A program made the position numbers and the translations under genes. From contig JANJGN010000047.1 in assembly GCA_026770705.1 (NCBI GenBank), forward strand, positions 3,348,001-3,412,000: a stretch of DNA of 64,000 bases, in the 5' to 3' direction. A model generated the notes under the pieces. The model saw nothing but the letters and a program-made list of their open reading frames with translations, ran no database searches and was not told where the DNA came from. Position 1 is the stretch's first letter; every line of letters starts with the position of its first letter. The DNA comes from Isurus oxyrinchus (taxonomy: Eukaryota). Below are positions 1 to 64,000 of the stretch, in pieces.

Positions 1-149
1 CGTTTCAATGAATTGACCGAAATAAAGTAAATAATTAGGAGAAAATTTCCTTTCTTGTTTCTTGCTCAAAATAGTGGGATTATCTCCGTAGAAGCATTGC
101 AACTGTATGTGCTATGTGCCTACGTCAACAGTCCAAGAGAATCAATTTC

Positions 150-600
150 AATCGCTTCCACAGGGGAATGTAGAAAATCGGAATAAATGCAGGCCGTCTC
201 AAATATATTCCTGTCCCCGGCAATAACAACTTCATCCCTTGAGTGACCTTGTTCTGGATTACTGGACACGTGACTCTTTGCCAAATCTTTGAAATCCATT
301 TAAGATTTTTAACATCGTTTAATCAGCCCTAATCCTTCCAGAGTAAATAGCTTCAAGACATTTTTGTTCGATTCGGAATCACAATACAATGTTTATGTAA
401 ATTAAGCATCCTTCTATATATACATTGCATCCCCTCCAAGACGAATAGTTTCTTCCGGAGTGCCCTGTCCAAATCTGACAACTGTTATACAGGTTGGTTC
501 TGGCCAATACTGGGTATGACTGAAACGTCACGTCCTCTCTTTGGTATTTCAAAGCTGTTGAGACAAAGTCCAAAATTCCGTTAGCATTTTCCTGGATGAA
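150..600 (-). mobile_element. Decayed CR1-type LINE fragment (ORF2 C-terminal region) in intron
   Basis: Antisense CR1-like phrasing (tgccctgtccaaatctgacaact...ttggttctggccaatact) similar to better-preserved copies at 25.9-26.3 kb and 45.2-45.5 kb. Confidence 0.45.
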
Positions 601-798
601 CCCTCTACTTTGAGCAAACAGACACGTTCGTTTAAGGGGTTATCGCAGTCTAATGAGTTTCAAACAGTAAGATGTATAAACAGTGCAGTACAACACGAAT
701 TTATAAATTTTCATTCCTTCATTTTTCTTTGTTTCGCCATGTCTATATTCAAATGTTCATTTACAAAATATTTTCGTCCTTGTTTTTATTAAAAACAG

Positions 799-1113
799 GG
801 AAGCATGGACCCCGATTGGTTGGTGGTGAGAACAGGTGCTCCGGCCGGGTGGAAGTGCTGCACGGAGAGCAGTGGGGGACCCTGTGTGATATTCACTTTG
901 GTTTAGAAGACGCCAGTGTGGTGTGTGAGCACCTTCAGTGCGGGGCTGTAAAGGAAATCCCGAGGGTTTCTCCCTTTGGGCAGGGAGCAGGCCCTGTTTG
1001 GAAGGAAAATTACAGGTGCCACAGGAATGAATCGCGGGTGACAGAGTGTCGGGTTACATCCGGGGAACATTTTAACTGCTCACATGGAAATGACGCCAGT
1101 GTCATCTGTTCAG
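799..1113 (+). CDS. SRCR (group B) domain exon A of a CD163/WC1/SCART-like receptor (first exon visible; gene start is outside the window)
   Basis: aacag|GG acceptor, TCAG|gtgaga donor, 315 nt, phase 1-1. Encodes PRLVGGENRCSGRVEVLHGEQWGTLCD...VVCEHLQCG...YRC...TEC...FNCSHGNDASVICS with all 8 cysteines. Confidence 0.95.
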
Positions 1114-1159
1114 GTGAGACCTCTCAGTCAATGTAATCATGGATTAAAATAATCTCCCT

Positions 1160-2860
1160 GCAACACTGAAAGGGGCCTTTCAGCATGTTCTGTCCATGGA
1201 GGCTCTCTGCGAAAGTATCCCACCCACTCACACAACCCTGCAATTTACAATAACTGTGCATTGTTTTTCACTCATTTATCTAACGATATATATTTTAAAA
1301 TCTACGATTCATAATCATCCACCACATCTTCAGGCAGTGCATTTCAGATCCTCGCCGCCACATTCTTAGACGATGCTTTTCATATCTTCAAGCACCATAT
1401 TCTCCAACAATGAATTGCAGATCCTCATCACCATCATTTTCAGAGAGTGCATTTCATATCCTCATCCTTTGCTTTCTCAGGCAGTGCATTGCAGACCCTC
1501 ATCATCCACATTCTCCAACAGTACAATGCAGATCATCAAATACCACAATCTTAGACAGTGGATTGTAGATCGTCATCCAGCACATTCTCAGACAGTGCAT
1601 TCCAGATCCTCGTCACTCACATTTTCAGAAAATGCAGTGAAGATCCACATACGCCTCATTTTCAGACAATGCATTGCAGGTCGACATCCACCACAATCTC
1701 AGACAGCATATTTCAGATCTTTATCCACCACCTTCTCGGAAGGTGCATTCCATGTCCTCATTCACCAAATTATCTGAAAGAGCATTGCAGATCGTCATCC
1801 AGCACATTCTCATACATGTGCATTCCAGACCCTCATCACCCACATTCTCAGACAGTGCATTGTAAATCTTTATTCCCCCACATTCTCAGGCAGTGGATTG
1901 CAGATCCAAATCCACCACATTCTCAAGCAGTGCATTGCAGATCCACATCCTCCACAATCTCAGACCGGGTGTTTCAGATCCTCACCACCGCCCCCCCCCC
2001 CCCCCAACGATCTCAGAATGTGCATGTCAGATAGCTTGAAGCAGATCCTCACCTACCCCCATTCTCAGCCAGTGCATTGTAGACAATCATCCGTCACATT
2101 CTCAGACAGTGTATTGCGGATTGCCATCCAGCATATTCTGGTACATTGCATCTCAGGTCCTCATCACCCACATTCTCTGTCAACGCATTACAGATCCTCA
2201 TCCATCACAATCTAAGACATTGCATTGCAGATCTTAAGCTAGCATTTTCTCAGACAGTGCTTTGCATTTCATCATTCACTACAATTTCAGTCAGTGCATT
2301 GCATATCCTCGTCCACCACATTCTCAGGCAGTGCATTGCAGAACGTAATTAATCGCAACATGCAAAACTAGCATCCTTATGTCACCATTTCCAATTTGTC
2401 CATCACCATGAATCTGTACTGATCATTCTTGATCCTTCCGCCAATGGGAACAATTTTTCTGTGCCGTAATGTCCAGAACCCGAAGGTTGTTTTAGCATTC
2501 CCTCTCCAAGTAGAATATTCGTAGCTCACTCAAACAATGTAGAAAAAATACGTTTGTCATCACCGAAATGATCTTATGAAGCATTCCTGCATCATTTCTA
2601 ATGCCTTCATACCCTCCCTAACGTTTGTAGCCCAGAAATGGAAGCATTATTCCAGATGAGGCCGAAATGAATCATAACATCTTCCCTTCAGTGTACTCTG
2701 TGCCTTAGTTATACACCAAAGAACTCCAAACTTTAGCAGCCTTTTCGCAACCTGCGCTGTCAAGTACAATGTTTCTTACAAATGCACCCGAGGTTCGTCA
2801 GCTTCTGAAAATCATTCAGAAATGATCCAGTTCTTTATTGTTCCTTCTCCTAGTCCTTCG
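1160..2860 (-). mobile_element. Decayed CR1-type LINE 3' region containing an internal minisatellite expansion
   Basis: Flanks (1160-1310 and 2345-2860, e.g. cccagaaatggaagcattattccagatgaggccgaa) resemble the antisense CR1 3' sequence at 25620-26300. Confidence 0.55.
1310..2345. repeat. Degenerate ~37-bp minisatellite, about 28 copies, consensus CAGTGCATTGCAGATCCTCATCCACCACATTCTCAGA
   Basis: cagtgcatt..cagatc..cacattctcag recurs with ~37-nt period and explains the repetitive ORFs at 1373-2352. Confidence 0.9.
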
Positions 2861-2929
2861 TTTGCCAGCCTTACCTCTCTTAAAAACACTCACTTCTAAA
2901 GCACAAGGCCTGTTTCAAGAATGACTCAA

Positions 2930-3320
2930 GTTATTTAGCAGAGCAGTCAAGTCTGTGAATGAAGTGCAGTGCTGTGGGAATGCTGTTCTCTATCATTTTG
3001 CTTGTTCCTGGTAAGAGGTTTAATCGATGCCATATCTGCATCAGTGGAGGTTAATAAAAATATTTACCATGAGTCTACTTTGAGGGAAACTAGGGAGTCT
3101 ATCCAAAGTTATCCCTTGATCAACATCAAACAATGTAGCTCATCTGGTCATTATCACACGATTTTTGTGCGATTTTACTGCGCCCATTATGGCTGCGGCG
3201 TTCCTTAAATTGCAACAGTGCTGACATTACACAATGCAAATAAATGACTGTAACTTGCGCTGAGGCATCCGGTAGTTTTGAAAAAAATACTAATCTACTT
3301 TAAATACGTATTTTTTTTAC
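2930..3320 (+). mobile_element. Deu-domain SINE (SacSINE1-like) remnant
   Basis: ttatcccttgatcaacatc...atctggtcattatcacac...atggctgcggcgttcctt..attgcaacagtg matches the DeuSINE core as recalled; a similar copy lies at 12.9-13.3 kb. Confidence 0.65.
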
Positions 3321-3329
3321 TTCCAACAA

Positions 3330-5190
3330 AAATGGGCCAACCAATGCTTCCCTCAACCGAATTTCGTCTATAACTTTCCGGCCCGTTCTAACAGCTTGTC
3401 GGTGTCTGATTTAATTTTAATCATTCAACATTTTACAACACTTAAAAAAATTCTGTATTCTTTGAAGAAAAAAAATGAAATTGTTCCCCTTACCACCAAG
3501 TCTCGGTAGATATCATGTATTAACGGAAAATCAGGGTTTCTAGCCAGGTGGAATGTCCTGTTCCTCTGGTCTGGAAAAGAAGAAACGTTGAACACGACGT
3601 CCTGTTCCCTTTCAAAGAGCAATTCCATCTCCAATCAGTCATTTTTTTTTATTCCACAGGCGCCAAACTTTTCTGCCAAGCAGCTATCGTGACCCTTTGC
3701 CAAAGGTCATTTCAAAGTCCATCAAAGCCACATCCACTCCATTAGCCTCATTAACAGTCTCACTAACCTCATTAAATTACTCTAGCAAGTCCGTGCAATG
3801 CGATTGTCTCTTACCAAAACTACATTTTTCAACTGGCTCTAACTTCTGTCCCAATGTATATTTTCCAAGGAAACAAAGCTTTCCCAAAGCCAATATTAAA
3901 CTTACTGGTCCGAATTTACTGCATTTATCCTAACACCATTTCTTGAACAAGGTGTAATATTTGGAAATTTCATTTGTCGGCATTGAAGAAGGATGGGAAC
4001 ATTATGACCATTATATGGCGATTTCGGCTCTGACTTTGGTCATGCTCCCCGAATAGACGTCATCCAATCCATGTGTCCCGTCAAATTCAACATCAGTTGC
4101 CCAAGCCAATTCGTCCTCTTTATAAATATCTAAACACTCCATTTTATTTCATCTGCCTATTCTTTGTCCAGCATTGTGGAGCATTTTCTTCCTTGGCTAA
4201 AAAACATACTCAAAATGCTGACTCAGCAGCTGAGCCATAACATCAGCCTTTATATGCCGATTTCCTTTTTGGTGTCTGTTTTGTGCCTATATAAGACTGT
4301 AAGATCCCGTTTTATGTTAGTGGGAGTCTCTTATATGGTCTGGATATTGTACATTCATCTTGGATCTCGCTTGCATTATCCAAATTCAATATCCTATCCA
4401 TATATATTTATTTCTGCTTCACCTTAATCCCCATCTCTTTAATCACCCAGGGAGCCTTTGAGCTTTTGCATAGTCCTGCACTTGTCTAAGTCAATTTTCC
4501 ATTATTGCTCCTCAGTCATTTTCAGAGCCTGCACGTCACGAACATCATTTATTGCAATGTACGTTCACACACCTGAAAAGTAAATATAATTGAGGCCATT
4601 ATACAACCCCGGTTGTGCTTATCATGATTAACACCACATTATTTCCTCCGTTATTGCAATCTTTCTTTTCTACTTTTCTGTGCAGTTTGGTTTTTCTCTC
4701 TAACCATATCTGCCCGTTCCCAAATCCCTGACAAATTCATTCTGTACTGTCCAACCAATAAACCAGACGGACATTGCCGCCGGATTTTTTTTCATGTGAA
4801 ACACATGAAAACATCCATTGGTCCTTTCTTCACAGAACTGAGTCTATGAGTGCATGAGAACAGGTCACAAAGTCACATGAGCTTCATTAGGACTCTCGTG
4901 CACCATTTATCTTGCGACATGTTCATTAGTTCTATCGCTCGTACGTTGTGCTGGGATATTTCAATATTATCAGGATATTACTCCGTTGATGGCAATTTAC
5001 TAGATTGTTTGCAACATCCTTAAAAATGATCTGCAGGACTACACCCCTCTTCCTACCTCTGAAATTGTTCCACTAACGGAGCACGAATGCTGACTGCTCA
5101 CCCTCCCGCATCAGCGTGCTCAGCAGGGTCCCAGTGATCTGCCTCACCTTGGCACTAGGGTCAGAACATTTACGTGAATAATCATTGCCC
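3330..5190 (-). mobile_element. Highly decayed CR1-type LINE fragments in intron
   Basis: Antisense RT-like phrases (gccaaaggtcatttcaaagtccatcaaagccacatccact; ttcccaaagccaatattaaacttactggtcc). Confidence 0.5.
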
Positions 5191-5253
5191 CGGTTATATT
5201 GAGTCAGATGTGCATGATTTGTTTGAATGTTACCCCTTGCTCTCATCTTGTAG

Positions 5254-5568
5254 ATGAAAGTTGGTCACTGAGATTGACGAATGGGGGAAGCCGCTGTGAT
5301 GGTCGGGTGGAAATTTACCACAACGGTCGCTGGGGCAGAGTACAGGACAGCCTCTGGGACCTCAATGATGCTACCGTGGTCTGCAAGCAACTAGGATGTG
5401 GTGTCGCACTTGCCGCTTATACCTCTGCAATGTATGGAGAGAGTGAAGGGCCTGTGTGGGTGAATGATGTCCAGTGTGGAGGAAACGAACTGTATCTCCG
5501 CAACTGCAGCTCATTTGCAATGAATTCGTCTCTCAATGAAAGTGTCGGCGTCGGGGTTCTGTGTTCAG
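5254..5568 (+). CDS. SRCR domain exon B (6-cysteine variant lacking C2 and C7)
   Basis: cttgtag|AT acceptor, TCAG|gtgaat donor, 315 nt, phase 1-1. Encodes LRLTNGGSRCDGRVEIYHNGRWGRVQDSLWDLNDATVVCKQLGCG...VQC...RNC...GVLCS. Confidence 0.93.
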
Positions 5569-6534
5569 GTGAATAAATAGTTCAATTTTACCGGAACATA
5601 AATAGAAATATCTAATAAGGAGGGAGGTGTGAATATACGTCACGAGTTCTTTTAACCTAACTGCTTAGCATTGGAGGGCTAACGTGGGGAGAGTGGGCAA
5701 GCACAGAACTGATCAACAAGCAGGACATGCATTTTTGCTGTGCATTTATTAATGACGCAATTCAAAATTTTCTCTCAAACAGGAAATTCTGACAGCACTT
5801 CTGTTAGTGCGGGGCGGGGGGAGTTGTGAGGGGCGGGGCGGTGTGGTGTTGGGAGGGGCCTTACAGCTTGGTGCGAAATTGTGTGTTAATTTAACAACGT
5901 TTTCATAGAATTGCCGTTCTCATACTCATCAGAGCGACAGGCCGCTCATGGGATTTCTGCATTATTCAATCCATGAAAAAACGATGCACTTACAGGTCTT
6001 TCAGCAGCAGAAGACTGAGCTTCTATGAAATGTCATTCTTAAAAGTCACTTGGTTTCTTTTTTCCACTGAAGCTGCCAGATCCCCTGAGGAATTGCAGCA
6101 TTTTTTTTCAATATAATCAAAATAAAAAAGCGATATAATCAGAAATCGACTGAAATAAGTTTTCGAGATACGTGCAGGGGAGAGAAAAAGCTGTGTACAA
6201 TTGATGTTCATAAGTAGTTTAGGTGGAACGATGAATACAAAAAAGTTCAGTTGAGGTTGAAACAGGGCACACAGCACTGAGCACACAATACGTGAACTGC
6301 AAGCCAAAATATCGATGGAATCAGGTGTAGGAATATTTGAAATCTTTGTGCACTCCACATTATAAATTTCAAGTAATTAGAAAAACATGGTCTCAACTAT
6401 AGAAACAGTTACCTGTCATAGTCAAGTGATTTGTTCTATTACTTTTGCTGGATAATGTCCAATAGTTTCAATTTGTGTTATGACATAAATGCGTAATCGA
6501 ATCCTCTTAATAAAGATTGTCTTCTTTGGATCAG

Positions 6535-6849
6535 AACACAAACAGTTAAGGCTGTCAGACGGTGGAAGCCCATGTGCAGGCCGAGTGGAGATTTACTATA
6601 ACGGGACCTGGGGCTCAGTTTGTGATGATTCCTGGGATCTGACAGACGCTGACGTCGTTTGCAAACAGCTGCATTGCGGAAAGGCTTTGGACGTGACACT
6701 TCCTGACTCTTGCGGAGCAGGCTCAGGTCCAGTTTGGTTGGAAGGCTTGGAGTGTTCAGGGGAGGAATCGTATCTCTGGCAATGTCCTTCTGAATATTGG
6801 GGTGCCCACGACTGTTCTCATAAAGAAGATGTGAAGATCATGTGCTCAG
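6535..6849 (+). CDS. SRCR domain exon C
   Basis: atcag|AA acceptor, TCAG|gtaagg donor, 315 nt. Encodes LRLSDGGSPCAGRVEIYYNGTWGSVCDDSWDLTDADVVCKQLHCG...HDCSHKEDVKIMCS. Confidence 0.95.
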
Positions 6850-7839
6850 GTAAGGGTGACGTAAATGCAATTATTTCCTTCATACGAGAAGATTCAGACA
6901 GATGGAATTTTACTGAATGGCCCAGAAACTGTACATCAACTGGTCATTCTGCTCAATGCGTCTGACTGCTGCTTATTCTGCTCATAATCCTACATCATTT
7001 CATGTGGTCTGAGCTGTATTGCACTCTGTATTTTCCCCTCGTGCCTTTATCAAACGTCACATTCAAGGCATCACCACAATTCGCCCCCACTAAATGTACA
7101 TGTTCCATGTTCCACATTCTCCTTCTATCTGGGTAATAGAAAGCGAAACAGAAAATCTCCTAAATCCCAATTTGTTTGGCTCTTGTGTTTCTTTGTCCGA
7201 AAAAATCACGACTTTATTCTAATCAGCATTGAAATAATTTCAGCATTGACAAGCCCATCCTGCTGTCTCCGACCGTCTTCCTGCAGTTAATGGAACCTGT
7301 CTTGGTATTACCTGCAAACCGTAGTGCATTTTGAACATTTACTTCAATTCCAAATACCAAATGTAATATGTTAATCTGAAACAGATGTGAGCCCCAGCAA
7401 TAATCCATGTGTACATCACGCCCCAACTTCTGCTATTATATATGAAATCCTGCGTTGTTGCTTGTTTGCTCTTCTTTTAATACTGTGCCGGCAATTTCAT
7501 TTCCCTGTTCTCAGCCTTAATGCAGCTGTTTGAAAACTTTTTGAAAGTTATTGTTTTCAAAATCCATGTGGATTACGTGGACATTATTATCTCCACATAA
7601 TCTTTCTGAAACTTCCTCAAGTAATTCAATGAATTGGAAGATCTATAGTTCGCTCTTTTGAAATCTGTGTTGATTATCATTGATTATATAATTGGATTGT
7701 ACATGTATCACTGTTACATTTCTGGAATAATTATCTCTATTCAGTGAACACCTCTGGCACAACTTGGGTGGAGGGGGCACTGTTGACATGATTCCATTTA
7801 TCACTGGAAACATCTGGAGATTTCTTCTTTCATTGATAG

Positions 7840-8157
7840 AACACAAAGCGCTGCGGCTGGTGAATGGAAAGCATCGCTGTGAGGGGCGGGCGGAAGTGTT
7901 CTACAATGGGATCTGGGGAACAGTGTGTTCGGAAGCACTGGATCGCCATGATGCTGAGGTGATCTGTAAACAGTTACAGTGTGGCCCCCTGGTTTCTATA
8001 GACTATACCACTCAGTCATTCGGAGAAGGATCCGGACCTATTTGGCTCGATGAAATAGAATGTATTTCACACGAGTCGACCATCTGGCAGTGTCAGACAG
8101 ACCCGTGGGGACAACACAACTGTAATCACAAAGAGGATGCAGGCGTTTCATGTTCAG
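7840..8157 (+). CDS. SRCR domain exon D
   Basis: gatag|AA acceptor, TCAG|gtaaca donor, 318 nt. Encodes [27 protein letters not shown]...[17 protein letters not shown]. Confidence 0.95.
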
Positions 8158-8240
8158 GTAACAAAACAAACCTTCCAATGTGCGAGTGTTATTTCATTCA
8201 TTGATGTCCAAATGAGTCAGCACGTTTCTTTCCTCAACAG

Positions 8241-8297
8241 GAAGAAAGATAACGAAGGGCCAGCCCAAAAGTGAAAAGGATTGTGGTCGAGAATCAG
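8241..8297 (+). CDS. Short inter-domain linker exon (GRKITKGQPKSEKDCGRES)
   Basis: tttctttcctcaacag| acceptor, TCAG|gtgatt donor, 57 nt, phase 1-1. Open and in frame between SRCR exons D and E. Confidence 0.75.
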
Positions 8298-8385
8298 GTG
8301 ATTGCTCCACTTTAATAGATCAATTATCTGAGTTGTCTACCTGTATTTTTGTGCAGAAATAATAGTGATTGATTATCTTTGACAG

Positions 8386-8703
8386 ATTCAGATGTAGGTT
8401 TGCGCCTGATTGGAGGTAACACCAACTGCTCCGGGCGAGTGGAGATAATGTGCAAAAACAACTGGAGCACAGTGTGTGATGACTCTTGGGATATGGCCGA
8501 TGCCAATGTTGTCTGCAGACAGCTGCATTGTGGCTCTGCTCTATTGGCCACAGCAGGGGCCACTTTTGGACAGGGTGAAGGTGACATGTGGTTTGATGAG
8601 GTGAGGTGTACCGGAAGCGAATCCTTTCTCTCTGATTGTCCTTCCTTAGCGTCTGCTCAAACTGACTGTGATCACAAGGAGGACGCCAGTGTGATTTGTT
8701 CCG
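8386..8703 (+). CDS. SRCR domain exon E (membrane-proximal)
   Basis: ttgacag|AT acceptor (in-frame alternative exon start at 8392), TCCG|gtaagg donor, 318 nt. Encodes [31 protein letters not shown]...[14 protein letters not shown]. Confidence 0.95.
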
Positions 8704-8851
8704 GTAAGGGTATTGCAGAATGGTGCGAGTAGGGGCCCGGAGATTGGCGGTTGGTGATTGTTTGCTGAATACATCTCATGAATTTGTAAATGATGAAAAA
8801 GAGATGACTTTCTAAGTTAAAGTTCTATATTTTTTGTTTAATAACCCATAG

Positions 8852-8893
8852 GTCCAGAGTTGTCATCGGCTGCTTTTCCATCCACACCCGCAG
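8852..8893 (+). CDS. Pro/Ser/Thr-rich stalk exon (GPELSSAAFPSTPA)
   Basis: ccatag|GT acceptor, GCAG|gttggt donor, 42 nt, phase 1-1. PST-rich, like the stalks of CD163/WC1-family receptors. Confidence 0.75.
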
Positions 8894-9078
8894 GTTGGTC
8901 TTATGAATAATGAGTATTCCTGTCAAGGCTAATGTTCAGAATGATCTGATATAATTGGCATTTGCTTGTTTTTATAAAGAAATTCTGAGGTTAATCTTAG
9001 TGTTTCAGAATGTTGGACCGTTTAACAATACAAAGCATCCTGTGTCCTAGTTGAATCTTTCTTTAACATTTCATTAAG

Positions 9079-9195
9079 GACATGAAGACAATATCACTTC
9101 CATCCCTCTTGTGATTGGTATAACAATCGGTATCCTGTTGATCTGTGAGTTCATCCTACTAATTGTGGTAATGCGGAGGCAATCATCAAGGAAAG
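9079..9195 (+). CDS. Transmembrane exon (GHEDNITSIPLVIGITIGILLICEFILLIVVMRRQSSRK)
   Basis: cattaag|GA acceptor, AAAG|gtgagg donor, 117 nt, phase 1-1. About 24 hydrophobic residues followed by the basic stop-transfer RRQSSRK. Confidence 0.9.
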
Positions 9196-9269
9196 GTGAG
9201 GACAAACATTACCACTCACTTCACATTAAATCTCGGATATTTTTATTTTTTATTTCAATTTATGAATGA

Positions 9270-10400
9270 TATTTGAGACTCTCTGGCAGTCCTGCATTCA
9301 TTGGCCATCCAAAATTGCCCTTGAGAAAGTGGTGATGAGATGACTTCTTGAACCGTTGCAGTCCATGTTGTATAGGTACACCACCGTACTTTTATGGAGG
9401 GAGTTTAAGGATTTGACCCAGCGACTGTGTCAGAACGGCGACAAATATCTAAATAAAAATAGTGACAGGCTTGGAGGGTGAATTCCAGTAAGTGGTTTTC
9501 CCATATCTCTGCTTCGCTTGTCATTCTCCTTGGTTGTTTATGTGGTTTTGGAAGGTCCTACCTAAGCAGCCTTACTGGATTCTTCAAGTGCATCTTATAA
9601 ACAGTACACACTGCTGCCACTGTAAGCGGATGATGAATGGAGTGATTGGTTGTGGATATGGTGCCAAAAAAGCAGAAAGCTTTATTCTGGATGGCGGCAA
9701 ACCTCTAGAATTTTGTTGTAGCTGCTCTCAAACAGGCAAGTGGATAATATTCAGGAACACTCCTGATTGTCCCTTGCAGACGATGGAAAGGATTTGCCTA
9801 GTTTGGTGTTGAGTTCCTCAGAAGGGTTTCTTGTCTCTTACCTGCTTTTGTCACCACATCATTCATATCACAAGCCCAGTTCAGTTTCTGGTCAATGGAA
9901 ATGCCTGGGATGTTGTTAGTGGGGGAATCAGTGATGGCAATGCCACTGAATGTCAAAGGCTGACAGTTGGATTGCACCTTGTTGTAGATCGTCATTTCCT
10001 GGCACTAGTGAGGCACGAATTTTACTCTCCACTATGAATGTCAGGCCTGGATATGGTCCATGTCTGACAGCTTGTGGGCATGGCCTGCTGCAGTAGCTGA
10101 GGATTCGGGACTGGTAATAAACATTGTGCCATCATCAGTGGAAATCCTCACTGATGACCTTCAGATGAAGACATGGTCATTGATGAAACACATGAAGATC
10201 GTTGGTCCTAGCACGCTATGCTGAGGAGCTCCTGCATTAATGTCCAACTACTGAAGGATGATTGACATCCAACAACCACAATTCCCCTGTTCTATGCTCA
10301 CTCTGACTTCAAGCAGTGAAGAATTTCCCCCTGAATCCTATTGGCTCCAGTGTTTTTTTTTCAGTGGCCTTCATGCCTCATACACTGGCGAGAATTCACT
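9270..10400 (-). mobile_element. LINE (second CR1/L2-group family) 3' part, antisense, intronic
   Basis: Begins ctggcagtcctgcattcattggccatccaaaattgcccttgagaaagtggtg. The same start is seen at 15505 and 40910, and it is the reverse complement of the family at 18.8-19.26 kb and 29.5-31.2 kb. Confidence 0.7.
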
Positions 10401-11380
10401 TTATTGCCCTTTTCCATTGAATGTCACTTGTCATGTTGGAAACTTATGTTAAGCAATTTAACGAGAATTTTCGTTCAAAGTACTTGGTCAAACAGTGAAA
10501 TGTGTCATTTAAATTGAAAAATCACTTGACTGTCCACATTTGCAGTCTAATTATTCCACCGCTGCTGCGTCTGAAGGTCAATCAATTGTTGCAGCCACAG
10601 ATCTGAAGGTTATTTGAAGCATTTTAGACTTAGTGCCCAGTCATGACGTTTCCGTCATTCGAAGTCAATCCAATCAGTGTCCGTCCACTCCTTGAGTTTC
10701 CGTGCCCTGATGCCCATTCTCATTCTCCATAGCCAGAATCGATCCACAATTTTGAGATGTGAGACTTCGATGGGATTTTCAGCACCAATTTTTGAATATT
10801 GTGTACAATGACATAAGTAACTACTCTGATCTGAACAACCATCACACTCCTGTTCGATGCGCAAAGCAAATTAATTTTAATGTTGATGCGATACATAAAA
10901 GAAAGGTCAGCTCCTCACTCGTCTTTCCAACCTGATGCTCTCAGCAGAATCAATCATTTTTCCCCTGCTTCTCTTCAGCTAAAATCTCCTTGGGTCTCAC
11001 GACAGAGTTTTCAGCTGAAATTGATTCCTCCCGGAAACGCCTTGTTTCGTCTTTTCCGACCTTAATTAAATTTCCCCTAGTCTGATGGAGTTGAACATGC
11101 TTCCATGCGGTTACCCACACATGCACACGCCCACACAGACACAGCCCCATGTACATAACGTCTCTCTCTCTGTCTCTCATTTTATCTCTCTCACACACAC
11201 ATTTGGATATGCACTCTCTTGTAAAATAAAACGTACTTAACAAAAGATCATTCAAAGCCAGCTCACTGACTTTTTGCATTCACATTCACCATCTGTTTTG
11301 TGATATTATTTGAAAACATTTTAATATTCAGCAAAGTAAAATGCAACAAAATGTTAATCCCTCCGCATTGTCTCCATCAG

Positions 11381-11488
11381 CTTTTGCCACTGGCAGTTGG
11401 GCTTCACCAATTGATTTGTACCAAGCAATTTATGAAGAAATTGAAAATATACCACCTGTCAAGGATCCAGCTCTGACCCGTGGCTCAG
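11381..11488 (+). CDS. Cytoplasmic exon 1 with YEEI motif (AFATGSWASPIDLYQAIYEEIENIPPVKDPALTRGS)
   Basis: tctccatcag| acceptor, TCAG|gtttgt donor, 108 nt, phase 1-1, open frame. IYEEIE resembles the WC1-family YEEL motif. Confidence 0.85.
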
Positions 11489-12849
11489 GTTTGTAACTTC
11501 CATTGCAAAGCCAATACGCACTGGGGAACTCCATTTCCGTTTACCCCCGTTAAAAGTCAGGGCAATGAATGGGCCCAACAGGGATTCCACTCACTTTACT
11601 CATGTGAAAGTTTCCTATCTCCGCTTACTTTTGTTATGTGAGAAGAGTAATGAGCTTCTTAAATTTCCCAAAATTCTGTGTTACCTAAAGCGTGCTTTGC
11701 CGTTTGGTGGAAAATAGCGATCAGATCAGTGTTTCCAACTTCCCAAGGGACTGCTCACTGCATTCATTAGGTATCAGACTGACAAAATTATGCAAAGAGA
11801 GGATTATAAAACAGAAAATGCAATCCACTCTCATCAACTATGATAGCCTACAGGGCCGCTGATCTCAGGGGCTGAGAATCATATTCGGGTATCATTTATC
11901 CAACATTATGAATATCTATAATGGAAACAAAAACACATTCAAACTACTTTCAACAGAATCCACGAGAACATTTTTCAATAACTAATAAGAATATGCTAAA
12001 CACTGGGCCAAACCATTGGGAACAAGAGCACATGGCAAAAAAATAAATAACGATAATTTAGGGAAGAATAACAATGATGGGAAGAATTGTGGTGGCATGC
12101 AGGATAAGGGAGAACGTGAAGAAAGATGAAAAATGTAGTTATGGTGATAATAATGACTAGTCAATGAAATGATCGTGGATTGTCTAGCAAATTAGTAGAA
12201 TATTTAACGGTACAAAGTAAGGGTAGGTCAATATGGCATGACAGTGTTCCAAAAAGGAACTGAAAGAATAAGAGCGGCATTCATGAAATATTAATTAACA
12301 ACATTATTTTAGTATTCACCAGGGGTAAGAGGGCATGACTTTGGAAAATTAGATTAGGAGTGACAACAATTCATTTAAAAAGAAAGTAAACAAAAAAAAT
12401 CTTACCAAAAAATATCATTGGTCAGAACAGTTTGCATCCATTAATTACGGAAAGAAAATAAGATAGCAGAGGCACATTTACAGTGGTCAAACAATTCATT
12501 TCAAGCAGTGGTAGTGCCACGATCCTGGCAGGTAACTAAAATTAAATGTGCAATTAAATATGGAGAAGAAAAATGTCCAGGACAAAAGATCCGTTGCCTG
12601 AACGTTGGTTGGAGAAAAACTTATTCAATTGATACAAAGGAGGAAAAGGGTACAAATTAGCATCAAACGACTAAAATAGCAGCCAGCAAACACTCGATAA
12701 TGGGAACTGTCACTTTAGGAACGTCAGCAAAATGTTCAAAAAGGTAACAGCATAGATAAGGTTAGCAGTGAGGACATACATTCTGTGGATTTGAAAAATA
12801 ATTTTTGGAACTGTGCCCTTAACATACCGATGGATAATACAAGTGCTTA

Positions 12850-13280
12850 CATCTCAGCCATTGCCCAGTGGGTGTCAAATTTGCTTCTCATTCAATATCT
12901 TCTGGCATCCAGTTCCACTCCAGTACTTGCTCAGAAATATCAAGGAGACACTGTGGTGCAGAAATGAGCAGCTGATGCGCTCTTGGCAGTGTTCTCTTTC
13001 AGAGTCATTGTTTAAGTGGTGACCAAAATATCTTCTCCTGGAGAATTTAGACATGCCCTTGGTATACTGACAAATATGTATATCTTGAACAAAATCACAA
13101 AGTCAGATTATCTGCTAATTAGTACATTGCTGTGGTTGCCCGTGGAAAGAATTTTTGTTTACAAATTGTCTGCCACCTGTCCCATATTTCAATAGTGACG
13201 ATACATCACAAGTGTCCATTAGCTGCAAACAGCTTTGGACATATGGTGATCAGGAAAAGCACTGTTTGCTCTTATTCATT
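12850..13280 (+). mobile_element. Deu-domain SINE remnant inserted in decayed CR1 sequence
   Basis: cagattatctgctaattagtacattgctgtg...caaattgtctgcc...cattagctgcaaacagctttggac, homologous to 3130-3270. Confidence 0.6.
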
Positions 13281-14206
13281 ACATTTACATGGAGTCAAGT
13301 GACACCTATGGGAATGAGTAGCCTGCTGCCTGCAAGACAAGAAACAGAGAGTTATACAAGGTAGTTATGTAGGGGGAGGAAAGTGGGAATGGGTATTTAA
13401 AACGCATCACTGCTGGGATTACTGTTGTTATAAATTAATCTGAATGATTTAGATTTGGATGAAAACGATATATTTTTCTAAATTTATCTAGTGACCAAAT
13501 TGTGGTGGCTCGGGGCAGTAAAAGCATTTTAAAAACAGACATTAATAAATTTCCGACAAAGAACATACGATTGGCAAATGAATCTCTACATAATAATTAT
13601 GGGGAATTTCAATCTAGTATAAAAAGTAAGAATTAATTTTCGATCTGTAACAATGAATCGGAATTAAATACTAAAATCGTTGAATGCAGGAGTTCAGGGA
13701 AACGAATAAAGAAAGAAAATCGATCCAGAATGATCAGGTTGTAAAAAACCAAAGCAAACACTAATTTATTTCTGGATATTTGTCCTTGAATAACAATATT
13801 ACTCTGTTGAACCTCGATCGAACATTAGTTCGAGGGAATTTGGAATATAATTTAGAGTTCTGACCAGCATATTATTATAAAATATAGAGCAGGAGATGAT
13901 GAGGCTCGCAGCACTTTACAAGAACGAAAACCGTGTTATGAGCAAAAGGAATACAAAAATGCTGAAAATAAGGATCATAAAATTCTGGTCTCTTTTTGGT
14001 TCCATTGCCCATGAGTTCCTTTCTCCTCCGTCAAATGGTGCGGAATTAACGTCTCTGAAAATGAAAGGGAAGGGGAGTTTTGGGCAGGGGATTATTTATT
14101 GTAACCTCTACTCCAAAGGTCTGAACACTTCTTTACCGTGTGGAGACTATAATGATATAAACAATTGCTCCAAGAACCAAATTATTTTGTCCCCTTTCTT
14201 TAACAG

Positions 14207-14317
14207 TTTCTGCTTCCATTGTTTCGCTCAATGATATCGAATATTACACCAGCCACATTTTGGATTTCAAAAGTCTTGGATCGCAAACTCCTGACGAGAA
14301 CTCATCCAGTATTCAGG
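14207..14317 (+). CDS. Cytoplasmic exon 2 (VSASIVSLNDIEYYTSHILDFKSLGSQTPDENSSSIQ)
   Basis: cccctttctttaacag| acceptor, CAGG|gtgggt donor, 111 nt, phase 1-1, open frame. Confidence 0.7.
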
Positions 14318-14850
14318 GTGGGTAAAGTTTTACTTCCGACCGTCTCGTTTTCATCCTTCGCACTCAGTAATATCAACAATCGAATGTGAAGTATTAAAAA
14401 GAACAAAAACACCATTAAGTTGCACGGACGATGATATCAGCTACTACAGTGACTTTAGATAAAAGCGCTTCTGAAATACTTTCAGGCTGATACAATATCA
14501 TATCAAAATCATGTGATTGTACTCAATAATACAAAGGAGTGAAATGCTTTAACTTAGAGTACATATCATATTATTAGTTTCATCACAAGGCCCAGTAACC
14601 TGCGAAATGTGCAATGCGCATGCAGGCTGTCGAGATCATTGGGTCAGTGAGACACGTGACATCAAAACATAAAATAATAATACTGTGACGCGAAATGTTC
14701 CAAAAATTATCCACACATTAAACGCCCTCCCCTGTTAGTGCAACAGAACCACTGTTCTCTCCTCGGAATGTTTTGTTGACAAGTCTCAATGTTATTCCAA
14801 CTCTTCATTGTTAGCAATTAATCTCAATGAAAGTCGTTTGTTCCTCCCAG

Positions 14851-14976
14851 CTTTCCGTGATTACGACGATGCTGAGACTACAGACAATGATTCTAAGGGC
14901 GATCACTTGCTGCCGGACCGTGTTCATGATGAGTTCGTCACACGGGAAAATACCGGCGGTGATATTTTAACTCTGG
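14851..14976 (+). CDS. Cytoplasmic exon 3 with DYDDA motif (AFRDYDDAETTDNDSKGDHLLPDRVHDEFVTRENTGGDILTL)
   Basis: ttcctcccag| acceptor, CTGG|gtgaga donor, 126 nt, phase 1-1. YDDA/YDDV-type motifs occur in WC1/SCART tails. Confidence 0.8.
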
Positions 14977-15489
14977 GTGAGACAGAGATTTATTTATCTT
15001 CTCAGACTGTCTCTCTGTATTGTTGGTGACTTTCTTATTCTCTGCTAATATCGGTTCTGAAATGACTGATAGTCCATTGGATGAACTGCGGAGTCTCTCA
15101 CTAACGGCACATGCGCTGCTTGAATGGTTGGGTAGACAGGTTGTCCGAACTGTTGTGCGCTCCATCCATCATCTCGACTTAGTTTATGCACGTTTGTGTT
15201 TGCTGGATTGCGGCCAACCGCGTTCTCAGATAAGTCACAGGGTTAGCTGACTGTCTTCAGGGATGCGTTGGAAACATCCCTGAATTGTTTTTCCTCCTCC
15301 TTCTGGGAGAAATCTGCCTCCTGCACCTCCCGCCACTGACTTCAGAGTAGCTGATTACTTGTGATTATTCCTTCCATCACCTGCTCACATTTGCGGTTTG
15401 AACTGGATCTCTTTAAAAGTCCATTCATATTGGCGATTGAACAAGGCTTTGTTAGGAGTATGCTCCTCTTGAGCTGATACCACTTATTT

Positions 15490-16800
15490 CTTGAATTTGT
15501 TGGATATGGGCGACACTGGCTTGGCCAGAATTTATTGCCCGAACACAATTGTCTTTGCAAAGGTGGTGGTGAGCTGCATTCTTGTAGCTTTGTAGCCCCT
15601 CTATTGTAAGTACCCGCGCAAAGCTGTTGAACACAGGTTTCCAGCATTCTGAGCCAGTGACACTGAATTAAAGGCAATAAATTTCCAAGTCAGAAAGGCT
15701 TGTGGCTTGGAGGGACATTCCAAATGTCGGTGATCTCGTGTATGCTATTCCCGTGTCCCACTAAATGGCCCTGGTCTGGCGCTCAGATGGTGCTGCCACA
15801 AGGGAGTTAGTGAGATTCTGCAGTACCTCCTACAGATGGTACACATTGATGCTACTGTTCTTCGATGTGATGGGAGTGAATGTTTGTGGAAGGGATAGCA
15901 ATCAAGCAGAGTTCCTAGTTCCGTATGTTGATGAGCTTCTTCGGTGTTGTTAGTCGTGCAATCGTCCACTCAAGTGAAGAGTTTTTCATTAGGCTCCTGA
16001 CTTGTGCCTTGTCGACTATGTACAGGTTCTGTGGAGTCAGGAGTTGAACTGCTCACCTCAGGGTTCCGAGAATCTGACATGCTCTTGTAGTCAAAGTGTT
16101 TACCTGGCTATTCCAGTTGAATTGATGGTCAATTGTAATCCCCACGATTTTGATAGCAGGGGATTCAGAGATGACCATGCCATTAAATGTCAAGGTTAGA
16201 TTCTCCCTTATGGGAGATGGTAATTGTCTGGCACCTTTGTGGAGTGAATGTTACTTGTCACATGTCAGCACAAGAGTGGATATTTTCAAAATCGTGCTGC
16301 ATTTAGTCAAGGACAATTTCAGAACCTGAGCTGTTGTGAACGGTGATGATCACGGTGCAATCAACAGTGAACATTCCCTATTCTCACCTTCTGATGAAAG
16401 GAAGGTCATTCATGAAGCAGCTGAAGATGACTGGGCCGAGGGCACTAATCCGAGGAACTCCTGCAGTGGTGCCCTATAACTGAGATCCATGGCCTCCAAA
16501 AGCCACAGCCATTTTCCTGTGTGGTATATGTTACTCCAAGCAATGGCAAGTTTTTTTTTTCATTCCCTTGGATCCCAAAGACTCCAGTTTCACTCGGGCT
16601 ACTTGAAGCCACGCTGCGGTCACATAATGCCCTGATGTCAAAGGCAGTCACTGGCCCCTCACCTTGGCAGTTCAGGTTTGTTGTCCATGTTTGAGCCAAG
16701 GCCGAAAATAATAATGAACCCATACTGATCGACACTGAGCAGGAGATTGCTAAGCATGAGTCTCTTCTGATTTTACTGATGATGGAGAGTAGACTGATTG
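15490..16800 (-). mobile_element. LINE (same family as 9270-10400), antisense, intronic
   Basis: gggcgacactggcttggccagaatttattgccc...aggtggtggtgagctgcattcttg; atgaagcagctgaagatgactgggccgagg is the reverse complement of the RT LGP..F motif. Confidence 0.7.
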
Positions 16801-16866
16801 GGATCGGGTTGGCTTTAGTCATTGATAAAATTAATGCTGTTTGCTGTGATTTTCTCATTTGTTCAG

Positions 16867-16901
16867 ACCCCAAGCAGGAATACGTCGAGTGCTCAACATG
16901 A
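16867..16901 (+). CDS. Candidate terminal coding exon (DPKQEYVECST*)
   Basis: Strong acceptor gattttctcatttgttcag|, phase 1, TGA at 16899-16901, AATAAA at ~16964 and ~16992. An alternative candidate lies at 17583-17632. Confidence 0.45.
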
Positions 16902-18799
16902 AACATCAGGCTTTGCAGGACGTTGTCTGTTGCCTCCCAGCAGCACAACACAGCCCGGGCAAAAATAAACATCATTTCTCTTTCACTCATAAATAAATAA
17001 ATTCTAACTTCTTTATGGTGCTGTCCCACACCCACACACATGCTTACTCGCTTGTGCACAAACACATCAGGCACCTGAAATGCACCCGCTCTCAGCCCAT
17101 TATTAACCAATAATATGTTCATCCTAAGTGCATAACACTCAGGTTATATTTGATTACGCCTTATCGGTTCCTCCCATTCCTGATATGTATGACAATGTCC
17201 TCTGTGAAACATTCACAAACCCGCCCAATCTGTCCCCAGAAAGCAGTGAGGGTATTGCTCAAACTTTACAACATATACATTAAACTGGGAAAGCAATGCT
17301 TTATTACTGGCTACAAGCTTGTTCCGCATAGTTAGGGACTATGAAGCCCTCTCTGGTCTTTACCATATCATTACATGGAGTTGTTCCGATGCTTTTAATG
17401 ATGCGGAAATTATCAATGATAATTTGCTGTTTTTTATTTTCAATTCAACAAACAACAAAAAAAAACTATTTGATTTGGAAATAGTCCGAAGAATAAAATG
17501 AATGCATCGCTTTCATTTAGATGATGGCGGAAATAGTTGCAACCCTCTCTCTAAAGCAATATTATTTTAACCCATCTTTCAGGTAAAATACATCGACAAA
17601 TCGAGGATCCGACGTCCCACGCATGTGACTAACTGTGTGATATCTGAGGGAACGACCTTAAGTTTTCAATAAATATATCCATCTGGAAGATGCTTAACTT
17701 TCCGACATAAACATGTTTTGAGAAAAAAAAAACAAACGTTACCTTGTGTGGAGACATCTAGATTCGTTTCTTAAATCTATAAATTATCTTAAAAAGTATA
17801 AATACTGCCTAATGAGAATTGTAGGACAAAGGATTTTTTTCGAGCATTTTCATGTATATAATTAAACTGTAGCACACTCCGCTGTATCGACAATACAACC
17901 CATCAAGAGAATTGAAGAACCAATGACTATCATTAAAAGTTTATTTTCAGCTCCATTTTGTAATAGTTTTTTCTTTCCAAATGCCTTACAAATGAAGGGT
18001 TGGAACAGGGAAATAAATGAAATATCTGTTTTACATCCATTTGGTGTGCTTTCTCTCTAGACTGCCACATACGTCGGACACAGAGAGCTGCATTCTCATA
18101 GCAGCTCAAAACAGCACGATGTTGCTTGACAGCACAACATATAACTCTCGGGTTATCGAGTCTGGAGGGAGGAAAACATTCAGAATTCAATATGTCTCCA
18201 ATACTTTACTTTTATAACATAACTGCTCAGTTGTCCATCAGTGGAGCTCAGATCTAACTGACTCAGGAGAAACAATTCACCGTGCACTATCCCCCAGCAG
18301 CTCTTATTTTAGTTCCATGAGGTTGGCGATTGTATCAGGCATGACCACATGCAGAGGGCCACCATTATAACAAATACAGCACAAAATAGAGACAAAATGT
18401 TCAAATAATGACATAACATAGACTGTTAGAGAAACAGTGCTCATGTTTCCTGTCTGTGAAAGGGTCATGGGCCGGATTGATAAAATAAACCCTCAGCTCT
18501 AGCACTCTGTGTTCTGTCCCTGTGAACTTGCTGTGCTATGTACGCTCAGGGAAAAAAAAATCTTCCTTCTCTGAAAGGCTGGTGGAAACATAATCGCGCT
18601 TAATGTTTGTTGCCAATCTTCCAGCTGGTAGAACCGAATCACCAGCTGTTTGGAATTTTGTCCTGTCTTCACCTGTAGCGAGACACCAACAGTTGACATC
18701 AAGCCATCCTTCCCCAGACACTCTCGGGACACCATGGATGCTGGAGTTATGCACACAGGAAACTAATTCCCCCTCACGCCACAGTCTACTCGAGCATAT

Positions 18800-19265
18800 T
18801 CTACATCCTTCTGAATTCCCATAACACTCAAGACACTCAAGAACATCCAGTATTAAAGCCGCCCGCTTGACTGCTGCACCACCCGCCATCTACGGCCTTA
18901 AATAAATCATTCCTTCTCCCTTTGACAATGGTAGCAGTGTGTACCATTTCAAAGATATACTGCAAATACTGAATAAGATTATTTTGGCAAAACTTCCACA
19001 CACACGAGCTCTCCAACATAGAAGGACAAGGGCAGCAGGCGCATGGAAGCGATGCTACCTGCAATTTCCCATTCAAATCTCACACACCGTATGGACTTGG
19101 AAGTATATTGTCGTTCTTTTACTGCCGATGCACAAAAATCCTGGAAATCCCACCGAACCGCACAGAGAATGTATCTACACCACAGGAATCTGGCTCCCAC
19201 CATAAATATCAGGGCAATTGGCAATGGGTAGGGTATAGTGGCATAGCTAGTGATGCAACATCACG
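18800..19265 (+). mobile_element. LINE 3' end (same family, sense orientation)
   Basis: aacactcaagaacatccagtattaaagccgcccgcttga...cagggcaattggcaatggg...tagctagtgatgc is the reverse complement of the 9270/15490 copies. Confidence 0.65.
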
Positions 19266-19611
19266 CAAATGCCTTTATAAAAATGGTGCAGCTGTCTGAC
19301 ACATCATTCCCACTTCTTGCTATCACTAATATTTTGAAAGTCATTTACAATTCTCTTCAGACTATACGCAACATGTTTAACCATTTCCAGTATCCTGGCC
19401 TTCATTAATTCTGTTTCACAATGGACATCCAGTTCCCCTACAACAACTTGGACATGCCACTACATCTGTATCACCGTTCATTCCATGTTGTTGTTTTAGG
19501 GTCCTGGAATTCCCTTCCTTACAACTCTATAATTAAAGGGCAATTAGGAATCAGCAACAAAATCTGAATTTACCACCACTCCCGCATACCACAAAAGAAT
19601 AAAAACGTGAT

Positions 19612-20380
19612 GCATCCTTCCCTCAGCAGAACAGCCAATTCCCATAGAACTCTATCTTCACCAGGTTTCCCAATCCCTCTAAGCCTCATGCATCACGACA
19701 ACATTCAGTCCCCCTGCAAATCCATTCATCAGCAGGGCATCCAGTTCTTCTACACACACATACCTCAGCAATACAATTGGTCCCTCTGAACATATATTGT
19801 TCAACAAGAAATCCAGTTTCACTATGCCAACATCCCGCACAACGACATTCAGTCCTTCTTTAACTCCATCAGTCGCCACGTCTTGTAGTCCCTCTGCATA
19901 ACATTCCCTCAATGGATATCTTGTTCCTCTTCAACTAAATGCCACAGCAGGAAATCAAATTCCTCCACATCTCCATCCCTCAGCCTGGCACACAATCTTT
20001 CCAACTTTCCATGCCTCACGAGGAAATTCAATCCCTCTCCACCTTCGTCTACCAACAGGGTATTCATAACCTCTACCCCTTCATCTTCACCAGGAAAACC
20101 AATCTCTCTTCACCTCCATCCCGCAATATGACCGGCAGTCACTCCTCACCTCCATCCATCACAGGGCATGCAGTAATTCCGCATATCGGACACTCAACAG
20201 CATGCATTTTCCCTCTACACATTCATCCCTCAGCCCGGCACACAGTAAGACTGTATTCCCATTATTCAGCCGGACATCCAGCTTGTCCAGGCCACCTCAC
20301 TCACCCCTGGCATCCGGTACCTCTACACGTCTCCCTCCGTGGGCATCCAGTCCTTCTACACTTTCATCCCTCCCCAGTGA
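19612..20380. repeat. Degenerate 36-bp minisatellite, about 21 copies, consensus ~CAGCAGGACATCCAGTCCCTCTACACCTCCATCCCT
   Basis: 12-aa periodicity in the + ORFs (HQQGIQFFYTHI, PQQEIKFLHISI, PHEEIQSLSTFV, YQQGIHNLYPFI). Confidence 0.8.
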
Positions 20381-20399
20381 TGTTAAGTGACTATGACAT

Positions 20400-21890
20400 G
20401 GTTAATTTTTCATGAGGACAGAGAATGATGTATTTGGGTATGAAACAAGGGTCCTGAAACGTAATGGAGAAGGTTGCGATGGTTTGGGGTGCGGCCTGTC
20501 TTTGCTGGATTTGGAAATGTTTTTTGGAGGGATGACGGTGGATGGGCAGTGACGGATATTTGGGGGGCGCTTTGTGGCTTCAACACTTGTTTGTTCATGT
20601 CTGGCGCAAGGGGAAGATAGCAATGGTGTCTGATCCATGGCCTACAGGGGAAATTGGGGATAGTGTTGGATCCAAGGAAGCGGCAGACAAGTTGGAGGGG
20701 AAAAAGGGAAAGACATGAGGATTGGGAGCACTTTAGAGTTCATCAGGGGAAGACCAGGGGATTGATTAAGTGGCGAGGGTGGAGAGTGCGAGTAGACTTG
20801 CGGGAAAATATCAACTGACTGTTAACGCTTCTATAGAATGTGAGGAGGGAAGGGTTGGTGGATACATGTGCGGGTCTCTTAGAGTCAGAAACAGGTGATT
20901 TATGATTGAGAACGAAGGGGTGGCTGACCAACTAGATGGATACTTTTGGTCTGACTTCACAAAGGAGGACGTGGGTGACGTGCCAGAAATGTTGGGGAAC
21001 AGGGTCTAGAGTGTAAGGGAGGAGCTGTAAGGAATCAGTATGGGCACAGAAATGGTGTTGGAGGGATTGATGGGATTGAGGGTCAGTGGAATCCTGGGGC
21101 CTGATTGTCTACGTCCCAGTGTACTTGGGGAGGTCGCCCTTTAAGTGGTGGATGCACTGGTGGTCATATTCTGAGATTCTATAGAGTCGGGTAAAGTTCC
21201 TGCGGGTTGGAGTTTAACTAACAGAACGCCAAAATTTGGAAGGGCAGTTAGAGAGAACGCAGGGAGTTGTTGACCAGTCGGGCTGACATCGGTGGTGTGG
21301 AGAATTCAGGAGTTAAATTTGGAATATTTGGTAGGTGAGCCCTTGGGAAGCAGTGGCAGAATCGGACAGAGTCAGAGACGGACAGAAGACTGGTTGGCAG
21401 GCAAGAATTAGGGAGCGGTCATGAGCAGGTCTTTTACCGAATGGCAGGCAGTGAATAGAGCAGTGCTGCGGGGGTCGTTGCTGCCATCCAGGTTATTCAG
21501 GGTGTGTGTCAATGGTTTTGATGAGGGAGCTGGGTGTGGTGTCTCCGAATTTGCAGATGACATGGTTCTGGTTGGGAGGGTGAGCTGTGTGGAGGATGCG
21601 GAGATGCTTCGGTGTGATTTGGACAGGGTGAGTGGGTGGGCTGCTGCATGCCAGAAGCAGTGTGCTGGGGACGGATGTGAGTTTGTCCACTCTGGTCGCA
21701 GGGATGGGAGGGCAGATCGTTATCTGAATGGCTTTGAATTGAGTGAGGGGAGTGGGCAAAGAGGTATGGGGACCGGCCACTGAGGGTAAGCATGCTAGTG
21801 CAGTGGTCAATGGGGGAGGCGGATGGTGTGTCGGCCTTCGTAGCTGGAAGATTCGAGTAAAGGAGGGGGGGATGTATTGCTGCAAATATA
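20400..21890 (+). mobile_element. CR1-type LINE ORF2 fragment with strong A-to-G bias and an internal deletion near 21375
   Basis: ORF 21421-21783 reads AVLRGSLLPSRLFRVCVNGFDEG...VSEFADDMVLVG, corresponding to CR1 RT GVPQGSVLGP.LF.IYINDLDEG...ISKFADDTKLGG. Homologous to 27.0-29.5 kb. Confidence 0.85.
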
Positions 21891-22344
21891 CAGATTATAA
21901 AATTTCATATCCGAGTGTCACAAAGACTGCTCATCATAACAAGGAGACACAGGAAAGGCACATTCTGGGGAGTTAATTTATACTAGTGAAGTAGAAGGGA
22001 TTAACACACTTGCCCAGGCTCTGCAAGTCCATTTCCCAAACTCCCAAACTCTGCCCATACGTATTGTTGAACCCCAGAATGCAGATTAGAAGTGGACACA
22101 GCCTGTTGATTGTGTTTACCTTGACGGGCAGCCTCTGGAGGTACCCAGCCTGCTGTCGTGGTCCTAAAATGTGGAAGAGGTACCCTCCTCGGCATGTGGA
22201 GTTGGGGCTGCTGAGGTCACTGGAAGGGGGACTCGGAGAGGACAGGTACGCGTGGAGCCAATGGATTGTATAGACATGGTGATGTGCATTGTGGGATTAT
22301 CCTGCATATTGGTGCCTGAAAGTCCTTGTCTGAGTCATTGGCTG

Positions 22345-22835
22345 CGTGTGTGAGATAATGTGTATGTATGTGCCTGTGTGTGCATGTGTGTGTCTGTTCA
22401 TTTGTGTCTTCATGAATCTGTATGTGTAAGAGAGAGGGAGAGACGTGTGTGTTTATTCCTGTATATTTCTGTGTGTGAAAACGGATGTTTATCTTAAAAT
22501 TTCTGCGAATGTGGAAATTCACTTGTGTTTATGTTCCTGATATATGTGTATTGCTGTTATTGTGTGCACGTGTGCTTTTCTGTGTGTTTGTGTGTCAGGG
22601 AGTACTTGTGAGATTTTGTCCGTGTGCTTGAGTATCTCTGCTTGTGACAGTAATTATGTGAGCAGGTGTGAATCATTTTTTGTTTGCCTATGTGTATTCA
22701 TATGTGTGTCTGCGCATTTGCACGCTTGTGTGATTTTGTGTGTGTGTGTGCGTGTTGTGTCTGTGTGTGTATTTCTGTGTGTTTGTGTGAGTGAGTGTTT
22801 CTTTGCACATGTGTGTGTGTGTGTGAGAGAGAGAT
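22345..22835. repeat. Degenerate (TG)n low-complexity tract
   Basis: Long imperfect TG-rich run ending in (GA)n. Confidence 0.85.
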
Positions 22836-22851
22836 AGGGTGAGAGTTTATG

Positions 22852-23255
22852 TGAAACATAGGAACATAGAAATATAGAAATTGGAGCAGGAGTAGGCCAT
22901 TGGGCCCTTCGACACTGCTCCATCATTCATTATGATCATTGCTGATAATCCAGCTCAATATCCTGCTCCAGCTTTTTTCCAACATCCTTTGATCCATTTC
23001 ACCCCAAGAGCTATATCAACTCTTCCCTTAAAACATGCAATGTTTTGGCCTGTACTAATTCATTTGGCAACGAACTCCAAAGGCTCAAGAACGATAGAGG
23101 TGTTGAAAACACAGCTTGACAAATACATGAATAGGACGGCAATAGAGGGATACAGACCCTGGAAGTGCAAAATGTTTTAGTTGGTGGTCAATAGGATCGA
23201 CGCAGGCTTGGAGCCAGAAGGGCCTGTTCCTGTGCTGTACTTTTCTTTGTACTAT
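22852..23255. mobile_element. Two CR1-type 3' ends in opposite orientation (minus ~22852-23085, plus ~23085-23255)
   Basis: gaaacataggaacatagaaatatagaaattggagcaggagtaggccattgggccc (antisense tail) and gggcctgttcctgtgctgtacttttctttgtactatg (sense tail). Confidence 0.7.
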
Positions 23256-24774
23256 GACATCCATTCCGTCTACCTCTCCAGACCACGCCGGAACAACCAA
23301 TCTTTCTGCAAGTTCATCGCTCACCAATGCACTAAGTCGCTCCACAACTCTATCACTGAGTTGGAAATCCATTCCTTCTAACACCTCAGCTTCTGTTAAG
23401 GACAGCCTGGCATGGCACCCACTACCACCATCCCTCAGGTTTACGTTCAAATCCAGTGCAGCACAATACTTGGAAAAGCCATTTTGACAGAGAACACTTC
23501 TGTCTCTTCTCAGAATGGGTAGTCTCGATCTCTCCCTCATCCCTATTAATTATTATTCACCAAGATTACAAGTGGATTTTTAGCCTCCTACGTTACTGGG
23601 CATTCTGTGGATTGCTTCATCGCTGATCCCTTCCACGCTTTCCAAACGACCCATCTTTTTCATTCATATACGTCAGTCCAAATAATTGCCTTGTAACAGC
23701 AACAATCTTCATCTGTCGAAACTTAACTCTTATTGGAAAAATCATCTTTGCATCTACAGCATTTCTCCAATAAAAGCACAATAATTACATTAAATCCTTA
23801 AGAGTCCTAGCTATCCCTTTGTTTATGTGAAGGGAACATTATTTCTGATATTTTAACTGCTATGTTATTCTGCCTTTAGTTTACTGGTGTTGACTTGGAA
23901 TAGACCACCTATCTATTATATAAAATAATTCAATTCCTGTCCTCCCTATGCATGACTTATCTGTGAGGCCTCCCGCTTCCTCCCTCGACTTCCTATTTCC
24001 ATTTGTGGGGATAGACTGTTTACAATACGTATAACAATGCTGCTGTCATGCACACCAATCTTTATCATTATTCCTGCCATTCTGCTTCCTGTAATTTCTC
24101 AGCTGATTTTTCATATTCCTCCGCCTTCATCACATCTGTATTAATTGGGCCACGTTCCACAACAGTACTTTAGAAATTATTTCCTCCATGCTCTGCCCAT
24201 AAGTCGGCTTCATTGGGGCACACAGGGATCTCGATCATGACGGTCCCATATCCTGCACTTCCGCCCTCGACCTGCTCCTCTGCATCAGCATCATGCTAGA
24301 CTCCCATCTATACCTACCTTCCACAACCCTAAAGATCAATTATTTTACTGTGTTTGCAACTGGCACCTACTACGTCACCAAATGCACTTTCTTCATCACC
24401 TGGTCTCTTTCGCTAATCATACGTAGACCGTTTTTCCTCTGGAAATCAGCTTTATTTTCGTATGAAACGGCAGAGCCCCCCCCTTAGAGGGATAATAAAT
24501 TTCACCCACAAGCGTTACATACAGAACACTCTTACCCTGTTGTCTTTCATTTTTCAGGGCCACAACAAATCCATCCTTGTGAAGTCATGTTGGTGTACTG
24601 CTTCTGCTTTCCTATACTGGATTCATTGAACATGCGGATATTGCTACAACTCACTAATGAGTCATTTTGTATCAAAGTTAGACGTTGTACTGATCTGTCA
24701 CTCAGCAACGCGGCAAATTATGTATGCAATTTAAAAGCAATTTTGTGCAGTCAGTGGAGGCCTGTATTAAGTAC

Positions 24775-24960
24775 ACAACATGTTGGAAAAGCTCAGCAGG
24801 ACTGGCAGCTTCCGTGGAGAGAGAAAAAGAGTTAACCTTGCCAGTCCAATATGTTTCCTCTTTGGAATTCAGAGTTCCAAAAAAACTGAGTTCTTATTAT
24901 CTGAACTGATGCTGCCAGGCATACGGGATCTATTCAAACATGTTCTGTTTTTTTAAATGA
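24775..24960. mobile_element. Old fold-back remnant of Penelope-like element termini
   Basis: aaaagctcagcaggactggcagcttccgtggagagagaaaaagagttaac followed by a degenerate reverse complement (gatgctgccaggc...atgttctgttttt). Same terminal sequence family as 48375-48957. Confidence 0.55.
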
Positions 24961-25611
24961 AGGAAGCATCTTGTTATCTGTTCTAGTGTGCCCTCTACTT
25001 GGTCGCTGTATTGCAAGGTACAAACTAATGTTTGATATGAAGTAAGAACTATGAACATAACTGGCTTGCAAGGGTTCCTGAGACACGCTAAAGCATTAAA
25101 ACAAATTGAACTGAGCTGCTATGTATGTCAAATTGCAGGAGTCACTCAAGGGGCATATTTTGTTTATAAGCTACATCCTTTTTTGGAAAACTGAAATATA
25201 GAATAGTTTCCATTATCTGTAATCCACATTGCCACAGTAATTATAATGTGTTCTTGCCTTTCCCTACTACTACCTGTTTGTGATTGACGTTTTCCAGCTC
25301 CGATATAAAATCTGCAGTGACATGGCTACAAGGAAAGAAACGCTGCGAACTGATTATTGAATGGCATTGAACAATCAGGTAGAACAGGTAGATGTTGTGG
25401 ATAGCACAGTTAATAAAACAGTATTGATACTGTAGTGACAGATAACCTTGGATCCGAAGATAAATGCATGGAATTAACTTAGGTGGAATTAGCAAACAGC
25501 AAGCTCCAAAAACAATGCATGAAACAGCAACTGCAAAGTAAAGCATAAAATAATTCAGGAAAATTTTAGTGCGTGTAACAATAATACTACCATAATCACG
25601 GAAGCACGGCA

Positions 25612-27010
25612 TCGGAATCACAGCATCTCAGCGCAGAACAGGCCATTCGGCCCATCGAGTCTGCAACGACACGAGATTACAACCAGACCTAACAACCTAT
25701 TTCCATTTCCCAGAACGTGGCCCATAGCCTTAAATGTTATGACGTGCCAAATGCTCATCCTTGTATTTTTTAAAGTATGTGAGGCAACATGCCACCACCA
25801 CCCTTCCAGACAGTGCATTACAGACCGTTACCACCCTCTGGTAAAAAAAAAAGTTTTCCTCACATCCCCCCTAAACCTCCTATCCCTCACCTTAAAGTAT
25901 GCCCCCTTGAGAGGTCAAATATGGGGAACATCCATTCCCTATCCAACCTGCCCATGTCCCTCATAATCCTGTAAACCTCGATCATGTCGTCCCTCAGTCT
26001 TCTCAGCTCCAACAAAAACAACCCAAATCTATTCAAACTCTCTACAGAGCTTAACTGTTTCATCCCAGGCAACATCCTGGTGAATCCCCTTTGCACCATC
26101 TCCAGTGTAAACACATCCTTCCTTTCATGTGGCGAGTAGGGTTGCACACATTACTCCAGCTGTGGTCTCAATAATGGTCTATAAAGCTCCAACATGTCCT
26201 CCCTCCTTTTCTAATCTGTGCCTTGTTTTATAAAGGCAAGTCTCCAATAAGCCTTTCTCACAGTCCCACCAACGTGCCCCTCTGCCTCCAGGGAACTATG
26301 GACACACACGCCAAGTTTCCTTTGTTCCTCAGAACATCCAAGTGACATTCTGTTCATTGAATACTTCCTTGACAAAGTCATCTTTCCAATATATATCACC
26401 TCACACTTTTCATGGTTAAATTCCATCTGTTTCTTATTTGCCCACTTGACCTTCCCATCTATATCTTCCTGATCCACAAGACACTGAAACTCACTGCTAA
26501 CTACCCAGCGAATCTTTGTGTCATACGCAAAATTACTAATCATAACCCCCGCATAGTCAAATATGTCATTTATATGATTGACAAAAATGGTGGACCGAGC
26601 ACAGATCCCTCTGGTACGCCACTGGATGGACCGGGTTTCCAGCCACTAAAGCATCCTTCTGTCATCACGCTCTACCTCCTTCACTTTAAGCAATTTTGAA
26701 TTCACCTTGTCAAATAACCCTGAATCCCATGTGCAGTTGCATTCTTTATAAGTCTCCAATGTGGGACCTTGTCACAAGCTTTGCTGAAATCCATTTAAGC
26801 TACGTCAACTGCACCATCATCTACACATCTGGTCACCTCCTCAAAAAAACTGAATCAAACTTGTTAGGCATGACCTCACTCTGACAAAGCCATGCTGACT
26901 ATCACTGAGCAAAACTTGCCTTTCCAAGTGGAGAGAGAGACTCTCCTTCAGAACTTTTTCAAATTTTCCCTATAACTGACCTGAGACTCACTGGACTGTT
27001 CTTCCCTGGC
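25612..27010 (-). mobile_element. CR1-type LINE, RT C-terminal half plus 3' UTR
   Basis: Minus ORFs ISNFAYDTKI...KWANKKQMEFNHEKCEVIYIG and LEMVQRGFTRMLPGM...LFLLELRRLRDDMIEVYRIM; 3' tail gaacaggccattcggccc at ~25637. Confidence 0.9.
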
Positions 27011-29490
27011 TTATATCAGTAATCATGAGGATGTTCAAGGTACAATAAACTGGGAAATACTAATCAGTACTAATGTTGTGTAGGTATATATATTGGGGTG
27101 CATGTAAGATTGTTTCCTGAAGTTGCATCTTGAAGAACCAACTCGACAACTGGCAATTTTAGATCTAGTATTGTGCAATCAATGGACAGAATTAATTTTT
27201 TTGTTGCAAACTACCCATTAGGAAAGAGAGACCATAAATTGCTAAAAAAAACCCCAAGTATTCATTCACAACATGTTTTCGTTCAATGGGATATTGATCT
27301 AAAAGTCAAATGTGAGGGCAGGATCTTCAAGTTGACTTTCTTCTGGCAAAGCTTCGTTAAAAGGCATGATTGTAGACAGTCAATAGCTAAAACGTAAGGA
27401 AGGCGTGCATAATTTACTACAAAAATACATTAATTTAATGCAATAAGGCCAAGCAAGGAACGTGTCTCAGCCATGGCTAATTTATTAAATATAGGATTAC
27501 ATTGGATCAAAGGAAGAAGTGTACAAATTTGCAAAAAATAGTAAGCCTGAGAATTGGAAGCATTTTAAATTCAGCTACGATAAATCAAAAAGAGAGAGAA
27601 TCTTCACAGAAACACAGAATACCACAGTGCAGAAGAGGCCATTCGGCCCATCGAATCCGCACTGGCACGTGAGAAACACCTGAATTAATTAAGGGGAAAA
27701 GAATATAAGGCTAAACTAGCGTCAAACGTTAAAATATGGACTGTTAAATATCCTATAGGCAAGCAGAAAGGAAAATACTTGTGAATAAACGTCAAATATG
27801 TGCCCATTACCAGGGGATTATTGATAACTTATAACGCAGAATAAGGAAATGGCCGGGAAGCTATATAAATATCTTATGCATGTCTTTATGGTGGAAAATG
27901 CTAACACTTCTCAAAAACACTGGAGGAGCAGGGGACTACTCTAAGCGAGGAAATTCATGATATTAATATTCATCTTGAAAATAACACTGGAGAAATTACA
28001 GGCCCTTAAATCTAATGGTTCCCTTTGAGGTGAAGGTCTGCATCCAGATAAATTGAAAAATGTAGCTTAGAGATAGGAGATGCAATGGCGATCATCGTTC
28101 AAATTTGATAGATTCTGGAATGTATTCTGCTGATCGGAATGTGGTGAATGTAACCAAGTTATTTATGAAAATTAGGAGAGAGCAAATAATGAACAAGAGG
28201 TGTTAGCCTGACATCAGCAGTAAGGAAAATTCTAGTATACCTAACGGAGAATGTGAACATTATACACCGAGGAAATAATTGGAGGGTTACCCCGAGTCAA
28301 CATGGATTTGAAACAGGGAAATCGCGATTAATACATTTGTTGGAATTTTCTGAGAATGTGCTCAAGCAGAACAGTTCACGGTGAAACTCTGCAAGTGGTA
28401 TGTTTAAAATTTCAGGAGGCTTTAGTAAGTTCCTACACGCGAAGCTGGTAAGCAACATTAGATGCATGAAATTGCGGGAGTGGGGCGATGGTGGGGGTTG
28501 GAGGGGGTGTGATGTTAAAGCCTGCATTGTGAACTGTTTAAGAGTCAGAAAACAGAGACCAGGAATCATTAAATATTTTCAGGTCGACAGGCTGTGACTA
28601 ATTTGGAATTGCAAGGTTAATTCCCTGGGATTCACTTATTTACAATCTATATCAATGATTCGGATCTGGGGATTAAAGGTAATATTTCCAAAATTACAGA
28701 TGACAAAAAAACTTTGAGACGGATGCAAGGAGGTTTGCAGAAGCTAAGCGAGTGGGTGCAGGTTCGGCACATGGAATACCATGTGCAGAGATAAGAGGTT
28801 ATCCACCTTCGTCAGAAAAAAAGAGAAATACCGAGTGTTTCTAAAATGTCCAGAGAGTGGGAAATGTGGCATTGGGTATACTTGTTCATGAGTCACTGAA
28901 AGCTAACATGGAGGCACAGCCAGCAGTTAAGAAGCTAAATAGCATATTGGCTTTTGAATGAAAAAAATTGAGTGCAAGGTAAAATATTTCTTTATGCAAT
29001 TTGATCGTTATATTTGCAGAATGGGGATGGCAACAAAGTTTCACCAAATTAATTAATTAAATGGAGGGATTGTCATATGAGGAATTATTAAATAAAAATA
29101 CATTTAATATCCAGAGTTTAGATCGCATTGAAACAAGAAAAAAATCTAATAATGTTAGCCAAGGCTGATGCTGGAAGGACTTTTCACCTGGATCACGAGT
29201 CGAGAAACAAGGGAGGCGTTACCTCAATTAAGAACAGGCCATTTAGGACAGGGATGAGGACGCAGTTCTGAAAGGAGAGTATGTACAATCTTTAGAAATC
29301 TCTGGTCCAGGGGGCTGTGGAGGCTCAGTCATTGCTTATTCAAAGGACCGATGTCAATAGTTTTCTAAAGTTAATCAAGGGTTACGAGAAAATGCAGGAA
29401 AATCATGTTAAATGTGAATATCACCAACTATTTCATTGGTTGGCGGGAGGTCCCGAATGTCTGAATGGCTTAATCCTTCTCCTATTTCTA
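27010..29490 (+). mobile_element. Decayed CR1-type LINE ORF2 (endonuclease end through 3' UTR), with a short antisense CR1 tail inserted at ~27603-27682
   Basis: EEPTRQLAILDLVLCN (27132), SQHGFETGKSRLIHLLEFSE (~28295), LFTIYINDSD...ISKITDD (28636), 3' tail ctgaatggcttaatccttctcctattt (29461). Confidence 0.85.
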
Positions 29491-29499
29491 CCTTCAGGG

Positions 29500-31200
29500 C
29501 AGATATGACAGCTCAGTACTGGGACATCAATGAGGTTATATATATCATCACAACAGCAGAACAGTATTCATCCACATTGTTTCAACATGCAGCCTCGAAA
29601 TCTACTTCACTCTACCAATCGTTCAAAGGAAAATGTTCCTGATTCAATGATGAGAACAGGACATGAGTCATGAGCAGCCACGTACACCTAAAATGGAGCT
29701 GCCAACACGTTGAAGTGACAACACATGTCTCATTGCATGCTGAATTGTGGAATCAGCATGAAATGTGCAGAGCTAAGCGATGCTAAAGCCAATGGATCAG
29801 CGCAAAACTCTGCAGGCCTGCCCCATCATTCGAGAATGGTTGTAGGTAATAAAACAACCAACATGCTGAGGTTGGTCCACGCTGACCCATCTGCTTCCAA
29901 GATTTTTAAATGACAGTGATGAAGCATTTGAACCTACCTTCCTCCAGAAGCCCCCTTGCATCACAAATGCTTGCCTGGAAACAAATATTTTAAATAATTG
30001 TCGTAGATACTAGTTTTTCTCTTAAAGCAAGGTACATCCGATGGGATCATTGATTTTTCCAACAGTTTTCTCTGAACAATTAGCTTCAGACTTTCTTTAA
30101 ATCTCAGTCAATACATTCAGTCGATGGCGTGGAAGATGGAGCGGAGGGGGGGGGGAATTTATAAGAAGTCAGGTTGTGGGATGGTGTTGCACACTCTGCA
30201 CGGGATTTAGTCGCACCGAACACAAAAAACCGAGTCTTTTCTGTTTACGGTGGACAACCCTCTGATCCCCAGGGCAGCGTTTTCGTAATTGCTCACACTT
30301 GTCTCCTAGGCCCAACCATCGTTTGGTCCTTTATAAGTATTTTCCCTCCAACATAAATTTATCAGTGTTGATGTTCGCTGAAGGCTGCACAATATTGAGC
30401 AATATTCCTATCTCCACAGGCTTTCAAGCCGTCCATTCCAATATAAAACAATGTCTGGACAACATTCTCGCTTTGACCGATAGGCAGGAACCGACTATTC
30501 CACCATGCGCATTCCAGGTAATTTCCAACGAAATGAATTCGAAACATCTCCTCTTACATTTCACTGCCATCAACAACAACAAATCTTCTACCTGAAATTT
30601 GCTAAGGAATGTTAATATGTAGCTACTTAACCGGCGAGGAATTTAAATTTTGTTCTGGCAAGTCCAGGTAAGTGGTTGAATATACTGTGGCGAGTAATTC
30701 ATCACCTTCATCCCCAAAGCTTGCTCATCCATCAATAAGTAGCAACTGTTCATTTCCTTAGACTAATTCCCATTTTCCTAGATCAGCCAAGCTCAGACAA
30801 CACACAAGCTCAAGAGGATTGGAAGCAAAGCGTGCCTTACTCACTACATTAAGCATTATCATTCTCCATCAACTGCATACATGACAGCAAGGAGTGCCAT
30901 CTACAGGATACATGGCGACCCTCGACAATTACCTCCAGGACAGCAGAAGCATGAGTACACAACTAGCTGCATGCTGTGCTTGAAGGCGCACTGCATCATC
31001 ATTAGTGTATATATTACCGTGTCTTCATTGTCACTGGGCCAACATCTTAGAGAATACTCCCCTAAATCACTGAGAGTGCACCATAGTTACACTTAATGGG
31101 GTACATCAATGTGGTCAACCTTCGAAACTGCAGTCAGGTGTGGACAAAATTGGCGGAAATTCCAGCAAAGCCTGGAATGCACTGCTGTCTGCATCCAAAG
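29500..31200 (+). mobile_element. Decayed LINE (second family) with RT motifs
   Basis: PQGSV...LGPTI...LMFAEG at 30267-30385, corresponding to PQGSVLGP...MFADD. Confidence 0.65.
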
Positions 31201-31379
31201 GTCCACGATCAGTGTCCTGTGCTGCCCTATGTATACACGTGCACTCCCGTCACATCAGCATTGACTCATCCTATCTCAAAGCTGCCCTGACCATCTGATT
31301 GATTTCATTTCTCTTCTGATCTGACATGCTAAGAGGAATATTTTTAGCTTCTTTTCAGGTGTTAAGGTTGGCACGCTCC

Positions 31380-33510
31380 AACTAGTACTTGATAACCAGA
31401 AACCACACCCGTCGTGTCCCTCTGACCCCATCCTGTCTCATACTCCCAGCCCTTGCCACGCATTCACAATATTCTCTGGCCTTCCCATCTATGACACTGA
31501 ACGTCCAGTACCCAGCCAATGACTCAGGTCCATGACCTAACGTCCTTACCTCAATTTATTTTGGGCTCGGCCCCATGCTGAACTTGTCATCTTCTACTTC
31601 CGACTCTGTGCTCATTTCTTTGGGCAAGGAGAAGGCCAGCCATTGCATGGATAACTTCATCCGCCTCCAGTACCCTCCCTCCACTATGTCACCTGTCTCT
31701 GGCATATTACCTGCTCTTGATCTTTTCATTGAGATCATCAGTGCGACGTCAGCCAATTCAATTTCTCTGGTCCTTTCACACACGCTAGCCTGTCTCCTTC
31801 TGAACCTTCTATTGTTTTAGGTCTAACACTAACTTTGTTCACAAACCTGCTAGCAAGGGTGGTATGTTGTTGTCTGGCACACTGGCCACTACCTCACAGA
31901 AGCTCAGCGCCAACTCGCAGACAATGCTACCTATCTGCCCTTGTAGCATGGCCTCACCACGGAACATGAAGCCATTGATTCCAGGACTATCACATACCTT
32001 ATATCATCTTGAGATATTCATTCCACTGCTTCCACTCATCGTCTCCCATGCTTCATATCCGGCACTCCCCGACCCTTATTTAACACCTCTGTCTTCATTT
32101 TTGTTGATAAAATTCCCACAATATTCATGGCAAGCCCACTGACTCTCAAAGAGTCCTCCATACGTCTTAAACTGCACTCTGCTTCATATAATGGCTCCAA
32201 ACCATTCTCCCCGTTCTTTCAACTACTTCACACCTGTTCCCTTGAATAAAAATCAGAACTTCGGGCATGTGCCCCTTCTTCTCCATCCGAGGTGCCTCAG
32301 GCACTGTTGTTGACAGGGCCTTCAACCAGGCCCTAACCACCTCCAGCGCTTCTGCCCTCACACCATCTTCTCCCTGCCAGAGCCATGATGGAACACCCTT
32401 GGTCCTTAATTTTCACCAAACTCTCTCCACATTCAAATAATCTTTCAGCGCCATTTCTGCCAGCTCCAGCACGATGAACGCATCTAACGCAGCTACCCCG
32501 CAACCTTTTGTCAACATCATGTCGGATTAAGTTACGCCGAGACACTCTTGTACACTTCTCCATCACCGTAAACACTTCATCCCCTTTCCACAGCACCTTC
32601 CATTGCAATTGCAGAAGTTGCAACATCTGACACTTTCCTTTCTCCCTCATCACCATCAAAGCGCCCAAACACTGCCTGCAGGTGAAACAGCGTTTCCATG
32701 CACCTCCTTCAATTTGGTCTGCTACACAACGTTTACTGAACCCAGGCTGGGTGCCCGCTTTGCGATGCATCCCCATCCTGTCTACAAGCATAACACAGCC
32801 CTTCCAGCCAATTGCCATTTCAACAACCCATTCTGCTCTCATGCCCACATGTCCATTCTTTGCCTCCTGCAATGCTTCACTGAAACCCAAAGCAAACTGG
32901 AGGAACAATACCTCATCTCCTGACTAGGCAACTTCTGATGTTTGAACTTCAGATTCAGTTCACAACTTCAGCCCATTAAATTTTACCCACATGTATAATC
33001 CCCTTTTTTACCCTGACTTTTATTTCTGCAACTTATTTTCGTCATTTAGCCATTGTTGTAGAACTTTTTTATCACCCTTCTTTCCCATTATCTATCCTTT
33101 TCCCGCACCACTGCCCGCTCCCCCAACACCATCCCCAAAGACCTCAACTGTTACTTGTTACATGTTGTTCTTTCACTCAATGCTACTCTTGCTCTGCTAT
33201 TATTGCATTCTGATTTATGATACGTTTGCTACAATGAGCACCGCTTTTAGCTCTACTACTACAATTAAGAATCCTTGTGTCCTTGTAGCTCTGACACTGT
33301 TGTCAATCTCTCCTTTGACCTTACTTATCGCTGGCCTTCTGTCTCACTTCACATGCCCCAATCCCCTTAAACAGCTTACATTTCATTATGGTCCCAATTC
33401 TCTTCAGCTCTGAAGAAGAGTCATACGGGCTCGAAGCGATGACTCTGTTTCTCTCTCCACATCTGTTGCTAGACGTGCTGAGCTTTTGCAGCATTGCCTT
33501 TTTTTTCATA
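31380..33510 (+). mobile_element. Penelope-like retroelement remnant (partial RT, GIY-YIG endonuclease, 3' terminal region)
   Basis: TFHCNCRSCNI...QVKQRF..TSFNLV and LGARFAMH...ANCHFNNPFCSHAHMSILCLLQCFTETQSKLEEQYLI; terminal ctgaagaagagtcatacgggctcgaag...ctctccacatctgttgctagacgtgctgag. Confidence 0.85.
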
Positions 33511-34011
33511 ATTTTATATTATTCCTGGGTAATGGAAACTGGAAGTGAATTTCCATATCAGAATACCAGATGTACCCTAACAATTATGAGCTGAATATGA
33601 GGTCGACCCGAGAGCCTAAACATCTACCAATATGCAGGTTTTACTCAGAATGCTAATGAAATCCACCACGCCACCTCGCAACTTTGACTATTCAGGAAAT
33701 AACATCCAGCCTCCTAAAGCTTTCTGACAGTTACAAAACTCTGCTGAGTTTTCACACAGGCAGAGCTTTTCGTGCACTTTTTCACGTTATGGGGAATAAA
33801 GATTTGGAAAGAGATAAAAATGGACTGTGTTCAATGTGTGGGTTGCAGTTAACCAAAGATAGGTTCAAATAAGGGAGGCGGAATTTAAATTATACGTCTT
33901 GGCACAGAGGGTGGGAGTTGGGATTGGCGAACATTAGGGGTGGTCCCCGCAGGAAGCCAAAGCCATGAATGCAGGGTGAGTGAAACTTTATTTTTCGGTA
34001 CAGGAGCGACG

Positions 34012-34175
34012 TTTGTTTGTGTGTGTGTGTGTTTGCGTCTGTGTGCGTGAGTGTGTGTGTGTTTGCGTCTGTGTGCGTGAGTGTGTGTGTGTTTGCGTCT
34101 GTGTGCGTGAGCGCGTGTGTGAGTGTGTGTGTTTGCGTCTGTGTGTGTGTGCATGCGTGTGTGTGTGTGTGTGTG
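34012..34175. repeat. TG-rich compound repeat with three perfect 30-bp units (GTGTGTGTGTGTTTGCGTCTGTGTGCGTGA) at 34021-34110
   Basis: Three identical consecutive 30-mers read directly, plus one degenerate unit and (TG)n. Confidence 0.9.
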
Positions 34176-35114
34176 TTTTATTTTGTGTAGGGAGGAAGAG
34201 CGGGGGGTTTGAGGTGGGGTGGCAGGCTAAGGAGGTAATCAGTTCATGATGACATGCTGTGAACAGCAGGGCTCAACCTGCCAGAGACGCTGACGCCACA
34301 GAACATAATGTTGATTAAACCCCACCGAAATAATGCACTGTCCGTTTTTTTTTCAGAGATCAAAGCAGATTTACCACAGGCTTAGGAACGAGGGTCAAGG
34401 TGAGGAAAGGCGGAATCCTTTTTGGGATTGTAGCCCATGTCCAATATCGCAGTGGAAATTACAAAGATTGGGTGATTGAGAGGAAGGGTCGTGAGGGAGA
34501 GGAACCTGGTTGGGGTGGGACATGTTGACGGAAGATGAAGTTTGGATGGTTGGTCATTGGTGAAAGGGACACTTCTAATTTTGCTGGGATAATTTTCTGA
34601 TCAAGGAGAAGAAGAAAAACTCTGCAGTGAAGCAGCAATGGAGGGTATGTCAATAGGACAATGTCATTGCCTTTGCATAATATCTTTCAAAACAAGCTCT
34701 CGGTTGGGATCCTGAATATTAACTGTAATTGACCCCGTGTCAGGGACACACAGTTATTGGTTCCACTGCTCCATGATTCACTGTAATACAGTGATACCAG
34801 TCATATTTATAATTAGAACTGAAGGAGCGAAAAGTATCCAAAAATGAAAAGAAAAATTCTAAGTACCTGTTCATTTTTGTGGGATCAGCCCTTAATGTGC
34901 AGACTTCTGAGTTTCTTGCCAGGAAAGTTCTGAATTAGGTAATGCTTTGTATTTAGATTTGTCTGCCTTGAAAGAAATAATTCAAAGCTACTGAATGAAT
35001 GTGACTTCGAGCAACGATCGAACATGTTTCTCTTGGTGGGAACTCATCCCACGTATTATTCAGGGCCCAGTTGAATAGTTTTCTTCAGTTTTCCTTCTTG
35101 AGGTGCCGTTTTCA

Positions 35115-37800
35115 GACCAGCAGAAATCGAGAAGAGGCCCTTCGGCCCATCGAGGCGGCACCGACAGGTGAGAAATTCCTGACCTACCTATCTAAACTCC
35201 ATTTACCAGCACTTGACCCATTACCTTTAAAGTTATGTTGTGCCAAGTGCTCTTCCACATACTTTATTAATGGCAATGCATTCCAGACCGTCACCTGGGT
35301 AAAAATAGTTTTTCCTCATTACCCCTGAACCTCCTGCCCCTCACGTTGAACTTAGGCCCCTTTGTGAATTACCCTAGAACAAAGGGGAACAGTTGTTCAC
35401 TATCCACCGTGTCCATGCCTATCATAATATTGTACAGTTCGATCTGGTCTCCCCTCAGTCATCTTTGCTCCAAGGAAGAAAACTTAAGTCTGTCCAACCT
35501 CTGTTCATAGCATGAATATTTAATCCCAAGCAACATCGTGGTGAATCTCCTCTGCACCCACACCAGTACAATCACATCTTTCTTATAATGTGGCAACCAG
35601 AACTGCACACAATGCTGAAGCTGTGGCCCAAATAAGGTTCTATAGAACTCCAGCATGAGCCCCCGGCATTTGCATTCTATTCATCGATTGATAAAGGCAA
35701 TTGTTTTTTTGCATTTTTCACTCCCCCACTAATATGACCCTCTGCCTTCTGAGATCTATGGACACGCCTGCCAAGGTCCCTTTGTTCCTTTGAACTTTAA
35801 ACTCTTTGAAAAAGTAACTGGATCTGCACGTAAAGTGTTGTTAGCTACAGGGCTATGGGACTGGTGGCATAAGGTGGGATTAGAAAGAGTACGTGGGTGT
35901 CCTCGCGCTGTCATGGACATGATGGGCCGAATGGCCTCCTTCTGTGCAGCAACTTTTCTCCGGTTCAATGGTTGAAATTCTAGGAATGTTGAAATCACCT
36001 AATATAGTAAACCTTTTTTATTGCTTTTACACATCTCCGCAAATTTTGCACATATTTGCTCCTCAATTTCCCACTGAATAACTTGGGCTCTATAAGAAAC
36101 ACCTAACAATGCTGCTGCCCTTTTTTTATTCCTCAGCTTTAACTGCAAAGCTTCACTCGATGCACCCTCCAAGATATCATCTCTCTTTACTGCAGTAACT
36201 GACTCCTTAACTAATAGTGCAACGCCTCATCCTCAATTAACCCTTCCCCTGACTCACCTGAACATTCCATATCCCTGAATGTTGAACAGGCAATCCCGCC
36301 CTTCCCTCAACTACGTCTGAATGATGGCTACTATAAAACAAATGCACTTGTCAATCCTCACTCTTAACTCATTAGTTTTACGTGTAATACTCCTCGCATT
36401 AAAGTAGAGGCCATCCAGCCTTGCCTTACTCCCTTGAAATCGTAATGCCACTGTATTTCCTCTGACTTTATTGTTGTACTCTAGTATGATGTGTCCTTAT
36501 CCTGATAACGCTGTGTCCCATCCCCCTGCCCAATTAATCTGAAATCCTGAAAACAGCACTAGGAAACCCACCTGCAAGGATGTTATTCCCGCTGTGGTTC
36601 AGATGTAGTTCATCCCGTTATACAGATTCCAACCTCCCTAGAAAGGGTCCCAATGTTCCTGGAATCTAAAAAATCTTCCCTCTTGTGCAAATGCTAAAGC
36701 CACGTATTCATCTGTGTTATTCTCCTTTTTTGACCTCGATAGTATGTCACACTGGTAGCCATCTTGAGATTACAACCCGAGAAGTCTTGATTTTTAGTAT
36801 ACTGCCTTATTCGCTGAATTCTTGATGCAAGACCTCATCCCTCTTTCTACCTATTTCAGTGGTACCAACATGTACCAAAAACAGTGCCGTATCATTCTCC
36901 CCCTTCAAGATTCCCTGCAGCCATTCAGTGACATCCCGGACCCTGGCACCGTCCTGGAGCCACATTGAGGACCACAGTAGCGCCTATCTGTCCCGCTGAC
37001 AGCAGAATCCCCTATTACTTCCTCCCTTCCCCACTCCTGTTCAGACAGGCTGCCTGTGGCGACAGAAGCTTGGCTTGTCTGCATGCCCTGGGCAACCTAT
37101 CGGCCTTATCAGCCTCCAAAATGGAATACCGATTTGCGAGCGGGACCCCAGGGGACTCTGTAACTACCTGCCTGCTTCAACTGGACTTCCCAGCGGTCAC
37201 CCATCCCTTCCATCCTCAAGTCCCTTCAGCTTCGGTGTGACGACCATTCTAAACGTGCTGTTCATGATGCTCACAACCTCGCGGATGCTCTTCAGTGACT
37301 CCAGACCAAGTTCCAGCTATGAAACCCGAACTTCCTGGAGCTGCAGGAGGACTTACCTCCTTTAGATATGCTGGTCCCGGGCATTTAAATATCCCCGGCT
37401 TCCCACAAGGAGCACGAGGACGACACCACAGCTTTGAACGCTCTTGCCATGCCCAACCCTTTTACATTAAACATTTTATGTCAATTACTGTTAGGCCCTT
37501 CTTTCGTTACCACAGAATATACAAACTAAATCAACAAAGAAAGCTTAAACTATAAGAGGTTAAAATAGGTAATCCCTTACCCACTACTTCCCAGTGATTT
37601 ATTTTCATAATAGTCTCTAGTGATGCAGCAGGGCAAAGCTCTCGCTCTGAAAGTTTGAGAAGTTGGAAAAAATGCAAAGAACAGCTCGCACCCTACGCAC
37701 CAACTGCCCACTGTGCACCAAATTGAGAATACCCAAGCTGGATTTGCCCAAATGTGGATGTGATCTCTCCTTGTTCGTGTGCAAGCAGGGCTTTCACTGT
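35115..37800 (-). mobile_element. Internally deleted CR1-type LINE (3' tail, ORF2 pieces, ORF1 and probable 5' UTR), with a sense CR1 3' end inserted at ~35790-35975
   Basis: Minus ORF MLEFYRTLFGPQLQHCVQFWLPHYKKDVIVLVWVQRRFT (CR1 ORF2 C-terminus); ORF1-like start MARAFKAVVSSSCSLWEAG...LQLQEVRVS at ATG 37450. Confidence 0.75.
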
Positions 37801-39755
37801 ATTTATAATTGAAAATGCTTTGAAATGTTAATTCATTAATTTTTGTATTATTGTATGGGGAACGTGTTTCTGGACTAACAGAACGAATGAGGCCACCGGG
37901 AGGTGTGAACAATGTTGTATTTGGGGCTACATGTCTTCGGGTTTCTTGATAAGCGTTTTTCTAGTGCTTCAGAAAGAGGCTGATCACAGTTTCCATTTGT
38001 AAAACAGGCAGCTGAAATCCCTCCATCTCCAACTGCATTCTTCTGTTTTAGATTTGATTCCAATGTTTTTCTTTTGTTTGTTTTCTCACTGTAGATTTTT
38101 TCTTTTCATTTCGGCACTGCTTCAGGTTTACGATTGAATTCTCTGCTCGCTCTTTCATATTTTCTCGCAAAATGCATTTTGGATGATTTCACTGTAACGG
38201 GGCCACGCTGAAAAGTGAAGCACTTTGATGGGGCGTTGTATAATGTTCACTGTTTTGCAGGGATGTTCACTGCTTTTGTCCGGCTACGGTTCCTTCCAGT
38301 TAAGTATTAACTTATTGGGAGCATAGATGAAATTGACTTCCGGCAAAATGAATCATGGAAAAATCCAGCACTGTACTTTACAATTGCAAGACAATTATTT
38401 TATTTATATTTTTGTGAAGTCTGCTTGGAAGATCCATGATTTTTTTTTTCTTCTGTGCATTGTACATGATACAAACAGTTGGAGACATGCATTGTTGCTC
38501 AAATTGTTAAACTGCTCACCGCGACTGAACAACTGCACAGATTGTGAATACTAAAGTTTGAAATCTGGCTGGCTAATAGAATGGAGAAGCAGGATATAAT
38601 GCCCAAAATGAACGTTGAAAAAAAAGAGGAGAGCATTGGAGAGAGAGAGAAAACAAAATAATGTAAAGCTATCATCAGTGTGAATCATGCATAAGGTGGG
38701 ACGGCTGATTTGCTCAGAACAATTATTGAGACAAAACTGATGTTAAGTTGCACATACGATGGTGCCACATATAGTGCAGAGTAATGGTGGATCTGCTCGG
38801 TGTGAGTTAAAACTGTCAAGCCTTCAAGAGAGTTTTTTATTGAAGCTTCATTTTCCTTCCTTACTGCAGACTAGGCATAATAGCGTCATGTTTTCATTTC
38901 CATGATGTCGATTGACAGCTTCACTATCGTGATTTGAATACCATCTGACAACTCATTAGAAAAAACATCATTTCAAGAACATGTTTAAATTTATTGCTTG
39001 AAAATGTGCTGAGGGAATTGATCACACTTGATTTGTTCCCAACTTACTGGTTCCATAACACAAATGGGCACAGGTAATGATGTTTTTTTGTGCAAACTGA
39101 ACTGTTAAAGACATTTTTGCACTATTATTCTGCTGAAATATATCCCTTTTTAACTAATTCTACTCTGATTTTAATCAGTTTATGCAACTGCCAAATCCAT
39201 CAGCTCCAGCCTTCCTTCCAGCTCGGATATGACATTGCCCCTGTCTTCCTAAATATATAATTCATTGTCTCGGCCTCCAAATTACTCTCCCAATGGTATC
39301 CAGAACGTTGAACTCAATGCGATGTGAGTTCATTTATTTTATTTTAAAGACTGTTTCGGCAAAACACTGATTGATTCGCATGTACCAGTAGAACGAAGCA
39401 GCTGTAATAAACGTTGTCACAAGGAATCCCTCCCGTTCGAATGCAGCCCAAATGACAATTTCAGACGTTGGATTCCGCCTGTGTAAACTAACTTCCTCCT
39501 CTCGGCTGGCACTGCACTGCAGAGTCACTCAGTCCTTTCTGTGGAATCGATAAAATTGATACAAGTTGTTTCAAGATTTCCTGAATCATTGCTGGTTTTA
39601 AAAATAAAACCCAATCAAAGGTTCAAAAAAAAAAACAGGGTGAATCGGATGATGCTCCAGTAAAGTACTAACATCAACCACAGATTGTGCCACCTCCTGC
39701 TGTGGCCCCACATCTTAACAATAACTTCTATGCTTTATCTTTCCCCCTCTCCAAG

Positions 39756-40570
39756 TTAACCTGGCGGCGATTGCAATCCTTTCCCGAGGAAAATGCGTTC
39801 TGCCCAAGTGTATCACGGGGCACCAGCTGGGAAAGGCTGTGACCGATCTCCCTGTCGTTCTACCTGAAGCGATATTGCAATGGATAGGGGCGCTTTATTT
39901 CCTAGATTACTTCCTGAAAATTACTTCTGTGTGCTACCTCATTATCACCTTGTCCTTTGAAGCAACAGCGCTTTCCATATGTTTCACAGTCGCTTTCAAC
40001 TTTGACCGATTCATGGCCATTTGTTGCAAAAAACTGAGAACAAAGTATTGTACCGAGAAAACTGAAGCTGTCGATTTCGGAACAGTGAGCGTGGTGGGCT
40101 GCTTTGTAATGATCTCGTGGTACTTTATCCGGGAACCAATAAATAAACTTGATAATATATTGTTACTTCACCCGTATCATCCGTATATTTGATGCTCTTC
40201 TGATTTTGCTTCTCAATCTCCCAATGATCAGACATCTTGTGGTTTCCAATAGTATCCGATGAAGTCTCCAGGGCTGTAATAAGAAAGAGGATCGCTAGGA
40301 ACTAGATCTGTTGAGCCGAAGGATGTCCACCATTTTAATGTTCAGAATTTCTGGCAATTTAATTCTGTTAACGGCATTCCACCTAGTTTATAGCAATTAT
40401 CCGAATTTCCACAAACTGTTAATATAACAGAAATCAGAGCAGCAATGTTGCAGTGTCACAATAATTGCGCCAACACATGTATTCACATTCTTACCCGGAT
40501 TAAATTCAGAGAGGAGTTGGTGAACGATGTAAAACGCCCATTCAACCTTAATCCAAAAAGGGCAAAGATT
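39756..40570 (+). pseudogene. GPR139/GPR142-like class A GPCR pseudogene (main exon)
   Basis: Phase-1 acceptor, then VNLAAIAILSRGKCVLPKCIT...TDL...FTVAFNFDRFMAICCKKLRTKYCTEKT...; TM5-6 ILLLNLPMIRHLVVSNSIR*...SRRMSTILMFRISGNLILL; TM7 NTCIHILTRIKFREEL. Carries in-frame stops, frameshifts and a shortened ECL2. Confidence 0.85.
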
Positions 40571-40899
40571 CGATTCGAATGATGGCCATCGAGCTGTGTG
40601 AGATCCTCGCCCAAGAATACTGGAGCCTGATGATGGTGATGGTTTTGACTGACTGAATCATAATCAAAGAAGAGCAAACTCAGCAAGATGGATCGGAATG
40701 TGGGGGAGGAGGTTTGGGGGGTGCTGGGTAATGCTTCAGTTGCTACTTGGTCCTCGAACATCTCAGTCAGCCGTGGGCGTGATGTGCGAAAGTGGAGTTG
40801 TTCTGTGAGTGGACAGTTCCATTTATGTTAAAGGTGACGCTGTGAAGTAAGGGTCTTTGTGTCCACAGTGCTCTCTGTTAACCATTTATGCAGCCATAG

Positions 40900-41410
40900 G
40901 CTTTGAGCGTCGCTGGCAAGGCCAACAATTATTGGATATTCCTAATTGTCCTTGAGAATTTTGTGCTGAGCTGCCTTCCACAGCCGCTGAATTCCATGTT
41001 GTGTAGTTACACCTACAGTGCGGTGAGGTAGAATTCCAGGAATTCACACAGCGAAAGTGATTAAAAGGCGGTTTATTTCCATGTAATTATGGTGTGTCAT
41101 GCCGGGGAAAATGGAGGTGGCGGTCTTCCAATCTGTCAGCTGCCCTTGCACTTGGAGGCTGTAGTGGGCGTGAGATTCTAAGGTGCTGTGTAAGAAGGGT
41201 TGTGGAGCCTGCAGTCTTTGCTATTGATGGTACACACTGCTGCCAATTTGCGTCGATGGTGGAGGTAATGAATGTTCGTGGAAAAGGCAAACAAAGAGCG
41301 GCCTGCTTTGTCCTGTATGTTGGCGAGTTTCTCGAATTTTGTTGGACTTACACTCTCACAGGCAAATGCGGAGTACACCATCACAATCCTGACTGGTTCC
41401 TTGGAGAAGA
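40900..41410 (-). mobile_element. LINE 3' part (family of 9270/15490)
   Basis: gagcgtcgctggcaaggccaacaattattggatattcctaattgtccttgag start, as in the other antisense copies. Confidence 0.65.
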
Positions 41411-41989
41411 TTGAATCTCAGGGATTGTGTTGGAGATCAGAAGTGCTCGCCCTTGCTTTAATCCCAGCGTCCATAAACTTAGCGAAGGAGAACACTTTCT
41501 CCCTGTACAGAATGCACAGTATCCAGATTGTTATGAACACCAATATCATAACTCCAATTAATCACCTCCTCTTCAAGGAGAACAGTTCAAATTTCACACA
41601 CCTAATCAGATAATTGAATTCCTCCACTTTGAACCAAGTCTGTGCTTCCTCTGTAATACCTTCATGTCATTCTTATTGTGTTCTGTTAAACACTGCGCAC
41701 AACACTACAGCTGAATCTGAAGTATTGCTGCTCACATGTTTGTCATGACTGTCTTTTCCCTTAAGCTTCATCACTCTTCCTGTAAAACAGAAGGACTGCA
41801 TGATTCAACATCTTAGTCGGTCAGATTCACATATTTATTGGAACAAAACAGCCCTCTCTGCCTCGGATCCACTTTAAAATATACACATGATTCTCAATAA
41901 ACTAACCTCAATCGTCTTAACAAAGTAACCCTTCAAGCGTTTCTGTTTTTGGCAAACTTTTAAATTATGTTTTGCACACCCAATTTTCT

Positions 41990-42485
41990 GCAATTACTGC
42001 ATACTTTGAAAAGAAGGCAACTAACATTGATATGTTAATTGTTTTGTGAGGGGATGGGGAAATGCAAGTTAGCTTACGTAGAAAGTTTGAACTGTCTTGG
42101 GCAGGATCCAATTTCGAAGAAAGAGAGATGATTTGACTTACACATATAAGATCCTGACAGAACTTGACAGGGTGAATGGTGAATGGACGTCTGTCCTCTT
42201 GGGCGAGTCTAGAACTTGGTGGATCAGTTAAAGAACATGGATTCTCAGATTTAAGACACAAGTGTGACGAATGTTTCTATCAGATCTTGATGAGCATTTC
42301 GATCTCTCTTGCCCAACCAAACGAGGCGTCGGCGCCTGTGCAATTTATTTTTAAGGCAGATGTAAATGCATGCATAACTAAGAAGGGAGCCGAAGCCAAT
42401 CTGGTTAAGTGAAATGTGGAGTAGAGTCCACAATAACATCAGTGATGATCTAGGTTGTCCGATCACCTATTCTTGCTCTGAATTT
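41990..42485 (+). mobile_element. Decayed CR1-type 3' fragment
   Basis: atataagatcctgacagaacttgacagggtgaatg...tttttaaggcagatgtaaat...cacctattcttgctc, the layout of a CR1 ORF2 end and 3' UTR. Confidence 0.6.
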
Positions 42486-43099
42486 GCATGCATGCGGAAT
42501 CTGTTATTGCTGAAGAAACTCAGCCTGTGGCTGTTTCTGTGTAAGGTTGGGAGAGGTGGCAGATCTGTGTGGAGAGACATCTCTGTGTTGTTAATGTTTA
42601 ACTGTGTGGGTGGTGCCGAAGGAGGCCGCGTGTATCCATGAATGGGGAGGAGTCCTCCTTGTGGAGGAAGGCTGCATCAGAAAGAGTGAAAAGTAGCTAT
42701 CTACGCCACTGCCACCTTCTCCTTCGGTCTACTGTCTCTTCTAACAAGTTTTTCTCTGAATGAAGTTGTTTCCTACATGTGGCCTTATTTCATTTTGGCC
42801 TCTACCCGTTACAAAAAAAATACGGGCGGAATTCTCTCGAATCCTCAAATATTGCTCACTTGTCCATCTCAGGTTTTCATCACTTCACCATTGCTGAGCA
42901 AGTATTACATCAGCGCGACAATTCTATCTACTCCTGATATCATACGATCAATGTAACTTCAGAAAGCATCTTTCAAAATATGACCAAACCACTGTTATCA
43001 CACATGAAAAACAGTTACGTTATTTTGTTTTATGGTCAACTTATATCACGTCAACAGGAAAAATATTGAAGAGCATATCATATTGCGATTTTAATAACA

Positions 43100-46000
43100 G
43101 CTGAAAATACGTGAAAAGATACCTGATGGTCAGTATCTGGGAAGAGAGAAACATAGATAAAATTAGGAGTCCAATATTACTTATAGATTAGGAACAGGAG
43201 AGAGGTGGAAATCTGATCAGTTTAATGTTGTTTTAATAAAAAAAGAAGGGCCAGGCAAAGAAGGGACAGGAGCACAAATTGAGAGGTCAGGAACATGTGA
43301 GAGGGCACGAGAAATATCATTAGGAAAATGTACTGAAACACAAGTCAATGGGAACGACAAGGAAATGCTGAGGTTTAATAATTAGTTCTAGACCAGACGC
43401 CGATAGCACAATAAATGTGAGCACTGCCTGAGCCAGAATAATGAATTAGCAGAAAATGGCAAAACAAACGCGCTAGCTCTGACTGAAAACAACAACAACA
43501 ACAAAGAAACAAGTTACAGACTTGCACGCATGTAGAATTAAATCAGAAAAAAATGAACAAAATTCTTTGCCTGAAGATGTTAAACTCAATGCTGAGTCCA
43601 ACAGGCTTTCAACTGCCTAACTGCAAAGAAGGTGTCCTTCCAGCCTCCATTGTCCTAAATTGAAAGATTCCCACAGACGGAAGATGGAAATTTGAGCATG
43701 AGAGCAAAGCTGGTGAAGTGACATAGCAAGCAGCAAGAAGGTAAGGTTCATGTCTGACATAGAACATTCATTTATTTTCGCAAAGAGTACACTCATTTTG
43801 GTCTCGGCCTTCCCAATGTCGACAACATAGAGTTTTGTGCAGCAAATATAGTAGACTACTTTGAAGGAAGTATAAGTAAATCATGGCTTCACCTGGAGGG
43901 ATTTCTTGAGGCTTTAATGGTAAAGAGATAGGACGTAAATTTCGAGGTATTACACCTCCAGCTATTGCAAGTGAGAATGCAGGTGAACGGCAATGAAGGT
44001 TTAATGGTGCTAGTTGTTTGGTCCAAGTGGTTACAGAGAGAAATGTTCCTTTGGAATGACGCCAGATTAGAGAAGGGATGATAAGTTTGCTCCTGACCTC
44101 ATGCTACATTTCGTGTATGTGATGCAGGCTGCTGGCATGGAGAAGGAGGGCATAGGCAACCACATGGCTTCAGAAAGGGAGGGGAAATAATGAATGCAGA
44201 AATTCTGGATATGCGTCGGACACGGTCAAGGGGTCAAAAGGTGGGAGCTGGCTTGGCAGGGGAAGAAGGAAGTCAATTTGGGATTTTTATTGTGAAATCT
44301 AGCATCATGAGATATGTTTGAGGCAGGAGTGTTGGATATTGGAAAGCAGGATGTGAGTATGTACAGCCGAGGTAGCTGTGGAAATCGGTGGGTTTGTATA
44401 TAATATTTGTACACAGACGATCACCAGCAATTGAGACAGAAAAGTCGTGGAAGGAAAGAATCAGAGTTGGAAGATGTGGAGGTGAGAAAGGTCTGCAATT
44501 GGAAGCAAATTTGATTGTTTTTATTTTCCCCATGGTCCAGAAGAAAGCATAAAGTGGCAGCAAAACTGTCATCAATGTTCCAGAAAAAAGAATCAATTCT
44601 GGGATTGGGACTGATTAGGAGTTTATTTAGAAACATAGAACATGACCACCCCCGAAAAAGTCAGATGTAATTCGGGTCCATGCTGCCACCTATAACCCCA
44701 CCTATATGAGTGCAAATCTGAAGTGAGCAAAAAGCTTTTTCAAACAGTGAAAAATTAGGGTTTTGAATGCACAGCATGGAAGTGTTGCTTTGGCAGGTTC
44801 AATCGAGGCGTTCAAGACGTTATTGGATGTTTATTTCAATAGAAACCGCAAAGAACAAAGAACAAAGAAAAACACCACAGAGGAACAGGCACTTCGGCCT
44901 TCCAAGCCTGCGTCCATCATATTGCCTGTCAAAGTAAAACATTTAGCAATTCTGGTTTCTGTATCTCTCTATTTCCAACCTATTCGTGTATTTGTCCAGC
45001 TGCCTCTTAAACACCACTATCGTGCCTGCTTCCACCACCTCAACTGGCAGTACATTCCAGACATTCACTATCCAATCCGTAAAGAAGCCTTGCATCGCAC
45101 GTTTCCTCTATAGTATTCTCCTCTCACCCTAAATCCATGTGCCCTAGTAATTGAATCTTCCACCCTGGGAAAACGCTTCTGTCTATCTGCTTTGTTCATG
45201 CCAATCAGAATTGTATAAACTTATATCAAGTCACCCCTCAATTTCCATCGCTCTTGTGAGAACAATCCGAGTTTCTACAAGCTCATCTCATAGTTAATTA
45301 TGTCCAGGCCAGCAACTTCCTGGTAAACCTACTATGCAGCTTCTCCAATGCCTCCGTTTCCATCTGGTAATGTGGTGACCAGAATTGCACGCAATATGCC
45401 AAGTGTGGTCTAACCAAGGTTCTATACATCTGCAGCATGACTATCCAACCTTAATACTCAATACCTCTGCCAATGAAGCCAAGCATGGCATATGCCTTCC
45501 TGACTACCTTGTGGACCTGCGTTGCCACTTTCAGTGACCTGTGGACCAGTAAAACCACATCCCTCTGCCCGTCGATGCACTCAAGGTTTCTGCCATTTGC
45601 TCTATAATTCCTACTTGTATCATTCCTTCCAAAATGCATGACCTCACAATTGCACAGACTAACTCCATCTGCCAATTCTTCGCTCATGTCTCCAAAAGAT
45701 CTATATCCTGTGGAATCCTTTGACAAACCTCTTCACGATCTGCAACTCCTCCAAAATTAATCTCATCGCAACCTTACTAATTAGGCCAGTTACAGTTTCT
45801 TTCAAACCATTTTCGTATACAGCAAAAAGAAAAAGGTCCCAGAACCGATTCTTTCGAAGCACCACTAGTGACCATTCTCCATTCATATAAGTACCCTTCC
45901 ACTTCTATAGTCTGCCTTCTATGACCAACCCAATTCTGTATCCATCTTGCCAGCTGAATTCTGATCCTGTGTGACGTTACCTTCACTACCGTCCTTCCAT

Positions 46001-46800
46001 TAGGGACATTCTCAAACGAAAAGGTTTACGGGGAATGGACAGGAGATTTGCACTAAATTAAAATGCCTAGAGTGCCAAAGCAGTCACGATGGGCCGAATG
46101 TTCCTCAATGCAATGTTTTAGTTGTGTGACTCTGTGATTCTTATTTGATGAAAGGAAAGTAAAAACAATTTAACGTTTGTTTTCTCAGTGAGAGATAAAG
46201 TTCAGCCCGGCTGCAATGGACGTGGGTGGATGTGGACTGTTCGGGCCTCTGGTCATTGAAGAAATTGAGAGCATCAAAGTTCCAGTGTGGCAGATGCAGG
46301 ACTGGAGGGATAGGATGTACATTGTGAAGTGTGGCAATTAGGAACTGGAAATTAATGATGAGTTTGAAGGCGACGGAGTTATCACGAAGCTGTTCAGGAG
46401 ACTTCTGCATCATGGGAAGCAAAATCTAGACAAATATGAAGAAATACTTTCACCGAGGTAGGCAAAGGTGGAGTAAATGGATATCATAGGACAGTCCTTT
46501 TTGAGAGGATTATATGAAGTAGGGAAAGGTCAGTGGTACAGAGTGGGGGTACCATGAGTTTGGAGGCTGTAGTGGGAAGGCATTCCTTGCATTTGAGTTC
46601 AGTGGCAGGCCAGGAAACTACTACTTGATTGTACCGTTTGATGTGGTTATGGTCCAGATGGGGTGTCGAAGAAATGCCTGACAGTTGGTGCTCAGATTCT
46701 GCAAGATAGAGGTCCTATGCCAGACAAGTATGCCATATTGAGTGCGTCAATTTGGCATTTTATGGATAATGTGTTGCTATCAAGGACTGAACACACACAC
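43100..46800 (-). mobile_element. Penelope-like element (segments ~43100-44710 and ~46141-46800) split by nested CR1 insertions
   Basis: Minus translations FFWNIDDSF (YIDD-like), FHDFSVSIAGDRLCTNIIYKPTDFHSYL and RAELYLSL...FIK; terminal repeat-like sequence at 43110-43180. Confidence 0.8.
44851..46010 (-). mobile_element. CR1-type LINE (RT to 3' tail) nested inside a sense CR1 3' fragment (~44710-44850 and ~46015-46140)
   Basis: Minus ORFs WIQNWVGHRRQTIEVEG...VTSGASKESVLGP and CEVMHFGRN...VHRSLKVATQVHKVVRKAYAMLGFIGRGIEY; antisense tail aagaacaaagaacaaag at 44851. Confidence 0.85.
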
Positions 46801-48374
46801 AAAAAACTGCAAGTTGATTAACTTTGTGATTATAATCCAAACTCATAGAAAATCCAAAACTCAATTAACTGACATTGTGACTATACAGTAACACTCGGCC
46901 ATATGCTGGCAACATGGCGTATAAAGTAACATTGTGATTAGAAAGTAACCGGAAACCTGGCAAATAAGTAATCATCCTCCAAAGTGATCCAAAACCTTCA
47001 AACCTGCGCAATACTAACGTTTTGGCCATGTTTTTACAAAGCAAACAAAAACCCAAAAGGTTATCCACGTCCCAAGCTGATTGAAGAGCAGGAAATCGTC
47101 GGCCTGCTGATGCGCCGCCCCATTTTAAGAACATAATCGACTGGATTTAAAATCTTCGATCACTTCCAAACTAACACAGAGACATTAGCTACCCGACTGC
47201 CATTGAACTAACCCGCTGAGAATTAACTGCCTCACTCCGCCACTAGGGACAATTCCCCACAAACCAACCCTCTTCAACCCGATAAAACAACATTAATTTC
47301 GAGCAATCTAAAAGGTGTAAATGTCGTTCTTCCAGCACAAAATAATCCATTAAGACACATTCTTATCCGTTGAAATAAAAAAATAAGCAAGTCTATTAAA
47401 ATCAAGCTGCACTGGCCCAACTCACGTATTGTGAACCCGCAAAATGTACCAATGATGTTACGGAACACTCGTAAACTGACACTGTTCCAGTTAACTTGTT
47501 AGCGACATAAGCCTATGAACAATGGCAAACTGACCCAAAAACAACAAAGTGGCTCAAGAATATCAATCCGACCCGCTGCCGATGTACTTAACATTGTACT
47601 CATTTAAACATAAAAATGAAATAAAAGAATACCTGCAGAGTGATGCACTATCGATTAACAGAACTATTCCAATATAGCGAATAATCACTAAATACAAATT
47701 TAAGGTCCATTATATGACTCATTCAGCTGAAAGAAAAAGACCCTATAAAATATCCGGTAACATTGAGTTCTCAAATAGCAATCAGGTCTATGTATCAGTA
47801 ATATAATAAATCAATCCATAGGTTTGATATGAACACAGTAACTGAATAGACTCTCTCATTAAATCTTACTCATTTTATACAGGCTGACTCACAGCAATGA
47901 GACGGGCGTACGAATGCCCAGCATTTTGAATCATCAACCGCCAATTAAAAAAAAACAAGCTAAAACTATGTGAACAAAGGCAAGGTCGTCGCACACCCTT
48001 CGAAGGAAAGCTGGGGACAATTGTGGACCGATTAGAAAACGGTATGCACATCAGGCGAAGTCATCGCCCGCCTTCAACCGACAGCTCGGTACTATTGAGG
48101 AGTAAGGAGAAAATGGTTTGGACGTTAGTTACATTCACTTAATGGCCTTTGGAGTGTGGTTCCGACTACCAAAGAGACAGTCCATTGTGGGCAGAGGGAA
48201 TCCTTGTTGTACTAAACTAATACTTTGGTTATGTCTCTATTGAGGAACAGATGTTTGCTAAAGTGGGAGTAAATGAGTAGCAATTGGCAACATTGAATAT
48301 GAAACAACATTGATAAATTGGTTCTCCGTAAACGCCACATAGTCTTCAAAGTAGCAATATCACCTGATATATAA

Positions 48375-48957
48375 AACAAAAACAGAATTACCTGGAAAAA
48401 CTCAGCAGGTCTGGCAGCATCGGCGGAGAAGAAAAGAGTTGACTTGTCGAGTCCTCATGACCCTTCGACAGAACTTGAGTTCGAGTCCAAGAAAGAGTTG
48501 AAATATAAGCTGGTTTAAGGTGTGTGTGTGTGTGTGTGTGTGTGCGTGTGGGGGTGGAGAGAGAGAGAGAGAGAGAAGTGGAGGGGGTTGGTGTGGTTGT
48601 AGGGACAAACAATCAGTGATAGAAGCAGATCATCAAAAGATGTCACACCTTTTGATGATCTGCTTCTATCACTGCTTGTTTGTCCCTACAACCACACCAA
48701 CCACCTCCACTTCTCTCTCTCTCTCTCTCTCCCCCCACCGCACCCACCCCCCACCCCCTCACACACACACACACATCTTAAACCAGCTCATATTTCAGCT
48801 CTTTCTTGGACTCGAACTCAAGTTCTGTCGAAGGGTCATGAGGACTTGAAACATCAACTCTTTTCTTCTCCGCCGATGCTGCCAGACCTGCTGAGTTTTT
48901 CCAGGTAGTTCTGTTTTTGTTTTGGATTTCCAGCATCCGCAGTTTTTTTTTTGTTTT
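48375..48957. mobile_element. Young fold-back (palindromic) Penelope-like terminal insertion flanked by a 17-bp target-site duplication
   Basis: 48375-48643 is the near-exact reverse complement of 48645-~48923. TATCACCTGATATATAA occurs at 48358-48374 and 48958-48974. Confidence 0.9.
48820..48860 (+). ncRNA. Hammerhead-ribozyme-like motif (minimal type I, variant core; this copy probably decayed)
   Basis: AAGTT-CTGTCGA-A-GGGTC-atgag-GACTT-GAAAC-ATC-AACTC gives stem I, core, stem II, GAAA, NUH and stem I'. Related copies at 48436-48476(-), 59358-59397(-) and 33406-33445(+). Confidence 0.5.
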
Positions 48958-51900
48958 TATCACCTGATATATAACCCGCCAGGGGTACAGAAGACTGGGA
49001 GTGAAAGTGATTGGTCGTTGATTTTTATTGGAAGCTGCTATACATTACTACTCCGAAGGTGTGTGTTATTGGGGAACTGTCTCATATTTCGGAATTACAG
49101 CCGTCATCAGAAGTGAAACATTAAATCCTTCAGCATTATGTAGAAACACTGATCAAGCAAAACAAAAATTAACAAATTTAATCTTGCTTGGGAGTATTCT
49201 GTGTAATACAATTTGATGGTATATTGATAGGTGCAAAACAGATAAGTTACACCAACCTAGATATGCAAATAACACATAATAACAATGAATCCTTGCTGAG
49301 CCAACAAAAAATGACTCAACGCATACACGACTGTACAATAGCCAGCAGATAATATATTAATTATACCTCATAACACCACAAAATTCAGCTCAATATCCAA
49401 ATCTTCAATTTTCTGAGCACGCAGGAACTGATTAAGCATTCGACAGTTAACAAAGTGACCAGGGCCCATCAACTCACCCCTCACTAATATATGAATACAA
49501 TGCAGATAAAGCTAACCTAGTGCTCTGAAACTGACCTAACATCTCAGACATCCCCCAGTTGTTGTCACTTGTCATCATATCTAAGCCATGTATTAGAATT
49601 AAAACTGACAGAATACATATATGCTGACCCATTAATCATTAAAATATCCAGCATCCAAACAAAATAGACATGCTCTTTTAGTCCAGATCCAAACACTCTT
49701 TGTAAAGGGGTGCCCAAGGATTGCTCTGTGGAGTCGGCCTTTACTGAAAATTTTCTATTTTTCAACAGAATCCTAAACGGTCAGTAGTTCGAGGGCATTG
49801 CAGAGTGGAGGCTGGTGTGAGGGGTTTGCTGAGGGGGGTGGTGGAGTTGGAAACTTCCCACGTTATGGCTGTAGATTTCCACATCCTCAGAAAATGCAAT
49901 AGTTTGTTAAACCCACCAAGGCAAACGCAATGTGTGTTTCATACGTCAGATTCTCTCGACAGGTTACCGACATTTTGTTCTCTGACGAACTATTTATGAT
50001 AGTGGTTAGTATTATTTGCCGGCAACATTCTGTTTTTTTTTTTCGCCTGAATTGGTGATGTTACCCAGATGTGCTGTGCCGATTCATTGGCTTGGACATG
50101 TTCAATGCCCAGTAGCATTAAGTCAATATTAGAAGCGAGCAGCTACTAAGATGCTCGTGCAGGTATGACCACAACGACTGATGTTCTGCCTGATCAGCAG
50201 AACACCAAACCAAACAGCGAGTGCTCTGTGATTCTACAGCCTGCGAACTGCTTTGGGAATGCACACAGCCATCTTCAATACTAATTGCTCTTCTTTAGAA
50301 AACACTTTTTTTTACCACAAATATCTCTGTGGTATCCACTTCTGTCCAAGACTCACGCTGAATGATGGCAACATTATTCAATTCAAATGATTGGCAATGT
50401 TTACTGAAAATGGTGCAAGTGCATTTGTGCTTTATTTAGGGAATGATTCCAGAGCGGACTTTTTCCGAGATACAAGTTCGTGGAAAATTTGAAAAATCGC
50501 ACAAGTAATAATGTTGTTCTCTGTTATTGGTGATATTGGTAATCAAGCAACTGACTCTTCAATTAAGCATTTCACTAAGTGTGACAACAATGAACGGCAA
50601 TAAATTTAGCCAATGAAGATTCACAATAACTTTAGATTTAAGGTTATTTCAATATCAATAGTTTGCTTTATCCCTCAGTTCAGCTGTTTGAATCTTAAAT
50701 CTTTCCAATATTTCCTTATATAGAGTCATCTTCCAATTCCCCTTGACATCGTTGACAAATTATTCTCGTTCTGGGACTACAGACAGTGCAATAATACATA
50801 TAATATGTAGCCACAAAGAATAAGAGTAGAAACAAACAGCGCCAAATATATACACCGAGTTATTAATCTGAGAAACTTTTAAACTGGGTCCTTCTGCCTT
50901 GCACCTTAGAAAGAGAAATATATATTTGATTTGATTGTGCCTATCTCTTTCCCCAGGTGACAAGGCCTCTAGAGAAAATGTACCAGTGTGTCAAGTTTAT
51001 TTTTTACTGTTCCATGTGTTTATTAAGTTGCTGAATTTACGGCACAAGGCCGTGCACGCTATTCTCGCTCAAACATAGATTGAAGTGAGGATGCAGAGAA
51101 TACATCACCTAAGTTTAAAATATCAAGCCTTACAACGATCAAACAAAACCGAATATCAGTCATGATAATACTGAGCTGCCCACGATGATTCTGATATTTA
51201 CAATGATGAGGAAAATTTAGCCCGTTTAATTCATGGTGTCTTTCTTTCCATGTATTATTGCCCGCAGGCATTTTCTTCTCCATTTTAAAACCCACTTCAA
51301 GCTGGATACGATAATCCTCTTTGTCTTACAATGTCTGTTAATGTTCAAGTGAATTTTCGTTATCATTCGAAGGCCCTCAGGAACCAATTTGTTAACGTTT
51401 GAGGTCGCAGTGACCTGACATGTGGCCCAGAACTGATTTTGGTGAAAGGTCATCTCGACATGAAACGTTACTCGCTTCCTTCCAAAGATGATGAAATGAT
51501 TTCAAGTTATTCTGGCTTTTTTATTTGCACATCTCCAGCCTCATATTTTTTGTTTGTTTTCTTCTAATACATGATAAAGTCCTGTATACAAGCAAATAGC
51601 TGGCGAGAGCGTTGGAGAGATATGCAGACAATGAACCACAGAGAGTAAGCCAGGAGCAAGGCAGACTGAGCGAAACACAGACAAACATGCAAAAACACAC
51701 ACACGCAGAGAATGAGGTACGTGGAAAACGTTTATATTCTTGAACTTCATAGATTAGCGAGTAGGAATAAGTATGCCAAATGGCTAAGTGTCAGTAGCTA
51801 GAGGGAATGAACATACAATGATTGTCAACATGATTGCTGAACAGAAAGCTCTTCAAACAGCAACTTGCTAAGATGTGGATTGCAGTATTAGAAATAAAGG

Positions 51901-52679
51901 TGTAATCATATTCCTAAAAGTTCTGAGAGGGCAATTGGACAAGTAGTAGCAAATGGCTCATTTTCAAACTAATGGAGGAAAAACAATAGTTGTGACTCAC
52001 CACTTCTTTTGTAAGTTTCTGCTGTAAGTTTCAATGATCCCGTACAGTTTTGGTGACTTATTTCCTTTCCTTCCTCACAGGAAAAAAGGGTAGGGAAGGG
52101 ACGTCGATACATTGTATCCATTAATGGGCAGTTTCGGTCTCATTGCTCTGTGTTGCCAGGCGGCATTTTCGAGCTCTTACATGACCACATCTACCGGTTG
52201 ATTGGAAGAAAGAAGCCACTCTGTACAAACCGTTTTCAAATAATTAACTGCCACCTCAGCCGAGTTTTCAGAAGGTGTTGGAAGGAGAGCCACGCATCGG
52301 TTAATGTTCAAGTCCCATCGCCGGAACGCACTGCCGGGACGCTGCTGCGGTCCTTCCTGACTCTAAGTGCACTGCAGCTTCTGAACGTTGAGCGATTACC
52401 ATGTGACAGTATTACGTTCTCTACTGAGGCTCCCAAAATTATTAAACAATTAACCATATCAAGACATGGATTGGTATTTACTACTTAAAATATCGGGATG
52501 TTATGGAAGGCAGTTGTGGACATGTTTTCAAAATTCACACTTCTGCCCAGTGTCTCAGGAATATTGATGCATAATAATATAGAGTGAGACGATGGGAGTT
52601 CAGCACATTTAAAACATGTTCGGTTGCGCATTGAAAGTGCAGCAGCTCACAAAGCAAGTAATCAAAACTGGAAAGTGGG

Positions 52680-52910
52680 ATTAGGCGGGAAGCTAGTTTT
52701 GGACCCGCGCAGGCACGTTTGATCATAGACCCTCATTCTTTGCTATAAATTGCGATGGTTTCGCGCGTGAATTAAGGTCCATCTTCTCTATTGGCAGCCA
52801 CCTGATGTTTCTGTGCCGTATTGTTCGACAGGAGTTGAAAGACTTCCCGGCTGAGAAAACTGAACATCTGTGACGCAGAGGGCTTTCCCGCCAGATAGCA
52901 TTGGAGTCGG
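52680..52910. promoter_or_regulatory. Putative promoter-like cluster (E2F-type sites, CCAAT boxes, TATA-like)
   Basis: GGCGGGAA 52684, TTTCGCGC 52759, TTTCCCGCC 52884, ATTGG 52790 and 52900, TATAAA 52744, in locally CpG-rich sequence. Confidence 0.35.
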
Positions 52911-55900
52911 GGCGTTATTGATTGAAAACGGGCGTTATACATTTAGCTACGTCCTTTATTCATATCGTTTGAATTGAAGATTGAAGTGGCAAGTTCACTT
53001 AGCCAAAATTTTGTTTAATGACTATCTTAGGCAGTTCAATTTATTTCGACATCGATCGTTTTGAATTATATGTAAAACTTATTACATCTTATTGACGAGA
53101 GTTTCAATATCCATTTGATATTTACATCAGAGACATTAAAATCCGAAATTGATCAGAATTTGCACAGCATATGAATACACTGAAACCCCTGCTTCTCTTC
53201 CTCAAGCACAGCTCCCAGGAACTTCCGTCTGAATTTCTTGTGATATAGAGACAAGCACGAAAGCATTAATAATAGCTTGCTCTGCCTGAATGTTTTGCAA
53301 GTTCGTTAAATATTGTAAATTAACATAAGAATAAAGAGCACAATTTATATTATAATGTTTTTGTTATGATGAAGTGATTCTCCAAATATATTGTTACTGC
53401 AATTAATTTAATCTTTGGGGAATTGTCTTTGTCAATGTTATTCCATAATTTGATTATAAATCCTTCCAAGATAGTACGACATTGTGGGAAGCTCTGAATT
53501 CGTATTAACGTATTTGCTTTTGTAGAATCATGTAATAAGTAAGTTGGCTGAAATTGATTCCATATTCTCATTTTTTCACGCTCCACTGTGCTGGTTATTG
53601 AGATATTGAGACTTATTCCTGCATTTTCTTGCAGCTGCCTGATATTTTTTTGCTGAGTTTTAACTCGATGCCTTGGTTCGGTTTTTTGCTGCTTCCAGCA
53701 TGTCTTATTGCATTCCTGTATAAATCTCTAATTTTCAATCACATATGTTAGTTTACTGACTGGGAAACCTTGCTCCAAAGTTGCAAGTTACAAGGTAAAG
53801 GGCATATGGTTACCTCAATAAGTTTACTTTATTAAAAGCAAATGCATAGTAATCGCCAGGTATTGCCGTTGATATAAGGAAAATATCTTCTAAATCAAAG
53901 AACTGCTGGAGGCACATATTGTAAATTGTTCCACAAATTATTATCAGAAATCGAGGAGTGAACATAATATTTTTGTGGAAAATGGAATATTCTTTCCATA
54001 AATTTGCTACTAATTGGGATTGTGCAAATGCGTTTTGAATTAGTTCATTTAATTGTGTGGATTTTTGAGTTAGTCGATGCTTTGCACATTCATTTAAATT
54101 TAAATACATCAAGTACAAACCGTTAAATTTTCTCCAGGGATTTCATTGTCCATACGCTGGGATTTATTTATCTTTTTTACAGCTGATTATTTTTTTTTTC
54201 CAATTGAAACTGAGACGTGATAACGTAAGCTCGAAAGTGAGCAGACTTCCAGCACTTTGTTTTTATCATGACCTGTGTGCTCTTGTACAGAAACAGCAGG
54301 GTGAACATTGCATTCTAAACTAATTAATTAAATTCAGCAAATAAGGAGCCGAGCCCATCCCTGTTATAAATGAGAGTATCCGATTCTGGGGGACAATTAA
54401 CTCAAGGAGTACAGAATAACAGTCAGAGCTGTACCAACTGGAGAATGAACCAATGCAGATGTTTCTATCAGTCAGATTTCTCAATGCAAATGTTGTCAAC
54501 GCTCCTGGTCATACAGCGAAACAACGAAACAATTACATAATTTATTCTGCATCAGAAGGCGGGCTAGAATTTTTGAATATAGTATGATAAAATATTAAGC
54601 ATTCTCAGAATCAATATGGCTTGAAATAATATTTATCATCAGTAAAATTACTGACTGCAATCCCCAAATATTAACTAGGTAAACTAGTTCTTTTTTCTAC
54701 ATAATTGCCGTGTTTAGTTTAGCTTCAATTTTCTTCATAATTAGGATGATTTGATATGAAGTTAGTGATTCGACTTCATACATTTTACATGTACAGATCC
54801 AGGAAATTATCTTCTTTTCTCCTCCTCCTTCCACATTGCCGATAACTTTTATATCGAGTTGTGCTATGTTAAGGGGATCAAGGGAATTGTCATTTTCTCC
54901 ATCTCCTTGCAGCGGGGCATGGAGGATTTTTTTGCTGCTTTCTCGTTCGAAGATTCAATAATTAAGTTTGTTTCACTGACAGTGAATACATTCCAGCGCT
55001 GTTATCAGATAAATATTTTATTTACCAGAAATCATTTTCATTGGCTATTTAGTTTAATTAAAAAAGATAGAGAAATAAATGTCTAAATTCTGAAACCCTG
55101 ATTTTATTGGTTAATGACCATTTTCTTCACAGGGTTGAAAGGAGATTTATGTTATCCAGACTAATTTTCACAGACCCAATGCAGATCAAGTTCAAATTAC
55201 ACAAGCAGGCCTGTTCTGTTCAAATTTGGAATAGGTTGTCTCAGGGCAAGCAACATTTGAGAGGTCTTATTTAATTTCTAGACATTTCATTGAAGACAGT
55301 TTATGGTCTGTTTTATTTTCAGTTCATTCGGCTTTTAACAGAAAAATTATTTTCTCCAATTCGATTAAGAATTGTGACATGCATTGTGTAGCTTGCATCT
55401 GCTGAACAAAAAGTTTGACTTCACGACAATGTTCATATCAAATATAAATTTCATACAGAATCCAACTCAAAAAACGAGAGGGTTAGCTTATCTTGACCCC
55501 TGCGGTTCTTGTAGACAAAACAGAATGTAATTGTAAATCTTGTTAAACCCAACATGCTTGAAGCAGAGCACCGTCATTCTTAAAATAGCATGTATCACAT
55601 TCTGGGATGTAAGTTCACTCACTGACTGTAGAAACCAAGTTAATTTTGCAGTTGCTGCCAACTGAAATAATACACACATTTTTCAAAAATATATTCATCA
55701 GTGATAGTGCTGTGTGAATAATGTGAGTTGTAATGAGCGGAAAGACTATAAATCATGTTTTCAGCTTTGGACTTCTGGGAATGCCTGTAAATTTGGCAAA
55801 AAGTTAACTTAAAACGAGATAGATCAATATTGGCTTTGAAAGTATAATTAAGGTTATAATAAGTACCATCTGCACGCTGAAAAATGAGGAGACTGAAAGA

Positions 55901-56739
55901 TCTCACATCTTCCCGGGAATTAACCGATGAAAAATTTTTGACTTTTTTTTACGGAGATTCTAAAATTAAAATCAAGTTTCCATATACCCAACATTTTTTT
56001 TTACATAGGATCATCTTGTATTTAATGAGATATCAGGTCTCCATTCTCAATCTCGTTATACTCCATGTCACTTTGTATCAGGATTTTAAACTCATTTGTA
56101 TCTAGAATGCATGAAAACGTTATTCAGTTTTGTAAGTATTGGATAAATGGTTAGTAGTTTTCTAACGTTAGTAACTATTAATCCAACATAAATTCATTGG
56201 GTGGGAAATATATATATATATTTTAAATTTGCAATAGTAGATTGCGAGCCTCATCAGTCCTGAGCTTAATGGAGAACATAACACGAATAATTTCTTTTTT
56301 AATTCATTGTGCTCGCAATTCTACCGTGCAGTTTATGACAGCTATTGAAATCAGGCCTCATAGCTTGGGAACTGTTTTCATCACTACCTATCGAATAATC
56401 CCTCATGAGAAAAATATATTAATTAACATTTTGTGTTAGCTGGATTTATAACCCTTATATTAGTCCTGTAATCAATGTTAACGATCTACATAATCCGTGG
56501 CCCTAAGTCTCATTCTGGGAGATAAATTCCCGTGCAAGGAACTGCTCATCATTTCATAATTTAGGATATGTTCCGTGACATCCTTGCCTGTATTTGTTTT
56601 TCTGTGGCTCCCGGGATATGTAGTCATTAGATCTGCCAGCAATTGTTTCCCGGCCCCAGCTTCCCTAGATAAAACTGTTCCAAATCGTCTTTCTGAAGCC
56701 CAGCAATGTCTGAGGTTCACTTAAACGCATCATAATGTT

Positions 56740-56960
56740 AAGGAGGGAAGCCAATGCAGTGAAGGAAAATCGATATATTTCCAAGTCAGCATTGTGACTA
56801 GCGTGGAGTTTCGGCGTGCGGGGTGTTGGGGGGAACCTTAAGTTTGTGGTACTACCATTCGCCTGCTGCTCATGTTCAGCGAGGCATTTACGCTCGCCAG
56901 TCTGGAAAGAGCTGCTGAAAGAGACTTGGCATGTTGTTGCAGTGAATCTTGTAAATGCGA
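56740..56960 (-). mobile_element. LINE 3' fragment (family of 9270/15490)
   Basis: cgatatatttccaagtcagcattgtg...aacctta agtttgtggtactaccattcgcctgctgctc is similar to 15680-15790. Confidence 0.5.
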
Positions 56961-57984
56961 TAGCGACTGATATAGGAGATGCTTGGACAGCCAATCAAGG
57001 GCGTTCCTGTAACGCAGATTGTGTGGAATTCCTTAAGCATTGTTGCGACTTCCATTACTAAGACAATTACAAACTATTGCATCACACTCATGACTTATAC
57101 ATTCGAACTAGGCGCAGGCTTTCAGCAGAAATATTTTAGCCTAGTCAATTTTTCCAGGAAAGGTGACACAAGGTTACTGGGGCAGGTTATTCAACAATGG
57201 ATATGTCACACATATTAATGGAATTCTACTGTGTTGTGATACGGTGCAAGAGTCAATCAATATGGAGCATTAAAAAAATTGTACAGGATGTATTGGATAT
57301 GTACTAGCTGGTAGTTTAAAACTAAAGGAGAAAATAAAAAGAAGGCGTTGGATTTTGGCAACATCAGTAGATAAATTGCTGGAAAAACCCAGCAGACCCG
57401 AGAACATCTGTGGAGAGAGTCAACATTTCGATTCTATATTGTCCTTCTTTAGGTCTGGAAGAAGGCGGTTCAAGATTTCATGCAGGATAATTGAGCAGGA
57501 CCAATGTGGCTTGCATTCTGTCGTTCTGCATTCTGTAATGCCCAAAGTGCGTGACTTACTTCAACTACAGGAAAGCCTCACACGCCCTTAGCAACTCTAC
57601 ACTGACAGCAAAGATTGCCCCCCAAATCCCCCTTCTTGTGTTAGGCTTTGACAGAACCGTGAGGTTAATCTTTCAGAATGCGGTAGCGCCAGAGAATAAT
57701 GGGATCATTTGAAGTGGGAGAAGGAAAACTGGGAATTTTGCAAGGAGGTGCAGCAATCCATCTGAGGGCTGGAATCAGTGTCAAATGTTCTACAAAACAG
57801 CAAATTTGGAATTTAGAGAGACTAGAAGGTTATTCAGGTAAAATTTAAAAAAAAAACTAACACCTTTTGGAAAAGGTTAACGCTCTGTCAATGGTGTGAA
57901 ACTAACAAATCGAAAGTGACCAAGAAACCGACAGGTCACAATGTCAACAAAAACGAATGGGGTCATGAGGGCAACGTACCCGTA

Positions 57985-58560
57985 TAACTCTTCAACAGAA
58001 CTAAGAAAAAGTAGAAAAGGGGTGAAATATAAGTTGGTTTAGAGGGGAGGGATGGGACACGTAGAGCTGGATAGAGGACCAGAGATAGGTGGAGATAGCC
58101 AAAACATGTCACAGACAAAAGGACAAAAAGGTGTTGAAGCTGGTGATATTATCTATGGAATGTACTAATAAAGATACAGATAGGCCTAATGGGGGTGGAG
58201 TGTGGGGATGGGATAGAAATAGGCTAAAAGGCAGAGATAAAGCACTGGACAGAAATACTAATGAAAGTAATGGAAATAGGTGGGAAAATAAAAACCTATA
58301 TAAATATTTGGAAAAAAGGGGGATTGGAAAGTGGTTGGGGATGGAGGACTGAGTTCAATACCTGAAATTGTTGAACTGGATATTCTGCCCAGAAGGCTGG
58401 AAAGTGCCTACTCGGAAGATGAGGTGCTCTTCCTCCAGTTTGCATTGAGCATCACTGGAACAATGCTGCATGCCAAAGACGGACATGTGGGCATGAGAAC
58501 AGGGCGGACTGTTGAAATCGCAAGCGACAGGGAGGTCTGGGTCATGCTCGAGGACAAACT
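57985..58560 (-). mobile_element. Penelope-like element 3' fragment (GIY-YIG C-terminus and 3' UTR)
   Basis: Reverse complement reads DPDLPVACDFNSPPCSHAHMSVFGMQHCSSDAQCKLEEEHLIFRVGTFQPSGQNIQFNNFR, homologous to 32780-32960. Confidence 0.85.
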
Positions 58561-59297
58561 AAATACCGGAGACAATTGCAGTGTCTATTTGATCATTGAT
58601 GAACTCGGTTTCCATATAGCTACCAGTGCCGAATGCAGTTTTTTCCTCAATTTTCTTTCTGAACATATTAAAATCATGTTGAGAGGGAATTGGTGCCCAA
58701 TGCAGAGCGAAAATGACTGGGGCACCAGGGAGGCGAATGTGAAAAACAACTGATGCTGCTGCCGATGCAAATGGGCTGCCACCTCGCGAGTTACAACATC
58801 ACTGTCATGGAGATTGCATAATGATCCATTTCCGGGTCGGGCTGGGAGAAGGGTTAGATATCTTCCAATTTGCACTCGGGCTGGGATCTCTCGCGTCCAA
58901 TCAGTCAGTTAGCAATTACAGTCATGTCTCTCTGATCTCTGGGGGCTGGAACATATTGTGAATTATGGACACGCTGTCCCTGAGGGGACATCTCTGGTGC
59001 TGTGAACTTCCTACTTATTACCTAGACGTTCACAGGGTTTATTACTATCAGAATTTTATCTTTCACACGTATTATACTTATTCTAATTTTGAATGAGAGT
59101 CTGGGCACAGACCAATATTGCAAATTATTGAGCACTGACCGACCGAACCCGATTGCTGGGGATCTGATGTTTATTAGGTTGTAATTCTACCGGTATTATG
59201 GTGTTTTACAGAGACAGTGAAGCTAAGACTGTCGAATGTGGGCAGTAGGTGCTCAGGAAGAGTGGCGATTCACTACATGGGGAAGCAGCGGACTGTA

Positions 59298-59398
59298 ACA
59301 CAAACAGAATTACCAGGAAAAACTCAGTAGGTCTGGCAGCATCGGCGGACAAGAAAAGAGTTGAGGTTTCGAGTCCTCATGACCCTTCAACAGAACTG
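59298..59398 (-). mobile_element. Short terminal fragment of the same young Penelope family as 48375-48957
   Basis: aaacagaattaccaggaaaaactcagtaggtctggcagcatcggcggacaagaaaagagttgaggtttcgagtcctcatgacccttcaacagaact is nearly identical to 48380-48476. Confidence 0.85.
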
Positions 59399-62300
59399 AA
59401 GTGGGGGACTCAGTTTGGTCTCAGCTGGGACATGCAGGACAATGCTGTGGAGTTTCGGGAGCTGGACTATGGGTCTGCGCGTGATGCACCGGGCGGGGCT
59501 CACTGTGGGGAAGGCACACTGTTCAGTGCAGAGGTTACGTGGACTCTCTGGGGGTGGGGGTGGGAGTTGTGAATGATGTGACTGGGATCACCATTCCTTG
59601 CACCCACCCATGTTGCCATAACGATCTGCTCAGGAAAAAGAAAAATAATGTTCTGTCTCTCTTCACCCGCCGTGTCTGACTATTTTCCCGACCGTAAAGG
59701 AGGAAAGGTTATTATGGCCAAGGGCAAAGGTGATAAATTAGAATTCGGGCCCGATGTTATAATGAGAGTTTATGCTATATTCATTTAGAATCAATGCATG
59801 TAATAAATTATTTTAAGTAATTGCGTTTATCAAAAAAAGAGCTCACACCGTAAGGCACGTGAGGCCTCTCTTTATAACGCTGCAGGCCGCTTGTTGTGAG
59901 GTGAGCCGGATTTTCCAAGCAGAGGCAGTAATTTTCGGAAAATCCCGGACCAAAATACACTCTTCCTCTCTACTCGCCCGGGTGTTTAGGGATGTTCTTA
60001 GCGTGTTCAGTGAGAGCCAATTGCGCGGCCGGTTGTCCACTTGCCCAGCTCTTACATTATAGTTTTTTTCTCCCTCTTTGTAAAAATGTCCTGGCTGGCT
60101 ACCCAGGTGATTACATCAGATCACTGATGCTCGCAAATAGGACAAGGAGCCAATACTTGCAGAGGGTTCCGATGCGAATTTCTGTCCTACCTCTGGTGTC
60201 TGACAGTCCGTGTTACGGAAGATTGGAGTCTATATTTTTACAGAATTTGAAACGGGATCTGGGGAGAGAGGTTCCTCAGCACAGAGAGAGCCTGAGTCAT
60301 GTGGCAGTATGGGAATAAGCTGCACCACAAGATCCCGATGTTAACTGATCAGTACCAATCATTTCAAGATTGAATCAATATTGAAATCGTGCGATGTGCA
60401 GCTTTTCAAAAAATATGTCAAGTGCTGTGCACGAGACAATTGCAGTGAATAAACTTAAGAGCGTTATATTACTCAATGAAAGGTGGAGAGTTCCCCATCC
60501 CCAACCGCAGGAAATCCTGACACTATAATTTCACCTGATCGTCATCAGAAAAGATTAATTACCAAATTAACAAAATTGGTGAATATTGCTGTACAGAGCT
60601 GCAATTGTAAAACTGAACAAGTCTATTAAAACCAATGTCCATAGGGCTTTGGCGGAAGCTACACTTTCTAAGTTACTGCTCAATGTCGAACTATCTTCAA
60701 TTGCTTCATCACTGCCCTTTCTAACGTTATATATTCAGAAATGTACTTGTTCACTAATGATTGCTCAGTGCTCAGCTACATTACAAATTCATTAAATTAG
60801 GAAGCAGCCCAAGTCCACACAGTGCAAATCCCGGACTACACCCAGGCCTCAAATTCTCGGGGATAAGTAAGAATTGTACCACACGGATATGTGCAAGGGG
60901 CTAACGACAAGAACACAATGAAAGCCTCCGCTTGGCATTCAGTTGCTTCGCCATAAAACAGTCCCTCGCCATCTTAAACTTGGAGAAAATCTTTGGCAAA
61001 ATTCGCAATTGCAAGACTCAATTCAATGCTTTCGGCACTTGAGCAGGCCGGAGGCTGAATGTGCCGTGAACTTCGATCATCACCTCGCTCTCCAGAGCTT
61101 CTCAGGTCCCGATTCATTACAGATCGTGCAAACTCCACTTGCCCTGAATAGGCGCTGCTGAAGCAACAATCGGGAGCCTTGCCACCCCCAGGCAAAGTAT
61201 TGTATTTGACAGGGATTTCATTCACCGCCACCAACCTCCATTCTCTCACTGAAAGGGGCACGACGACTGCATGCTTTATTATATAGAGGGAGGACGGGAT
61301 CACCAGTCCAAACAGTCGTTTAACGTATCTCCAAGCCACGTTCTTTATTCCGCGAGTTCAAATTCAATGAACTATCCATCTTACAATAAATCCGGAGTTC
61401 CTGCTCCTCACGTAATGCAGCTGTTTTTAAAAACCACCAAACAATCTTCTCAATTATACAAAGGATGTAATAATATATACAGGCCTTGTTAGCCAAGGTT
61501 ACGAATGTGGAATTGTTGGGAATATGACACATAACTACACAAACTGGAGGACAAATTTACTGTCCACGTGGGCCAACTGGTCCATCTTGGCGCTAATGAT
61601 CGAATCGAGACTCTCTCCATCCCCAACCCTCACCCGATCCCGCCCCAACAACACCGCCTCGTCTGTCACCATTAGTATAACTTGAGGATACTTTGTCCCA
61701 CACCTGATCATAAATCGTCCCCTTAAATATAGCCATGTCAACCACCTGATCTTCTGGGGTCACGAATTCCACTTTCAAACAACTATGCCGTAATAGCAAT
61801 TTTTCTGAATACATGTTGGGATGTTTTGTGTGTTTTTTTTTAGATTTCTAGTTTGGACATAGTCCAAAGTCCCGGGTTCTCTTCATTAGTGAAACATAAT
61901 AAAGCCTGGCTATTGATTGTTTCCCCTCGGCCCTCCTCGCAGAACTGTCACAATCCTTACAGATAGTGTTCAACATTTTCTGTTGTCTCTTGGAATTTGA
62001 CGGCCCCGTTGCGGCGGGGGCGTAAATGGCGGCGACCTATTCAAATGTCCATTGAGTTCGGCGTCACAGTAAAATCCCACTGGCGCAAGCGTCCGATGAC
62101 CGAAACGTAAAAAAAAACATATCAAACTTTTCAATTCTGTCCATCCAGTAAGGAAGGCCGGTATTTTCTATCCTTTTCGTTTGGTTTTTCTTGATCTATA
62201 TTTCGATGATTTGTTTATCTCTCCGCTGAAATCCGATTCTGCACCTAACTTATTTGCACTTTCATTTTTCAAGGAGTACATGACATCTGAATTAAGCCTA

Positions 62301-62879
62301 ACAAAATGAATTCATTGCCCTTAATTATGATCACACATTTTGTAAAATTATTGCAATTACTGTTTATTCTGCCACTGTAATTACTGTTCTTCAGTACTTC
62401 GCCGCAATTTTCCTGCGTTTCAATCGTGCTTCTAATTTCACTTCATCCAGTAATTTGGAACAGTTTCTTGTGAATAATTCGGTGGGGAATTTTGTTCCTG
62501 GCACCTGTAGATCACAACGTACAAACTTTGTGCTGGTCTGAATATCTACCCTCAACCCCTAATCAATAGTTTCTGTTTGCTAACCAGTTTGGAATTGATT
62601 CTGCTACCTGTACCCTAACTCCATATGGGTTGTCACGGTAGTGGCTTTTTTTTTCCCTTGTGCACGAGAGGATAGAAAGGCTACTGCTAAATTAAAAGAA
62701 AATGATATAACTGTGGTTCCTGGAAATCAGAAGGAAAAAAAAACAGAACGTGCTAATAACCCTAAGGGGTTCCTGTGGAGAGGCGGTGTTCACGTTTCAC
62801 GCCAAAAAAATTTTGGCATTACAGCTGCGTAAGGGATATTCAGGGGATACAGTTGTTATCGCAGAAAAAATAGAGTTGG

Positions 62880-63220
62880 TTAGAGAGAGAGAGAGAGAGA
62901 AGTCGAAAGGAAAAGAGAGAGATGCAGTGAAAGGAAGTGAGACGGGGAAGGGGCAGCAAAATAGGAAGAGAGAGACAGAGGGAGAGAGAGAAAGAGAGGG
63001 AGAGGGACAGAAATTAAGAGAGAGGGACAGAAAAATAAAGGTAATGTGACAGAGAAAAAGAGAAACACAGACTGAGAGAGAGGGCGTCAGAGAGTGGGAA
63101 AGTTAGGCAGAAAGAGAGACCGAAAGAGCGAGGGTGAAAGAGAGAGGCACAGAGAGAGAAAGAGGCAGAGAAATTTAGCGAGAAAGAGAGAGTGGAAGAG
63201 AAGGTGGAAGGTAGTGAAAA
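62880..63220. repeat. GA-rich low-complexity tract
   Basis: Imperfect (GA)n / purine-rich run. Confidence 0.85.
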
Positions 63221-63639
63221 AAGCATAATCATAAACTCAGCAAAATGAATATTGAAAGTGTAATAACTTCTTATTGCGAACAGGTTTCAATTAGAAACAG
63301 TAAACTTTATTAACAGAGAAATATAGAGCTTCTGCATAATTGACCCATGACTAGAAATCAGAATCCCTGCCTCCCGAATAGGTCGTGATAAAGTCTTATT
63401 TGTCAGAGGTTCCGCTATGCCACTTAATACCTGACAGGCAGCAAGTGACGTGATACTTTACAATCACTTCAGAAATTGTGGCCAGTGTTGGGATCCTGCT
63501 ATGCACAAATGCTTTAGAAAATTTATTAGTCAGAGCGATCAATTAGTGGGAGAAACAAAATGCAGAGGGACTCGTGGAATCCAGTTGGCTGTGGTTCAGA
63601 TTGTGGATGTCCGTGTGTAATTCTGTCCGTCTCCAATAC

Positions 63640-63689
63640 TGGGAAGGGAGAGAGAAAGAAGAGAGCGAGGGGGAAAACAGAGAGAGTGA

Positions 63690-63728
<39 letters not shown>

Positions 63729-63835
63729 GGGGCAGAGTGTGGAGAAACAGAGAGACAGTAAGTCAAAGCGGGAGTGTGAGGGTAAAACTGGGTTTGAGCG
63801 AACAAGGTGGGAGAAGAGCGAGGAACAGGACTAAA
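63640..63835. repeat. (GA)n microsatellite and purine-rich tract
   Basis: Perfect (AG)n core at ~63697-63724 within an imperfect purine tract. Confidence 0.85.
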
Positions 63836-64000
63836 GGGGGAAAGGGGATAAAATGATGTTGACACAGAGGGGGTGGTGAGTGGAGGGTGGTGTTTGAAGA
63901 AAGACATCCTTCCAGAAATAGTTGTTGGCAAAAAAAACATGTCGTTGATTTTTAAAAAAAAATATTTCAAAGTGATCATTTTTCCTTTCCAGTTTGAAGA

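Follow-up and report, generated by a model that had tools for sequence, protein, structure and literature searches.

A-to-G hypermutation has been described in the avian retroviruses RAV and ALV and also in HTLV-2 and STLV-3 (reviewed in PMC12925331), and of 235 pseudogene insertions made by L1 in cultured cells, three carried clustered edits in inverted Alu repeats (PMC11702581). Template switches are reported in the same study, where nine L1-made insertions join two RNAs. ADAR1 is also described as restricting L1, apparently without editing (PMC12925331). Traces of APOBEC activity take the form of G-to-A edited LTR retrotransposons in vertebrate genomes, found by a G>A-filtered screen in which other cluster types were negligible (PMC4866542); a trace survey likewise read genomic clusters as the work of APOBEC (PMC2873906), and one A>G-rich provirus has been reported without an ADAR context (PMC12548423). 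Bipartite and tripartite LINE chimeras, in which template switching, RNA ligation or twin priming has linked the 3' end of a LINE with copies of other RNAs, form a further related group (PMC2104539; PMC13174262), and PMC13174262 mentions neither editing nor ADAR. Human ADAR1 and ADAR2 are reported to prefer 5' neighbours in the order U>A>C>G, the 5' base being the most influential, with a weaker 3' preference (G>C~A>U) whose effect is minor and for which none is cited for Xenopus ADAR1 (PMC3113232).

Here we describe a hypermutated LINE segment of the shark Isurus oxyrinchus, found in a stretch of 64,000 nucleotides that was analysed as a whole and that we call the window (contig positions 3348001-3412000 in a 4.98-Gb assembly). 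The segment, hereafter the edited arm, is real and strongly ADAR-like, and reflects one ancient germline event in a chimeric LINE insert. As in the insertions of PMC11702581, a LINE reverse transcriptase likely wrote edited RNA into chromosomal DNA and the edits are limited to one segment; those insertions, however, are somatic, were made by induced L1 and were edited within inverted Alu repeats in the 3' UTRs of mRNAs, whereas the shark insert is fixed in the germline and found in two organisms, is edited over 1.5 kb, probably derives from an edited RNA that is itself a LINE, and has its duplex partner outside the insert. In RAV and ALV, too, as many as about half of the adenosines are read as G once reverse transcribed; the retroviral cases, HTLV-2 and STLV-3 included, differ in being exogenous retroviruses with short U3 or inverted-repeat tracts rather than germline-fixed non-LTR elements (PMC12925331). 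The elements of PMC4866542 are likewise fossils of strand-specific deaminase hypermutation in genomic retroelement copies, but they show G>A arising on cDNA and belong to LTR elements only. The described LINE chimeras have target-site duplications (PMC2104539; PMC13174262), whereas in the shark insert one segment is hyperedited and two LINE families are joined to a piece of the host genome. The principle is already published, for avian retroviruses and for L1-made insertions in cultured cells. The literature searched gave no match for a germline-fixed, A>G hyperedited CR1, though one may already be in print.

A sequence-only reading of the window had proposed that a CR1 copy at 20400..21890 carries dense sense-strand A-to-G substitution, judged against a related repeat at 27-29.5 kb that it took to be diverged. 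That comparator is indeed distant, with only ~58-60% identity to the true family, here family A, and for this reason we used a column-majority reference over 30 dispersed family A copies (L031-L060), in which agreement is at least 80% at 1648 of 1694 columns. A longer family A reference of 3776 bases was built from 41 loci. The family A ORF matches RVT_1 (E 1e-30), a domain found for families A and B alike, and the window ORF at 21412-21780 has 49% identity to it; family A is presumably CR1, a label taken from sequence motifs and from the short-repeat tail. When window 20850-21890 served as the query and the best 40 of 3087 candidates were scored, at least 19 copies at 94-100% identity were found on five small contigs, and the next family stood at 76-77%.

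Both sequence examples quoted in that reading are present where it placed them, and the substitution excess proved larger than it had noted. Relative to the family A reference, the window copy reads G at 159 of 500 adenines and C at only 18 of 332 thymines; rates for the remaining ten types range from 2 to 10% (among them G>A 20/416, C>T 20/198, A>T 26/500 and A>C 11/500), and no rise is seen in T>C, A>C or T>G. The majority sequence of the 19 duplicates gives A>G 165/501 versus T>C 20/337 (Fisher p 1e-22), with the other types at 2-9%, a strand-specific excess that contradicts the strand-symmetric spectrum raised as a counter-explanation. At 148 of the 165 A>G sites G is present in ~90% or more of the duplicates. 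A>G runs at 21-47% in 15 of the 16 covered 100-base bins, the exception being one short bin (2/14), and A>T and A>C in the arm show no excess over background. Subtraction of background leaves ~140 net changes; by hand estimate, and allowing for later loss of G, about one third of the arm's adenines were changed. The changes show no preference for codon position (70/187, 53/182 and 43/142), and among 504 codons 116 were hit non-synonymously versus 27 synonymously. The arm bears a hallmark of ADAR hyperediting, A>G confined to the RNA (sense) strand.

Best-match family copies are skewed to low divergence, and two further background sets were added. When pooled, the 30 reference copies have rates of 1.3% for A>G and 1.1% for T>C; 30 family copies chosen by position (L207-L236) have A>G at 0.5-3.2% in their main alignments; and 13 resident family A copies, of similar divergence and from similar clusters, have A>G at 4.6-6.6% and T>C at 3.4-6.1%.

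On the 5' side the sequence context of the changes is ADAR-like. Sorted by 5' neighbour in the duplicate majority, A>G occurs at 50/94 sites after T, 70/169 after A, 25/95 after C and 20/142 after G (p 2.5e-10), that is, at rates of 53%, 41%, 26% and 14%, and this order, T>A>C>G, equals the published ADAR order (PMC3113232). The depletion of 5' G that the sequence-only reading had looked to as support is accordingly present (G 14% vs T 53%). It is absent from four pooled resident copies (G 43/642, T 30/414), whose lineages together show rates of 7.2% after T, 6.7% after G, 4.5% after C and 4.4% after A. The 3' neighbour has no effect on A>G (p 0.28), and none of positions -3, -2, +1, +2 and +3 is significant. 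A 3'-G preference was not found in the arm (44 observed, 45.7 expected within 5' classes), which counts against the ADAR reading, although refined ADAR data predict this preference only weakly. Edited sites are also clustered beyond what context explains, again as anticipated (197 runs versus 223 +/- 10, p 0.006, 2000 permutations). The edits extend from reference position 1493 to 3170 of an arm that covers 1472-3195, forming a dense and sharply bounded tract.

The ~1.5-kb extent given earlier stands, with its limits corrected to 20378-21893; the tract is, however, only one part of a 2.88-kb insert, carries an internal deletion and lacks its 3' end. Four empty sites (C18 twice, C20 and C27; 71-75% identity) join position 20377 directly to 23257, so that 20378-23256 is a single insert of 2879 bases; all four share one joint and are without every part of the insert. 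At its left end lies the edited arm (20378..21893, plus strand), a 5'-truncated copy of the CR1-like family A that corresponds to reference 1471-3195, reads about one third of its adenines as G, has a 189-base internal deletion at 21374/21375 and is without the last 580 bases of the element. There follow host segment X (21894..22863, plus strand), made up of a unique part and a TG-rich part and with paralogues at 71-74%; the antisense 3' stub of a resident family A copy (22864..23087, minus strand; reference 3549-3774); and the 3' end of a family B element with its short-repeat tail (23088..23256, plus strand), which is 89-90% identical to dispersed copies, stops at 23256, where family copies stop, and is the likely priming end. 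X and the family B piece are unedited, and the stub is unedited on both strands.

The left flank (19600..20377), recognized by its self-matches as a degenerate C-rich tandem repeat with a ~142-base unit, was the target of the insert, and the right flank (23257..24460) is continuous with it in the empty sites. C-rich degenerate tandem arrays with strong strand skew occur in the window at 1311-2370 and 19600-20377, and the second of these took the insert at a unit boundary. No target-site duplication is seen at the insert in comparison with the four empty sites. In CR1-group elements such duplications are described as short or absent, and a whole tandem unit may have been lost at the left flank, itself a degenerate tandem repeat. 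Other hallmarks of LINE insertion are present, with an intact family B 3' terminus at one end and 5' truncation at the other, where the arm starts inside the ORF, and microhomologies at the junctions amount to 1-4 bases only. The unique part of X, polarised, has A>G at 3/93 and T>C at 4/83; the stub has T>C at 2/56 and A>G at 5/61, versus 18.5 and 19.2 expected had it been edited like the arm; and the family B tail has A>G at 1/41. Lying in the same insert, these unedited segments are a built-in control for polymerase error and for regional bias. The flanks differ from the empty sites by A>G of ~3-6% (unpolarised).

The region around the insert has been duplicated ~19 times, on contigs C47, C62, C87, C114 and C303, and the insert was copied afterwards to 19 places along with a cluster of SRCR genes. 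Five SRCR exons lie at window 657-8732 (Pfam E 1e-26 to 1e-33); the stretch at 14739-15029, which matches no Pfam family, may be a cytoplasmic-tail exon, and a weak remnant of a rhodopsin-family GPCR lies at 39725-40192 (7tm_1, E 0.006, below cut-off). Many near-identical G-rich copies, which had been named as a finding that would speak against editing, do exist in form; because their flanks are common to all 19, they are segmental duplicates of one event. The order arm-X-stub-B is kept in every duplicate. Three duplicates were rearranged after the original event: in L012 another repeat is inserted at the left junction (window 20383), L019 is without window 18542-20883, and L007 loses its match upstream of 20791. 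Minor alleles that arose after duplication, counted in 17 of the 19 duplicates with the partial and misaligned L007 and L019 dropped, number 24/366 for A>G and 10/376 for T>C (40/366 and 36/376 with the two included). The burst ceased after duplication; the residual A>G bias is mild, one fifth of the burst, and counts against a perfectly neutral background. A mild excess of A>G over T>C is seen in resident copies as well. An apparent extra reversion at edited sites (60/168) was rejected as an alignment artefact from the two partial duplicates; without L007 and L019, reversion is 14/150 versus 24/359 at non-CpG sites.

The edited letters recur in independent public runs, giving the read support that the sequence-only reading had pointed to in the form of assembled contigs rather than raw reads: in organism A those of X1, which may come from the very sample used for the assembly, and of X5, and in organism B those of X6 and X19, match the arm at ~95-97%. 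Contigs of X1 span 20200-21942, which holds 55 differing letters, those of X6 and X19 span 20652-21163, with 25, and G>A differences from the majority are found at 8-12 places per run across 2.1 kb. The left and arm-X junctions are bridged by contigs of X1, X5, X6 and X19, the stub-B junction is covered by those of X1, X6, X19 and X12, and the right junction by those of X1, X19 and X12, with 30-32 letters on the short side, in both organisms. Since contigs of both carry it, the insert is older than the split of organisms A and B. The edited G letters are one old event, not an error.

Segment X is a copy from a multi-copy locus family elsewhere in the genome. Of 31 distinct paralogues examined, including five matched over just 141 bases, 20 carry a family A copy in antisense immediately behind X, and these copies are near full length wherever the fetched stretch reached far enough; a sense arm upstream of X was found in none of the 31. 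When the arm-X junction itself was the query, all 21 non-duplicate matches among the best 40 of 798 candidates start inside X. No Pfam family scored above cut-off in 65 frames around X paralogues. X and one old, near-full-length family A insertion together make up a large duplicated locus family on small contigs (L080-L104, L165-L176, L244 and L246). That insertion is 11-17% from the family A reference, versus ~4-10% for dispersed copies; the X-locus clusters may be mutating faster, or the X-linked insertion may be older.

Derived bases separate the ancestry of the parts. Over the range of the arm, resident lineages share 15-36 derived bases pairwise (6-12 expected) and the close pair C203 and C20 shares 118, whereas the arm shares 5-10 with residents, where 6.4-10.4 are expected. 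At 62 diagnostic sites, defined by a derived base common to at least three of five resident lineages, the arm matches the family at 50 and carries the derived base at 7, four of the latter being A>G; the stub has the resident-lineage derived base at 5 of 9 sites. By this pattern of sharing, the resident locus family is the source of the stub and X, and a separate, consensus-like copy is that of the arm. We rejected the idea that the arm is a fold-back of a resident copy, as it shares derived bases with residents only at chance level.

In our judgement, the burst likely records an ADAR-edited LINE RNA, in an insert likely built in a germline cell by reverse transcription from several templates. 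As A>G stands in the sense of the element and inosine templates C, it would have been the RNA that was changed, before copying. A consensus-like family A sense RNA would have lain in a long duplex and had about one third of its adenosines deaminated. Reverse transcription would have begun at the target, with the 3' tail of a family B RNA as its first template, and after ~170 bases would have jumped to an X-locus template, read antisense to the resident LINE, from which the stub and X were copied; it would then have continued into the edited RNA, reading inosine as G, and stopped at reference 1471. The intact B tail on the right and the truncated end on the left fit such a right-to-left, target-primed course with two jumps, and the middle piece may have served as a DNA template. 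The earlier proposal that an edited LINE RNA was retrotransposed therefore keeps its ADAR part and loses that of a plain CR1 RNA, the element's own 3' end being missing and priming having used another family's tail.

The likeliest duplex partner would be an antisense transcript of an X locus, either a separate molecule or the other arm of a hairpin. Two molecules would suffice if a LINE sense RNA paired with a transcript that read across X and on into the resident antisense copy. A single hairpin would call for a source locus in which a fresh sense arm directly adjoined X, and X and the stub could then be unedited because they formed the unpaired loop. Neither such a locus nor a partner for the duplex was found in the arm-X junction search (best 40 of 798 candidates) or among the 31 X paralogues, a result that counts against our reading. 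Inverted insertions of family A occur at 3 of 72 dispersed loci. A single read-through RNA subject to simple twin priming was rejected on orientation, since it would put the arm on the other side of the stub; splicing was rejected as well, no GT-AG fit being seen by eye at either the arm-X joint or the internal deletion. Among the loci examined there was no intermediate showing joint arrival of the pieces. Exon matches to the A_deamin domain number 28 in the genome, spread over 7 contigs; this domain occurs also in ADAD and ADAT1. A further step, possible though doubtful, is that the insert keeps both partners of one sense-antisense duplex, the reverse transcriptase having jumped from a LINE-antisense host transcript to the edited LINE RNA paired with it, via the ends of a cleaved duplex.

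ADAR editing could be right and the composite could still have arisen stepwise, an edited family A copy coming first and its 3' end being replaced later by X, the stub and the B tail through nested insertion and deletion or through DNA repair. Such a history could draw on the missing target-site duplication, the microhomologies of just 1-4 bases, the later deletions and insertions in L007, L012 and L019, and the ability of L1 to insert templated genomic DNA (PMC11702581), but we think it unlikely: no target sequence lies between the four segments, the right junction has a clean B tail and no family A tail, the order of the segments is the same in 19/19 duplicates, and 4/4 empty sites are without every part.

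A burst on one strand at the DNA level is less probable again, whether from a WA-preferring, eta-like polymerase, a dATP-starved second strand or deamination of DNA in an RNA:DNA hybrid. Polymerase eta favours WA contexts, and in the arm, too, TA and AA are preferred; the locus does lie in an immune-type gene cluster (SRCR) with a mild regional A>G bias. Yet the burst ends at segment borders within one insert, and a polymerase error or nucleotide imbalance is disfavoured because a single polymerase would have produced the edited segment next to the unedited ones. A>T and A>C do not exceed background, C and G as 5' neighbours differ twofold, slippage beside G would favour G neighbours where these are depleted or neutral, and the flanks show A>G of only ~3-6% against the empty sites (unpolarised). 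ADARs do edit DNA in hybrids in vitro (PMC12925331), but editing of first-strand cDNA would read as T>C in element sense. That the arm is merely a G-rich LINE subfamily, a product of GC-biased gene conversion or an assembly artefact is hardly credible. The 19 near-identical copies, which might suggest it, have common flanks; other subfamilies do show some A>G excess (22% vs 10% in window 25817-27017, at 58% identity), but the best non-duplicate matches, at 76-77%, are unedited, the changes ignore codon position, T>C, A>C and T>G show no rise, and the edited letters occur in contigs from two organisms. Reverse transcription of an ADAR-edited LINE RNA into a multi-template insert remains our preferred reading.

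Similar independent copies, for which the sequence-only reading had suggested a genome scan, did not emerge from a screen of family A with a 29-base motif allowing A or G at edit sites: 2820 copies match it and none has the three set edits, and a shorter motif with two set edits gave 2 matches, both unedited elsewhere. By hand estimate, with a ~0.14 chance of three edits, hyperedited copies make up less than about 1% of well-preserved family A copies, the screen missing old or decayed ones, the window arm included. No outlier for A>G was found in 132 alignments from 106 non-duplicate loci (best p 0.011) or in 16 family B alignments. A suspected edited copy in L247 was rejected as belonging to another subfamily (18/373 against its own kin). 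Locus L024:1374-3443 holds inverted family A arms with overlapping reference ranges (1831-2964 sense; 1862-3059 and 3536-3754 antisense), neither of them edited at the DNA level, and on its arrangement is a candidate present-day ADAR substrate. At L041:1-3496 the family A 5' part (reference 1-1427) stands in inverted orientation ahead of a sense part that starts at 1474, a twin-primed layout; twin-primed insertions are mostly described for L1.

On this reading the arm is a clean inherited record of RNA edits becoming germline DNA mutations through a non-LTR retrotransposon, with ~140 net changes made in one step, and the unedited segments of the insert provide an internal control that single-segment cases lack. 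The sequence-only reading had seen in it germline ADAR acting against a retroelement; its reading as a record of ADAR is supported, whereas defence would need more than this single fixed copy, which cannot show restriction. The combined test of spectrum, 5' context, empty site and segment ancestry is applicable genome-wide. Since ADAR1 is published as restricting L1 without editing (PMC12925331), a LINE RNA that was hyperedited and yet reverse transcribed is relevant to the question of whether ADAR encounters LINE RNA in germ cells, and where it does so. If the insert does keep both partners of one duplex, old antisense LINE copies would be traps that bring active LINE RNA to germline ADAR, and chimeric inserts would be a readable record of such duplexes.
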